NCBI GenBank assembly: GCA_024137785.1
Contig: JAHRHZ010000095.1
Coordinates: 1,114,013-1,178,012 of the forward strand
From: Ginglymostoma cirratum
Lineage: Eukaryota
Length of the DNA stretch: 64,000 bases
Reading direction: 5' to 3'
The position numbers were made by a program, and so were the translations under genes. Numbering within the stretch: position 1 is the first letter of the stretch; each line of letters begins with the position of its first letter. Positions 1 to 64,000 of the stretch are shown here, in pieces. The notes under the pieces were generated by a model. That model did no database searches, was not told the DNA's origin, and saw only the letters and a list, made by a program, of their open reading frames with translations.

Positions 1-920
1 CCTCATTTAGACAATGTTCAGGTCCTCTATTTGTCCTGGCAAGGTGCATAACCTTACATTTCCTTAAATTTTATTCCATCCATATTTTTGTTCACTCACA
101 CAAGCTGTCTACATCCATTTGAAGACTCTATCATCCTCACTACTTGTCTTCCCACTTATTTTTGTGTCAACTTCATACTTGGAGTTTGGACATTCACTTC
201 CATCATTCAAGTCTTTAAAATATATTCAAATAATTATGGCCACAGCACTGATCCCTGTGGCAATCCACTCATTGCACATTGCTAGTCTAAAAATGCCATC
301 TTTATCCCAAATCTCTATCTTCTATTTGTTAGCTAATTCTCTATCTGTGCTAATAAAGTACACCCAAAACCAAGGCCTCTTATCTTATTAAGTAGCCTTA
401 TGTGCACTACCTTATCAAATGCCTTTTGGAAATGCAGGTATATTAAATTTTCTGCTTTCCCTTTATCTATCCTGCTTGTTAATTCCTCAAAGAATTCTGA
501 TAAATTTGCCAGGCATGATTTCCCCTTCATGAAGCCATGTTGACTGCTGGATAATGTTGAGGATTTCCAAATGTTCTGCAATTACATCCTTGATATTAGA
601 CTTTAACATTTTCCAAAGGATAGATTTTAAGCTGACTGGCTTATAGTTGCCTACTTTCTTCTTCCCTTTTTCATTAAGGGCGTTACACTGTTAGTTTTCC
701 AATCCTCTGAGACTTTTCCAGAATCTAAAGTTACTACATAGTGCATCTACTATCCTTGTAGCTGTTTACTTTAAAATCCTAGGATACAACTCATTGGGTC
801 CAGTGGGACGTATCAGCCTTTACCTTAATACGTTTTCTCTCGTGATTGTTAATGTGTTTTTTCCTCTTTCCTCCCTCTTTTAGCCTTTTGATTATTTAGT
901 ATTTTTGGAATGCTGTTAGT
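1..920 (-). mobile_element. Degenerate CR1-clade LINE fragment (RT)
   Basis: ORF 333..581(-) SQHGFMKGKSCLANLSEFFEELTSRIDKGK..IYLHFQKAFDKV matches CR1 RT motifs; stops and frameshifts around it. Confidence 0.85.
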
Positions 921-999
921 ATACTTATCAACACAAGCTAGGACTTGTCCAAGTTTTGCTGCATTTGGACCCGCACTGCTTGAGTAGTTATAAATGTAC

Positions 1000-1285
1000 G
1001 TTGTTCAATATCAAATCATTAGAAGACATCCTCATTTCTGATTTCATGAAAGAGGGAAAGACATTGATGAAGCAGCTGAAGATGGTTGGGTTTAAAAAAT
1101 TAAATTGAGGAATTCTCACACCAATGTCCTGGGGCTGAGTTAATTGGACTCCATCATTGATGCGTTTTCTTCCGATTTCCATTGACTTCAGTTTTGCTGG
1201 GTCTTTTCAATACTATTTCAATGCTTTTCTCTGAACCCACTCTTGATTTCAGCTCTTTCTTTGAGATTTGAACAAAGACTGTACT
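1000..1285 (-). mobile_element. Old fragment of the tRNA-headed LINE family (see 20676-23947)
   Basis: gagggaaagacattgatgaagcagctgaagatg closely matches 21603-21634; minus-strand IFSCFINVFPS. Confidence 0.7.
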
Positions 1286-1629
1286 GAGCAAATACCACAG
1301 AATGTTGCTAAGTCTCTCAATTCTTTAGAAGCTTGCACTATGCTATCCATTAGAGCTCTGGCATTCAGCCTGATGGAAGGTGCTATCCAAAACAGCTTGT
1401 AATGCATTTTGGTGTACCAAGTGTTTGAGTTCAGTGTTATATGGCAGATTTATCGACAACCAAATGTTTTATTCAAGCTGCTATGTAAAACACATGGTTC
1501 ATTCTGCAACCAATCTGTGCTTTGCTTACTTTGGAATTTTTGATGCCCGCAGTAAGTAAATAAAAGCAAACAAATTCTCTAATTCAGCACTGATTTCCCT
1601 AAACTTGGCTAGATCAAAATTTATCTCAA

Positions 1630-2180
1630 CTACCTATTTGCAAGAAGTATATATATTTTGGAACAAAAACGGGAGGCAGGTTATATTCTGAATGGTGATA
1701 GATTGGAAAGGGGGTGATGCAACCAGACCTGGCTGTCCTTGTATACCGGTCACTGAAAATAAGCATGTAGGCACAGCCGGCAGTGAGAAAGTCAAATGGT
1801 ATTTTGACCTTCATACTGAGAGGATTCATGTACAGGATCGGGATATCTTGCTACAATTTTACAGGGCTTTGGTGAGACTACACCTGGAGTATTTTGAGCA
1901 GTTTTGATCTCTTTATCTGAAGAATGATGTTCTGCCTTTGGAGGGAGTGCAAAAACGTTTTACCAGACTGATTCCTGGAATGCAGGACTGATGTGTGAAG
2001 ACAGACTTGATTGGTTAGGACTATATTTATGGGAGTTCAGAAGAATGATGGGAATCTTATAGAAACCTATAAAATTACAATACACTAGACAATTCACTTG
2101 CAGAAAGGATGTTTCCAATGACCAGGGAGTCCAGATGCAGAAGTCATATTCTAAGGATAAGAGATAGGCCATAGCAGACT
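1630..2180 (+). mobile_element. Degenerate CR1 LINE 3' fragment
   Basis: RDILLQFYRALVRLHLEYFEQF matches the CR1 ORF2 C-terminal motif LYxALVRPHLEY. Confidence 0.85.
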
Positions 2181-2184
2181 CAAA

Positions 2185-2255
2185 GTGATAACTCTGTTTT
2201 TCCACCCACAGAGACTGCCAGACCTGCTGAGTTAATTCAACACTCTATGTTAGCA
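2185..2255 (+). repeat. Penelope terminal-repeat fragment
   Basis: actctgtttttccacccacagagactgccagacctgctgag matches the arm at 34718-34765. Confidence 0.6.
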
Positions 2256-2624
2256 TCAGCTCGGAAGTGTTGAAGAAGACGAAGATGGCACTGCAATTCT
2301 CAAGAAGGGATCTGACGTCACCAGGTACCTGCTCTGACTTCCATGTTGAAAATTCTTGGCATTCAGTTTGTTTTGCACTTTATTGATCCTTTCCTGTTCA
2401 AGATTAAAAACTAAGTCAGGGGCATTATCTATATTGCTCTGGATTTAGACTACTGGCAAGATGGATTGTCAGCATCGATAGCACTGCTTGTTATTTGGGA
2501 TTCAGCATTTGAAAATCAGATCTGGTTCTGTGCCTGATTTGCAAGAGTAAACAATTGGGCCTGGGGTTAGTCTGCAAAGAGCAGGATTGTGCAGCTACGT
2601 TGTAATTTTGAATCGGAGTATTGA

Positions 2625-2890
2625 AACATTAGTAGACCATTCAGCCCCTTAAGTCTGTTTCACCATTCAATACAACCATGGCTGATCATCCACTTCATTG
2701 CTATATTTCCACACTATCCCCTTATTGCCCTACAGTATTTGTATTTCGAAATCTGTCAACCTCTACTTTAAACATTCTCAATGACTGAGCTTTCACAGCC
2801 TCTGTGATGGAGGATTCCAAAGATTCATAATTCTTTGTCTGAAGAAATTCTCATCTAAGTTCTAAATGGCTTCTCCCTTATTTTGAAAAT
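2625..2890 (-). mobile_element. CR1 3'-end fragment
   Basis: gaccattcagcccc...attccaaagattc pattern is the reverse complement of CR1 3' UTR/ORF end seen at 14800-15060. Confidence 0.65.
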
Positions 2891-3877
2891 CTCAGCCTAG
2901 TTCACTGTCAAAGTATGTCTCAATGGTACACAGCAGAAAGGACATATCATATATATTAGTTTAGTTTAGACCTGTATGCAAAACACAGTGGATGGAACTT
3001 TCCCCCTGCCTGGAGTGGTGAGAGCAATGACAAGTCTGGTGACAAAAAGAAGAAAATGATAAAAGTAGACTCACAACATCAAGAAAGCTTTCCTGCTGTT
3101 CCCCACAGGATTTAAGTGGCGACTCGAGAATCTAACCCTTGAATGGTGACGAGCTTATTTCCATATATTTGCATCTCACTAAAGGCCCAACCTACCTATT
3201 TACAACCCAGTTCCAATTTTCCTTCCCTCCACTTAGAAACTAGACTGTGAATATTCTTGACATATAAAATAGAACTGACAACTGTAGATCACCAAATATC
3301 TGTCCTGACCATCAAGTGACTGCTTCTTTTACGCAACACCTCTGCATAGTCCATGACCAACATCATCCTTCATCCACTCAATTCAGATCAGCAAACCACC
3401 ACCCTCAGCACATCATCATATCTGCTCTTGAGCCGACTCAGCCACCATTTTAGGTTTTTGACACCTTACTGTTGAGCTGATGAACTCCTACAATTGGCAT
3501 GCTTCTGCCAGATTGTTTTGCGAGCAGGGACAGCCATGCATCTGTGTAGGATGCTTTTGTGCTGACATGGATACACGTTTCTCAGGCCTCTTAATTTGCT
3601 TTCTTTGCAGTCTTCACTTTAGTTTACAGCCTCTGCACACCTCACATTGCTTTCTTCAGTCAAGGTGCTCACACAATTACTCTTGGTGAGGTGGGGTGCA
3701 TTGGCCACAGTTTGTTATCTAGGTCAAGAGCAAGCAGCCCAGTGATTACTGCTCGATTGGGTACAGAGCTGTTGGGACATTAGTCTGGGGACTGGGCCAG
3801 GGGAAGTTTTTCTTGCAATGAGACAAAGATTGAGATTCAATATGATGGAAATGGATGCAAAAGCAGTTACTAATCAT

Positions 3878-4037
3878 AAATAAAAACAGAAATTGCTGGA
3901 AAAACTCAGCAGGCCTGGCAGCATCTGTGGACAGAAAGCAGAGTTAATCTTTTGGGTCGATTGCCCTTCTTCAGAATAGTTCTATTTCTATTTTTACTTC
4001 TCATTTCTAGCATCTGCAGTTATTTTGGTTTTTGTTT
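3878..4037 (-). mobile_element. Penelope-derived mini-element with decayed hammerhead motif
   Basis: Minus strand TTCTGAAGAAGGGCAATCGACCCAAAAGATTAACTC; TSD CAGTTACT(A/G)ATCAT at 3864-3877 and 4038-4051. Confidence 0.75.
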
Positions 4038-4269
4038 CAGTTACTGATCATGCCTGAGCAGTAGAGTTAGTGATATATCCACAGTGAGTAAGTAGGAAGC
4101 AGAGGCAGCATGAAGGATTAATAGTTTGAGAGGATGAGGTGAGTGTGAGCCCTAGAGTTGATTTGATGTATGCAATACTGACAATTACAATCCATGAGCT
4201 TTCATGTGAACTGTCTGCAATGTCAGAGTTAGAATATTACCCCAGTGATGTAGCAGAGGGAAGATGGTG

Positions 4270-4460
4270 GCATCACCATTGTGGAATCCAGAAAATTACT
4301 GATCTTTTTTGGCAGAATAGCTGAGCATCCCTCTTCACTCAGCACACAGCATTAACCATGCTGAAAGTTCTGTCCAGGCTGGCTGGATCTGTTGGTATGG
4401 CCTCCTTTGAAGATTAGAAGGGGAAAAAAGGACTACTCCTGTCTACCTGCCATACAATCC
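4270..4460 (-). mobile_element. Harbinger-associated Myb/SANT ORF remnant
   Basis: Minus-strand translation with frameshift QPAWTELS..VNAVC*VKRDAQLFCQK resembles the Myb/SANT motif W...VNA...R...QCRKK. Confidence 0.45.
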
Positions 4461-4954
4461 CCTTAGTTAGCTCACACACTCACCTTTCCTCAGTGACTAT
4501 GAAAATGGGTTTGGCAGCTTTTAACTCCTTAAATATGGCAGCAAGAGTATTAAAATAATGTGTCTAGGTCTGCAATGCTAATCCCTAGTTTCTTCGGATG
4601 GGTACTTTCAGGACTGTCCAGACTCAGAACCTTGAGCAGAAAATAACCAACAGTCATGTATAATTTTATCGAAGGTTACTGGTAGTTGAATATGTTCTAA
4701 CAACAATCAGAATGTCTGTGCCAAAAGATATAATAACAGACCCCTGGAGCTTGCATCGTAGATCAAGTAGATCACAGTTTACACCTACATACCTTAATGT
4801 CTTTAATTTAGTTGGTACAAAACCAAATGATTTTTGCCTTGGACATATTCAATGGTTGAGCTATTACAATCCTCAGTGATAGAGAATTCTAAAGATTCAC
4901 CACTCTTTGAGTGAGCAAATTCCACACCATCTCAGGTGAGCCTAACTTCCATGG

Positions 4955-6222
4955 TTGAAAAGGCAAGAACTGATTACGGTAGTCAACATGGCTTTGTGCA
5001 TAGGAAATCATGCCTGACGAACTTGACTGAAATTTTTAAAGAAGTGACAAAGAAGATTGATGAAGGCAGTGTGGTGAACATTGTCTATATGGACTTCATC
5101 AAGGTGTTCAATAAGGTTCTGCATGGTAGACTGGTTAGCAAGGTTATATCACATTGAATACAGGGAGAGCTAACTATTTAGATACAGAATTGGCTTGAAG
5201 GTAGGAGACAGAGGGTGGTGGTAGAGAGTTGTATTTTGAACTGCAGGCCTATGATCAGCAGTGCGCCACAATGGTTGGTGCTGTGTTCACTGCTTTTTTT
5301 CATTTATATAAATAATTTGGATATGAATATAGAAGGAATTGTCAGTTGGTTTGCAGATGACACCAGAATTTATAGTGTATTAGTCAGTGAGGAAGGCTAT
5401 CTCAGAGTACAACGGGACCTTGATCAGATGGGCTGATGGGCTGAGAAGTGGCAGATGGAGTATAATTTAGATAAATGTGAGTTGTTGCATTTTGGTAAGG
5501 TAAATCAGGGCAGGATGTATACACTTAATGGTAGGGTCCCAGGGAGTGTTGCCAAACAAAGAGACCTTGGGTGCGGGGTCATATTTCCTTAAATGTGGAG
5601 TCACAGTTAGACTGGATAGTGAAGAAGGCGTTTGGTACACTTGCCTTCATTGGTCAGTGCATTAAGTATAGGAGTTGGGATGGCATGTTGCAGCCGTATA
5701 AGACATTGGTTAGGCCACTTTTGGAATACTGAAATCAATTCTAGTCTCCCTGCTATAGCAAAGATGCTGTTAAACTTGAAAGGGTTCAGAAAAGATTTAC
5801 AAGGATGTTGCCAGGATTGACGAGTTTGAGCTATAGGGAGAGGCTGAATAGGGTGGGGGTGACTTTATAGAAACTTATAAAATCATGAGGGGCGTGGATA
5901 GGGTGAACAGTCAAGGTTTTTTTCCCCAGGATATGGGAGTCCAAAACTATAGAGGACATAGGTTTCAGGTGAGAGGGGAAAGATATAAAAGGGACCTAAG
6001 GGGCAACTTTTTCACGCAGAGGGTGGTCCATGCATGGTATGAGTTATCAGAGGTATTGGTGCAGGCTGGTACAATTACAACATTTAAAAGGCATCCGGAT
6101 CGGTATTTGAATAGGAAGGGTTTAGACGGGTATGGGCCAAATGCTGTAAATTAATTTAGGATATCTGGTTGGACGAGTTGGACTGAGGGGTTTGTTTCTG
6201 TGCTATACAATTCTATGGCTCT
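4955..6222 (+). mobile_element. 5'-truncated CR1/HER1-type LINE inserted into an older minus-strand CR1 fragment (4790-4935 and 6221-6310)
   Basis: ORFs SQHGFVHRKSCLTNL..YMDFIKVFNKV, WFADDTRI, RGNFFTQRVV; ends in a ttctatg-like tail. Confidence 0.92.
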
Positions 6223-8319
6223 AAATGGCCTGCCCCTTATTGTAAGACTGTATCTTCTGATTCTAGGCCCTTGACCAGTGGAAACATTTTTCCTGCTTCT
6301 ATTTTATGGAAGTGACTGGTGATATTGAACATGACACTCTATCTGAAGCAAGCCTGCTCCTTGTAACAGTCTGACTTTGGAAAACTGGCATGGGATTAAA
6401 ATGACCTATGGGCACAATCTGTGTTAATTTTATCTTTGAAAAAGAAAGTTGGCTTCACTTGATTAAAGTCCAGGCAATAGCAGAATGTGCCTAAGCTTTG
6501 TCCTTAAGTGATAGCTGTTGCATATTGCATTTAGAATAAGGTTGTGTCTCAATATGAACTTGGTGCAATGACAATGCAAGACTAATATTGCAGTGATGGT
6601 TATCAAATACAAGGACTAAGATAGTGACGAAATAAATTTGGGTCTGAGACCTTGATCTGAAACATTGGTTTTCGATCTGGAGCTTGACCAATGACATTGT
6701 AATGTTTGTCATGATATATTGTGGTTCATTTTACTCTACTTGGCAGGTTCAAAGGAGACAGGTTATTCATGATGCCAGGGAAACTCAGCTGGAAATATTT
6801 CCACATTTTAAGCCAAGTGCAGAAAACAAACAGGTTTGAATTAGGTTTCTCAGAGAAACGCCATGTACAAAAAAAGATATAAACTTGTTCCTTGGGGAGA
6901 ACACTGGGATGCAGACATCTGTAAGAGAAACTGATGCTGTGTGCCAGTGAGGATTAATATGTGCCAGCATCAGAAACCATAACTATATCAACACTGGGAA
7001 ATATCCCTCCTTAATATGCATCACTTATTAGCTACTAAACCAGTTAAGGCTGAGTAGGATTTCTCAGACAAGCTCAGGCCATTAATCAACACTAATGACC
7101 TCATTGAGACTCCTGATGCCATTAGCTAATGAAGTTAAAATGATTTTTATGCCGTGACCTCCAACAATAATCTGTTGTTCATTTACACCTCTATAGAATC
7201 AATATACCAAGTTGTGCACCAATGAAATTGTGATGCCAATCCTTTAAAAGAAGTTGTACATTTCCAGCTTAAAGTCAGTGCAATTATTCATAAAGCCAAA
7301 AAATGCAAAAATTCATAGATTTCTATAATTGTTTGTTCATCGTCCATTTTGCAGAACTGCCTTGAATAAGAGCAGTAAGTGCATTTTGATTACAAGCTGT
7401 GGAGGAAGTGCCTGTTACATTGTCAAAGCGCTGAAAAATTGCTGTGTTGTGCCTACGCCTGAAACAAGAGAACTAACATATTTGGGGTCCCTGCTGAAAG
7501 ATTCGTTGGCCCTGAGGAATACCATGTCTCTATGTGATAAGCTTTTTTTAAAAGAGGCTACTGCAGATTGTAACCAACAAAGGAGACTTTTTAAAAATGC
7601 TTAATGATATGTGGAGGAACAGAATCTGACCACTGACATAATGTTTCCATGAGACCAAGAAACAACCAAAAAAACTAATATTGCTGTTTGCACTTTCACC
7701 CAGTCAAAAAGACTTCACACTCAGCTGGTTCAGTTTGTAATTCAACCAATGCTAAATTCTTCTTTTGACTTGCTGCACTGGTCATTTTTGTCACCCTGAA
7801 TAATATCTCAGTTGGTACAATTGATCAGAACATAGTTGCATTCGACTGGGCTTTGGTTCTTTGAAAGAAATGTAAAGCATAAACAAAATTCGGCTAAATG
7901 ATCGTCCTAGTGTGAAGGCAGAATGTTATTACCTCTGACTAGCAATATATACAATAAAAAGGCTTTGCTTTGATTCAAATCAAAACATCAGTGTCATAGA
8001 GTGCAAAATCTCATCCAAGCAGTTAAGCATTGGCATGAATTCACAATTCCCCAGCTTATTGGAATGTTAGCCAGAAAGAACTTTCACTAATGATGCAGAT
8101 ATGTAATAGAAAGAATAAGAAACCTATCTCCAAATCAAACTGTAAAATTAAAAGACATTGTGTTTTAAATTGATTGCCCCTGAAATTGGGGACATGGGTT
8201 ATAATGCACAAATAATCTGTGCCCATGAAATAGAATACAGACTGTGTGTCAACATCATGCTGTTTGCTATTTATAATAATTTTGCGTGTAACCAGTGCTT
8301 CCTGCACTGTCTATTTTTA

Positions 8320-8630
8320 AAATTTGTTCATGGGATTTGGGTCTCACTGGCTAGGTGTTGCATTGATTACCCTGCCCTAAGTGGCTTTGAAACATTTGTT
8401 GTGACCTTTCTTGAGCCACTGCAATCAACTTGGTGTAGGTACATTCACAGTGCTGTTAGGAAGGGAATTCTAGGATTTCAAGCTAACTACAGTGAAGGAA
8501 TGACAATATAGCTCCAGGTCAGGATGATGAGTGTCTTGGGGGAGAACAATTAGGTGGCTTTGTTCCCAAGCATCTGCTGCCCTTGTCCTTCTTGGTGGTA
8601 GTAGCCATGAGTTTGGAAAGTGCTGTCAAA
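8320..8630 (-). mobile_element. 3' fragment of the tRNA-headed LINE family
   Basis: Aligns by eye to 20690-21000 (gggaattc.aggattt, acagtgaaggaa, tttggaa.gtgctgtc). Confidence 0.7.
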
Positions 8631-8655
8631 GGAGAGGAAACAATCTCACAGTGTC

Positions 8656-8758
8656 AGAGATAGTAGGAATTTCTAAAGAAGGGTCTCGACCCGAAACGTC
8701 AGCTTTCCTGCTCCTCCTCTGGCCTGCTGTGCTTATCCAGCTCCACACCTTGTTATCT
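8656..8758 (+). mobile_element. Penelope-derived mini-element with hammerhead motif
   Basis: CTAAAGA-A-GGGTCTCGACCC-GAAACGTC at 8673-8700; perfect 15-bp TSD CAATCTCACAGTGTC at 8641-8655 and 8759-8773. Confidence 0.85.
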
Positions 8759-8773
8759 CAATCTCACAGTGTC

Positions 8774-9120
8774 TACCACATTATACTTCAAAATATTGTA
8801 CAATTGTCTCCCCTTCTCCTAAATTCCAGTGAATATAGGCTGAATTTACTCAGTGTTTCATCATGGGACAAGCCACCTTATCCCAGAGACCAATTTAGCG
8901 AACCTTTATTGTACAATGTCCAATTCAAGTAGATCCTTTTGTAAATCTGGAAACCAATATTGCATTCTGCTGATGTGATCTCAACAAAGCTTGGTATAAT
9001 TGTTGGAAGACTTATTTATTCTTGTATTCCAATCCCCTTGCAATAAATGGCAACATGTCATTTGCCAACCAAATTGCTTTCTGCACACTCAGGTTAACTT
9101 TCTGCTTTCCTTTTAGGAAG
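8774..9120 (-). mobile_element. Degenerate CR1 fragment
   Basis: cttctcctaaattccagtgaatataggc...ccccttgcaataaa is the reverse complement of CR1 C-terminal coding sequence. Confidence 0.65.
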
Positions 9121-9249
9121 CCTCCTGGAACATAATACAGAGATTTCACACCTTTTACCTTTGCACTACAGTTTCACAACAATTAAAAAAAAGTCTTTCT
9201 TACAATACACCATCTCACTTCCAAAACTGAAAGAAGAGATCTTTTTGAA

Positions 9250-10850
9250 TTTCAGACTGCATAAATGAACAAATTCCTGAAGAAAGTGTTTTCCATGTTT
9301 TCCCAGTTTGGACAGCTGCTGGGCCTCAATTGGACTGGCCACCTCTGCAATAGAACCAGCAAGGATGAGTATACTCATCTGCAGGGTTACCAACAACTTT
9401 ATCTTGCAGAGAGAAAAATTGCCAAGAATGGAAACTGGGGAAGGAATCCCATAATTATGTCCTGCATGCCATTTTTAAAAGGCTCCAAAGTTCACACATT
9501 GGCCACTATTCAACCATAATAGCCACATCAATCAAATGATTGCACAACACTCACTCATGGTGTTCTTTCTCTCCTGCAGTTCAAGGTGGCAGACAACTGA
9601 AAGCAGAATGAGTTAGGTCTTCTGCATGTTTTAAGCTCCAGGAAGGAGCTCCTTGTCTCATGCTGAGAGTCCATCTCCCTTTCCTCCATCTTCTAGTGAC
9701 TTGTCCTGCTTTGCCTAACTTGGTGAAAAACCAAGCCACAGTGCAAAGGCAGGAGAAATAGTTAGGAAAGGATGTGAAAAGCCAGAATTCAGTCATATGT
9801 GCCTATAGTCAGTATTGGAAGAAGAATGATGATCTGACAAAAGCAGTCAAGATCAACAAATCCATCCAAAAATTCCAAATTCTATCATATGCTTTATTAG
9901 ACTTAGATGCTGTTCAATTCATCACTCGCCCACAAACAATCGCTGTCAATCAGGCACCATATCTAATATTCATAGCATCTCCTCATTTTTGCATGCCTAA
10001 CATTACCGCAAACCTCAAACACACATGTTACAGCTTTCACACATTGGCCACTTTTCAAACATGGTAGCCACATCACCCAAATGATTGCACTCACTGATGG
10101 TGTTCTCCCTGTCTTGCAAGAGAAGGTAGCGGACAGCTGAAAGCAGTATGAGAGAAGCCTTCCTACATGTTTTAAGGCCCACAAAGGAGTCTTTTGCTGC
10201 AAACCCATCTCCCCCTCCTCCACCTTCTCGTGAATTGGCCTGTTTGCATGACCACTGCTCATTACTCGAATCAGGCTCAATAATAAAATGAACCCAGTGT
10301 AACAAATATTTTTGAAGAACCCATTTGTGCACAAGTCTTTAAGTCACCAAACAAAAAGAAATTACTTTAGTATCAGTCAGATCACTTTTGTAGATCAGAG
10401 AAACCTGTAACAAGTGTTCAGAAGCAGCCAAAATGTGCAGAAAGGCCAGGAGAAATAATTCAGCACTCAATGATATCTTGAAATGGTACAGGTGGCACTG
10501 CTTTATGGCGTTGAACATGTGCTCAGTTAGGCTCAGTGACATCAAATCAGTGGTTGACATCATGTTCTTTCATTTCCATATACATCCAGCAGAAATTGGT
10601 GCATCCACAATGACTCCCTTATGAACTGCTAATTTGGTCACTGGCGGACTTCAAAAACTCAAGTGCCTATCCATGCCATGAGTGCCAATTTGAAATCTCA
10701 AGGGCTGCTCCTGAGCCAAATTTGCCTCTGTCATCTGATTACTGCCAGCAAGTCTGGTATAATGAATAAAATGTGTCACACTGAGACAGGTTCCAAGGTT
10801 GAATGGAAGATGTATCCAAAACCAACTCAACTTCACTCTGTTTACTGTTA
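9250..10850 (+). mobile_element. Harbinger Myb/SANT ORF fossil with internal duplication
   Basis: ORF 9774 KSQNSVICAYSQYWKKNDDLTKAVK resembles RTWxQCRKKFNDLTRxVK; 9490-9715 is repeated at 10035-10250. Confidence 0.45.
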
Positions 10851-11889
10851 GTCAAAATTAGAATCACGTCATTTATTTATTAAGCTTTTAAACAGTCGAT
10901 TTTACAAGGCTCCCATTGTAGTACAGAGGTTTAATGTTGATTAATTTTTTTCATGTACAAGAGGGAGAATTGAATTATTCTTACTGACCTCTTGTCTGCA
11001 ACAAATGTGGTTTTAATTTTCTTTTCCCATTTAAAATCAGGTGGCAGTGTGTTACCTCAAACCCTGTTTGAGAAATCAAAATAAAAAATGACCTACAGCA
11101 AATTGTTTAGTGTTAAAATAAAGTCAGGCTTGTGTAATCAAAGCCCAGGGGAATGATTCCTGAGACACATTTATATACACAAACACACCAAAGAAGAAAC
11201 AGAAAACAGAAAGGAAAGAATTAATAAGTTACAACCTACTTAAAATGAAAGAAATCAGAATGAATTCATGTGAATTTGAGAACCCAATAAGTCAATGTCC
11301 AATTGAAATCTTCACTGTGAGCAGAATTCTCTTTTGCAGAAGCTTAGACACAGTTGAACTATTGGTGAAGGTGTTATTGTAGTATTCAGGGAAATGGTTC
11401 ACTTGCACATGTTCAATGTTGTAAAGAAAAACAACCTGCGCTATTTTAAGGTATCATTGACTACTTAGAGTTTAATTGCTGGATTATTTCTCTTAACTTT
11501 TCGGCATACTTTGGACGCTTTTTGATACTTATGAGAAGTTTCAGCAATCAAGAAAAGTGATCTGACTGATGATAAAGTTGTTTTTTATTTGGTTACTTAA
11601 AGGCTTATGGACAAATGAGTTGCTTCCAAATATAAGTGGCCTTGTAGGGTTGCTTTTTATATTGAACATAACTGTCATAAAGAGGTCATGCAGTGAAGGA
11701 GGAGTTGCTAGAAGTTGGAAAAGAACGAGATGGACTCTTAGAGAAACACAGGTTTCTATCCACAAATCAAATTTTTAAAGGGATATAGAGATCAGAGCAG
11801 TGGTTTTAGCTAAGATTGGAGCTGTTACATCTTCACGTGTTCCAAATAGACTAACAAACAAAAATCAAATGTGGATAATCAAAGATGAA

Positions 11890-12040
11890 CTTCCTAACTA
11901 ATGGCACTGTGGATGCACCTACAGCAAATGGACTGCAGTGGTTCAAGAAAGTAGTTCATCACCACCTTCTCAAGGCAATGAGAGAATAGATGATCAATGC
12001 TTACTGAGCCAGCAACACCCACATCCCATAAATCAACAAA
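11890..12040 (+). mobile_element. 3' tail fragment of the tRNA-headed LINE/SINE family
   Basis: ggactgcagtggttcaagaa..caccaccttctcaaggcaa..gccagcaacacccacatccca matches the reverse complement of 20690-20800. Confidence 0.7.
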
Positions 12041-12839
12041 AAACTCAAACAAAACTGCAGTTTCAGGATTGTGGCTGGTGCTTCAGGTTGAGAAAGTCAG
12101 CTATCAAAATGGGTTTTGATGTCAGCTTATCAGAAACCATTGTGTTTTATAGCAGATAACTCATGTTATTTGCAACAAGTCAATCAGTAATGGCTTTTGA
12201 TGGTCTTCCCTGTTTAATACTTGCTAAGATAATCATCTCATCCACAAGTGCTTTGCACTGACTTGTGTGGAATGTTCATACAATGCAAATACTGTCACAT
12301 TCCAGGAAGTGTTGAATTCAGGTTTGGCTTGCAAAATGCTGGAAATTTCTGGAACCAATCAATCTGTTAATTATGTGTTCATTGGTAACCATTTTGAAAT
12401 TTGGCAAGAGCCCATTTTAAAAAAAGGAAATTTAAACAAGATAATACAATAATCAATTTAGAATTTTTCTCTTCCAGCTGTCTGGGCATAATAATGTAAA
12501 TATTTGTATGCTTGACTCATGGATTTAAAAATTGGTTCAATTCCATTCTCAAATGTGAGAGCAGTGATTTGCAGTCAACTTGCTCCCAATCTCATTGAGG
12601 CAGACACAATGAAAACGTCATGATGCCTCTTAATCGCTATGGTTATATCCTTCAACAAAATGTGATCCTTACTCCTGGTGAGCCAAATGCTCAACCAGGA
12701 CTCTGCAGCATGCATACTTAGACTATGTCCCAGCCAGCATCCTGAAGCAAACCTTCTGCTCTTAAAGGGCAGTGTTACTGATCGTAAGCAAGCTGCAATT
12801 GAACATTTCTCTAGGAATTGGAACTAAGGAGAATCATTA

Positions 12840-13480
12840 AAAATGGAGCAATAGGAAAGAGAAAGGGTTCCTAGGTTCTTGCATGGGATGCTGGTGTCCT
12901 TGGTCCAGGAAATCAGCAGATCAACGGAAGGCACATTTCTATGGGGCTGAGGAGGTCCTCAAGGAAGCGCCTCAGAATAAATTGGGACAGGTGATCAGGG
13001 AGGTTAATTCTCAGAGTTTGACTCCCAGGACCTGGTGACAAGAGTGTAATAACTTTATATGACATCACCTACCAACACAGCAGCAGCAGACTCACACTAT
13101 TCAATGCGGCACATTTTCAACACCTACCCATTATCAATATCTGCCATCTAGAAGCCAGACCTAAGATTTAGACATGTCAGACTCTCACAAATTATCATAA
13201 TGCTTTCACATACCTTGATGTAATCACCTTTGTCTGGCACATGATCCAAGTACAGTGCCACACAACTACAGATACTTTTATCCTTCTTTTGCAGAACAAC
13301 ATTATCCATAATGCGAGGTAGTAAAGCAGAACCAATGGGGAAGATGCACACCTGCATCTCTTAAGCCCTGTGGAAAAGACTATTGTGTGCAACATGGTTC
13401 TCTCCATCGTGGGACCTGCTGGGAAAGAACCCCTAGTATCTACCATCACTGAGATGATGGAGGATGATGATGTTATTTCT
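12840..13480 (+). mobile_element. Harbinger Myb/SANT ORF remnant
   Basis: RVPRFLHGMLVSLVQEI..QVIREVNSQSLTPRTW resembles the Myb/SANT-like N-terminus of Harbinger ORF1. Confidence 0.55.
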
Positions 13481-13629
13481 TCTTTCCATTTCCCAATAGC
13501 AGCTCATTGAATCAGCACAAAAATAACTCATTTGGTTCATTTGACTTGCATTGCCTTCATGAGAGGAAACTGTGCTATCATCAGGAAATGAGCATTTTTA
13601 AAAAGAATAATGGATGTGGCAATAACATG

Positions 13630-15922
13630 CCAAAATATTCAACATGGTGCTCAGTTAAGAGTGGTGTACCGCAAAGATCTGTTCTGGGTTCTCTTCTATT
13701 TCTGATTGTTGTAAATGATTTGGATGAAGGAGTGGAAGGGTGGATTAGCAAGTTCGCAGATGATATGAAGGTAGGTCGCATTGTGGACAGTGCGGAGGGC
13801 TGTTCTAATTCCTGTTACAATTCTTTGAAGAGGTAACAAGTAGTTTAGACCATGGAATCCCAGTGGATGTTATCTATCTAGACTTCCAACAGGACTTTGA
13901 TAAGGTGCCTCACGGGAGGCTGCTGAGTAAGGTGAGGGCCCATGGTGTTCGAGGTGAGTTACTGGCATGGATTGAGGATTGGCTGTCTGACAGAAGGCAG
14001 AGAGTTGGGATAAAAGGCTCTTTTTCGGAATGGCAACCGGTGACAAGTGGTGTCCCGCAGGGTTCAGTGTTGGGGCCGTAGCTGTTCACTTTATATATTA
14101 ATGATCTGGATGAAGGGACTGGGGGCATTCTGGTGAAGTTTGCCGATGATACAAAGTTGGGTGGACAGGCAGATAGTACGGAGGAGGTGGGGAGGCTGCA
14201 GAATGATTTCGACAGTTTAGGAGAGTGGTCCAGGAAATGGCTGATGAAATTCAACGTGAGCAAATGCGAGGTCTTGCACCTTGGAAAAAAGAATACAGGC
14301 ATGGACTATTTTCTGAACGTTGAGAAAATTCATAAAGCCGAAGTACAAAGGGATCTGGGAGTGCTAGTACAGGATTCTCTAAAGGTTAACTTGCAGGTTG
14401 AGTCCGTGATTAAGAAAGCGAATGCAATGTTGTCATTTATCTCAAGAGGATTGGAATATAAAAGCAGCGATGTGCTTCTGAGACTTTATAAAGCTCTAGT
14501 TAGGCCCCATTTAGAATACTGTGTCCAATTTTGGGCCCCACACCTCAGGAAGGACATACTGGCACTGGAGCGTGTCCAGCAGAGATTCACATGGATGATC
14601 CCCGGAATGGTAGGCCTAACATACAATGAACGGCTGAGGATCCTGGGATTGTATTCATTAGAGGTTAGAAGGTTGAGGGGAGATCTAATAGAAACTTACA
14701 AGATAATGCAGGGCTTAGAAAGGGCGGACGCTGGGAAGTTGTTTCCGTTAGGTGGGGATACTAGGACCCGTGGGCACAGCCTTAGAGTTAGAGGGGGTCA
14801 ATTTAGAACGGAAATGAGGAGACATTTCTTCAGCCAGAGAGTGGTGGGCCTGTGGAATTCATTGCCACGGGGGCGCAGTGGAGGCCGGGACGTTGAATGT
14901 CTTCAAGGCAGAGATTGATAAATTCTTGATCTCGCAAGGAATCAAGGGCTAAGGGGAGAGTGCAGGTACGTGGAGTTGAAATGCCCATCAGCCATGATTA
15001 AATGGCAGAGTGGACTCGATGGGCCGAATGGCCTTACTTCCACTCCTATGTCTTATGGTCTTATGGTCTTCTAGGTTACAAAGGAACATTGATAGGATGC
15101 AGAGCTGAGCTGAGAAGTGGCAAATGGAGTTTAACCCTGAAAAGTGTGAGGTGATTCATTTTGGAAGGACAAACTTGAAAGCAGAATACAGGGTTAATGG
15201 AAAGATTCTTGGCAGTGTGGAGGAGCAGAGGGATCTTGGGGTTCATGTTCACAGTTCCTTGAAAACTGCCACCCTGGCGGATAGAGTTGTTAAGAAGGCG
15301 TATGATGTGTTAGCTTTCATTACTAGAGGGATTGAGTTCCAGAGCTGTGAAGTTATGCTCCAGCTATACAAAAGCCTGGTTCAGCCACATCTGGAGTATT
15401 GTGTCCAGTTCTGGTCACCTCATTACAGGAAAGATGTGGAAGCGTTGGAAAAAGTGCAGAGGAGATTTACCAGGATATTGCCTGGAATGGAGGGACGGTC
15501 TTATGAGGAAAGGTTGAGGGAGATAGGGCCTTTCTCTTTAGAACGACGAAGGATGAGAGGTGACTTGATAGAGGTGTACAAAATGATCAGAGGTATAGAT
15601 AGAGTGGACAGCCAGAGACTTTTTCCTAGGGTGGAGGTAGCTATTACAAGGGGACATAGTTTTAAAGTGAGTGGAGGTAGATATAGGGGAGACATCAGAT
15701 ATAGGTTCTTTACTCAGAGAGTGGTCGGGGCGTTGAATGCATTGCCGGAGAGGGTAGTGGAGTCGGCCTCATTAGGGGCATTTAAGCGGCTATTAGATAG
15801 GCATATGGATGATAGTATAAGGTAGGGGTGGAGGTTAGATAGAATTTAGGATTAGGGTAAAAGTTCAGCACAACATAGTGGGCCGAAGGGCCTGTACTGT
15901 GCTGTACTGTTCTATGTTCTAT
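13630..15922 (+). mobile_element. Outer CR1 LINE (13630-13807 and 15069-15922) split by a nested CR1
   Basis: SGVPQRSVLG..KFADDMK..AEGCS continues after the insert as RLQRNIDRMQS*AEKWQMEFNPEKCEV (ORF 15124..15825); (TTCTATG)n tail. Confidence 0.92.
13808..15068 (+). mobile_element. Young inner CR1 LINE, 5'-truncated
   Basis: ORFs 13863..14081 (YLDFQQDFDKVPH..SGVPQGSVLGP) and 14133..14918 (KFADDTK..LVRPHLEYC); (TCTTATGG)n tail; TTCTA repeated at 13803-13807 and 15069-15073. Confidence 0.95.
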
Positions 15923-16009
15923 CTGCTCACCAGCATAAGATCAGCCAGGAATGTAAAGTTTAATTCCTGGTTTCTCATCACCACCAACTATTTTCTTAAA
16001 TCACCCTTA

Positions 16010-16930
16010 TCTGCTTTATTGACAAGGACAGCTAGCTCCCTCTGTACATTTACACATTACAACCTTGCACCATTTAAGAAATACTCTGCTCCTCGTTTAT
16101 CCACAAAAATGGAATACTTCACATTTGTAAATATGGCATTCCACCTGCCATGTTCTTGACTACTCACTAGCTTGTCTAAATCTTCATGAAGCCACATTTA
16201 ATTTTCCTCACAGCACATGTATTATTTGGAAACTTGGAACTATTACACTTGGTCCCCCACATCCAACTTATTGGCATATAATGTGAACAGCTGGAGTCAA
16301 ATACTGATCATTGTGATGTCTGCCAACACAAGAATGGCCAATTTCTTCATGCATTGCTTTCTGCCTGTTAGCCAATCCCTATTTTTTGCCAGTACACTAC
16401 TTCCTATCCTACGTACTTTGATTTTGCTAACCAAATGCCTGTAAGGGACCTTTATCAAAAGCCCTCTGAAAATCCAAGTATACTACATCCATCGGCTCCA
16501 GTTTATGGATTTGTTCATAATATTCTCAAAAAGCTCAAAAAGTTTGTCAAGCATGATTTTCCATTTGAAAATCTATTCTATGTCCAATCAGTTAACTATT
16601 TTCCAAGTATCCAGTTATCAGATCCTCTAGAGTAATTGCTAGCATCTTTCCTACAACTGATTAAGGCTAACAAGTTTGTAGTCCCTGTTTTCTCTCAAGC
16701 TCCCTTTTTAAATAGTGGAGTTACGTTTGTTAGCTTTGAATTTATAGAATTATTCCAAAATCTATAGATTTTAGGAAGATGATACTAATGCATTGACTAT
16801 AGCCATCCCCTTCAAGACTCTGGAAGGTATACTGTCAGGTCCAAGGGACTCATCAACTGTCAACCCCATTAATTTCTCCAATAGAAACTTCTTACTAATT
16901 TTCTTCAACTCCTCATTTTCCATGGTCCTA
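16010..16930 (-). mobile_element. Old degenerate CR1 LINE fragment
   Basis: LEKLMGLTVDESLGPDSIPSRVLK in ORF 16771..17205(-) resembles CR1 KSPGPD.HPRVLKE. Confidence 0.75.
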
Positions 16931-16989
16931 ATGCAGATTGCTCTGCATTGTTCTTCAACTAAATACCACCAGTACCTGTTGGGGGAGAG

Positions 16990-18100
16990 TCTTCTGCAGA
17001 GGCAGGCACAGCAGAGGCACCAGAAGCACAAAATACATTCAGGAACTAATGCCACAGTACACACTGGCACAACATCAGGTAAAATGCAGGTGTTGCACCA
17101 ATCAAGTAATGTTGGAGAAAAATAGGATGTTCCAGAGGGATGGTTACCAACATATGCCAGCAGCTCAATGAAGAGTTGCATTCTAAGGACTATAAGGAAT
17201 CCCATGCATGTGGCATGAAAGGTGACAGTGGCTCAATGCCTCTTTCATAGTGACCTCTTCTAGGGTTCTATTGAGGACTTGTGCAAGATTTCCCAGTCAC
17301 CTGTATAACAAGTGCATCTGAGAATTGCAACATGTTCTCTTCAGAAGACCGTGTGACTTTATAACATTTTGTGTGGACCCCGAATGCCAGGCAGCCACAG
17401 CACTAGGGATTGCTGCCATTGCAGCATTTCCACAATTGCAATTGGCTATGCATGTTTGGCTCTGACAGGTTCCTGGAAGTAGCCATCTGCATTTAATAAC
17501 AGGAAAGATTTTCATTTTATCAAGGAGCAGCTGATGGGTGATTACAGGAAACAGATAATTTAGGTTTATGCCTTCTGCTACAAGGGGGATCTCATGATAC
17601 CAACATTCTTGCCTCACTCACAATTGCCACAAGTGTTTGAGCCATCTCAACGAATTCAGGATTGGCATATTAGAGTCAGAGCATACCCACAAAATATCTG
17701 GATTATGCCAATTAGGAATGCACAGATTGTTTTTGAGGAGAGTACAATGCCACATAAAACTCAACAAGTGCCAAAACTGCGAAGCTGATACGTCTGATAA
17801 AATTATGGTTCTGATGCTTGGACTGCTCAGGTGTTTCTATATTCACCAGAGTGTCCAGGATCATTGCGGTCTGCTGGACCTCACTCAACAAATAGTTGAT
17901 ACATTTGTGGTGGGGGGGGCGCATGGAGAATGGAGGAACTAAACGTCTCCTCAGATGATGAGAAATGAGAAGACAATGATGATGATGGGCAAGATATTGC
18001 CAATGCAGCAGCAGAAGCCAGCCAATGATGTGATAAAGCAGATGGCCCCAGAACCATGTCATTATCATCAGACTTCAGGACGAGTTCAGGGATTGATCCA
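16990..18100 (+). mobile_element. PIF/Harbinger (HARBI1-like) transposase pseudogene
   Basis: NRKDFHFIKEQLMGD..SHDTNIL..SQLPQVFEP..RAYPQNIWIMPIRN resembles Harbinger NRKGFHSINVQLVCD..GSxHDxxIL..GDxGYP..WLMTP. Confidence 0.75.
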
Positions 18101-18529
18101 TAGTTTTACTTTGAGTGCTCTGATGGCTGAGAGGCTGGGCTGCTCTCTTGACATTGTTATCCATTTTCATTGATAAACTTTTCTGGTAACAACATCAATT
18201 CCTTTATATTAACTCAGTATTGGAGTCCTTTGGTTGTGCCAGTCTGGAACAAAATGTATTCAACTTCCTTGGAATGCTATGCTCCTCTATCATTTCTTCT
18301 TCAGAGCTAGCTGCTGCACTACAGTACCTGCTTTACAGTCTATACTCACATCATCTCTGGCAATTTGAGGGAGAAGTATTTTCACTCTTTGGTCGACGCA
18401 GTCCTGTATACATTGTCATACTGGAAACCACTTGCATTCTTAGGTCTTCACAGATTCAGTCTTGTCTCCCTGACACCTCCTGCCAATGGATGAAATGCCT
18501 TGCAATGAACTCTGTCAAACATTATTTAG

Positions 18530-19100
18530 AAAATAAGACCATAGAAATTAATAGCCAGAGTAGACCATTCAAGTCCCTGAGTCCTGCTCTGCTATTCAGA
18601 TGATGGGCCTTTGCCTTAATATAAATTTTGTCACGCTATTTTCATATTCCTTGATATTTTTGATTTGCTTAAATCTATTCAACTGTCTTTTGATTATACT
18701 CAATAACTAAAGCCCTCAGTTCCCTGGAGTTGAGATTTTCATCAATTCACCACCCTTCCTGAGAATATTTTGGTCCTCATTTCAGTCCTACAAAGTCTAC
18801 TTTGTATTCTGAGACTATTTTCTCCAGTTCTGGATCATCCACATAATAATAAACATCCTTCTTTAACCTACCCTTCAGAGCTTTCTAAGAGCTTTATGTA
18901 GTTCTTTGATGTGACCTCATGTTCTTCTAAGTTTTGCAGAATACAGGCATGGTATTGTCCGTCTTTCCTCATTGAACTGTACCGACATAGCTTCAAGTAA
19001 GCTTGCTAACATATGCTAAACTCTTTACATTGCAACCACATCCTTCCTTCAGTCAGGAGGCCACTACTGTGCAGAATGCTCTGAGGCACTGAACGCAAAG
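18530..19100 (-). mobile_element. Degenerate CR1 3' fragment
   Basis: ataagaccatagaa..gagtagaccattcaag start and attcaccaccct motif typical of reversed CR1 3' ends in this window. Confidence 0.6.
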
Positions 19101-19292
19101 CATTGCACATCTGCAGCAATACGTTGTACATTCAATTCCTCTTGAAGTAAGGTAGTTTGTTTTCCAGAGTTGTTGCTGCACCTGAACGTTGGCTCACTCT
19201 GATTTTTGACCAGGGTCATCCAGACCCTGACACTCAACAATACTTCACAATCCGTCACTATGAAAAGGTACTCCATATTTCTGGAAGTCCTA

Positions 19293-19506
19293 TAGGTAGT
19301 TCTCCTATAACACAATAGTTGCATTCTTGTGTGACCTTGTGCTATAGAAAACCGCTGTAGAAAATCACGTTATAGGGAAATTGTTATAGAAAATTGCTAT
19401 ACCTGTACAGCAGAAAGTTCACATTATCCAAACAGTGTCCATTATTCACCAACTGCATTACAGACAATTTGCGTTAACGAAACACGCATTTTAGCAGAAT
19501 TACCTG
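19293..19506. mobile_element. Tigger/pogo-like (Tc1/mariner) MITE
   Basis: Imperfect TIRs TAGGTAGTTCTCCTATAA and TTTTAGCAGAATTACCTG, flanked by TA at 19291-19292 and 19507-19508. Confidence 0.7.
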
Positions 19507-20675
19507 TACTTGTTTTGCCTGTCTACCTGCCTTTGAAGCCTCCTTGAGTTGCCAACATGACTCACAGCAGAACAGCACCAAGGCATGTAAAGAAACTGCT
19601 GCAGATGCATCTCAGACGGTATTCATGGAAGGATGGAGATTGATTAATTATGTGGGGATTAGAAACTGCTGGATTAAATATGACATTTCAGGGGACACAA
19701 GTTTCCAACTGATAGGCAAGGATCATTACCACACATGTCAGGAGACATAGAGCTGACTCAACTGATAATGAAAGGCCATGAGTAGTGTTTCCATTGATCC
19801 ACATCATCTGTGATGGATGGGATGTGAAATTCAGTACCAGGTCACAGGTTAATGATGGCTAGAGAGGGGATTCACAAGGTGTGGTTCACACATTGGGGGA
19901 GGTGGTTAGCTTCACTGATAGGGCATTTGTTCTCAGCAAGATACCCTTCCTGTTGCTGGTTCCTTCATCAGGACTGAGTGCCTTTGAATGGGGAACCATC
20001 CCACATCCCCTTAAATCTGTAAACAGATCCAACAATTTGCTTTTCAGGCTTCATGTATATTTGGAGGTATACAAGTATACTGTGACCTCTTACAAGTCAC
20101 AATCCATGAAATCAGTCAAACTTCAGAGTCACAAAAGAAATTGCAATAGACTACTGAAGAACACATTACAGAACTGAATATGAAAGAAGAATGGGATACT
20201 TCACTGGCTTCTAAATTTGTGGAGCTAAAATCAAAGCTCACTTCTCTGCTAAGACAAGAAAAGAGAAAGTTCAAGAAGAAAGCCTGAACAACCGGCTGAG
20301 GATAAATCTAAACTTAAGAGTACCACCTCTGAAATAATGCAGTATTTATGAGATAACTGCTCAGCTAACAAGGTTGAAATGAAGAGCTGATAGAGAAAGA
20401 AAGAAAGCAGGATATATGACAAGCTGTGTACTAAGCTAATTAAAAGATTGCCATTTTACAGGAAGATTTGGAGCAACCTATATGTAAAACAAATCAGGCT
20501 CAGCAAGAGCAGCTACAGAAACAGGAGCTTGAGCTCAAAGCAATGCTTGAAGCAGAAAGAAGTAAAGCTGGACATTGCAAGGAACTGCAAATCACTTTCC
20601 TTTCAGAAACCATGATGGTCTCATGAAAGAGTTCAAGCAAGACACCATGAAGCCAAACAATTACTGAAGTAGCAA

Positions 20676-23600
20676 TTTTTTTTTCTATTCATTTTGTGAG
20701 ATGTGGGTATCGCTGGCTGGCCAGCATTTCTTTCCCAGCCCAAGTTGCCCTTCAGAAGGTGGTGGTGAGCTACCTTCTTGAACTGCTGCAGTCCTCTCCA
20801 GCTATGGGTTGAACCACAATGCTACTGGGAAGGGAATTCCAGGATTTTGACCCAGCGACAGTGAAGGAACAGTGATATATTTCCAAGTCAGGATGGTGAG
20901 TGGCTTGGAGGGGAACTTGAAGGTGATGGTGTTCCCATATGTCTGATCCCTTGTCCTTCCAGATGGAAGTGGTCATGGGTTTGGAAGGTGCTGTCTGAGG
21001 ATCTTTGGCGAATTTCTGCAGTGCATCTGGCAGATAGTACACAATGCTGCTACTGAGCGTCGGTGGTGGAGGAGGTGCATGCTTGTGGATGTAGTGCTAT
21101 CAAGCGGGCTGCTTTGTCCTGGATGATGTCAAGCTTCTTAAGCGTTGTTGGGGCTGCACTCGTCCAGGCAAGTGGGGAGTATTCCATCACACTCCTGACT
21201 TGTGCCTTATAGAAGGTGGACAGGCTTTGAGGAGTCAGGAGGTGAGTTACTTGCCACAGTATTCCTAGCTTCTGGTTTGCTCTTGTAGCCACTGTGTTCA
21301 TATGGTGAGTCCAGTTGAGTTTCTGGTCAATGATAACATCCAGGATGTCGATTGTGGGGGATTCAGTGATGGTAACACCATTGAATGTCAAGGGGTGGTG
21401 GTTAGATTGTCTCTTATTGGTGATGGTCATAGCCTGGCATTTGGGTGGCGTGAATGTCACTTGCCACTTGTTAGCCCAAGCCTGGATATTGTCCAGATCT
21501 TGTTGCATGTGAACATGGACTGCTTCAGTAACTGAGGAGTCACGTATGGTGCTGAATATTGTGCAATCATTGGCAAATATCCCCACTTCTGACCTTATGA
21601 TAGAGGGAAGTCATTGATGAAGCAGCTGAAGATGTTTAGGCCTAGGACACTACCCTGAAGAACTCCTGTAGAGATGTCCTGGAGCTGCGATGATTGACCT
21701 CCAACAACCACGATCATCTTCCTATGTGTCAGGTATGACTCCAACCACCGGAGAGTTTGCCCCCTGATACCCATTGATTCCAATTTTGCTAGGGCTCCTT
21801 GATGCCACACTTGCTTGATATCAAGGGCTGTCTATCTCACCTCACCTCTGGAATTCAGCTCTTTTGTCCATGTTTGAACCAAGGCTGTAATAAGGTCAGG
21901 AGCTGAGTGGCCCTGGTGGAAGCCAAACTGGGCATCACTGACAGGTGCTGCTTGACAACACTGTTGGTGACACCTTCCATCACTTTACTCATGATGGAGA
22001 GGAGACTGATGAGATGGTAATTGGCTGGGTTGGATTTGTCCTGCTTTTTGTGTACAGGATATACTTGGGCAATTTTACACATTGTCGGGTAGATACCAGT
22101 GTTGTAACTGTACTGGAACAGCTTGCCAGGGAAGTGGCAAATTCTGGAGCACAAGTCTTCAGTACCATTGCTGTAATGTTGTCAGGGCCATAGCCTTTGC
22201 AGTATCCCGTGTCTCTAACCATTTCTTCATATCACATGGAGTGAATCGAATTGGCTGAAGACTGGTATCTATAATGTTGGGGACCACTGGAGGAGGCCAA
22301 GATGAATCATCCACTCGACACTTCTGGCTGAAGTTTGCTGAAAATACTTCAGCCCTATATTTTGCACTGATGTGCTGGGCTCTTCCATCATTGAGGATGG
22401 GGATATTTGTGGACCTTCCTCCTCCAGTGAGTTGTTTAATTGTCCAATACCATTCACAACTGGATGTGGCAGGACTGCAGAACTTACATCTGATCTGTTG
22501 GTTGTGGGATCGTTTAGCTCTGTCTATCACTTGCTGCTTTCGCTGTTTGGCGTGCAAGTAGTTCTGTTTGATGGCTTCTCCAGGTTGATACCTCATCTTC
22601 AGGTATGCCTGGTGCAGCTCCTGGTATGCCCTCCTGCACTCTCCATTGAACCAGGGTTGATCCCCTGGCTTGCTGGTAACGGTTGAGTGGGGATATGCTG
22701 GGCCATTCGGTTGTAGATTGTGCTGGAATGCAGTTCTGCTGCTGTTGATGGCCCATAGCGCCTCATGGATGCCCAGTCTTGTGTTGCTAGATCTGTGCGA
22801 AACCTGTCCCATTTAGCACGGTGATAGTGCCACATGACACAATGGAGGTTGTTCTCAATGTGAAGGTGGGACTTTGTCTCCACAAGGACTGTACGATGGC
22901 CACTCTTACCGATACTGTCATGGACAGATGCAACTGCAGCTGGCAGATTAGTAAGGATGAGGTCAAGTATGTATTTCCCTCTTGTTGGTTCCCTCACCGC
23001 CTGCCATAGACCCAGTCTAGCAGCTATGTCCTGTAGGACCCGGCCAGCTCAATCAGTAGTACTGGTGCTGAGCCACTTTTGGTGATGGACATTGAAATCC
23101 CCCATCCAGAGTACATTTTGTGCCTTTGCCATCCTCAGTTCTTCCTCTAAGTGTTGTTCAACATTGAGGAGTACTGACTCATCAGCAGAGGGAGGAATAT
23201 ATGTGGTAATCAGCAGGAGGTTTCCTTGCACATGTTTAACCTGAAGCCATGAGAATTCATGGGGTCTGGAGTCAATTTTGAGTACTCCTGGAGCAACACC
23301 TTCCCAACTGTACACCACTGTGCCGGCACCACTGCTGGGTCTGTCCTGCCAATGGCACAGGACATATCCAGGGATGATGATGGCGGTGTCTGGGACATTG
23401 TAAGATATGACTCTGTGAGGTATGACTGTGTCAGGCTGTTGTTTGACTAGTCTGTGAGTCAACTCTCCCAATTTTGGCACTAACCCCCAAATGTTAGTGA
23501 GGAGGACTTTGAAGGGTCAACAGGACTATTTCTACCGTTGTCTTTTCCGGTGCCTAGGTCGATGCTAGGTGATCCATCTGGTTTCATTTCTTTGAGACTG

Positions 23601-23947
23601 TCGAGTTTGGTACAACTGAATGGCTTTCTAAGCCATTTCGGAGGGGAGTTGAGAGTCAGCCACATTGCTGTTGGTCTGGAATCACATGTAGGCCCGACCA
23701 AGTGAGAGTGGTAGATTTCCTTCCCTGAAGCACATTAGTGAACCAGATGGGTTTTTCTGACAATCGGCAATGATTTCATGGTGATCAGTAGATACTTAAT
23801 TCCAGATTTTTTAGAAATCTCTTTTCTAATTATTGAATTCAAATTCCACCATCTGCCATGATGGGATTCGAACCTGGGTCCCCAGAACATTAGCTGGGGT
23901 TCTGGATTAATAGTCTAGCGGTAATCCCAATAGGCCATCGAGTACCC
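20676..23947 (-). mobile_element. Full-length CR1/L2-group LINE: tRNA-like 5' head, single APE-EN + RT ORF (disrupted), no ORF1
   Basis: EN: LLTNIWGLVPKLGEL..WMGDFNVHH..ILDLILTN..SGHRTV; RT: GPDNI, PANYHLISLLS, GVLQGSVLG, IFANDCT, QQDLDNIQAWANKW; A-rich tail; probable TSD CTGAAGTA at 20664-20671 and 23948-23955. Confidence 0.92.
23863..23937 (-). promoter_or_regulatory. Pol III type-2 internal promoter (A box and B box) at the LINE 5' end
   Basis: Minus strand A box TGGCCTATTGG (23937-23927) and B box GGTTCGAATCCC (23874-23863). Confidence 0.75.
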
Positions 23948-24599
23948 CTGAAGTACATAAGGATTTGACTTTCAATCATGCAAAAAGAAATAAAACTGAA
24001 AAGGCTGAAAAGTTATTAGAGTAAGTTATAAAGATGAAAATATAGTGGACCAAAAGAACACAAGAGCTTTGGTAGAATTGGAATAACCCTAAGCATAAAA
24101 GCAATAGCTTTAAAAAGAGCTGGAAGTTATTAAGAAACAAAACAGTAAAAGTCAAGCAGATTTGAACCATTCAACACAGCATAATTAACAAGATCGGTCA
24201 GGGGCTAATCAAAAGAAAAACCTGGCCGTAATGCATCAGGATAAGCAAATTCTAGGACAGTAAGTGCAGTCCACAAACACTTGATAACACAAACAGGAAT
24301 GATGTACAAAATCACAGGTGACTGCAGAAGTCAAAGTCACCAATGTGAGATCTGGATGTATCAGCAAATTATAAAGACTCATAGGCTCACCTGTTGTTGT
24401 AAATAGTTAACTTCCTTTGGAAAAGTGGTAATTGTTTTAGCTGTACTTTCCCTTTAAGAGAATTCACCTTTAAGGGCTCCGTGTGTGATGTGTATACAAT
24501 GTTGCAATTCTGCCTGGCTGTTAACCTGTTGTGGGCCTGCAAGCTACTGATACAAAAATCATGTGTTTTACTGATTTAAATAAACTAAGGTATCCTGTT

Positions 24600-24930
24600 C
24601 CATAGAATCCCTACAGTGGGGAAACAGGCCATTTGGCCCACTTTGACTCTCTGAAGAGCATCCTATAAGACTCAACCCCCTATCCTATCCCTGTAACGCT
24701 GCATATTCCATGGCTAACTCACCTAACCTATACACTATGGGACAATTTAGCATGGCCAATACACCTAACCTGCACATCTGTGGATTAAAGGAGGAAACTG
24801 GAGCACCTGGAGAAAACCCACAGAAATATGGGGAAACTCCACACAGACAGTTGCCTGAGGGTAGAATTAAACCCAGGTGCCTGGTGCTGTGAGGTAATAG
24901 TACTAACCATTGAGCCACCATGCCACCCCA
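24600..24930 (-). mobile_element. HE1-type tRNA-derived SINE
   Basis: Minus-strand head GGCATGGTGGCTCAATGGTTAGTACT..CCTGGGTTTAATTC; CR1-like tail ending GGGATTCTATG. Confidence 0.88.
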
Positions 24931-25527
24931 AATCAATTAATCGATATCCGATGAATAAAGGATCATTAAACCATTAATAGTAACAGGTCAACACCATACC
25001 AGATATGGCTCATGTCTGTGCATTTATGTAGTTCATCAGTCACTTCTTGTTCTGTGAAGATCCCAATTTAAAAGATGACCACCAGCAAAGATCTAGTTTC
25101 AAAAAGGATCATTATTACATAACTAATACTTAAAGTTACTAGTTAACAAAGTGCTACAGTTGTAAATCAGCACACGTTTTTGGAGGAGGTTTGTGATCGT
25201 GTAATGAACTTCAATGGAATTATATGCAATTGTTAACCTATTTCAGTACAGCAGTTGATTTGTCTTTATCTCCTCACTGTGTTGAAAACTTTTTTGTTTT
25301 GTTATTAGCATTTTCTTAATGTTCTGATTAAAATAGAACCTCACAGTCTGCCTTATGGCTATGCTATGCTAATTTTGATGAATCATTGATCCACAAGGTA
25401 ATGTCCATCATGCTGGAATTCCTTGTGGGTGGTCCTTCCAGTTTCCGGTTATCTTGGAAGGTTTCAATTCTCACATCCAAAAGGATCCATCACGTTAATT
25501 AAGGCTTAATCAAATTCTGAACAGATT

Positions 25528-28500
25528 TCTTTTTATTGCAAAAATATACTTTACCCACAAAACTTTTATATATATACACAGGTACTAAAGCAGTTCTGTA
25601 GAGTCTTTGCATAGACTTTCTATAGACTGATTGCTAGACTGTTAATCAAGAGACCACAGCAGTGTTTTGGGGATCTGGGTTTGAATCCTCCCATGGCAGA
25701 TGGTAGAATTGTAATTCAATAAAAATCTGGAATTAAGAGTCCAGTGATAACTGTGAAACTATTGCTGATTGTCAGAAAAACCCATCTAGTTTACTAATGT
25801 CCCTCAGGGAAAAAAACTAACATCCTTATCTAGTCTGGCCTACATGTGACTCCAAACCCATGGCAATGTAGTTGAACTTAACTGTCCTTTGGTTAATTAG
25901 GAATGGATAATAAATAGTGGCCTGGCCAGTGATGCCCAGATTCTGTGAATGAGTTAATTAAAAATAGCTGTTCCAAGGGCAGTGTGTGGTGTTGGAGAAA
26001 GTCCAGGAGTACATGAAGGATCTCACAGGCAGTGCCCCTCTCACAACCGGCCAATTAATGTCTTGGTGATTGTTGGAAAGTCTGGTGATGAGTCATTCTG
26101 CCAAATGACTTTGACAGTCTGGTCAGGGAACCAGCTGACAGGATCAACCCTCTCCTTTTCCTGCAGGGGCTCGAAGACACAATGTGCTGACCACTACCTG
26201 ATGGACTTGTGGTCATAGTATTTTTCTTTACAAATTTTTCCACAACTACTTGGCACATTCCACAGCAATGAGGCCAAACTCATCCTTCATAATACTGTGA
26301 CCAGGTAGAACCTCAGTACAAAGTGATACTTGGTGTTTGTGTACTGAAGGTCTATGCACAACCTGATGCAGCTACAAATGAAGGTGGCCGTTAGGGTGAG
26401 GGTGGCATTGGGTACATCTTTTCCCCGCTTATCCAGATGTTGTACATGGTGTCCCTGCAGACATGGTTCATCTTTGACCTTCCACCACGTACAACAATAC
26501 CACGTACAACAATACCAAGAGTACCTCTCACCTGATGCCAAGGTTTCTACCTGCAATGGAGAGGGAACGATGCTTCCTTCAGCTCAGTTTCTGCCTCACT
26601 TTGCTGATACAGGCTTCCTAAGTTTTTGAACACACCCTGTCCTGTCTGAACCATATACCCAGCACCTTCAGGTAATCCGACCTGATGGTGAAGGGGATAA
26701 GGGATCAGTTGGCCCAGTTCCCAAAGAACTAGCCTCGCTCTTGCCTCAATTTACCTTGACTCTAAGGCCAATTTGAACTGGTCGCAGTCTGCGCACAGAC
26801 AGTGAATCTGAGTCTATGACCTGCAGGCTGCCGCTGCCTGAAATAACCACTCTCTCAGGCTCATATCCTTCCTGATGGATTCAGCGAAAGGCTCAATACA
26901 ACATATGAACAAGTTGACAGAGATTGTGGGCCGTTCTGTCTGACTCCAGATCTGATCGGGAAGCTTTCTGATTCCCACCAATTGATTGAGACTGCACTAA
27001 TGATGTTACTGTACAGCAGACGGATCCCTCCCGAAAGCCCATTTTGGAGAACACATCCTTCATGTAGGTGTGCAATATCCCGTCAAAGGCCTCCTCCTGG
27101 TCCAGGCTGATGAGGCAGGTGTCCATTCCACTGTCCTGCGTGTTGGTGTTTGTATCCCTGAGGATCACAAGGCTTCCGAGATCATCCTGCTCAATTTAGT
27201 AAATGTTTGATCAGGGTGAATCACTGATCCCAGAGTGGACCTGACCTGATTGATGATGACCTTACATAGGTTATAATAATCCACATTCAGAAGTGAGACT
27301 GGTCGCCAATTTCTGATTTCCACCCCCTCCCTCTTCCACTTTCAGATGAGGGTGATGATGCCTTTCCTCATAGATTTGCAAACAGTACTGACCAGAAGCA
27401 CACTGTCATACATCTCCAGCAGGTCTTGGCCAATCAAATCCCACAGAGATGAATACGTTTCATCTGGTAACCTGTCACTTCTGGGAGTTTTACTCTCCTC
27501 AAAAAACTCGAGAGACTTGGTTAGCTCATCCAGCGTCAACTGCTGGTGCAGTCTGTCCTGCATTCTGTCATCTAAAATTTCCATGATAGAGGACAGGAAT
27601 GACTGGGAGGCCAAGCTGTTTGTGGGCTTTGTGTCATACAGTCTGACATAAAAGGATTTGCTGATCTTCAGGATTTCAGACTGAGATGATGCCACCTTCT
27701 TCCTTCAGGTTACTGATCACAGAACACTAGCTGTGCAGCTTGTGGAAGAAAAAATGTGAGCACAACTCATCCTGCTTCATGGAGCAGAACTTGGATGGGA
27801 AGATAAGTAAGCCTGTGAGGCAAAGAATGGGGCTTTCTGGCTTTTCACCTCCTAGATTTCCTGCTTGATATTGACACACATCATCTGCAGCAGAAGTAGG
27901 TTTTGCATGCTTTTCTGGAGTTTGGACTGTTTTCCCTATCTCTCTATCACCTTCTGAACAGCTCTGAGGATGAAGAACCTCTTGATGTTTCCCATAACTG
28001 TTTCCCACCAGTCCACTGGAGACTCAAAGAGGGGTTTCACTGTTCTCCAACCGTTGTAATTCCTTTCAAACTCCTCACTGTGATTTGAGGTCAACAGTTT
28101 ATCATTCAGTTTCCACCATCCCGTGCTAGCCTACAGTTGTCCTGTAGGTGACTGTTGGCCAGCAGGAGGCAAGGGTCAGAGAACAACACTGCTTGACGTT
28201 GATGGACCTGACTGAGAACGCTCAAGATGTGAACAGGAAAACTATCTTTGAGCGGATAGACCTGTCTGGCCGTGACCATTTTGCTGTGCTCTGCCTGCAG
28301 GAGTGCTGAAGATGTTGTGCAGCTTAGCGACTTAAGCCATTCCATAAGAAATCTGGACGTGGTGTCCATCAATGATGCAGTTGAAGTGTCCAGCCAGAAT
28401 AACCAGCCTGGTTGTTTGCTAGAAGTAGTGGGAGCTACTGAAGAATAGTCCACCACTCACTCTTTACTGCCAGGGTGCACACGTTAATTAATCTCAGGGT

Positions 28501-29290
28501 GCATTTCTATACATACATGTTTGCTACAAGGAGACACCTGCCCAGCACCTCCTTAACCTCGAGATGGTGAAGTTGGCTCCTTGCAGCAGAATATCCAGGC
28601 CAGAGAATGGCCAATTGTTACTCACCTGAAAAAAATTGAAGGCCCATGGCAGCACAGGCTCGACCATTTCCTGAACAACTTCTGCAGAAACAGGAGGCTT
28701 GCTTGATGTTGACCAGGTAAACCAAATTGGAAACATATTGCAAAGTGGCTTTAATGTTATGCACATTAATGCTGGCAATTTTCAAAATCATTTTTTTAAG
28801 ATTTTTAGATTACTGACTTGTCCAATATCAGTTCTCCCACAGTTAAGCAAGCTCCTGCATCCCTGTGGTATGGGCAAACTGTTGCATCCTCACACAGATG
28901 AGGTAGCTGTCCTGTTTCTCCCTGATGGCATTGTTGTGATCCTGGAACCTGCAGCAATCCAGGAGGATCCTCTTCAAGAAGAATGCCCAATCAATTGGTA
29001 TACCTTCTTCACAGTCACCCTGATGGTGTTCTGGACACCCTGGCCTGGATTGTGGTTGCTTGCTAACGCCATCACTCTGGTTGGCTGTACTGTGAATTGG
29101 CAGTAGGCTGAAGGCAGCATAAGTATCCATCAATAGCAGCTTAGTTCAACCGACGATCCTCCAGTGTTCAATCCCGAGCCAGCGATGATCTAGAAATCCT
29201 CTGAAGAGTCGCAACTCGGAGCTTACAGTTGATCTTTGCCAAAAGCTGAGAAATGACGTGATGCAGTGGTAACACACCAGCCTGTCCAGC
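25528..29290 (-). mobile_element. Tx1-clade (L1 group) LINE, degenerate, ORF1 and ORF2 remnants
   Basis: ORF2 pieces SFYVRLY..LTLDELTKSL..KTPRSDRLP..LWDLIGQDLLEMY..MRKGIITLI and CLISLDQEEAFD..SKMGF; ORF1-like FFLKRILLDCCRFQ at 28843..29133; AATAAA/A-rich end near 25530. Confidence 0.82.
25630..25963 (+). mobile_element. tRNA-derived SINE made of the 5' and 3' ends of the 20676-23947 LINE, inserted in the Tx1 element
   Basis: 25630-25890 matches the reverse complement of about 23920-23640; 25891-25955 matches the reverse complement of about 20750-20686; B box GGTTTGAATCC. Confidence 0.85.
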
Positions 29291-30249
29291 TTTCTGGTTG
29301 AACTGAATCAAGAGTCAATCATATGACTTCTGGAAGATATCTTTGAATTTGCTATGCCCGTTTTTAATAAATAATTTCTGGTACAATATTTAATATTATA
29401 CAAACATTTAAGAGGTGCAGGCTTTTTAAATAGAATAAAGTAGCTTTAATTTAAGTTAGGTTTGCATAGCCCTCCAATGACACATGCAACCATTCAGCAG
29501 CATTTCTTGATACTGAACTCATGCTGTGTCATCCAAATTAGCAGATAGCATAAAGTTTGCTGGCTATCTGCAGCAGAAGAAGTGGACAAAAGTTAATTGT
29601 GCATTACAAGCCTCAGGTGATTTTGGGCCTGAAATGGCAGCAGGAATGCAAATGCTGACCACAAGCCTCCGCTAAGTGTGAGAGACAATTTGGTTTAGGG
29701 GCCTGACTCTGAGCTGGTTGGCCGTAGCCAGTGTACTCTGTACAAATAAATAAAGGGTGACTTGGTGGTGGGATATCGGCCTCTGTGTAGTTATTTCACA
29801 GCAATAGCAAATCTTTCCATGTCCGCCTTGAATAACAAGGAAAGTTTATGGACTGTCAATCTTTTCATGATTGCATATAAATTTGTATACAATTTACAAC
29901 ATAGAAACAGATCATATAGTCCAACTGATCCTTGGTTATTTACACCTAAGTCAACAATAAAGGAGATTTTAACAGACATGGAAGACATTCATGTTTTTGT
30001 TAACACAGTTAGGTCTCCTGGAGCTGTACAAAAGCATTCCCTACTAATCAGGGAAAAAGATCAACAAGTACAGTTGCAAAATGCCACACGGTCCCTGAAA
30101 CTGAAAAGAGTGCATTCACTTTGAGCGAATTGTTACATAAAGTAATGATTATGAAAGGTTAATGTTGGAGACTGCATTAATCCCCACCCAGTCTGATATC
30201 TTAAGGACTTGTTTGGGGAAAAGGCAAAACATCTTAGGATCTTTCAATA

Positions 30250-30345
30250 GTTGCTCACCACCACCTTCTCAAAGGCAACTAAGATCAGGCAATAAATGCT
30301 GGCCAGCCAGTGATGCCCACATCCCATGAACAAACGAAAATAAAG
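30250..30345 (+). mobile_element. 3' tail fragment of the tRNA-headed LINE/SINE family
   Basis: gctcaccaccaccttctcaaaggcaact..ggcaataaatgctggccagccagtgatgcccacatccca. Confidence 0.75.
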
Positions 30346-32869
30346 ACCAATATCCATGGGTCTTCTAATATTCTTAATAACCATGTTTAACTTACTTATG
30401 TAACTTGTACCTAATTGCTATCATGCAATAAACTACATCTTGTTAAAGTCAAGTGCCTCTTCTTATTATGTCTCACCAGTGGTTTTCTTCTACCATTGTA
30501 AATCAAATAGACCCTTCAACCTGGTTAAGGGAATTGGATGGTGGCAGCAGACTACCCCAATCACAAACGGTAGTGGCTGGCATCACAACACAAACCACTT
30601 GAAACAGGATTACATCTGAAGTTACATCAAGTAAAGGTTGACATTTACCAAAATTATTTTGGTACAATTCCCATCAATATTCTGTGCTTCAATGAACCTC
30701 TGAATTCAACAGTTTTGGCATAATTAAGCCATCCTGTAAAGAGAATTTACAATGACAAGGAGAAGTTTAAAAAAAACTTCAGATTGCATGCTGTTTAGCC
30801 TTTCAATTTTGAGCCAAATCTTTACAGGAGCTATTTATTTAGTGCTATTGCAATGTATTTCTTTCACAATCATTTAAATTTTAATTTTAAAATATTGATC
30901 TAATTATCTATTGAATACTATTTTGCATTTTGTATCCATCCCTATTCTATAGGATACACTTTGATTCCTGACAACTTGTTCTGTAAGACAAAACCTTTAA
31001 ATGAGGTCAGACATTTTTTACTCGGACTTATGTGATCTGAAACATTCCAGCTGAAAAGGTAATGGAAACTGATTTGATTAATTATTTTAAAGGCAGTTGG
31101 AGAGGTGCTTGTGGATGAGGAACCATAGGTTACAAATAAAAACTGGGAATGTGCAACCAAGCCCTTTTGCTGTTTCAAAGAGCTAGCACAGACACAACAG
31201 GCTAAATGGTCTCTTTCTGCGCTGTATGCTTCTATGTTCTGTATATCTGAGAGTGGTATGGAGAGAGGAAAATGACATTTAACTTCTTACGGAGAGTGAT
31301 CCATGTTTTATCAGAATGCAACAATGAAGAATGTGAGATATGTCCAAAATTGGTTAGAACAGATCAGTGGATCTATCAGAGTATCTTCATCAAAATAGGT
31401 AAGGATGAAGATTGAAATGTGAATTGAAGCATAATGCAGTGAGGAAAGTGGGATATATCTGAAAGTATTTTATTATAGGTTGCAAGAGAAACAGGTCAGC
31501 AAACAGGTGAAGATCAGTAGCTTCTAGTTTATTATGTAGGCTGCTGGAATTGGTGAACTGTACCCTCACATGGCAAAAGAAAAGATTTCACAGAAAGGTT
31601 ATAAAAAAGTCAATTATAAATGGTAAAAAAAAAGTGAAAAAACAGACACTAATTTTTTTCTGTTAGATAATAGTATGTGTTCTCTACAGTTCACAGATGA
31701 AGGCAAGACCAGGAACTGGGGTGGAACTGGGGGAGGGGGATTCTCCTATTTGGCTGAAATTAATCTCATTATAATGGGACGACCCATTCTTGGCAATAAT
31801 TTTTGACGATTTCTATATTCAAAGTTTATTTGTAGAACTCATCCAGCTGTACAAACAGAGACATCTGACGTGCAAAACAAGACCTTCACAGTCAGAGGGA
31901 GAAGCTGGTAAAGCTAAACAATGAACAAGGGGCCTTTTCATGCGTAATGCACTCTGAATGCTCCATGCAAATTCCCAGTATATAGAGGTCCTGATGTGAA
32001 ACAAGGTACGCAAAATCTGAATTCTGGTAATGTAGATCCTCGTATAAGAATACGGACTTCCATTGTGTAGAAGGTGCTCAGAATTCCTGACAACACAATG
32101 ATTAATGTGAAAGCTATGATTCTGTCAACCCACAGATGTTCAAACAGGGACTAAGATCTTCCTATAATATTTTGTAGACAACTGGTTTAACATTAAATTT
32201 AATACCTCAAAAAAGATTGGGCTGGGGAGAAAGGGACTGATTATACTATATTACTTCTACCTACCCATCCTGCCATCTGTAATCAAACCCATCCTACGTC
32301 TCTACTAACCTACCACCTAGCACCCAGCTATTCTACCCACCATGTCACACTGCCATCCTACCCAACTGGTACCCTAACCATTTACTCGCTTACCTCACTT
32401 ACTCGCTCACTAATGCAGTAAAGGCTATTTAAATGCCCCAAAGATTTTCAGTATGTATTAGTGAATGAATGAAGACTTACCAGAATGTAACAGCAAATAC
32501 CACTAAAAGAGATCGTGACTTGGATTTTTCTCTTGATCCTGACCTACAAGGAACGACTCTGAAAATTGGGATGCTCCACCTTTCTGAAGAGATTGGTTCA
32601 GAAATGTTGGTAAGAAATCTGGAGATCGACTGTAATGTAAAAAAAGAAATGGGGCAGCAATTTGACAGTGATTGTCACCACTTCAATGATTGAACCCTAA
32701 GTTCTAACCCCATACTTCTGGTCTTCCTTGTTGAATAAGGTAATATTTCTGGAAGAGTTCATGTTTTGAGCTGTTCTGACCTCATCCCAGTATTAATGTC
32801 ATACTGTCTCTGAAAGGAGAATCAGTTGGACTTTGATATCTCTAGATGGAGACATATTGGTCTTCTCCT

Positions 32870-32995
32870 GCAATAAAAGCAATGTACTACAGATGCTAGA
32901 AATCTGAAACCAACAAAGAAAATGGTGGAGAAATTTAATATGTCTGACAGCATATATGAAGAGAGAAACAGAGTTAAAGTTTCAAGATCAGTATG
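32870..32995 (-). repeat. Decayed Penelope terminal-repeat copy
   Basis: cagatgctagaaatctgaaac..gagagaaacagagttaaagtttc matches 36725-36820. Confidence 0.6.
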
Positions 32996-32999
32996 ACTC

Positions 33000-33256
33000 T
33001 TAGAATCCCTGCAGTGCAGAAACAGGCCTTTGGACACATCAAGCCTGCACCCGCCGCCCCAAAGAGCATCCACCCAGATCCCAGCTCCCTACCTTATCCC
33101 CGTAATCTTGCATTTACCATGGCTAATCCACCTAGCCTGTACATCCTTACATACTACAGGCAATTTAGCATGGCTAATGCACCTCACCTGCACATTTAGG
33201 ACTGTGAGAGGAAACCAGAGCACCAGGTGGAAATCCAAAGTGCAAACTGCACACAG
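33000..33256 (-). mobile_element. HE1-type SINE, partial
   Basis: tagaatccctgcagtgcagaaacaggcc..ggcaatttagcatggctaat..ggaaaccagagcacc, as in the copies at 24600 and 56228. Confidence 0.82.
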
Positions 33257-33938
33257 ATGGGTTCACATACATAATTCTTTAAAGTTTATGTCACATATAG
33301 ACAGGGTGGTTAAAAAGGCATTTAGCATGCTTGTCTTCATTGCTCAGTCCTTTGAGTATAGGAGTTGGGAAGTCATGGTGAGATTGTCCAGGACATAGGT
33401 GAGGTCTCTTCTGGAGTACTATGTCCAGTTCTGGGCTCCAATTGTAGGAAGGATATTATGAAGCTAGAGAGGGTTCAGAAGAGACTTACCAGGATCTTGC
33501 TGGTTATGGAGGGTTTGAATTAGAAAGATAGGCTGGGACATTTTTCACTGGAGCATAGGAGGTTGAGAGGTGACCTTATAGAATCATGAGGGGTATACAC
33601 AGGGTTAATGGTAGGTGTCTTTTCCCCAGGAGGTGGATTTCATCACTAGGGGTCATATTTTTAAGGTGAGAGGAGAGAGATTTAAAAAAGACATGAGGGT
33701 AACATATTTTACACAGAGAGTGGTTCGCCTGTGGAATGAACTTCCTGAGGAAATGATGGGTGCAAGCATAGTTATAACATTTAAAAGACAATTAGATAAG
33801 TACATGACTAGGAAAGGTTTAGAGGGATATGAGCCAGGAGCAGGCAGCTGGGACAAGTTTAGTTTGGAATTATGTTCGGCATGGACCTGTTGGACTATAG
33901 GGTCTGTGTCCGCACTCTATGATTCCATGATTCTATGA
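33257..33938 (+). mobile_element. CR1 LINE 3' fragment
   Basis: TRGHIFKVRGERFKKDMR..FTQRVVRLWNELPEE; (ATTCTATG)n tail. Confidence 0.9.
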
Positions 33939-33984
33939 CAGTTACCCAAGACTGGAATATTCAAAACTTCAGAAATTTGGGAGA

Positions 33985-34460
33985 AGGGTGCAGAGGAGAT
34001 TTACCAGGATGCTGCCTGGACTGGAGGGCAGGTCTTATGAGGAAAGGTTGATGGAGCTAGGGCTTTTTTCATTGGAGCAAAGAAGGATGAGAGGTGGCTT
34101 GATAGAGGTGTACAAGATGATGAGAGGCATGGATAGAGTGGATACCCAGAGACTTTTTACCAGGGTGAAAAATACTATTATGAGGGGGCATAATTTTAAG
34201 GTGATTGGAGGAAGGTATAGGGAAGATGTCAGAGGTAGATTCTTCACACAGAGAGTGGTGGGCGTGTGGGATGCGCTGCCGGCAGTGGTAGTGGGGTCAG
34301 ATACTTTAGAGACTTTTAAGTGACTCTTGGAAGGCACATGGAAGATAGTAAAATGTAGGGTATGCAGGCTAGATTGATCTTAGTAGGATAACAGGTTGGC
34401 ACAACATTGTGGGCCGAAGGGCCTGGACTGTGCTGTACTGTTCTGTGTTCTATGTTCTAT
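33985..34460 (+). mobile_element. CR1 LINE 3' fragment
   Basis: ORF 33988..34323 QRRFTRMLPGLEGRSYEERL..RGRFFTQRVV; (TTCTATG)n tail. Confidence 0.92.
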
Positions 34461-34569
34461 AGCATGCAAAATTCCCAATTGTCCCTGATGAGAATCAGAG
34501 TCTTTTCTCTCTCTCGTTAGTAATAGTTAACATACCTAAGAATAAATATAACCCATATATGTAGTTACT

Positions 34570-34788
34570 GAAAGAACTGGAGATGCTGTAAATCAGGAAC
34601 AAAACCAGAAGTTGCTGGAAAAGCTCAGCAGGTCTGGCAGTATCTGTGAGGAAAAAATCAAAGTTAATGTTTCGGGTCTACTGAGTTCTGAGGAAGGGTC
34701 ACCGGACCCGAAATGTAAACTCTGATATTTTTCTTCACAGATGCTACCAGACCTGCTGAGCTTTTGCAGCAACATCTGTTTTTGTTCC
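34570..34788. mobile_element. Fold-back Penelope-derived mini-element
   Basis: Arms of about 85 bp, 34596-34678 and 34705-34788, are reverse complements; near-TSD ATAT(G/A)TAGTTACT at 34557-34569 and 34789-34801. Confidence 0.88.
34683..34722 (+). ncRNA. Minimal type-I hammerhead ribozyme motif
   Basis: GAGTT-CTGAGGA-A-GGGTC(ACCG)GACCC-GAAA-TGTA-AACTC: 5-bp stem I, 5-bp stem II, CUGANGA/GAAA core, GUA triplet. Confidence 0.75.
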
Positions 34789-35169
34789 ATATATAGTTAC
34801 TCTGCTGTAAAGAAAACTACACCTATGAAAGACAAGTGCCTCTTCTGATGGGACATAATAATTCCATTCTCCACCATACACTATTGAACAGTCCTTTAGA
34901 GTAAAGTAAGAAGGATTGGTGGCAGCACCATACTCAAACACTAACCACCAAGAGTTGGCATCCAGGCATCACATCATATCATAATATCCTCCGCAAGTTT
35001 TTGTAGCTTTCTACATCAATCAGTTTGTTACTACATAGGAATTGTTGAGGCGAAGAGCATAGACACGCTTAAGTGCGTAAGAGAGTAAGGAATAAAAGGA
35101 TAAATTAGTGTGTTTAAAAGTTGGAATCATATAGGAGGAGCCAGGTTGCATGCATCAAAAACACCAACA

Positions 35170-35640
35170 TTGACCTGCAAAATCTCCCCACCTCTGACAT
35201 CATCCCAAGACCAGCCCATCTCGCCTCCACCTCCTTGACCTGTCCGTCTTTTCTCCCACCTATCCGCTCCTCCACCTCACTGACCAACCCCCACCCCAAC
35301 TTCCAACCTACAACCCTCATCCCTGCCTCCTTGAATTGTCCGTCTTCCCTCCCACCTTCCCACCCCTTCCTCCTCGCTGACCAACTCCCATCCCAACTCG
35401 CTACCTACACTCACCTGTACTGGCTTTATCCCTGCCTCCTTGACCTGTCCGTCTTCTCTCTGCCTATCTGCTCCTCTATCCACCTTCTATCATTGCCTTC
35501 CCCTCTCTCTATTTATTTCAGAGCCCCGTACCCCTCCTCCATTTCTGAAGGAGGGTCCAGACCCGAAATGTCAGCTTTCCTGCTCCTCTGATTCTGCCTA
35601 GCTTGCTGTATTCGTCCAGCTGCACACCTTGTTATCTTAT
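35170..35640 (+). mobile_element. Penelope 3' fragment with C-rich internal repeats and decayed hammerhead
   Basis: ccttgacctgtccgtct unit recurs about every 100 bp; CTGAAGGAGGGTCCAGACCCGAAATGTC at 35545-35572; homologous to 39165-39500 and 47270-47735. Confidence 0.85.
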
Positions 35641-36269
35641 ATCATTGACCTATTGTGTTGAATGATCCGTTTCTCTGCTTTAAAATTCAATGTTATTCCT
35701 GAATAAGATTTGAAGTGTAAATTTAGGTAGTCATTAAATGATAGTTGTTTGGTGCTGAATTGCATGATATATATATACTTGAGCGATGAAATGCAATACA
35801 GATGGTTTTAATGCTGAATGTTGCGTCAAATCTGCAGTAGCTTCATAATGATGTGGTTTGGTTTGAACTGAAGTATGTGTCAGATCCCTGGAGGTTTTCT
35901 GGTGATATGTATACTGCATTCCTAGACATCTCATTCACACTTGATTCCTGAAGTACGGTTGTAAATGACGCAAAGATGGATCCCAGATGCAGTACAGCAG
36001 TGGCCCTTCAATGCTATTACTAATTGGAAAGCATTAACAGTATGAAATTAGGAAAATGTGCATTAATATAACTTATTAAGTTGAAATATCTCTAAGTACT
36101 TCACATAATTAATATTAGGAGCATAGTGAATTTTTTTTGTGTTGGTAAACACAGACCTCATTTCTCATCAATAACAATTCATAAATCGTCATGATATGAA
36201 GAAAAAGTTTTCTCATGTGGTGTAGTTTGAAGAAGGAATGTTGACTACGAACAACGATTCTATGCTCAC

Positions 36270-36289
36270 CTTTGAATCTTTACATCGTC
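36270..36289 (-). other. Candidate 20-nt micro-exon of an unidentified host gene
   Basis: Minus strand tttccttccccacag|GACGATGTAAAGATTCAAAG|gtgagc: strong acceptor and donor in non-repetitive DNA. Confidence 0.45.
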
Positions 36290-36711
36290 CTGTGGGGAAG
36301 GAAACTCATTTTATGGTAGACTCAGAGGATGTAACTTCAGATAATATTGTACTAAATACTATATTATTAGATAGGTTGCAAAGCTAAATGGCTTAAGGGA
36401 AATGATCCTAGCATCAGATTGTTGTGGAATGCGAGGAACACTTTCCCCATTGGTCAAGAATGACAAGAATTTATGAAGAGTCAATACCTGTGAGCCAATA
36501 TTAGAAATCAGTACAAAGACTCCCTCCTTGCTAGTACTGGACTGTCCAGCTTCTACTATTCCCGTCTCTGCTCTGCTGAATTCGGTAAAGACCAGATCCA
36601 AAGCCTAAGCATCCTCACTTGGAGCATACCACCTTTGTATTGTCAGGAAAAAACAGCACATTTTCCAACTACTACTGGCCTCATCTTGAAAAAAGGACTT
36701 AACCTGATGTG

Positions 36712-36843
36712 AAAACCAAAAGAATTGCAGATGCTGGTAATCAGAAACACAAATGGAAATTGCTGGAAAAGCACAGCAGGTCTGGCAGCATCTGTGGAGA
36801 GAAATCAGAGTTAATGTTTTGGGTTGAGTCACCCTTCATCAGA
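36712..36843 (-). mobile_element. Penelope-derived mini-element with decayed hammerhead
   Basis: Minus strand AGTT-CTGATGA-A-GGGT..ACCC-AAAACATT-AACT; TSD ACTTAA(C/T)CTGATGTG at 36697-36711 and 36844-36858. Confidence 0.8.
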
Positions 36844-38432
36844 ACTTAATCTGATGTGCTTCTCAATCAATAATTACTGATGCAATACAAAATAATGATA
36901 AATAGGCTCCCAACACCTGCCAGAAGAGTCCGTCTACCTGCCACATTTCCCACTCATATAGGTTCAATTAAATGTTGAATGGCTTCATTCTGTGCTGTAA
37001 GATTCAATGAACGTGTAGTTCAGATGTGTAACACCACTGGAGATGATGCTCTGGAAGTTAAATGGCACTGTGTCAACTGCTGTTTCCAATGCTGCACACC
37101 TGAGGTACCAAGTTAAGAATACCACTTGTGTGGACATCCTCTGAATATACAGGAAACAGCTGAGGTGGTTCTGTCATGACATTGAACATCACTGGTTGAT
37201 GTGATGTTGGAATGAAAGTTCAGCAGAAAGGGAAATGGTGCTAAGAAACCTGACTCAGGCTAAGAATGAGTCAGACCTCATGGGTCCAGTATTCAAACAG
37301 GAAATAATATAGAAGCTTAGACTTCAGTTAAAGGGAGTAAAGACAATTTCCAAGAATGCACTTCGGATCGTGTTTGAGGTAGAAAAGTTTGCAACTGACA
37401 TATAGATATAAATTTTTTCTGATAAGAAAGTTTATGGGGATAAATGAGGACTTTGTGACTATAAATCTCCAGGAGAAGAATCAGTTATAGCTTCTGATGT
37501 GCCAACTATGATAACTTTGATTGGCTCTCCTTCCAACCATTCACCCAACCAAAAGCACCAGTATATTCCAAAACGTGGCATATGCAAATGACACTATTGC
37601 CTAGGATAGTTACTGGAAGGTAACCTTACAGCCTCTCATTCATGAGGGACCTCTGTGCTAGTGCTTGGTTAGCCCCACAAGGGCAATAACTGATCCTCAG
37701 CTTCAGTAAAACTGATCCAATTGAGTTGTTGAAGATTGCAGTAGACAAATCCAACTCATAACACTCTGCCAGCAGGGAGGACCACATAGGAAGTAAGATT
37801 AGGTATCTTGGGCACAAGCATTAATGATGTGGTAAGAAATAGAAATAAGAAGTTCTGATATGTGAATACATTGAGTCTGACAATGTTACATTACTGGATG
37901 TGTGGGCATCTTGCTGTTAGAGTTTCTGCGTTACTTTCTCTTATGTCAATGGATTATTCTTTGAAATATTCTGAAATTTATTGGCTTTGTACATAATAAA
38001 ATGATCAAATGGATCAATGAGTCTTGGATTATATATTTGCTTATGCAGAAGTTTGTGATGCTTATTGGGAGAATATTTATTTATTAATTAAAGTAATTAT
38101 TTGCTATCATCTGTTATTCACTGTTGGCATTGATTTTCATATGTCCAGAACCGACTGCAATGCTCCAAATGGTGTTGAATGAAAACTTGATATAACTATA
38201 ACGTAATGTTTACCAAGTTAAATTGCAGCTTTCAAGATGAATGCCAACATTCCACTAGTCTTTTAAAGTAATTTTTGAACCCTTCCTCTAGTGAATACTG
38301 GTTTATGTGCTAGATACCTTTAAATTTCTTTTCTTATCCAAGTTCCTGCCTTCTTGCTATTTGGAAAATACTCTGATTTATGTTTCATAGTTCCAAAGTG
38401 GATGACATTACAATTTCCTATATTAATTTTCA

Positions 38433-38795
38433 TCAAAGAACAAAGAACAATGCAGCACAGGAACTGGGCCTTTGGCCCTCCATCCTGCACAAAACTATTT
38501 TGCCCTTCCACACTAAAACTGTCTTCATTTACAGGATCCCTATCCCTCTATTCGTCTCGGTGCTTCTTGAATGCTGCTATTGTGCCTGCTTCCACCACCT
38601 CCTGTGGCAGGCACTCACCACCCTTTGTGTGAAAAACTTACCCTGTACATCTCTATTAAACTTGCGCTCCCCCCGCTCCTCCCCGACTCTCCACAACTTG
38701 AACCGGTGTCCCTGAGAGATTGACTCCTCCTGGGGAAAAAACGTAACACTTTCCACTCTATACATGCCATTAATGATCTTATAAACTTCTATTAT
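38433..38795 (-). mobile_element. CR1 3' fragment
   Basis: QGHRFKL..FNRDVQGKFFTQRVV (ORF 38577..38765); (TTCTTTG)n tail. Confidence 0.85.
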
Positions 38796-39164
38796 GGTTT
38801 TATCTGCTCACCTACTTAACTAAGTCTTTGTGCAACATTCTGTTGCCACAATAATATTTAAAGTGCCACACAACTTGATATCAACTGAGACATATGGCTC
38901 TCCAATCCTTTACCTGATCCACTTATCAATGATGAAATACTGTAGCTGAATACAAATCCCTGGTCAACACCATTAACCATGCACAGGCCATTTGAGGACA
39001 CATCCATTATGTTTAGTCTGTGTACCTTGCTGAGATTTTATGGCCAAGAACAGTTTGTTGTTATCAATGATCTAATCAATCATGGTCGACTGTTACTAAT
39101 GTAATGTTTATTTTGTTATTAATCAAAATTTGAGGTGGGATATAACACACTCATCATTCTGCAG

Positions 39165-40645
39165 ATATAACACAGTGTGGAGCTGGAGGAGAACAGCAGG
39201 CCAGGCAGCATCAGAGGAGCAGGAAAGTTGACGTTTCAGGTCTGGACCCTTCTTCAGAAATGGGGGAGGGGGAAGGGAGCTCTGAAGTAAATAGATTGAG
39301 GAGGGGTGGAGCTGGGGGAGGTAAGTGGGATGGTGATAGGTTAGTACAGGTAGGGGATGGTGAGGATTGGTCAGTGAGGCGGGAGGAGTGGATAGGTGGG
39401 AAAGAAGATGGACAGGTTGTGTCAGGTCAAGGAGGCAGGGATGAGAGAGAGGGTTGGTCATGGGATGAGGCCAGGAATGGGGAGATTTTGAAATTGGTAA
39501 AGTCCACATTGAGACCATTGTATTGTAGGCTCCCAAGGCAGAAAATGAGGTGCTGCTCCTCCAGTTTCCAGGTGGCGTCATTGTGACACTGCAGGAGGCC
39601 TAGGATGGACATGTCGCCCAGGGAGTGGGAGGGGGAGTTGACGTGGTTCATGACTGGAAGGTGTGGTTGTTTGTCGCGAACTGAGTGCAGGTGCTCTACA
39701 AAGCAGTCTCCCAGCCTCCGCTTGGTCTCATTGATGTAGAGGAGGCCACATCGGGAGCAGTGGATGCAATAGACCACATTGGCAGATGTGCAGGTGAACT
39801 TCTGATGTGAAGGATTTTTTTGGCTCCTTGGATGGAGGTGAGGGGGAGGTGTAGGGGCAGGTGTAGCACTTCCTGCAGTTTCAGGGAAAGGTGCCAGGGG
39901 TGGTGGGGCTAGTGGGGAGTGTGGAGCGGACAAGGGACTCATGAAGAGAGTGGTCCCTAGAGAAGGTAGATGGGGTGGGGTGGTATATCTTTGGTAGTGG
40001 GGTCAGATTGCAGGTGGTGAAAGTGATGGAGAATGATACGTTGAAGACGGAGGTAGTAGGGTGATATGTGAGAACAAGGGGGATTTCATATTTGTTTTTG
40101 TTGCGGGGAGGTGATGTGAGGGCAGAGGTGCGGGAAATGCAAGAGATGCGGTCGAGAGCATTTTCAACTATCGAAGGGGGGATGTTCTGGTCCTTGAAAT
40201 AAGAGGACATCTGGGATTTTCAGGAGTGGAACAGCCCATCTTGGGAGCAGACGTGGTGGAGGCTGAGGAATCAGGAGTAGGGGATCGCATTCTTGCAGGA
40301 GGGTGGGTGAGTCGAGGTGTAGTGTAGGTAGCTGTGGGAGTCAGTGGGCTTGAAACAGATATCAGTTTTGAGGCGATCACCAGAGATGGAGAGAGAGAGG
40401 TCCAGGAAGGATAGAGAGGTATCAGAGACGGTCCAAGTGAACTTGATGTTGGGGTGATAGGTGTTAGTTAAGTTGATGAACTGTTCAAGCTCCTTGTGGG
40501 AGCACGAGGCAGCGCTGATATAGTCATCGATATATTGGAGGAAGAGGTGGGGGATAGTTCCAGTGTAGCTGCGGAAGAGGGACTATTCCACATCTCCTAC
40601 GAAGAGGCAGACGTAGCTTGGGCCTATGTGGGTTCCAACGGCTCC
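39165..40645 (-). mobile_element. Penelope-like element: RT C-terminal part, GIY-YIG endonuclease (disrupted) and terminal repeat
   Basis: FTCTSANVVYCIHCSRCGLLYINETKRRLGDCFVEH..NH..SH..LEEQHLIFCLGSL..GLN (GIY-YIG with C/H cluster); upstream KPTDSHSYL..HPPSCKNAIPYS typical of PLE RT thumb. Confidence 0.93.
39226..39260 (-). ncRNA. Minimal hammerhead motif in the PLE terminal repeat
   Basis: Minus strand TTT-CTGAAGA-A-GGGT(CCAG)ACCT-GAAA-CGTC-AAC; palindromic ACGT in place of stem III. Confidence 0.7.
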
Positions 40646-41204
40646 TACAAACAGGTAGGCAAACTGCAGCATGTAGTGAACACTGGTATAGATCACATAA
40701 GATCGGTAGCATTTGTGAACACCACTTTCTTGCTTCTTTTCTGCGTCCCTGACATTGCCAATAATTTTTCAAACTACCCAAGATTGTTAACATGGTCCCA
40801 CTCTTACGTGTTTTTCACCACCTTTTGCTGGAAAGGCTTCCATCTAAAAACATACCTTTTACTCTTTTTCTAAGGATGGCCCTGGGTGATATGTTGATTG
40901 AATTTAATTGGCTTGCTGAAGCACTACTGACTATAAAAGATTCCAATGTGCTTCAATGTGCGTTATTTAAAATATGATATATAAGCCTACCCTTATGCTA
41001 TATCCCATTTTCCATGAGCTTTTTTAGCCTTTTAAAGTACTAAATCTTTAATCAACCAGATCTTTACATCAGTTTTGCGTAGCTTATTCAATGTTGTTCA
41101 CCATGATTATTTCAACATTTCCCTCAAAGCATGTCTTTTATGGCTTTCAATGTAATTGCCAGGGGATTAACTGTTCACATTTGCCTGTTATCAGATGTTT
41201 GTGT

Positions 41205-42221
41205 TGTCACAACGATTGGGTGTATTCTCACCATTGTCAATGAACTGTAGGTAAACACAGCTGGTTTATTTAGTCCCTTCTTAGTTTTTATGATTTAAAT
41301 TAAAATGAACCAGCAGTTAAGCTTTTGCTTTAAACAGGTTAAAGATTCATTTAATACATGTTAATACTGTAGATTCCTTCAGGATAAAGAGATAATATTA
41401 TTATCAAGTACACGTCAAGATTAAAATAAATACCAATAAGACAAATGATTACTTACAAAAAAGTCCCAAAAGTCATCTTTAGTATACCATTAGGGTCTTT
41501 TGTTTGAGTTTTTAGTTGCTAAAGCAAAGAGGTAGGCACTTGAAGTCAGATCCAGCAGGTGTGATGATTTCTGTACTTGAATAGAAGGTATTTTCTTGTG
41601 CAGGTGGACTTGGTAGGGCAACAGAGTTTGAATGAGAAAGGAGATTCCTAGCTTTTGGTTCTGCAGGGGTGTAGTACTTTCAGTTGCTTGGTTACTTCAG
41701 CGGAAAATCAAACTGTTTCATAATGTCTGTCTCTCTTTGTCTCAATCTCCCTTCTGCATTTTCTGTCCACCTGGAGAGGTATTCCTTCCAGATGGTTCAA
41801 GATGGAAGCTCTCTTTGTCTAGGCAGCTTACGTTTTTGAATCATTCTTAGCTGGCAAGCTAAGATGCCGACCATTGTCAGGTTACTTATGTACAAAAGAT
41901 TAAGTCATGTTCCACACAAGACAGTGGTATTCCAGTGATAGTATTTAGCCTACTTGTGATTCTTAACATTTATTCTGGCCATTGTCTAATTTAAATTCTC
42001 AAAATGTGTTGTCGATAGACTTTGTTATCTCCCGGACAAGAGTTTTTACATGTCTGAGGATTTCTGTAAAACTTGCACTGTCAGGTGACTTATAACAGCC
42101 ATAATTTTAGCTTCTTGTGTCCAAATGCAACTACAGTCAGAATAACATTTTTTACAAAAGTGTAGTCTTTAATAGATTTTTTTAATAAATGTTACTAGAT
42201 CATAACTAAGCAGTTGCAACA
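41205..42221. mobile_element. Probable solo LTR
   Basis: TGTCACAAC...GTTGCAACA termini (TG..CA, imperfect inverted repeat), flanks GTGT/ATGT, about 1 kb, non-coding. Confidence 0.45.
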
Positions 42222-42585
42222 ATGTTTAGCGCTGTTTACAGGATTTATCAATAAGATGGTCATTATGGCTATCTAGGCTAACAATTCTAATTCCGTATCA
42301 GGCTTTTGAGTCATGGAATGATTCAGTAAAGAGACCTCTATTCTACTTCCACATACTTATTAACTATTGCAATTCAGCAAGCATCTTAATTGGGCAAAGT
42401 CAACTGAAAACCTGCCGCAGCTTTGAAGAATGGTTATTTGTTTTAAATATCTATCCAGTTGTCTGCCATGACTGCAAAAGTATCATCTGACCACAGCCCC
42501 CTTTTCAGCTTTCATTTGCGAAGAATAATCATTCCATAATTGTGAAGCAAAACTTAAACAGTTTCCAGTAAAATATATCTTGCAG

Positions 42586-42687
42586 AATAAACACAGAAAT
42601 TGCTGGAAAAGCTCAGCAGGTCTGGCAGCATCTGTGAATATCAATCAGAGTTAACTTTGTGGGCCTGGTGAGCCTTCCTCAGAACTT
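42586..42687 (-). repeat. Penelope terminal-repeat copy, hammerhead decayed
   Basis: acagaaattgctggaaaagctcagcaggtctggcagcatctgtg..gagttaac..ccttcctcagaac. Confidence 0.8.
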
Positions 42688-43039
42688 AGTAATTTGTCCA
42701 TCTGCATTCATAGAGACACGTCATGGACGTGCTATTTGTAATGTCATATAGTTCATAAGTAAGTTAGCCTAACTTTAAAATGGATACAAGGAGACTTTCA
42801 AAGTTTCTTCTGAAAGGATGTAACTTTCCTTGTGGATTCAATGGCAGTAAAAGCAGGCATTGAGGCTGCATTATCTTGAGAATCAATCGCAAAGAGTCAT
42901 TAAGTAATTCAAGTATTCCAAAACTGTCCATTGAAACCTCAGAAGGCCTGAGGTCTTAAAGGTTTTCCAATGTTAAACAGGGACGGGAGGGACATCATAA
43001 GGACTATAATTGATCCTCTATTGTGGATCGAGGATTTAC

Positions 43040-43179
43040 CAAAATTAACATTTGAAGACATTTTGTTTTATGTCTTTCAAGCTGGCTCAGGACAGGCATT
43101 TTGAGGAGAACCATCCGAACACCATGACAAACATCTTAGAATAAAACCGCTTCTCAACAGGGAGACAGGAAGAAGGTAT
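43040..43179 (-). other. Candidate host exon with 5' UTR and start codon
   Basis: Minus strand gtttttaattacag|ATACC...AACAAAATGTCTTCAAATGTTAATTTTG|gtaaat; all three frames have upstream stops; ATG at 43061 has A at -3. Confidence 0.4.
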
Positions 43180-43379
43180 CTGTAATTAAAAACACACACA
43201 GCTAAAGCAGTGCTGTGTTGAACCTTCTACCAAGAGCCACAATCTGCAGTGCTGTAAAAAGTGAAACAAAGGAAGTTTTATTTACTTTTATGACATGTTC
43301 TGCTGACTGAGTCGACCTGTGGGATTAACCTCCAATATTTGTCAACACAAGCTTTTGCAGCTACAGGATCCGATTTTAC

Positions 43380-44760
43380 GGGTGGAATTTTGTCAAGGTT
43401 TGAGGAATGTGGGTTTTGGCGGTATTTGTGGTGGAATTGCATGAGAGGTCTGGCAAGGCCTATCTCAATGTTGGGAGAATCTCATTCCATCTTTAATGCT
43501 TTTGCAGAGTGGAATAGTGAGGTTCTCCCTAGGTAGTGGCAAGTTGCTAATTATGAAGATCCTAGTTTGTTAAATGCCTTATTAACTGCGCAACTAATCT
43601 CATCAATAGACAGCTTCCTATCTTATCAAATATGCTAAACAAGCTAGACTTTGAGAATTCTTGACATGGAAATCAGAATGGGTACCTGATGACTTCAACT
43701 CACCACTATCTCCAAAGGACCTTCGAGTTGGAAATCAGACATCAACATTTCAGGTCAGACTGCGTATGCACTAGCTATGCACACCCATAACCATGGACTT
43801 TGGCAGCTGAGATGTGCCAGCCTCTAAGAATTCTCATGGCACATCTCCAATCCACTCACAGTGCACTTCTGCCCTTCAATGTTGCACATGATGCACTGGA
43901 AACTATCATTGCCATATTGCAGCAAGACACTGTGTGCTCAGAGACACGCACCCAGCTCATGGACTGGACCAGGCTGTATCGCTGCGCTGTTCATTGCTCT
44001 CAGAGTGCCCACTATATTGAGTGTACTTGGGTGCCTTGCCTTTGTGCAATTTTTTCCACCTCAACCGGAGTTACTAGCATCATATCGACTTCTGTCTTGC
44101 CTTGCCATTTAGCACAGACACAAAGCAATGAAACACAGCAGGCCTCAGTCATGTCAAGCGAAATTAAGAAGAGAGCTTTTGCTTAAGGTATTCAACACAG
44201 TAGGTAAAGGGCAAGATCCGATACCAGACTAGCAGCTTGAACATGGTCAGTAAGCCATTTAGCTGGTCTGAATCAGGATCCTCTCTTTATAAAGAGTAAG
44301 GAACTGGATGTCAGGCAGCCCACCACTCTTCTTAATTCTCGCTGCCCTGTTGTAGGCTATCTTCCTCCTGGAAACATAGGTATTACAGGAGATGAAGGTG
44401 GATAAAGCTGTAATTTTGGTGCACATGGGGAGGTGTCCTGAGTGAGTGGATAGGCAGTGCAGAAAGCATGCAGGCTTAATGGTGTCAGAAATTGGAGTGG
44501 GTGACTGGGAGTGAGGAAGATGTTGCAGGCAAAAGTGAGAATGGTAGACTGTGAGCTTTGGTCAGAGCGAATAATAGCAGGAGTAGAGTGAGCATGAGGT
44601 ATTGGATTGACGATAGTGTTACTGACACTAGAGTAGAGAAAGTCTTTGACCTCCTTCCTACAATACTAGACATTCCTTCAGACAGCTGAGACTGCAATAA
44701 CTTGGGCAGCAACCTTGGATCAGACTGGCATGGTCATATTACCACCATGAGTCTACTCTC
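43380..44760. mobile_element. Very old Harbinger-like remnant
   Basis: GGTGGAATTTT terminus-like start; faint similarity to the other Myb/SANT fossils here; no clean motif. Confidence 0.3.
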
Positions 44761-45679
44761 AATTATCAACAACTTTAGTTAAACAGATGGACTTTACAGC
44801 AACTAACAATGATTTGTGGCCTCCATTAGACTAACTTTCATTTCCAGATTTTATCAATTGCATTTAATTTTCACCCTCAATGTGGTGGGATTCAAACTGA
44901 TGTCGCCGAGCAATAAATTGAGCCTTTGGATGACTTGTTCCACAATATTACGCTACTGCTTTCCCCTTGGTGCATTTGGCACTGAAATACTGATTTTGTG
45001 GTAGCAATACATTATACATGTCCTTCCTCATTACTCACTACAAACTGATATAATGAAAATAAACTGGTGACACCATGATTCCACATCCTGTGTTGGAGTG
45101 CAGTTCTTAACTTCCAGAGTGTCCATATAAAACAAATGCTGGGAAGTCTACAAGATTTTAATGACACATTCAAAGCTAGGTTGAGATATTACTGCATTTC
45201 CGAATCTTATTTATATTGATATATATTAGTTATTTGTTATTTATATTTATATATTAGAGCTAGTAAATTATAATCCAAAACCATCAGCTTGTATCACACA
45301 ATCATTTCTGCTGCCACAAGTTCACTATTTCAGTTACAAATATTATTTTATTGCATGTATTCCATTGTGTGTGCCAATCTCAATGCTGCATTTGGCACAG
45401 TAAGACTGTTTTTTGAGGAAGGAAAAGAAATGACTGCATTGAAACATCCAAGTGTCTGACATTTACCCGCTGGCAGCTGAGGTATTACATCATCAGACTC
45501 AGGCACAATTGTTTGACCACTTCAAAGCACATTGAGCTGGCAAAGATGCATTTACTACCCTTCCCTATCCTAGTCACTAATAGCCCTCAGAGTACTAAGG
45601 TCGTACTGAGGAACACTCTTTGGCTTAGAACAGCCCAATTTCCCAGAGCGGTCCAAAAACAGTCAGTTCATTCTATATT

Positions 45680-45780
45680 GTGTACAGCAATTTCATTACA
45701 ACTTCAAAAATGCTTCATTAGCTACAAAATACTTAGCGATTTGCTGAGAGATGACATACAAATGCAGATTTTTCTTTCCA
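45680..45780 (+). mobile_element. Deu-SINE (SacSINE1-like) tail remnant
   Basis: acttcaaaaatgcttcattagctacaaa..atacaaatgcag.ttttt; a reverse copy lies at 56690-56845. Confidence 0.4.
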
Positions 45781-46511
45781 TACTTAGCCTATGCAAGTGT
45801 GTTTTATGACAGTTCAGCAATTGTTCCACTTCTGAACAGGTCATATTTCTTTTAGGTGTCTCTACGGTTAGTTCCTGAACCTGGCAGTAAATGGACCAAT
45901 CTCCAGGCCCTTCTGTTTTCTATAAGGGCAGAAAAATAAAGAAGATGGTAATTAGTACACATTACTAGAGAATTATATTACAATCCTTGCGATCCAATGG
46001 ATATTAGACAATAAAGGTACGCAGCTGATTATAGGGAACTTAAATCTGCTTAATGAGTGATAAGTGAAACTCAGCCCAAGAGAATACCTTTGGAATACAT
46101 AATCAAGACTTGAAATAGTCCAAAATATTAAAGAGAGTTTCAATAGTGTCAGCATTTTATTGATCCACAGACCACAAAAAAGGTACAAGAATTCATACAG
46201 AGAAAGCATGGGATATCTTTCCCACTTCCCAAAGTCTACCTAAATGATAGCAGAACAAGTTTCCCATTCTCAATAACAGTATTGTTGAAAATGAGGATAG
46301 ACATTATGATCAACGTTGTCTTTGTACAAATACTTAATATGTTAATATAGAATTCAGTAGACGAATTGGTGACCTCCTGTTGAAATAGTAGGCAAATACA
46401 GATATGAGCGTGGCAGCAATGTATTTATAACCTATTTAGCGCTCTCACCATTTTTCCAATAACTCCTCCTCCATTTTGTCAAGAGCACAAAAACCCTAAA
46501 TTTCTAGCTCC

Positions 46512-46650
46512 TCTTCAGTTCTGAACAATAATCATATTAGAATTGAAACATAGCTCTGTTTCTTTCTCCACAGAAGCGGCTAGATTGGCTGAGTTTCTCC
46601 AGTAATTTCTGTTTTTGTTTCAGGTTTCCAGCATCTGCAGTTTTTTATTT
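46512..46650 (+). repeat. Decayed Penelope terminal-repeat copy
   Basis: agttctgaac..gaaacatagctctgtttctttctccacaga..tttccagcatctgcag. Confidence 0.7.
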
Positions 46651-47269
46651 TTGCCTCCAAGTACTTGTTCATTTCCAATCTTGTCGATAGTTTAATTTAT
46701 CTTTGCTGATGTAGTATCATTGAGCTTCGGAGACACTGCAGATACTGTCCTGTGGTATTCAACGGGCTACCATTGTACCACATTCACATGACAACTTGTG
46801 CCTATGAGTGGTGTACTGCGTAATATTCTACCTTGAAATACTGATGCAGACTTCCAAGTAGTGTATTATTTTCAATCCTGGCTGCTTAATGTTGCATAAA
46901 ACAAAGGACTTAATAAACTTTTATCATGTACAAAGGGTCACAAAGAATATTACAATTTTGTTTAAAACTGTTCTTTGTGTTTTAAAAATTGACATCATTG
47001 AAACTTTAAAAGAACATATGAGTTAGGTGCATGCAAGTATACCTTTCGTCCCCTCATGCCTGTTTTGCCATTCAATAAGATCACGGCTGAACTGTTTGTG
47101 CTTCAAACTCCACTTTCCCATCTATTCCTGATTTAGATTACAATTTACAGATTAGCCAAATTTCTAAAATCTCCTCTAGTAGATTGCAGAGGGACATGTC
47201 TAGGCAGTTCACCTGTGTGAAATTTCTCACCTGCTATTGGGTGGACATACTGCAAAACATTGAAACAAA

Positions 47270-47732
47270 GGAATAGGAGGAACTGCCGATGCTGGAGTCT
47301 GAGATAACAAGGTATGGAGCTGTTTGAACACAGCAGGCCTGGCAGCATCAGAGGAGCAGGAAAGCTAATGTTTCGGATCTGGACCCTTCTTCAGAAATTG
47401 GGGAGGGGAAGGGGGCTCTGAAATAAATAGAGAGAGGGGGAGGCAATGATAGAAGGTGGATAGTGGAGCAGATAGGTGGAGAGAAGACGGACAGGTCAAG
47501 GAGCCGGGGATGAAGCCGGTACAGGTGAGTGTAGGTAGAGAGTCGGGATAGGGGTTGATCAGTAGGGAAGGAGGGGCGGGTAGGTGGGAGGGAAGATGGA
47601 CAGGTCAAGGAGGCAGGGATGAGGCTAGTAGAGGTGAGGTGAGTGTCAGTAGGAAGTGGGAGTGGGGATTGGTCAATGAGGTGGGAGGATCAGATAGGTG
47701 GGAGAAAAGACAGACAGGTCAAGGAGGTGGGA
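47270..47732 (-). mobile_element. Penelope 3' fragment with hammerhead motif
   Basis: Minus strand CTGAAGAAGGGTCCAGATCCGAAACATT (47394-47367); inverted near-copy of 35170-35640. Confidence 0.88.
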
Positions 47733-47854
47733 ACAAAAGGTTTTGTGTGATTTATGACTGTGAAATAAACCTGCACTGGACTCCTAAATCCCACCAGATT
47801 CAAACAACAAGGTAATTCCAACATTAGAGTTATCACAGAATTATAAAGAATAGC

Positions 47855-48730
47855 TGCAGGAGGAGACCACTGATTCTATCAAGCCTACTCCATTATTCAG
47901 TACGATCATGGCTTTATATGCTACCATCCTGTTTGCCCCCCACATACCAGCAACTCCTTGAAGATTAAAGATCAGAAGCCTATTTCTCTTAGGCTTGAAT
48001 ATATTCAATGACCCAACCTCCACTGCTCTGTTGAAGACGATTCTGAAGGCTAATGTCTATCTGAGAGAGAGAAAAAACTCCTCACCTTCATCTTAAATGG
48101 AAGACATTACTTTTAAATTGAGTGTCCTGGTCTAGATTCCTTTATAAGATGAAACATTCTCTCAGTAACTACCCTGCCAAGCACCCCAGAAAGTTTTACA
48201 TTTCAATAAAGTCACCTTATTCTTCTAAACTTTACTGTGTATAGACTCAATCTTTCTTCATAGCATGACCCATATAAACTACTTAAATAAGGAGACCAAA
48301 ACAGCACAGAATGCTACAATAGTGTGGAGCTTCTTTTCTGAAGAAGGGTCCCGATCCGAAACGTCAGCTTTCCTGCTCCTCTGATGCTGCCTGACCTGCT
48401 GTGTTCCTCCAGCTCCACACTGTGTTATCTCTGACCCCAGCATCAGCATTTCTTGCTATCTCAGAATGCTACAATGCTGTCTCTCCAATGTACTGTACAA
48501 CTGTAACAAGGATTCCCTACTTTTATAATCCATTTCCTTGTAATAAAGTTCAACATTCTGTTCACCTTCCTATTTGCTTGCTGTACTTGTGTGCTATATT
48601 GTTGTAATTCATTTACAAGTATGTACTGATTCCTCTGTATTTCAAAATTCTGTAGTCTCTCTTCAGTTTAATAATGCTCTGCTTTTCTATTCTTTCTGTT
48701 GAAGAGGACAATTCACTTTTTTCCAAATTG
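47855..48730 (-). mobile_element. Old CR1 3' fragment, interrupted by the 48321-48461 insert
   Basis: ttgaatatattcaatgacc, ttcttctaaact, cccttg-type reversed CR1 motifs. Confidence 0.6.
48321..48461 (+). mobile_element. Penelope-derived mini-element with intact hammerhead core
   Basis: CTGAAGA-A-GGGTCCCGATCC-GAAACGTC at 48338-48365; perfect 14-bp TSD CAGAATGCTACAAT at 48307-48320 and 48462-48475. Confidence 0.88.
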
Positions 48731-48901
48731 AACTCCATTTGCTAAATATTTCCTCCTGCACAAAACTTATCTGTATCCCTTTGCAGTGGGGAGGTTTTTG
48801 CAGTGGTGGATAATGTGGCAGACTGAGAACAACATAATAATGCCTGGAGTGCAGCAGTCATGTTGAATTTAGTGGAAGGACCAAATTGTACATTTTTTGA
48901 C

Positions 48902-50520
48902 TGAAAACAACAAATGCTGGAGATCACAGCATGTCAGGCAGCATCCCTGCAGACAGAGCAAACCAATGTTTTGAATCTAGCTGACTCATCATCAGAGCTG
49001 AAGTGAAGTGTGAAGGGGACAGCATTTATGCTTTAGTTTGTTGGGGGAAGGTGATGTGGATGTAGTGGATGTTGGATGCTGGTGGAGAAAAGATGTTGAC
49101 AATTCAGATTGAGTAATCAGACTGTGAGAATGGCAGAACAATGGTGTGTCTCCTGCCAGACTTGAAAGGACAGACAAAATAAAATAGAATATCCTTTATT
49201 GTCCCTTGTACTGCAATACAGAAGTATGAGTGCTGTAAAAAGTTTTTACAATGGTTGCCTTTTAATGGCACCATCTTAGATACAAGTACCTCGGCGCAAA
49301 TCTTGCAGAGTAAAAAAAAGTGTTCTTATTCAAAGAGAATTAAAGAAAGTATTAGCATTATTTACAGAGGTAGTTATAACATAGTGAAAAAGTTTTAAAT
49401 TGCAGTCTGATAACAGCAGCGCAATATACGGCGCCAGGCCCAAGTCCAGAAATTGTCCCACATCGCTCCAGCCTCCAGTCTGCTCCTCCTCGGCACTCAG
49501 CAGCAACTGGGTAAGTCGTGCTGTACTGGGATTCGTATGTCGACCCCTCCACTGCTGCAGAGACTCAGCCCCCTGATGCTCCGGGGACTTGGCCTCTCCG
49601 TCACCGCCTCAGACTGCCTGCTCCCACATTCACCGTCGGCTGCCTTGGGCTGCCTTCTGCCGCTCGCCTCAGGCTGTCTCCTCCCGCCTGCTCCCGCTCA
49701 CGCCACTGGCTCATGCTCGCTGCCTGCATAATGCTCCAGGGCTGCTTCCCCATGTGCTGCTGCAGAGTTCTTCTCTGCACTGCTCTGCAGTTCGCTGCTG
49801 CAGGTTTCACTGCTTGCGGTACTCTGGGGCACAAGGGCCCGCTGCTCTGGACTTCCTGCTGGCTCCGCTGCTGAGGGGAGAGAAGAAGAAGAAAGAGAAG
49901 AGGAAAGAAAGGACAAAGGAGGAAAAGAGCAGGCGGTGCAGAGGAGCTCTGACAGGAGCGTTTTGGAAGTTGGCATCATTCGAACAGGTGCAACGTAGGC
50001 AAAGGAACTGGGAGAATGGGATGGAGTCCTTGGAGGATGTGCAGCGTGACGAGCTGTAGCAACGGTAGCTATGGGAGTCAGTGGCTTTGTAGTGGATGGC
50101 AATAGACAGTTTACCCCCCAAAATGGAGACAGAGAGGTCAAGGAAATGAAGGGAAGTGTTGGAAATGTGAAAGTTGTAGAGGGGTGGAAATTGGAGCCAA
50201 AATGAACAAATTTTTCAAAGCCCTGTTGGGCAGTTGTCGATGTACTGAGAAAAGAGATGTAGGAGGGGAGCAATGTAAGATTGGAACAAGGATTGTTCCA
50301 CATCCCCCATAAAATAGGCAGGCATAAGTGCGACCCATGCAGGTGCCCATAGCCACTCCTTTGACTTGGCAGAAGTGAGATGAATTAGAGGAGAAATTGT
50401 TCAGTGAGAGAACAAGTTCAGCCAGGTGCAGGAGAGTGGTGGTGGATGGGGATTGTTCAGGCCTCTGTCTGAGGAAGAAGCCTAGAGCTCTCAGACAAAC
50501 CTGCTGGGGAATGGAGGTAT
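48902..50520 (-). mobile_element. Second Penelope family (terminal repeat 48902-49175, RT 49935-50520) split by an unrelated insert
   Basis: MAMGTCMGRTYACLF and YKATDSHSY..KDSIPFSQFLCLRCTCS are PLE RT motifs; decayed CTGATGA..GAGTC..GATTC motif near 48970-48995. Confidence 0.8.
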
Positions 50521-51633
50521 AGATGGACGGTAATTTTTTTCTTCCATTTGCTACTAGCAGCCAACAAAATTGACAGGCTGGGGGACAAAAAGCTTCAGCT
50601 TCAATGGCTTCTAGCAGTTGAAGTATGGGGGAGAAAGCTACAGATCAGGGCTTGTGAGTGAGTTTACCATTTGTTGCAGAGATTGGAAATGGTGATGGAG
50701 TGGTGCGATTCACAGGAGAGATCTTGAAGCTATCCTTGTTTCCCTGGCCTTCCTAAGTCAGGTGGCAACTTAAATGTAAATCAGACTATCAATTGCATTT
50801 CAGGAGCCTAATTTAACTCTCTTAATAACATGTCTCAACTCAGCAATATTTGTATAACATACTCTTCATCTCCATAAAACTGGCAAAAGGATGTATGGAG
50901 CAGGTTCAGGACGTTCACCATTTTAACTTTTCTAATGCTTCTTCTGACGCTGTCACATTGTCTAATATTCAGATTTTTGAGTATGAATGTAACCAGCAAT
51001 TACTAACACCATTTTTTAAACTGATCAAGTTTTTGATGTAGGGTTGAAAGTGTTCAATAGGTAATAGGCAGGGTATATAAATTTAACTAATTTTTGCTGA
51101 ATTTTCACTTAATTCTGGAAGGTTGGTATAAATCAGTCAGAAAACACTCTTTCACCACTGAAGTAACAATCTCAAAACACAATATGTCAAGCTTTCTACG
51201 GACACATTTTTGGCTCACCAACTTAATTACTTCTCAACTTGATTGATGACGATATATGGGCTGCGTTATTCCCATGTTGGTACTGAAAAAGCACACTGTA
51301 CATAAAAAGTCTTCAAAACAAACTACGTAGAGATTCACATGGAGAGTTGTATATATTATAAAGCTTTAGCCTGCAAATAGTTAGCAAAAAATCTAGTGAT
51401 TAGATAGGCTAGGTTTGAGTCTTTGCTAAATGGACAGCAGGTACCAGGAATTCTTCATAAACAGCAAAGTAGGCTATATAAGATGCCATAACTAGATGAC
51501 TGCCCTATCCTTCTGTCATCCATTCTATGTGGCATGGTGTGCATGGACACATAATTTAATTTGAAAAGGGTCTGCTTGCTTTTCAACAGGCAATTATTAT
51601 AGACACTGAAACCTCAATACATGAACACAAGTA

Positions 51634-51762
51634 TGGGGCTGGATGAACACAGCAGGTCAAGCAGCATCATAGGAGCAGCAATGCTGCTTGACCTGCTGTG
51701 TTCATCCAGCCCCATGCTTGTTATCTCAGATTCTCCAGCATCTGCAGTACCTTTTATCTCTC
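51634..51762. mobile_element. Fold-back Penelope-terminus insertion (hairpin)
   Basis: Perfect 35-bp inverted repeat 51633-51667 / 51681-51715; 15-bp TSD ACATGAACACAAGTA at 51619-51633 and 51763-51777. Confidence 0.9.
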
Positions 51763-52911
51763 ACATGAACACAAGTAGTCATTCCTGTGTAATACCTTCC
51801 AGTACACTCAAAGTTTCTTATTAGTTGTTTATGCATACATATGTTTTACCAGTTAAATATTTAATTTTGAACTTAGGAATTTTGGGACGTGTCATAGGGA
51901 AGCAAACACCTTCGGATTTCAATATTGAATTGCAATGTCCCTTTATCTGCATGGTTCAACCAAAGGAAATTGAGATCCTAATACTAAACAGTGACCCACA
52001 TGCCTTGTGCAGAATTTCAGGTCTGGCTTGTGAGATTGAAACAAGAGAGGTTTCTGCATTAGAAATGTCTTCAGAATTGGAATACAGCGAAGCAGTGATG
52101 TGAGACATAAGGCTACTCAGATACAAGCACATAAATAGATATATTATACAATGAAAAATATTTTCTTCAAATGAATTTTGAAATGGTGAAATATCAGAAA
52201 TTGTATCCCATGAAATAACAACATAAAACATTTAAGTTTTCTGCATCGTCTTAAGCTACATTATATATTTTAGGCTTTCTAAAATATAATGATTTAACTT
52301 TAATAAGCCCTTTGAGTAAGTACTGAATTTCCATACGAGCACGGAAACAACTCTAAGATGCCAAACTTTAGAACATACAAATTGCTCTCAAATTCTCTGG
52401 GGATTACAAACTGTGTAACTTGTAAATTTGATTTAAATTTCACAAGACTAGAATGGCTTTTTGAACATTCCAGCTGGAACTCAATCTGAGAGAAATGTGA
52501 CAAGATTTGTGAGGGCTATGTGAATCCTGTCTGAAATCAAATGCCAAAGACCCGCACCTAATTGAACTCATGTGATTAGGCAGTAAAAATGCCAACTCTT
52601 CTACTGCGAATAATTTGTGTCATTTGACCAAAAGGTGCCATTCCAAGATGTATTTTCAACTTTGTCATGGGGATGGAATGATGAGAGCAAGCACCTACTG
52701 AAGATAGACTCTAACCACGTTTTTGCTTTAGATAGTACAAAGGTTTACAAACAGTGCTATGTAATTGTAATATAGCAATGTGGACTGGCATGTATAGTTC
52801 AACAGCAGAATGAGAAATTCACCAGTTGCAATAAATGTATGGTAGGAGCAATAATAAAAGGGCACAGTATAATGCAAGTGTTACCAACCTTATACTGGGA
52901 TAGTTCCAATT

Positions 52912-53497
52912 GTAGAACTATGCTCCAGCTATACAAAAGCCTGGTTCGGCCACATCTGGAGGATTGTGTCCAGTTCTGGTCACCTCATTACAAGAAAGAT
53001 GTGGAAGCATTGGAAAAGGTGCAGAGGAGATTTTCCAGGATGTTGCCTGGAATGGAGGGAAGTTCTTATGAGTGAAAAGGTTGAGAGAGCCAGGGGTTTT
53101 CTCTTTAGAACGACGAAGGATGAGAGGTGACTTGATAGAGGTGTACAAAACGATCAGAGGCATAGATAGACTGGACAGCCAGAGACTTTTTCCTAGGGTG
53201 GAGGTAGCTATTATGAGGGGGCATAGTTTTAAAGTGAGTGGAGGCAGATATAGGGGCGACGTTAGAGGTAGCTTCTTTACCCAGCAAGTGGCAGGGGCGT
53301 GGAATGCATTGCCAGAATGGATAGTGGAGTCGGCCTCATTAGCGGCATTTAAGTGGCTATTAGATAGGCATACGGATGATAGTATAAGGTAGGGGTGGAT
53401 GTTAGATAGCTTTTAGGTTTAGGGTAAAAGTTCAGCACAACATCTTGGCCCAAAGGGCCTGCACTGTGCTGTACTGTTCTATGTTCTATGTTCTATT
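52912..53497 (+). mobile_element. CR1 3' fragment, same subfamily as 15350-15922
   Basis: MLQLYKSLVRPHLEDCVQFWSPHY..; (TTCTATG)3 tail. Confidence 0.93.
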
Positions 53498-53724
53498 TGA
53501 ATAAAATTAAATAAAATGGGTTTCAATGAGTTTGATAACCAGGAAGAGAATTATAGAAATGAGTTATTGGCAACTTAACACAGTAGAATATTGAGTTACA
53601 AATTAATTGAAGATGCATCACTGATGAATAAAGAAATCTGAAAACAGTAAAGATTGTGCTGGAATACAGAATATCAGATATTACAGTAATATCTTAAATC
53701 ATTCTTTCAGTAAATATGTATGCC

Positions 53725-54800
53725 ACTGGCAAGGTCAGCATTTAATGTTCACCTCTAATGATAAAATGGTGGTGAGCAACTTTCTTGACTTTGTGCAGTC
53801 CATATTGTGTAAGTATATCCACAATGCTGTTATGTAGGGAGATCCAGCAACAGTGAAGGAAAAATGAAATAGCTTGAGGTCTGGACGACATGTGGCTTTA
53901 AGGAAAACTTACATATAGTAGTGTTCCAATGCTTATGCTCTTCTTGTTCTTCTAGGTATTACAATCATAGGTTTGGAAGGTGCTTCTGAAGGAGACTTGG
54001 TGTATTGCTGCGTGCATCTTGCACGAGATACACTACTGCGACTGTGTATTGGTAATGTTTAGATGGCGGTTGAATGCCATTAAGTGGCTTGCTTTGTCCT
54101 AGCTATGGCAAGCTTTTTTGTTAATTCATGGGATATGGCTGTTGCTGGAAAGATCAGCATTTATTACTCATCCCTAATTGCAAATAAAATGAAGAAAAAA
54201 ATCATCCTTAGCTAACACTTGTGTGAGGCAACTGTGACATTCCATTTACCAATACAAGCATGAAAGTTTCCCAGCTGTTTCTGGATATGGGCATGAACCG
54301 TTCCCTTTCTCTAGTATCTGAGGCTGGTACTATCAACAAGCTGTACCATTATCAACAAGTATTCCAACATATGGTCTTATGATGGAGGGAGATCACTGAT
54401 GAAGTAGCAGAAGTTGTATGGGCTTGCATATTATCGGAAGAAAATCCAAATCTATATCCAGGGGCTGAGATGATTGATCTCCAACAAATGTAACCAACTT
54501 TCCTTATGCAAGGTAAGGCTCTAATCAGTGGAGAATTTTCCCCTGATTCTCATTGACCTGAATTTTGCTAAAGATCCTTTATGCCATCAACAAGATGCTC
54601 TGTAGTAAATCACCAAAGCTCATTCAAAAGTGCATTTCAAACCATAGTCTCCACAATGTAGGAGGATAAGAGCAGTAGGCCTATGGGGAAGCCATCACCT
54701 GCAGGTTCCTTCCAAGCCACATACTGGTCATCCTGATCTAGAACTACAATATTCCATCAGTGTTATTGGGTCAAAATCTTGGAATTTCCTTTCTAAGTAG
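53725..54800 (-). mobile_element. Scrambled old fragments of the tRNA-headed LINE family
   Basis: ggtggtgagc..cagtgaagga..ggtttggaaggtgct..gctttgtcct match 20760-21130; 54620-54800 is in the opposite orientation. Confidence 0.65.
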
Positions 54801-54929
54801 CACATTTATATCCCAGCATGTGCTTCTGATAACAACAGTCTAATAATAAACATATTATCTCACTGATATAAATGTAAGTTATCAACACTTAATAATAGAT
54901 AGAGTATATAAAATAGTAATAAATAATTT

Positions 54930-55150
54930 GAAACAAAGAACATGTGAATGATGGAAATCTGAAACAAAAACAGAAATACAAGAAAATCTCAGATAACAAG
55001 CATGGGACTGGATGAACACAGCAGGTCAAGCAGCATCATAGGAGCAGGAAAACTTGACGTTTCGGAAGAAAATCTCTGTAGGTCTGGCAGCATCAGTGGA
55101 AAGAAAGCAGAGTTAATGTTTCGAGTCCGGCGTCTCTTCATCAAAACTGA
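54930..55150 (-). mobile_element. Penelope mini-element carrying a nested 75-bp insert (54991-55065) from another PLE terminus
   Basis: 11-bp TSD AAGAAAATCTC at 54980-54990 and 55066-55076; outer hammerhead remnant TTGATGAAGAG..CTCGAAAC on the minus strand. Confidence 0.85.
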
Positions 55151-55614
55151 TAAGTATTTGATGAGTACAAAGACTAAAAATACACCCTCACATTATCTGC
55201 AAAAAAAGGAGCAGCTTAGCAGCTTAATATGACTATACTATAGAAATTAGTCATATAAATATGCATAAATTAATCATTTTTGTTCCTTTCCTTTCCCTAA
55301 AATCTTTGACTATGCCTCGATGGAAATAAATGTTAGTGAAATACGAGCAAATCTTTAAAGTTTCTTCCAAAGCATGATTCTCTGTGAAGGACCATCCCCT
55401 TGTGTTCATCTTGGACTCTGTCTTCCTTCTGTCCAACTTCACGGCAGGTGTCTATCAATGCTAATATCATTCAACATGGAAAAAGCTACAATTATTCAGC
55501 TGACATATTCTGATCAACATTACAAAGTATTATTTGAGCGTTCTGACCATTGCAAAAATTGTCCTTTTAGTTTAAAACTACTCAACAGTTATAAACAGAA
55601 TCTCAATTATTCAA

Positions 55615-56220
55615 GCTAATGTATGTTATTGTTTATTGTAAGGGGAAATGAACACAAAAGCCAGGAGGTTATGCTTCATTTATACATGGTACTTGTAAGA
55701 TCACATCTGAAGTATTGTACACATTAATGGTCTCACTATTTAAAGAAGGATATAAGTGAATTGGAAGCAGTTCAGAGAACGTTTCATAGACTAATACCAA
55801 ATTTGGGCAGATTTTCTTATGAGGAGCAGTTGGTCAGGCTAGGCTTGTATCTGCTGGAGTTTAGAAAAGTAAGAGGAGACTTGATTGAAACAAATAAGAT
55901 CCTGAGCGGTCTTGACTGATATGGAAATTGTATTTCCAGAGAATCTAGAACTAGGAGTCACTACTTAAAAATAAAGAGTCTTCAAATTAAAACTGAGATG
56001 AGAAGCAACTGTTTCTTACGGAGTGTCTTTGGAACTCACTTCCTCAAAAGGTGAACAGAAGCAGAGTCTTTGATTTTTTTAAGGCAGAGGTAGATAGACT
56101 CTTGATAAGCAAGTGATGAAAGATTTTTGGGGGTAGGCAGTAATATTGTGCAATCAGATCAGCCACAGTCATATTGAATAGTAGGGTGGTCTTCAGGGGC
56201 TGCCCGGCCTTCTAATTCAT
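55615..56220 (+). mobile_element. Old CR1 3' fragment
   Basis: gaggttatgcttcatttatac..gttcagagaacgttt..aaggcagaggtagataga. Confidence 0.8.
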
Positions 56221-56225
56221 ATTGA

Positions 56226-56549
56226 ATCATAGAATTCCTACAGTGTGGAAACAGGCCCTTTGTCCCAACAAGTCCACACCGATCCTTAGAGCATCCCACC
56301 CAGACCCATCCCTCTATAACCCACCTAATCTACACATCCCTGAACAGTACGGGTAACTTAGCATAGCCAATCCACCTAGCCTGCACATCTTTGGACTGTG
56401 GGAGGAAACCGGAGCATCTACAGGAAACCCACGCAGACATGGGGAGAATGTGCAAACTCCACACGAGCAGTCGCCCAAGGGTGGAATCAAACCCAGGTCC
56501 CTGACGCTATGAGGCAGCAGTGATAACCACTGGGCCATCAGGCTGCCCC
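56226..56549 (-). mobile_element. HE1-type tRNA-derived SINE
   Basis: Minus-strand head GGGCAGCCTGATGGCCCAGTGGTTATCACTGCTGCCTCA..CCTGGGTTTGATTCC; central TGTGGAGTTTGCACATTCTCCCC..GGGTTTCC; ATTCTATG tail. Confidence 0.92.
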
Positions 56550-57399
56550 AGTATTCATATATATGTATGTTCGTATGTATTACAAACTCATACGTATATA
56601 ATTTCTTGATGGACATTTTACTACTAATACTCAGAGTAAGTCAAATTCCCTTATCAGGAATATAAATCGTGTATTCAAAGAAGAAGGGAAGAAAGACTTG
56701 CTCTTGCATAACACTGTTCATAATCATTGGACTTCTCAAAATACATTACAGCCAATGAATTACTTTTACAGTGCAGTCACTCCTGAAATGTAGCAACCAA
56801 TTTTGTTCACAATATTGTATTAATGAACAGATAATCTGGTTTTTGGGTAATATACAAGGGGTAATTCTCTGTCTTTTATATTACGCCATAAATACATAAT
56901 GAAAGTTATCTTCAATTTCCAACGCTATCACTACACCCTTCTACCAACAGTGATATTTTAGTAGCTCAGTTATGCATCATCCATCTCCTCAGTCTGTGCT
57001 GCAGAGAATTCCCCATGCTTCATTATATAAATCCACTTTTCTCCCCAGATTATTCTTGCTTTTGCTGCTTAATTAGAATTAATTAGACAAAATCAAAGGA
57101 CACATAAAAAGGAAAAAAAAATCGGATTTTCAAATTGGGAATGGGTCAAAATTGGATATCCCTTAAAATCAGGTACTGGAATTGTGATGTACGGTTAATC
57201 ACATCCATTCAAAGTAATGCAGGTAGCATTCACATTCTGTGCTCTTATTAATTATAATAGTAATATCACGCAGTCTGACACTGATCATGCTATTGAATGG
57301 CTTCATGTTTCAGCAGGAAGGAAACTTGCATCGCATAAAGATCACCTGCACTGCTCAACTCCAACCTGCACTCTTAAAGGTGAGGTGAACTCTGACTTC

Positions 57400-59290
57400 A
57401 GCAGGAGTACAAATGGTGAAAAAGAAATTCATTGTTAGTAAGAATCTTGAAAAATGGCAAATAGACCTGACAGCCTGTGCCTGGCAGATCTCTGTTGCAG
57501 CACTGAGAGACTTCGAACAGATGTTACTCCGAGGAGAGAGACTCTCTGGTCAGGATCCAGGAGAGGCTCCAAGCAGTTACTACAGAGGCAAAGGGAATAG
57601 GTAACCATTGTTTTCTATTTCACTCTGAAGACCCTGGATGCAGGGCTGTAAGATTTTTCATGACCTCACAAGAATGATCAACTGCATTTTCATTTACCGC
57701 AACCTACCAAATCCATCATAAATCATATGTACTGTGCCATTCACCACACCATCATCACTTGTCTATAAACAACCTGCATCAATCTCAATTCACACCTCCT
57801 ATTCAAAGCTTCACCTCATTCTAATATGTTTAAATTGTTGGGGTTGGTGTACTTTCAGTACCACTCGAACACTGCTAGCTATAAAGAATACATTAGTTCT
57901 CATGACATGTTTACAATTATAAGAATTCTTCCTTACATTAACATCTAACCATGTTGCTTTCTCCCAGATGATATGAGTGCATATGACTTCTTTCCATGAT
58001 GAAAACACAGTAGTAGTGGTGGTTGGGGGTGTGAGCAGGATATGTGTGTGCGCTAGGCACAGCTTCGTATCCTCGACCCAATATAGGATATAGTACCAGA
58101 ACAATTGGTGTAGCCAAAAAAGTCACAACTGAGGCCGAAGCCAGCAACCGGACTGTAACCAAGAAATATGTTGAGATGTTCTGATCTACTCTGCCTTCAT
58201 ACAGCTACTTCTGTCTCATTCTATAATCTCTTCTGATTTGTATGTTTAGGATGGTATAACCTTTTTGCCCTCAGATGCACAATAACTACTGTCAGAGACT
58301 GTTGAAGGTGAAATTCTGGCACTCAGCCTGACACTTGCAGCCAACAGCTCAGATGTGATCTTGTGTCAACTTTAGAGAGTAGCTTAGAGGCAGGACCAGG
58401 ATGTGTTGGGGTACCAGAAATAGCAAGACTGGGAACAGGTCATGAGGAGAAGATGACATGCATGGAAGTTCTCTGGTGAGATCGTGCACAAGTTCCACTG
58501 CATAAAATTGAGTCAAGTATATTAGTGGGGTGATGTAGAGTAAAAGTTTAATGGGCACACAGCTTGGTGAACTGGCAGGTTTATCAGAAAGTCTGCTGTT
58601 ACTGTCAAGGAGCATGGAGGTGCCCAGCTATGTCTCTTTGATGTAAACCTGCCATAAGGCTTTGTGCAAAGCTTGGAGCTTATCCTTTCTAACATGCAAG
58701 TGATATCCATCTTTATTAGGGCACTTGTTGACTCAGCCATAATGCAGCATTGGATCTTCAAATTTTGAAATTCCTTTTCAGCCCAGACAGAATCAAAATC
58801 TGAGAGCTGCAGTGGAAGCTCAGACTGATGTCATAAAGTTTGTTCCCATGCAAGCCTAGCTTGGTGCAGTACTGACTCATACTGCTGCCATTAAGTCAGA
58901 GAATACCAGTGCACAGAGGAACTATGGACCTACAGCATTCCAAAAATTTTGGGCTCCAGGTGACTACAAGGATTACTGAGGCCCTATGTCAAGAAAGGGA
59001 ATGGCTTCATGGAGAATGATACTGCTGCTTCCTCTCAAGATAACAGAATTCATGATCCCAATCTGTTACTTACTGGTGGCCTTTCTGCTGCCTGTCAGCC
59101 ATCATCAACTACAGTTCTCTATGCCATGATGATGCAGGTTGAAGTGGAGCTTCCAAGGCCTATAGCTTCTAGAGGGCATCATGCCTGGTCATCTGAAATC
59201 TCCCTCCTGAAAGATATCAGTTCAGTTCAATTGTACTGCATAGGAGCACTGGGCCAGGGAAAGGCACCTGCATGATAGGCTCCAAGGCAA
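57400..59290 (+). mobile_element. Harbinger Myb/SANT (ORF1) pseudogene
   Basis: WMQGCKIFHDLTRMI near 57635-57680 resembles RTWxQCRKKFNDLTR; downstream LAGLSESLLLLSRSME..GFVQSLELILSNM. Confidence 0.6.
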
Positions 59291-59499
59291 TTCAGTTGGC
59301 TGTTTAGTTTACTAATGTGTGGATTATTGAATAAAGTTTCTGTGGAATGGTGGTTTTGTGGTGACTTTTATTTCTGGATTATGACCCCAAGGGCTTGATT
59401 CAATATCAGTTACGTAGGAATATAAGGTGTGGACTGCTGTCCAGTGGAAGTCTGGGATTTTATTCACTGGGAACCCATGTTGAAAGATGTATTTGTAGA

Positions 59500-60560
59500 C
59501 AGCCATTTCAGCATGAAAATGTATCAGATGCTTCCTCCTCCTCCTCCCTCTTCTATACCCTTCATCCTTTTTTCCTTTCCCTCTTCATCCTTTATCCCTT
59601 CCTCTTCTTTCTCCTCCCAATGTACTGTCTCAGTACTGTCTGAAAATATTGTGGTTTCATAATGGCCAGATTGTGGAGGAGATAGCTGAACAGAAGGAAT
59701 CGCTGCTCTAGTAAGTACAGGTGGGCATCTCCAGAGGGGTTGAGGCACAGGAACCATTGCTTAAACATTTCAAATGTTTACTGAATGTCTTTTCTCATGG
59801 CATGATATTTCTCACTATATGAATATTAGTTGTGAAGCAGCCAATCTAGCGTGATGGCATAGTGGAACAGTGAACCGATATAGAGTGAAAGCTTCATAGC
59901 TACACTTCAGATTGGAGTTATGTACTGAACATGGTTCCTTATCAACTGTATGCTCAACATAGAAGGACTTCTGCCATTACAATATATTTCAGCATTGACA
60001 GGCGGAGATGGCAAAGTTAGATACATGTGGTTGATGGCACCCTGCAAACCAGAGAAGCCTGATCCTGACAAAGCCATGCTTTTTCTCTCTGTCAGAGAGA
60101 AGACATTGAAGCCCCTTCTCTTGGCATAAAGACCCACTGCCACCTCTCTCATGTTGCAGTAGCTGGTGAGCTGGGAGATATTAGACATGTCGTCTGCTGT
60201 GGCCCGGAAGGGTCCATATTCATCTTAACAGCCGAGGACAGCATTATCCTTAACTTCTCTAATACTACAGATCAGTTCCAAGAAGTGCAGAGAACACTGA
60301 GAGCATCACCTTTGTGAATCAAAGACCTTGAAAACACTGCTTCTGGCTCATTTGGAAACAGGAAAAGTACTCCAAGAAGATGCTAGGTGGATAAAGCTTC
60401 CTGCTGGGACCACTTCTCGATTACTTTTTCTTCCACAAGCAATTTGCCCTTCTTTTACTTGTTTCTTTCTGCACAATATTCCAGTTGCTGCAGTCCAGAG
60501 TTCTCCACTGGTATATCACTAGGAGCTCGCACTTTATGGTATTCTCCCCATGTGTAGCAT
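59500..60560 (-). mobile_element. Harbinger (HARBI1-like) transposase pseudogene
   Basis: ORF 59907..60188 SNISQ..REVAVGLYAKR..GFSGLQGAINHMYLTL..NAEIYCNG..SIQLI resembles GFPxVQGAIDCTH..Y.NRKG.HSLNVQLVCD. Confidence 0.75.
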
Positions 60561-60589
60561 TTCTCCAAGTGGACATCAGCAACTGTAAG

Positions 60590-61650
60590 TTGATTTGACT
60601 TGATTTATTGTTGTCACATGTATCTAAGTACAGTGAAAATTTTTAGTTTTGCATGTAGTACAGGCAGATTATAATATATAAGGATATAAAGATCATGTGG
60701 TATTTATACACAGCGAGGTGTACAAGCTTACAGTTACACAGGGCATGCACAAAAACAAGAACAACATTGAGTTGAAATTGGAGAGATCCATTCAGCAGTC
60801 TAATAACGGTGAAGGAGCTGTTCTTGAACCTGTTGATATGTCTGTTTAAGGTTTTGCATCTTCTGCCTGATAGAGGAGGTTGGAAGAGGTGTTATTGTGT
60901 TTCTTGACCATTGCATCTATATGGGAGGACCAGGACTGATTCTTAGCTATCTTCACTCCTAGGAACTTGATGCTCTGAACCCTCTCCACCTCAGCTCCAT
61001 TGATGTAGGTAGAGACGTGTCCTCCTCCTTTCTTCCTGAAGTTGAAGATTAGCTGACATTAGTTTTGCTGACATTGAGGGAGAGATCATTATCTTTGCGT
61101 CATGACACCAAGCATTCTATCACCTTCCTGTATTCTGAGTTGTTATTGTTTAATATCCGGTCTACAATGGTGGTGTCATCAGTGAACTTGTGGATGGCAT
61201 TTGGACGAAATTTGGCCAAACAGTCATGAGTGTACAGGGAGTACAACAGGGGGCTGGGTACTCAACATTGCCGGGTGCCGGTGTGGAGGATTATCGTGCG
61301 GGAGGAGCTGTTGTTTATCTTGCGGTCCGTTGGTCAGGAAACTGAGGATCCAGTTGCATAGGTCTCGGAGTTTGAAGATTAGTTTGTTTGGGATTATAGT
61401 GTTGAAGGTGGAGCTTAGTCAATAAGTAGAAGCCTTACTATCGTAGGCATCCTTATTATCCAGATGTTCCAGGGATGAGTGTCGGGCTATGGAGATGGTG
61501 TCTGCTGTGGACCTGTTGTGCCAGTAGGCAAATTGCAAGGGATCGAGGTAGACCTGGGGGGCTAGAATTGATGTGAGCCATGACTATCCTCTCAAAGGAC
61601 TTCATACATATGGATGTCAGAGCCACCAGGTGGTAATTGTTGAGGCACAT
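60590..61650 (-). mobile_element. Rex1/Babar-type LINE fragment
   Basis: [29 protein letters not shown] resembles Rex1 CLNDYRPVALT..MKCFERLV; KFTDDTTIV near 61165-61190; (TTGAT/C)n tail at 60591-60606. Confidence 0.82.
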
Positions 61651-61870
61651 TATGTGTGTTTTCGCCAGTCAGTTGGCTTTTCCATAAACCTAAACAGACC
61701 CAGGATAAAGTAATCAGCAACTGACCTATAAGTTATTGATGACAGAATTAGATAAAGCAGGAGATGCTGGGGATGGGGTAGGGACTGTGGGAGCCTTTGA
61801 TGATGCCAAACACATGTTAAATAGTGTTTGCATAAGAAGGCATTAAGTAGAGAAAAAAAGGACCAAAATG

Positions 61871-61912
61871 GCTGTTCTGAAGAAGAGTCACTGGACTCGA
61901 AATGTTAACAGC
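61871..61912 (+). ncRNA. Minimal type-I hammerhead motif within a TSD-flanked 101-bp insert (61873-61973)
   Basis: GCTGTT-CTGAAGA-A-GAGTC(ACTG)GACTC-GAAA-TGTT-AACAGC; TSD CCAAAATGGC at 61863-61872 and 61974-61983. Confidence 0.78.
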
Positions 61913-62911
61913 ACTTTTTTGCTATAGATACTGATGGACCCGTTTAGCTTCTCCAGCAATTTCTGCTTTTGCTCCAAAATGGCAGTGTCTAATTTTAGAT
62001 TTCCTGACCATCACAATCTGCATAAAATTATGCTCTGTGTGCTTCAGCATATGGTGTTAACACCTACCCTAACATTTTCACCAAGATAACATTTGTTGCA
62101 AATTACCCTGGAAATCAGTAGCAATAGCATAGATGCCATTTTGATACTTAATTGGTACCTATAGCATCAAAACTATTGAGACTATGGTGCCTGGTTTTCC
62201 AGCTGTGAACTGTATAGAGTTGGTGCTACATAGCCAGTTATTTTCTGTCTGGTAACCCGACTTGATCTGAAGACTATTTTGAGTCTTTAACCATGAATAG
62301 TGCCATGACAGGTTGACTGGTTTTATATACAGATATAAATAATTTTTTTTAAAAATGACAAAATATGACAAGTTGATGAGAAAATTAAAAATAACTGAAA
62401 GGACACGAGAATACTGTAAATTTTCTTCCTGTAGTCCCACATTCAACTTTGTCTGGAGCCTCCCTTGCTTCTTCCAGGCTCTTATTCAGATGATTCTGGC
62501 AAGCCTTTTTTTCCTTCCTCTAGTTTCAGCTTTAATAGTCTCTGCCAAGTTTCCTTCATTCTCCAGACTCCTCTCATTTAATTCTCCCGTTAAGATCATT
62601 ACATTTTTTAAAAAATGTAGTTGCTGTCAGTGATCGTCTTACAGAACGTAGGTACCATTTCTAACTTTGCTGTCGGTGACAATTCTGTGTATTGTCACCA
62701 ATGATTCTAAAACAAAATTCAAATTTTGAGTTAACTAATGTTTCCTGAATTAGGGGTTCTGGGGAAATGTGGGTCATGGGCATCTCTGTCCAATACATTT
62801 ACAATACAGAAACTATCACTATGACATTTATGGAACACCTGTCCCTGTTACAGTCACCTCTGGCTGCACCCTGTTGTTATGCCACCTATTATACAAAAAA
62901 AAGCAACTTCA

Positions 62912-63345
62912 ATCCAGACCATATTGGATTTGATTAATTTCCAAATCATTCTGGAATCAATTTACTATCAAAACCTTTATTGGACTAAATTCAATTTTAG
63001 ACACAGTTGGAATTAGTTGTGTCGGATCATATTGGATTCAATTTAGTTCCAGACTATTTTGACATAATTTGCTTCCAGACTTTATTGAAAACTATTCACA
63101 TCTGGATTGTTTCAGTCATCATTTGCTCCTGGACTGCATCATATTCAATTCACATTCCATCCAGTATCAAACTCAATTCCCTTAGAGATTGTGTCACGCT
63201 CGGCTCTCTCCAGATTGTCAGACTTGATTCACTTAGCTGCCATTTCAGAATCAAATAACTGCTAAAGCATAATAAGTGCCATTAATTTCCAGACCGCTGG
63301 TTTACCTTCAAACATTATTAAACTAAATTAAATTCCAGACATTAC
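62912..63345. repeat. Degenerate tandem array with about 27-bp period
   Basis: Recurrent TCCAGAC..ATTGGA..AATT units, e.g. tccagaccatattggatttgattaatt and tcggatcatattggattcaatttagt. Confidence 0.55.
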
Positions 63346-64000
63346 CAGGCTGCATTTACTTCTAAGTAACAAGAATTTGAATTTATAACAGGATTTAAAA
63401 CAAAATTAGTGCTTTGTTTCTGATGAACCCCATTCAAGGACACCTTAAATATATTATGGTTCATATTTTTACAATGGGCTGAGTTGAACTGCAGAAACTA
63501 TATGCCCTTGTTATCTCAAAACCCTGGGGCCTTCCTCTCATCTTGATGATCTTATAGTTGCCACTCCACAGAGTTGGACATATTGACCAATCTTCTCCAA
63601 TTATTGGCTTCCAATTTCAGAATCTCCTCATCAATGGAGGGTGAGAATGGCCAGGTTTGCAGGTTCGCCTCTCAGCCTAGCCCTCGCTTGGGCACTGTGT
63701 TGCTTCTTTTCCTGAAAATAAAGAGAGTCATTGGGTGGAATCTTTCAGGGACCTGAATGACATGGGCAGTGGTAAGATTTGTGGCAGAGTTGAGAGTATG
63801 GCCTCAAGTCCATCGGGACCTGTCTTGATGTCAGAACAACCTTTTAATGCATTTGCTGAGCATCAAGGTGAGCTTCTCACAAAGCAGCAAGACAAGTTGC
63901 TGATTAAGGGGGCATATTGCTTGTTAAATGCCTTAATAATGCCCCAATTCACTGCATTAATACTCTGCTTCCTATGTTACCAAATTCACCAAACAAGCCA

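Follow-up and report, generated by a model that had tools for sequence, protein, structure and literature searches.

The window, i.e., the whole analysed stretch of 64,000 nucleotides from the shark Ginglymostoma cirratum, contains a decayed full-length copy of a LINE which carries a tRNA-Ser-derived head at its 5' end and belongs to a high-copy family with a single ORF for an endonuclease and a reverse transcriptase (RT). RNA polymerase III (Pol III) probably transcribed the source elements of this family over their whole length, as suggested by the tRNA-Ser head together with a sense strand without runs of four T (T4) and nearly without runs of three T (T3). Judging from sequence, we also lean towards the wider reading of a protein-coding retrotransposon with a 3.3-kb Pol III RNA, which would be translated without cap and AUG, would have been recoded to avoid terminators and would have produced a SINE by losing its ORF in a single event. 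The parts of the window copy are listed in Table 1.

Table 1. Features of the LINE copy and its partner SINE in the window.
Feature	Position	Strand	Remark
Decayed full-length LINE copy	20676..23947	-	7.0% from the family's commonest letters
tRNA-Ser-derived head	23856..23947	-	family 5' start = 23947
A box TGGCCTATTGG	23937-23927	-	aligned to tRNA-Ser
B box GGTTCGAATCCC	23874-23863	-	aligned to tRNA-Ser
5' region (head + UTR) common to LINE and 361-bp SINE	23640..23946	-	up to the stop codon preceding the ORF
Single 977-codon endonuclease-RT frame	20743..23637	-	interrupted by stops and frameshifts in the window copy
Short AUG-started frame, about 35 codons, in another frame, overlapping the ORF start	23480..23587	-	AUG in 16/19 copies; natural copy L033
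First in-frame AUG = codon 171, within the endonuclease (WMGDFN)	23130..23132	-	15/19 copies
Sole T4 of the window copy	22341..22344	-	missing from the family's commonest letters
3' tail + A-run, common to LINE and SINE	20676..20757	-	67/78 commonest letters identical
8-bp flanking repeat CTGAAGTA, possible TSD	20664-20671 and 23948-23955	.	4 nt away from the A-tail
Partner SINE copy (LINE 5' region + LINE tail)	25625..25965	+	match to the SINE

The first-pass annotation had described the copy as apparently full-length and flanked by a probable target-site duplication (TSD). The full length was borne out, whereas the duplication does not appear to be a family trait: a TSD-like flanking repeat was present in 1 of 17 full-length copies, namely the window copy, compared with about 4% of mismatched pairs, the copies being about 7% decayed. 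We took the ends of the LINE from the family alignment instead. A query consisting of the head and the endonuclease start matched, nearly always over its whole length, in the best 39 places besides the window, and most of the best-matching copies, compared as whole copies, span 3.2–3.3 kb and end in the same tail. Because such a query favours heads, we also sampled 40 copies by means of a 22-mer taken from the beginning of the ORF, which has 286 exact matches. In this sample, 26 copies start no more than 11 nt from the common 5' end, and the other 14 start further in, which makes the tRNA head, originally proposed from the window copy, a family-wide trait of full-length copies. No alternative 5' end was found among the ORF-anchored copies, and 16 truncated copies were without common upstream sequence. 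Copies picked for having no listed head match had heads in 3 of 13 cases and were truncated in the other 10. The upstream flanks of 34 heads were mutually unrelated except for two matches. As expected of an autonomous LINE, dispersed 5'-truncated copies end in a common A-rich 3' end, and the copies reaching the ORF start were roughly estimated at more than 1000 from the 286 exact matches and 7% decay.

Diverged fragments at three loci (L016, L111 and L114; 67–75% identical to the main family) also run into the 5' region, so that the arrangement probably predates the main burst. Decay affects the copies examined: the best 150 + 150 protein matches included no intact young copy, and the longest open frame comprised 615 aa. 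We found no sister family with a different 5' end, the diverged fragments forming no cluster, and no relatives among viral contigs. Proteins of 73% identity are assigned to the basking shark and the whale shark, and a search for longer proteins gave one match. The LINE sequence occurs in sequencing runs of several organisms; none of the runs listed is recorded as RNA, and contigs cannot give a start or level. Several further observations concern the same lineage. A basking shark protein annotated as "3'-5' exoribonuclease 1 isoform X3" (P0001) contains a 73% identical piece of the LINE RT, which reflects either exonisation or an annotation error. Two head-bearing loci (L375 and L387), in which the match stops at about 345–350, possibly represent another deleted or SINE-like form. 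The window itself holds older, more diverged fragments or tails at 923-1197, 8331-8634, 11930-12032, 30250-30326 and 53840-54802.

Both the A box and the B box noted on the minus strand in the first-pass annotation were found, and the head had its best match in tRNA-Ser(GCT) among 27 tRNA sequences from the same genome. Identity to this tRNA amounts to 21/22 in the boxes and 33/60 in the remainder (P = 0.0004), and in this alignment the boxes are better kept than the rest of the tRNA. The head is recognised by this alignment; ARAGORN called no tRNA in the window, head included, and Rfam gave no credible match to the head or 5' end in the window copy and 10 loci. Because ARAGORN misses the shark head too, its failure to find a tRNA in 60 foreign loci is uninformative. 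Like SINE2 elements, the LINE has a tRNA-derived head containing both boxes, but with 3.27 kb and a 977-codon frame it is neither short nor non-coding, unlike its 361-bp partner, which is both. Just 3' of the head (window 23815-23845 and matching copies), a subfamily variant (16 vs. 22 copies) abolishes one TTT out of the three that remain, and the length of the A/T-rich linker beside it differs between copies.

The partner is an abundant SINE consisting of LINE columns 2-292 (264/284 identical) and the last approximately 80 bases of the LINE, and its join sits at the boundary of the LINE ORF. This join had 8,699 exact 22-mer matches versus the 286 of the ORF junction, making it about 30 times commoner, and was also found, as a loose end, in three of four sequencing runs examined. 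LINE and SINE start on the same base, and the commonest letters of the SINE contain three T3 in 361 nt. The SINE was likely either produced by loss of the ORF from the LINE or the donor of the LINE's head. Shark tRNA-derived SINEs with LINE tails include HE1/HER1.

The commonest letters of 87 segments yielded a single frame, in which Pfam placed both Exo_endo_phos_2 and RVT_1. Variants present in at least 20% of copies show a dN/dS of 0.19, compared with 0.77 for rare variants; the ORF evolved under purifying selection. As the first-pass annotation had claimed, there is no room for the ORF1 of a canonical CR1 or L2 element, since the 5' end is about 290 nt away from the ORF and the interval has stops in every frame, and both the autonomy of the LINE and the missing ORF1 are supported. 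The endonuclease start at about 23505 given there holds as well, but the open frame itself begins about 130 nt earlier, at 23637. No in-frame AUG precedes the endonuclease, the first one coming after the endonuclease N-terminus, and a basic stretch lies N-terminal to this domain, as it does in relatives P0002 and P0003. Because the head, UTR and tail folded no better than shuffles (z from -1.2 to +1.2, without convincing covariation) and Rfam gave no match, we claim neither an IRES nor a ribozyme. The AUG-independent initiation of L1 ORF2 and the translation of engineered Pol III RNA provide precedents for translation of such an RNA.

The counts of T-runs in the first-pass annotation were reproduced: the sense strand of the window copy has one T4 and eight T3, and the opposite strand, credited with more than ten runs of at least four T, has 16. 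Relative to same-base shuffles, the copy has 9 instead of 27.6 runs of three or more T (none of 2000 shuffles as low) and 1 instead of 6.0 runs of four or more (P = 0.014), with a normal number of runs of two or more (123 vs. 124.6). The commonest letters of the family (3290 columns, 87 segments, 75 loci) bear out the predicted consensus without a sense T4, containing no TTTT, no TTVTT and three TTT, and thus, like a Pol III unit, no internal T4 or interrupted-T terminator. In 19 copies, 18 T4 runs were counted, every one in a separate bin. The T3 density of decayed copies is 3.4 per kb, or about 0.4 times the expected value. As a point against Pol III transcription, 20 T4 runs fall within the leading 285 nt of 61 LINE copies. 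Within the ORF, two T3 runs were found versus 11.5 under synonymous shuffling (about 6-fold low, none of 3000 shuffles as low), so that the loss exceeds what base and codon composition explain. Phe codons are skewed as suspected, with 16 TTC and one TTT (P = 0.006), and NTT codons for Ile, Val or Leu are followed by T in 0/12 vs. 46/120 cases (P = 0.008). Neither T4 alone (0 vs. 1.6, P = 0.17) nor the creation of TTT by shared variants (0/221 vs. 14/1993 sites) showed a significant difference. Mutations to T after insertion are equally frequent whether or not they make a TTT, so that the loss does not stem from a mutation bias.

T clusters interrupted by A (TATT 0 vs. 6.2, TTAT 0 vs. 3.8) or C (TTCT 1 vs. 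8.5, TCTT 3 vs. 7.5) are depleted too, but those interrupted by G are not (TGTT 9 vs. 6.6, TTGT 7 vs. 5.4), an exception noticed post hoc among 22 motifs. CpG decay as its source was rejected by a test on the family columns. Seen from sequence alone, the pattern fits the behaviour of human Pol III, for which T2GT2 is described as almost inactive, whereas T clusters with other interruptions are described as terminating (PMC3141230, in its part on T clusters). Since an isolated T3 is almost inactive as a human terminator according to the same part of that paper, the loss of TTT goes past the human threshold, and accounting for it would require pausing that adds up along the element or an enzyme that is stricter in the shark. 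With these data, we see hardly any chance for a one-off SINE-LINE chimera whose T-run loss follows from base composition. Chance joins do happen, given the roughly 30-fold excess of SINEs with the same head (L123), but the head-to-ORF order recurs in the 39 other best-matching places and the 26 of 40 ORF-anchored copies, and the composition and codon nulls were rejected; together, these results refute the chimera.

Other LINEs served as controls for the depletion. Shark CR1 sequence (43 kb from 20 loci) contains 11.8 T3 per kb vs. 10.5 expected by composition, and one intact shark CR1 ORF is mildly low in TTT compared with shuffles (41 vs. 52.8, P = 0.006), so that the comparison called for with other shark LINEs revealed at most a mild depletion in CR1. 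The CR1 element of the window has three sense runs of at least four T, in line with the earlier count of at least three. This element (13808-15068) is a member of a young family with copies 96–97% identical, of which an intact 1002-codon ORF2 was found at L134:251-3256 on the minus strand. In 123 foreign LINE ORFs, the T3 ratio ranged from 0.75 to 1.22 vs. 0.17 in the shark LINE, although here a column majority is compared with single sequences; 37 of 160 loci had been dropped from this set as lacking an ORF of at least 450 aa bearing an RT motif. A B-box pattern occurred upstream of 1 of the 123, only 59 of which have more than 700 nt of upstream sequence. Loci L230-L309 are eukaryotic LINE contigs in many prokaryotic MAGs, especially symbiont bins, probably as host contamination.

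The controls bear on the possibility that the element is a Pol II LINE which took over the 5' end of a SINE, with the head or UTR acting as a Pol II promoter and U-clusters being avoided for other reasons, such as U-rich decay or splicing signals or weak rU:dA hybrids in reverse transcription. Such pressures should weigh on other LINEs as well, yet depletion there is slight or absent, and the selectively kept boxes and the start on the same base as the SINE also speak against this rival. Moreover, neither poly(A) signals nor pyrimidine-tract/AG motifs are depleted, and avoidance of splicing or polyadenylation is not supported as the cause. On the other hand, Pol II transcription would suit the loss of TTT beyond the human terminator threshold, the lack of a structure accounting for uncapped translation, and the description of LINEs as Pol II transcripts in the relevant parts of PMC10886601 and PMC5786205; the former also assigns non-LTR elements to Pol II there and describes Pol III as limiting their length and as too weakly processive for autonomous elements. 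It would further suit a weak excess of G at position -1 (12/39 intact LINE heads against a background of 17%, P = 0.028), which could hint at a cap-derived G and hence capped RNA; the SINE has this G in 4 of 22 cases, and the difference between LINE and SINE is not significant (P = 0.37). On balance, we consider transcription by Pol II unlikely.

Pol III transcription remains the simplest joint account of the kept boxes, the start shared with the SINE, the unrelated flanks and the terminator-like depletion across the ORF. In the proposed course of events, TFIIIC would have bound the A and B boxes of the head, Pol III would have traversed the 3.3 kb owing to the removal of terminators by selection, and it would have halted at the first T-run of the flanking DNA. 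The uncapped RNA may have been translated from a non-AUG codon or, through a frameshift or reinitiation, from the short frame that overlaps the ORF start, and this translated RNA itself would then have been copied in cis by target-primed reverse transcription. Duties might alternatively be split, with Pol III making the template RNA and the protein being supplied in trans by separate, capped read-through transcripts which Pol II makes from the same family. Such a division, which we hold to be less likely still than transcription by Pol II, removes the need for uncapped translation, and the partner SINEs do indicate that the enzyme acts in trans. However, the purifying selection on the ORF in copies starting with the head is easiest to understand if the copied RNA is also the translated one, and the absent AUG still needs explaining.

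To our knowledge, Pol III is not known to make protein-coding retrotransposons. Should the element both be transcribed by Pol III and have this RNA translated, and only then would it be categorically new, it would break the rule by which LINEs depend on Pol II and Pol III serves only non-coding SINEs, and would represent a natural long Pol III message undergoing translation. It would also offer a direct route to a SINE by ORF deletion, an evolved map of the T motifs tolerated by vertebrate Pol III across kilobases, and a compact single-ORF retrotransposon that may be usable in reporters. The architecture, with the head on the LINE and a SINE made from the two ends of the LINE, is family-wide on the sequence evidence and stands regardless of the polymerase.

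We found no description of an autonomous tRNA-headed LINE in the literature searched; the search covered papers and not Repbase or Dfam, where a consensus may already be deposited. The SINEs SacSINE1 and CmiSINE with L2-2_CM likewise have tRNA heads with A and B boxes and a 3' tail shared with a LINE, but as far as the account in PMC5499810 goes, the tRNA-Ala head of CmiSINE is accompanied by a CORE domain, a Deu domain is present in SacSINE1, and only the tail is reported as LINE-shared, whereas here the coding LINE itself bears the head. Bipartite SINEs of RTE and Vingi LINEs also consist of LINE 5' and 3' parts (Kojima 2018, PMC5786205); as presented in the part of that paper drawn on here, they arose by adding a small-RNA head to a Pol II bipartite LINE, and bipartite forms are listed only for RTE, Ingi, Vingi and R2, whereas the head described here belongs to the autonomous element. 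Small-RNA-derived Pol III promoters also occur in the retrotransposons Cassandra, Helenus and Ajax (TRIMp3), which PMC10886601, in its section on them, describes as LTR elements that are short (1,263 bp at most), non-coding and non-autonomous. R2 resembles the shark LINE in its single ORF, and its RNA is described as no ordinary capped mRNA, with cap-independent translation suggested (PMC12203849, in part), but the endonuclease is of a different type. An HDV-like ribozyme as in R2 gave no Rfam match at the 5' end of the window copy or of 10 loci, although divergent ribozymes may escape such a search.

The shark LINE looks like a member of the CR1 group, possibly CR1-Zenon, and shares with it the APE endonuclease and the RT, but differs in the missing ORF1, the tRNA head and the T-cluster depletion. 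A quick tree placed it apart from shark CR1; 12 of its 50 rows were mis-trimmed, which produced a false long-branch group. Relatives of about 40% identity and 935–990 aa were found on contigs of 3.3–4.1 kb, one of them from amphioxus. The annotated start of an amphioxus relative (P0005) lies inside the endonuclease, like the first AUG of the LINE, and this protein, too, may be without an upstream AUG.

Follow-up and report, generated by a model that had tools for sequence, protein, structure and literature searches.

A candidate SINE-like derivative of an elasmobranch Zenon LINE with a tRNA-like head in Ginglymostoma cirratum

Introduction

In the usual model of SINE origin, a small-RNA head is fused by template switching to the tail of a LINE or to a headless deletion derivative of a LINE (PMC5786205). 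A stretch of 64,000 nucleotides of Ginglymostoma cirratum DNA (assembly GCA_024137785.1, contig JAHRHZ010000095.1, positions 1,114,013 to 1,178,012 of the forward strand; hereafter the window) raises the question of whether a SINE can also be made in a single step, by deletion within a LINE that already carries a head. The window contains a LINE whose start is a tRNA-like stretch and, in its neighbourhood, a short element in which both ends of such a LINE are joined. Evidence on other copies was obtained from contigs of four public sequencing runs and from published consensus sequences. The comparison with consensus sequences in the supplement of PMC13343379 covers the first 400 nt of each row and includes 10 Zenon rows.

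Results

Organization of the short element

The short element is composed of the following segments, listed together with the LINE interval that it lacks:

25630..25964, + strand: decayed SINE-like element of about 335 bp made of two Zenon ends, clipped at its 5' end
25630..25700, + strand: remnant of the tRNA-like head, aligned to 23919-23850; no A plus B box pair by box scan
25701..25888, + strand: body, equivalent to the Zenon 5' untranslated region, also found in the compared part of published consensus 5' ends
25889..25964, + strand: Zenon 3' end, comprising the final two or three codons, the stop codon, the 3' UTR and an A tail of short length
20748..23641, - strand: LINE interval of about 2.9 kb that the short element lacks, made up of the linker and nearly all of the coding region

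An earlier note on this DNA, made from the sequence alone, had described the first 260 bp or so as matching the head and 5' UTR of the LINE, and this is borne out by alignment. Positions 25633-25888 (+) correspond to 23919-23642 (-) with a BLAST identity of 73.5% in 279 columns (E 4e-46); without gap columns, 205 of 255 bases are identical, the rest being 35 transitions and 15 transversions. All four motifs quoted in that note are present in both copies. The similarity it reported between the last 65 bp or so and the LINE 3' tail was likewise recovered, between 25895-25969 and 20747-20671, with a local score of 45 that was reached by none of 2000 dinucleotide shuffles (maximum 30). The tail is identical to that of the neighbouring LINE at 40 of 59 positions, and to five other Zenon tails in the window at 37-41 of 58-60. 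Since it is equally similar to all six copies, the match is at the level of the family and not special to the neighbour. When 1966 tiles of the window were scanned, the eight top scorers outside the short element all proved to be 3' ends of the Zenon LINE family.

The junction between the two parts, placed near 25890 in the earlier note, scores best at 25888-25891 in the window copy, and the retained 3' part starts two or three codons before the position of the stop codon in other Zenon copies. At the start of the head about 20 nt are missing, the A box included, while the B box is recognizable at 25678-25688 with one mismatch. The short element does not have the 20-nt insertion that is located at about 23812-23831 (-) in the 5' UTR of the LINE. 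At this site there is an A run in the whale-shark consensus, within the part compared, and many contigs skip it or stop there.

No target-site duplication of the short element was found, the best-scoring candidate being matched by 14260 of 20000 random pairs. At the break points, direct repeats or microhomology seemed plausible on inspection by eye; they were rejected as chance-level, as a likeness of 17/23 was reached by 415 of 3096 windows and by 3473 of 19290 random pairs. Folding of the head, the tail and the break region was no better than that of shuffled sequences (z -0.68 to 0.39). A further candidate head at 63591-63638 was dismissed as a weak match (E 0.089). A search for exact motifs had 0 matches in metagenome, genome and viral contigs, plasmids showed none by blastn, and scans of related loci yielded no confirmed relative.

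Of the SINE characters in the SINEBase definition as given in PMC3531059, a length below 700 bp, non-autonomy (the coding region is absent) and a 3' end in common with a partner LINE were found in the short element. The definition also includes an internal Pol III promoter, transcription by Pol III and dispersal as a multi-copy family of common structure. As to the promoter, the window copy has only the B box with its mismatch, and an A plus B pair is present in the homologous LINE head and in the consensus rows; as to dispersal, the window holds one copy, and an excess of heads in contig depth is a hint of more. To judge from these alignments, it is a real feature and a SINE-like two-ended derivative of an elasmobranch Zenon.

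The neighbouring LINE and its head

The LINE and its substructures are arranged as follows:

20676..23947, - strand: full-length decayed Zenon LINE, 3272 bp
23854..23947, - strand: tRNA-like head, with A box at 23937-23927 (one mismatch) and B box at 23874-23864 (exact)
23642..23853, - strand: 5' UTR common to the short element, by alignment
20745..23516, - strand: single APE-RT reading frame, broken, by Pfam and tblastn
23948..23955, - strand: 5' copy of the target-site duplication (8 bp, exact), immediately preceding the start base of the published consensus
20664..20671, - strand: 3' copy of the target-site duplication, behind the A tail at a distance of 4 nt

In Pfam searches with pieces of the broken frame, Exo_endo_phos_2 was found above and RVT_1 below the cut-off, and tblastn showed the frame to be colinear with a 962-aa APE-RT relative. 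ORF1 is absent: 431 nt extend from the element start (23947) to the first endonuclease residue (23516), 306 of them up to the break point. The LINE ends with A9 at 20684-20676, and other copies in the window also have A-rich ends. These two features, absence of ORF1 and a poly-A tail, are described as marks of Zenon, the poly-A tail being unique to it among CR1-group elements (PMC13343379). Over the first 115 bases the LINE is identical to RhiTyp_Zenon-1 at 105 (counted by eye), and both have the same start base. Its translated pieces match proteins of Cetorhinus, Heptranchias, Heterodontus and Rhincodon at about 56-75% identity. In a tree of C-terminal sequences, which contains no named Zenon protein, the LINE is separated from the CR1 copies of the window and groups with unnamed and amphioxus proteins. 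On these sequence characters, the LINE is assigned to the elasmobranch Zenon elements of the CR1 group; shark and ray Zenons are, according to PMC13343379, not formally annotated so far.

The tRNA-like head, followed by UTR, forms the start of all seven consensus rows of elasmobranch Zenon (white shark, stingray, whale shark, catshark and three of dogfish), whereas the coelacanth row and two hagfish Zenon rows show no head by eye in their first 400 nt. The 8-bp duplication lies outside the head, so head and coding region were inserted as one unit. An 8-bp match arose in 304 of 50000 pairs drawn at random from the window; when the flanks were compared more loosely, by local alignment over a wider stretch, the result was not significant (3354 of 20000). 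The head in all compared elasmobranch rows, together with the duplication that surrounds head plus LINE, indicates that the head has been on the LINE since before the split of sharks and rays. A one-off SINE insertion in front of this particular copy was considered and ruled out on the same two grounds. By the evidence of consensus rows and flanks, the tRNA-like head is thus a true part of the Zenon LINE. The earlier note had regarded the short element as independent support for this; the statement about the head holds, while its proof comes from the seven rows and the 8-bp duplication and not from the short element.

Contigs of all four runs, including that of a distant organism, cover bins of the head, linker and coding region, and their repeated part stops near 23935-23990.

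Descent of the short copy

To place the short copy relative to its neighbour, we used diagnostic sites, defined as single bases at which the compared part of the whale-shark row is unlike the state of white shark and catshark. They were read by eye in a single copy about 20% diverged from the neighbour. Six of 21 candidate sites were dropped (two with neither state, two not diagnostic among the comparators, two with indels or of low confidence), leaving 15. All 15 are in the whale-shark state in the neighbouring LINE. In the short copy nine are, and six are in the older state, the two kinds being interleaved. Decay alone would give six older states with p 0.0003-0.012 at reversion rates of 7-14%. 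In addition, the consensus of loose ends at 23716 in three runs (698, 960 and 201 contigs) has two of the older states.

The older states indicate that the short copy does not descend from its neighbour, and that its parent belonged to an older subfamily on the way to the whale-shark-type Zenon. The nine derived states held in common with whale-shark-type Zenon in turn exclude an ancient SINE lineage that evolved apart from Zenon. As far as these sites tell, the branch of the short element lies within the Zenon lineage, later than the split from lamniform and carcharhiniform Zenons and earlier than the subfamily of the neighbour. The proposal of the earlier note that head, body and tail all derive from one element has therefore to be amended: the two ends do belong to one LINE family, and the neighbour is not the parent. 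Diagnostic sites leave unfixed the direction of exchange, that is, deletion in the LINE or transfer of the head from a SINE.

Origin of the short element

We favour, with a probability of about 0.68, the interpretation that a non-autonomous family, of which the short element is a decayed member, was born when an elasmobranch Zenon LINE underwent internal deletion. An ancestral elasmobranch Zenon would have captured a tRNA or SINE head, and a later subfamily would have lost the 2.9-kb coding middle, leaving head, 5' UTR and 3' tail. The deletion product could then be transcribed from the internal type-2 Pol III promoter boxes and copied in trans by the Zenon ORF2 through the common tail, and would represent a ready-made SINE. 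Because the LINE already starts with a tRNA-like promoter, simple deletion may suffice to make one.

The reverse order of events, to which we give about a third of that weight, starts from a tRNA SINE with a Zenon tail, which provided Zenon with its head and body and was followed by repeated exchange of 5' ends by template switching. If so, what appears as the 5' UTR of the LINE would be SINE sequence, and the short family would not be a deletion product, both with the same low likelihood. Zenons without a head are indeed present elsewhere, in the compared part of coelacanth and hagfish rows and among Lepidoptera, where 5' ends of Persaeus and Zenon are reported without a Pol III promoter (PMC6740152), which means that acquisition of the head took place at some time, with a SINE as plausible donor. 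Exchange of modules between SINEs and LINEs is described as common (PMC5499810, PMC5786205), and contig depth hints that the head-bearing short sequence is commoner than the 5' coding region. This order is opposed by the nine derived states, which by eye are common to the short copy and whale-shark-type Zenon and absent in the compared Zenons of white shark and catshark. It would need at least one exchange inside this lineage, whereas a single deletion, by a mechanism documented for Zenon (PMC6740152), explains the same pattern. Moreover, tail-like sequence occurs only at chance level between the head and the coding region of the LINE.

It is also conceivable, and in our estimate improbable, that a full-length Zenon was inserted at this site and its middle was later lost by ordinary genomic deletion, with no mobile short family involved. 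The only copy of the head-to-tail junction seen is the one in the window, and no target-site duplication was found with it. No other junction, nor any bridge over 23641, was present among the 15 joints listed (of about 30000) and the 32 pieces listed (433456 others). Loss of the first 20 nt and, apparently, of neighbouring host sequence is also in line with a one-off event. Against it, what the break takes out is almost exactly the coding region, both cis-acting ends being retained. Summed contig depth in head bins exceeds that in four endonuclease bins in all four runs (5.7, 6.9, 49 and 2.0 times), and that in the next four bins in three of them (0.5 times in the remaining run), although contig depth does not measure copy number and gives no ranking of the parts of a gene. 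Such an excess of heads, a pattern impossible from 5' truncation, is a hint in favour of a short family.

Promoter boxes and T runs

In the LINE head, an A box with one mismatch and an exact B box are 63 nt apart; this is the sole such pair in the window, where 0.03 are expected. Neither ARAGORN at default settings nor Rfam even at relaxed thresholds calls a tRNA in the heads of the LINE or the short element. Relaxed ARAGORN folds the LINE head into a cloverleaf with a long variable arm, at a threshold that yields 42 hits window-wide. As one of so many hits, this cloverleaf does not serve to name the parent tRNA, which we guess to have been of the Ser/Leu type with a long variable arm.

The sense strand of the LINE is poor in T runs. 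In 3261 nt it contains one T4 run vs 16 A4 runs, and none of 218 other tiles of the window has so few T4 runs, every one having 8 or more. The TTT triplet is observed 10 times vs 35.3 expected (0.28), as low as in none of 1000 shuffles, and the same ratio in five control retroelements ranges from 0.80 to 1.48. With the protein held fixed (783 codons), 8 TTT remain vs 17.3 expected (8 of 3000 permutations). At synonymous sites where T would create TTT, 7 T and 33 C were counted vs 174 and 197 elsewhere (p 0.0003; CR1 control p 0.88). Under codon permutation T4 alone is not significantly rare (252 of 3000), and AAA is mildly rare too (90 of 3000). Avoidance of TTT fits selection against Pol III terminators, as far as base composition can indicate, and leaves Pol III transcription unproven.

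Independently of the question of origin, the LINE may be transcribed by Pol II, a possibility to which we assign somewhat less than even odds. In that case the tRNA-like head would be a passenger or would serve the short family only, and TTT avoidance would have other causes, such as U-rich decay elements, splice acceptors or codon use, for which the odds are the same. Reviews state that LINEs are transcribed by Pol II and that Pol III limits the length of elements (PMC10886601, PMC3531059), an uncapped 3.3-kb RNA would need unusual translation, and the T4 deficit alone does not withstand codon permutation. Pol II transcription is opposed by the strand-specific avoidance of TTT at synonymous sites, which is not seen in CR1 controls of the window, and by the retention of A and B boxes right at the 5' end of shark and ray Zenon consensus rows, as compared here.

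Between 23640 and 23516 (-) none of the AUG codons keeps the endonuclease frame consistently. In the LINE copy the one at 23587 is out of frame, as is, by eye, the matching one in the stingray consensus row. Upstream of the endonuclease the same frame is open as an Arg-rich stretch. Just past the break point lies a mini frame of AUG, one codon and stop, which some of the compared consensus rows have in the coding frame and others do not. This pattern of start codons suggests that initiation may be unconventional, as an uncapped RNA would need.

We tentatively extend these observations to a wider proposal, to which we give rather less than an even chance: that shark and ray Zenon is an autonomous coding retrotransposon, transcribed end to end by Pol III from a tRNA-derived promoter and kept free of T-run terminators, and that it repeatedly produced true SINE families in a single step, through loss of its coding middle, with lineage-specific break points.

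Host element and surrounding repeats

The short element is inserted antisense into a decayed ORF2, and several other repeats were recorded in the window, which is repeat-rich DNA:

25966..29000, - strand: host of the short element, decayed L1/Tx1-like ORF2, by translation
923-1288, 8314-8633, 11887-12043 and 30243-30344: other truncated copies of Zenon, with 65-76% identity to the full-length one
24600-24930, 33000-33240 and 56220-56550: three copies of another tRNA-headed SINE family
39150-40900, 35200-35640, 47270-47730 and 49700-50650: Penelope-like repeats, without hit in Pfam
14082-15922, 5000-6140, 33270-34460 and 52919-53496: CR1 copies

We take the host to be L1/Tx1-like from its motifs, and Pfam gave no hit for two short pieces of its ORF2. 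At 25560-25970 the host frame stops at the first Cys of an apparent C-terminal zinc-binding motif, and past the short element it resumes as 3' UTR-like sequence. Host sequence may have been lost along with the first 20 nt of the short element. The three-copy SINE family presumably resembles HE1/V-SINE, and the name Penelope-like is our assumption from a C-terminal motif.

Old Zenon pieces are clustered at 53683-54802, where a 3' fragment, an RT fragment and an inverted fragment (54586-54802) are found. There is also a tail-only piece at 54110-54180, whose start roughly coincides with that of the short element's tail. Translated Zenon is also included in two basking shark gene models, 3'-5' exoribonuclease 1 isoform X3 and MyoD family inhibitor domain protein isoform X2.

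Discussion

A LINE with a head of its own would offer a one-step route to SINEs and a natural experiment extending over shark and ray orders. The rule that LINEs are transcribed by Pol II and SINEs by Pol III is put in question by the headed Zenon, which also makes it testable. A 3.3-kb coding RNA produced by Pol III would need to avoid terminators, for which the TTT depletion seen here is relevant, and would need cap-independent translation. A practical effect is that, owing to the common 260 bp, SINE and Zenon annotations will mask each other in shark genomes.

Comparison with known elements

The LINE of the window is alike in 5' sequence, absence of ORF1 and poly-A tail to the elasmobranch Zenon LINEs of PMC13343379 (RhiTyp_Zenon-1 and others), and its length of 3272 nt compares with 3244-3314 nt in the five rows of that source with the suffix '-1'. 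In the main text of PMC13343379 the word tRNA occurs 0 times and SINE once, and in the passages covered here neither the head nor a short derivative is commented on.

A close parallel to the short element is Persaeus, a short internally deleted element (SIDE) derived from lepidopteran Zenon (PMC6740152), which is similar in its length of 260-390 bp, in having both Zenon ends and in its poly-A end. Persaeus arose several times in Lepidoptera from lineage-specific Zenons (PMC6740152). It is described there as having no tRNA homology or Pol III promoter, whereas the parent LINE of the short element itself supplies a head with A and B boxes, and as having 5-bp direct repeats at the break, where the short element shows no significant microhomology. 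Among SIDE characters, homology of both ends to one Zenon is therefore present in the short element; absence of tRNA homology and promoter, and direct repeats at the break points, are not. The short element works like Persaeus and is not classified as Persaeus because its 5' segment is tRNA-type sequence with A and B boxes.

A tRNA head, part of a LINE 5' UTR and a LINE 3' end are likewise combined in the bipartite SINEs of RTE and Vingi LINEs, Bov-tA, AfroSINE, SINE2_Gav and CoeSINE4 (PMC5786205). In those, according to the same source, the head was added later to a headless deletion derivative, while here it is already on an autonomous CR1-group LINE. One LINE group with tRNA-like sequence, RTE-1_DAn and relatives, is mentioned in passing in PMC5786205. 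SacSINE1 and the CmiSINEs of cartilaginous fishes are, like the short element, tRNA-headed or SINE-like in sharks; they are set apart by their descriptions, which give a Deu (SacSINE1) or CORE (CmiSINEs) body and an L2-2_CM tail (PMC5499810), in contrast to the short element, which consists wholly of Zenon ends. ZenoSINE of butterflies has a similar Zenon tail and is distinguished by a head described as of unknown origin (PMC6685494). SINEs with Zenon tails are reported from butterflies and bivalves (PMC6685494, PMC11481361); related literature includes PMC7245038 and bioRxiv 10.1101/443036.

In the literature covered here, and in a motif search of the supplement of PMC5786205, neither the short family nor the tRNA head of shark Zenon is described; Repbase, Dfam and the SINEBase table were outside this scope, and an entry there is possible. 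Two-ended LINE derivatives, those of Zenon included, have already been described (PMC5786205, PMC6740152). Offspring of Zenon by internal deletion is thus known, and the unusual part of the present case is a parent LINE with its own tRNA-type promoter.

Follow-up and report, generated by a model that had tools for sequence, protein, structure and literature searches.

Insertion at 61863-61983

The window, a stretch of 64,000 nucleotides from the nurse shark Ginglymostoma cirratum, contains a motif resembling a minimal hammerhead ribozyme within a short repeat at 61863-61983. The locus raises the question of whether the ribozyme generates the mobile unit that carries it or whether the unit is shaped by other steps in the copying of a larger element. 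The first-pass annotation described a 101-bp mobile unit flanked by a target-site duplication, and both were observed. The sequence CCAAAATGGC is present on both sides of the 101-bp insert at 61873-61973, in copies located at 61863-61872 and 61974-61983 of the forward strand, which constitute a 10-bp target duplication. A match of at least 10 bases placed as tightly as this pair was found in 7 of 20,000 random position pairs. The 5′ copy may reach 61875, with 12 of 13 bases identical to the 3′ copy, and the extension may represent a short microhomology with the first bases of the element.

The insert (61873-61973, forward strand) is a solo stub that covers positions +1 to +101 in the terminal repeat belonging to a Penelope-like element (PLE), here called family A, and its end is the tail-less priming site. 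The other genome copies closest to the unit have 77-82% identity to it (41 matches among the 40 of 470 candidates that were scored). The locus is ordinary, one decayed copy among several hundred thousand. It is highly probable that 61873-61973 is an old solo stub of a PLE. The element likely belongs to the Neptune clade and the stub is likely inactive; in the most likely course of events, a reverse transcriptase (RT) primed about 100 bases into uncut RNA and copied it to its 5′ end, likely the first base of stem I. The proposal that ribozyme-only stubs are retrotransposed has to be modified: short stubs are mobile, but about 60 of the 101 bases of this unit are positioned downstream of the motif.

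Hammerhead motif

All parts of the motif are on the forward strand. The 5′ strand of stem I (61871-61876, GCTGTT) begins with two bases of target DNA, and its third base is not that of family A. It is followed at 61877-61884 by the catalytic core C3-A9 (CUGAAGA, 61877-61883) and an extra A (61884) between positions 9 and 10.1. Stem II (61885-61898, GAGTC/GACTC) has five base pairs and a 4-base loop, with A-U at pair 2 and an intact G10.1-C11.1 pair. The segment 61899-61906 contains GAAA (61899-61902), the stem III tetramer ATGT, which is a decayed form of ACGU, and U17 (61906), after which the cut is predicted in a GUU triplet. The 3′ strand of stem I (61907-61912, AACAGC) differs in its last two bases from the orthologue in organism D. 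The core, the extra A, and both stems thus read as they were first annotated, including the overlap of the outer GC of stem I with the target duplication: the outer pairs at 61871-72 use target DNA.

Minimal hammerheads (min-HHRs) were described in the pLTRs of metazoan PLEs (Neptune, Poseidon, and Xena of fishes), with an extra base and weak activity as dimers (Cervera and De la Pena 2014, PMC4209133). The motif of the 61863 copy contains the characteristic core CUGANGA, GAAA, UH, stems I and II, the extra base between 9 and 10.1, and the G10.1-C11.1 pair. Shared with the published motifs are the core boxes, the 9/10.1 extra base, G10.1-C11.1, a palindromic 15.2-16.2, the lack of stem III, and a short stem I, and also the occurrence mostly as single motifs from truncated copies and the compensatory changes between families. 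The annotation of the motif as a PLE minimal hammerhead is in agreement with its position in a PLE terminal repeat and with the published extra base and palindromic stem III. No shark is named in the accessible text of that study or in its supplement file 2, and the same text gives neither start positions of truncated copies nor counts of breaks at the cut site; the 61863 copy differs from the published motifs in lacking the palindrome.

For the 61863 copy, the minimum-energy fold is predicted to consist of stems I and II (-14.3 kcal/mol), the pairs of which have probabilities of 0.81-1.0. The stem III hairpin of a canonical type I hammerhead is absent from this predicted fold, and an Rfam scan of the window matched no hammerhead family with an E of 1 or below. 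Stem III is reduced to A(C/T)GT, as annotated. The palindromic 15.1-16.1 tetramer that would form stem III of a dimer is missing from the 61863 copy, which has AUGU, whereas the family has 5,968 exact ACGT copies; the palindrome was lost by CpG decay. The self-duplex of AUGU is predicted to be unstable at +2.6 kcal/mol, compared to -1.7 kcal/mol for ACGU. The description of the motif as the best-formed hammerhead thus applies to the monomer stems and not to the tetramer. Formation of stem III by the 61863 copy would require a partner. No tandem partner is present in the window, and the nearest family-A copy (55068-55148) is 6.7 kb away on the opposite strand. Dimer co-folding of the 61863 copy yielded strand-swapped stems rather than the active fold, a result that says nothing about activity. 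A search of the window with a loose core pattern gave 16 occurrences, compared to 7.9 expected, and seven motifs pass the structural descriptor. A Watson-Crick stem I of at least six bases, such as the 6-bp stem I of the 61863 copy, is present in 3 of 184 motifs.

Covariation of the stems

The stems were initially considered to covary based on a comparison with the copy at 34683. The sequences of that copy (motif at 34688) are as stated, GGGTC/GACCC and GAGTT/AACTC. Covariation was evaluated here from exact genome counts and a pair count. At pair 2 of stem II the genome contains 22,881 G-C, 1,573 G·U, 472 A-U, and 1,173 A·C copies; 81 A-U copies are expected under independence, which corresponds to an odds ratio of 5.9. 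The classes differ in N7, which in a hand count of the first 100 rows of each class was G in ~87 (G-C), A in ~52 (G·U), U in ~59 (A-U), and G in ~78 (A·C). The differences in N7 indicate three subfamilies that step from G-C through G·U to A-U, whereas the prevalence of G in the A·C class indicates that the mismatch class is composed mostly of mutated G-C copies. The A-U pair of the 61863 copy, which has A at N7, may be inherited or the result of a later mutation.

The claim of covarying stems therefore stands for pair 2 of stem II genome-wide, but does not extend to stem I, in which target DNA and lineage-specific changes produce the apparent pairing. Stem I of family A has four base pairs, AGUU/AACU. 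In a count over 22 distinct hand-picked rows from four families, with relatedness not removed, 98% of stem II cells and 69% of stem I cells were paired, and at the outer two positions of stem I pairing was lacking in 16 and 17 of the rows. A change of a stem I pair from U-A to C-G separates family D, and others as well, from family A in hand-picked rows in which relatedness is retained, and the only core positions that differ between family majorities are N7 and H17. The G in stem I of the 34683 copy is located at an inverted-arm junction, and the family base at this position is C. Covariation between T(+1) and A(+38) of stem I was considered and rejected: the genome contains 16 AACAG copies, TGTT is in front of the sequence in one of the 15 others, and the T/A combination was found in none of four young AACA copies. 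The organism D orthologue reads AACACTGC at the 3′ strand of stem I, not AACAGCAC. AGT comes directly after the 3′ target copy, extending the match to 12 of 13 bases, and the original base at 61873 was therefore probably A. The apparent covariation of stem I arose by chance, from the target site and from mutation after insertion.

Parent element

The full family-A element is about 3.3 kb long. It is organized as the hammerhead (+1 to +38) within a repeat reaching +137, a start codon at ~+174, a frame with RT and GIY-YIG nuclease, a 3′ spacer of ~256 bases, and a second copy of +1 to +137. The motif was found in 20 of 29 oriented long loci, in most of which it is positioned ~260 bases after the stop of the frame (range 230-545), and family-A copies that extend upstream run into the GIY-YIG frame. 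A single frame with RT followed by a C-terminal GIY-YIG was found in the parent element only, in broken frames with weak Pfam scores, and the GIY-YIG match has an E of 2.7e-4, just under the cut-off. The parent frames contain the RT motifs GxAMG and YIDD and have 47-59% identity to the family-B frame. A C-x4-C-x2-C linker precedes the nuclease in 16 of 22 frames. The CX2-5CxxC linker is a mark of Neptune and Nematis and is absent in Penelope and Poseidon (PMC8557442), and the parent element likely belongs to the Neptune clade, judging from this linker motif common to Neptune and Nematis. Full-length copies were identified at two of 20 loci picked for long frames (L327 and L333).

The abundance of family A was determined from 80 random stretches of 10 kb, in which 348 kb were masked and 452 kb readable. 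The readable sequence contains 44 family-A arms, which remained of 74 raw hits after filtering for score and coverage, and extrapolation gives ~420,000 arms genome-wide.

The published anatomy of EN+ PLEs includes a pLTR, a 30-40-bp tail, an inverted 5′ copy, an 8-10-bp target-site duplication, microhomology joins, and solo pLTRs (PMC8557442, PMC3846280). Young family-A copies have the same marks, with a 36-base tail, inverted 5′ copies in the form of fold-backs (30 of 91 copies), target duplications of 9-15 bases, and 5′ microhomology; the 61863 copy is a tail-less form. Unlike in the accessible descriptions of EN+ PLEs, short forms dominate in family A and the copies have a sharp common 5′ edge at stem I.

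Related elements are also present in the genome. Family B (L039, L046, L077, L093, and other loci) has stem II GGGUU/GGCCC and a GUC triplet, and is probably the youngest of the families, given its near-identical copies and frames of up to 509 codons. A different type of GIY-YIG, which apparently lacks the extra linker, is represented by pieces at L123:1973-2239 and L164:927-1214, and the genome thus seems to contain Poseidon-like elements as well. The full-length family-A copies (L327:2206-2400 and L333:2081-2280) contain two pyrimidine tracts that end with CAG and resemble splice acceptors, at family positions +45 to +55, just past the cut site, and +165 to +174, just ahead of the start codon; no donor was identified for these tracts. 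In Drosophila, the 5′ leader of Penelope contains an intron.

Ends of family-A copies

The young sample comprised the first 90 listed places of the 5,968 intact copies (contigs C1-C4), with 91 motifs: 18 with upstream spacer, 30 fold-back, and 43 solo. All 73 copies without spacer start at -2 to +5, in a sample that required +5 to +37 to be intact and in which later starts cannot appear. The 3′ ends fall mainly into two groups, at about +99-110 and at +134-137, and the two end sites are 36 nt apart. Target duplications of at least 9 bases were found in 19 of the 43 solo stubs. In a sample of 53 arms selected without this condition, 23 start at -5 to +5, 16 at +6 to +27, and five at +28 to +35, and nine extend upstream, some of which may be spurious. 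The full-length copy L327 starts at +3 and is preceded by unrelated DNA, whereas L333 starts at +14. The 5′ edge is thus a window of about 7 bases rather than a single base. It is positioned in a TCAGTTC or CCATTTC context in families A, B, and C.

The ribozyme left no footprint on these ends. The predicted cut site has 73 5′ breaks and 10,593 read-throughs, and a control position has 66 breaks; 3′ breaks number 30, compared to 52 at the control, of ~6,000. Cut RNA as the template was rejected, since breaks are not in excess on either side of the cut site. Together with the copies that start at stem I, this indicates that the stubs likely derive from uncut RNA that has its 5′ end at stem I. 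The stubs are set by the 5′ end of the RNA and the priming sites, not by the ribozyme.

The consensus of transcription initiators is YYANWYY. Position +1 is in an initiator-like context of this type in families A, B, and C and is therefore the putative transcription start. It is possible, if rather doubtful, that the edge has another origin, such as nicking of the repeat by the element's nuclease, a protein block to RT, or a splice acceptor at CAG +0/+2. The starts scatter from -2 to +5 and are not accompanied by a cap G; a cap-derived G before +1 was hinted at by older copies, but was discarded because only 1 of 15 young solos with intact +1 has it. Position +1 is G in six of 14 young copies that start at +2. 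The context of the edge ends with a pyrimidine tract and CAG, the start of L327 at +3 is consistent with such an acceptor, and helix I is the point at which an intron of Drosophila virilis ends (PMC4209133), with a start site 46 bases before that intron (PMC2377424). However, splicing would leave an upstream exon, and in many solos the target duplication is immediately adjacent to the edge. The G at +2 is kept in 29 of the 43 solos. Families B and C, in which 26 of 45 copies match four or fewer bases to the left of the core, have the same edge in the same YYA context.

The predominance of stubs and fold-backs over spacer-bearing copies (73 vs 18) would also fit a self-propagating, non-autonomous family similar to retrozymes or SINEs, in which the ribozyme cuts stubs from longer RNAs for copying, as the wording of the first-pass annotation suggests. 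The Penelope promoter is internal in Drosophila (PMC2377424), so that stubs could be transcribed, and animal retrozymes derive from PLE repeats (bioRxiv 10.64898/2026.07.22.740005). The non-LTR retrozymes of that study resemble the stubs in being non-coding, hammerhead-bearing, and derived from PLE repeats, and in occurring in a cartilaginous fish. However, they are composed of tandem units, each with a hammerhead, whereas the 61863 copy is a single unit, not in tandem, the ends of which do not fall on the predicted cut site. Furthermore, the ends of the stubs are those of the autonomous element. Propagation by cleavage is therefore improbable; stubs may be transcribed without any role of cleavage.

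Age and decay of the 61863 copy

The insertion is present at the same site in organisms C and D, in which contigs bridge the flank and the element, and a contig of organism A joins its right side. No joint skipping the insert, as expected of an empty orthologous site, was found in four runs, the contigs of which show presence only. The flanks diverge from the window by ~6.5% in organism C and ~16% in organism D. The TG of stem III is also present in organism D, and C11.1 is changed to U in organism C. The 61863 copy is old and likely inactive. In the orthologous flank at 61768-61853, organism C has 19 extra bases and organism D skips 80 bases, differences usable as markers.

In random copies, 224 of 1,075 positions (21%) diverged in the motif and 240 of 1,813 (13%) downstream, in a sample found with the downstream part and thus biased toward more divergence in the motif. 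The core is kept in eight of 32 random copies, and ACGU in addition in two. The annotation proposed that several PLE families conserve the RNA structure, which holds for source elements but not for inserted copies. The sequence comparisons indicate that selection acts on the hammerhead in source elements and that inserted hammerheads decay.

The 61863 copy has the reverse distribution, with 3 of 38 differences in the motif and 18 of 63 downstream (Fisher p 0.02), opposite to 29 random copies. Together with the six-base Watson-Crick stem I, and with the organism D orthologue, which has at most three differences in the 38 motif bases compared to ~16% in the flanks (p 0.12; two orthologues, partly read), this could indicate that the host kept the hammerhead and extended its stem I to 6 bp, which would result in a ribozyme specific to this locus and similar to the intronic hammerheads of amniotes. 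Such domestication is very unlikely. The copy was chosen as the best of many, the p value for organism D is 0.12, and the organism C orthologue differs in the motif at about the flank rate, including the change of C11.1. The ACGU palindrome is lost in both the window and organism D, and the extra stem I pairs are absent in organism D. The copy has neither stem III nor a partner, and no host exon was recognised by eye nearby among the 156 open frames of the window. Template switching that perfects imperfect hairpins may provide a neutral route to longer stems.

Proposed mechanism and function

In Anolis Poseidon (PAc), nicking of the target by the GIY-YIG nuclease is combined with internal priming by RT at two sites separated by the length of one tail; cleavage by the hammerhead requires protein, uncut RNA serves as the principal substrate, and reads ending at the cut site are absent from the accessible data (Frangieh et al. 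2024, PMC11167929). The geometry of family A is the same, with two priming sites one tail apart and 100-140 bases downstream of the hammerhead. There are also differences: the start codon of PAc is inside the hammerhead, whereas family A has the CX2-5CxxC linker and a start at ~+174, and cleavage of PAc was demonstrated as protein-assisted, whereas that of family A is predicted from sequence.

The RNA of family A would start at +1, the first base of stem I. RT would prime at the 5′ copy of the priming site, or on a short transcript of the terminal repeat, resulting in a stub of 101 or 137 bases. A fold-back would form if the nascent DNA, having reached the 5′ end of the RNA, copied itself. An antisense template was proposed for fold-backs (PMC3846280); the fixed 3′ ends and variable 5′ truncation of long copies favour a sense template.

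The initial 38 bases of the putative mRNA would be taken up by the hammerhead, so that cutting would remove the cap. If +1 is a capped start, cleavage would decap the mRNA, which is a concrete and testable role. A more speculative reading, which we regard as rather unlikely, is that the shark-type Neptune hammerhead is a self-limiting switch that decaps the mRNA when the element's protein binds the priming site 60-100 bases downstream, and does not make template. With the same geometry, the 101- and 137-base stubs would be an obligatory by-product of internal priming. If true, this reading would explain why short and fold-back insertions number in the hundreds of thousands and why the hammerheads of PLEs are mostly single. 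The family-wide counts bear on the purpose of PLE hammerheads. They mirror in a genome the in vitro result from Anolis, with insertions from uncut RNA and a motif under selection in the sources. A literature search, mostly without subscription papers and Repbase, found no report of a fixed 5′ edge or of shark PLE hammerheads. The whole-genome counts, the full-length copy with the same edge, and the orthologue check were added here.

Related copies and other features

Besides the copy at 55068-55148, the window contains a family-A fold-back (34596-34788, forward strand), in which an inverted arm (34596-34683) is joined to a forward arm starting with +1 at 34684. Further family-A copies on the reverse strand are a solo stub with tail that starts at +1 (36719-36846) and stubs that start at ~+1 (42585-42691) and ~+3 (3872-3976). 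A truncated family-C element (39182-40582, reverse strand) has RT and GIY-YIG frame fragments upstream of a hammerhead at 39257 and provides a link between motif and element within the window. A family-C stub (48336-48413, forward strand) contains a hammerhead with ACGU, a GUC triplet, and a weak stem I. A further broken Penelope-like RT piece is located at 49698-50644 on the reverse strand.

The 5′ junctions at loci L029, L096, L166, L183, and L333 contain short repeated pieces of the 5′ half of the hammerhead, as if RT jumped repeatedly at the 5′ end of the RNA. One family-A copy (L221:1490-1535) ends where the cut is predicted and is followed by a run of T and a family-B hammerhead stub, a single case to which no excess across the genome corresponds.

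Rfam microRNA matches at 34626-34758 and 51624-51722 are far below the gathering score and are positioned on fold-back repeats, and were rejected. The family-A repeat can thus give rise, as a by-product, to hairpins resembling microRNAs and to 'perfect' stems in these genomes. The reverse strand at 13155-13324 contains a decayed U1 snRNA-like sequence (Rfam E 0.026, below the gathering score), which is probably a pseudogene.
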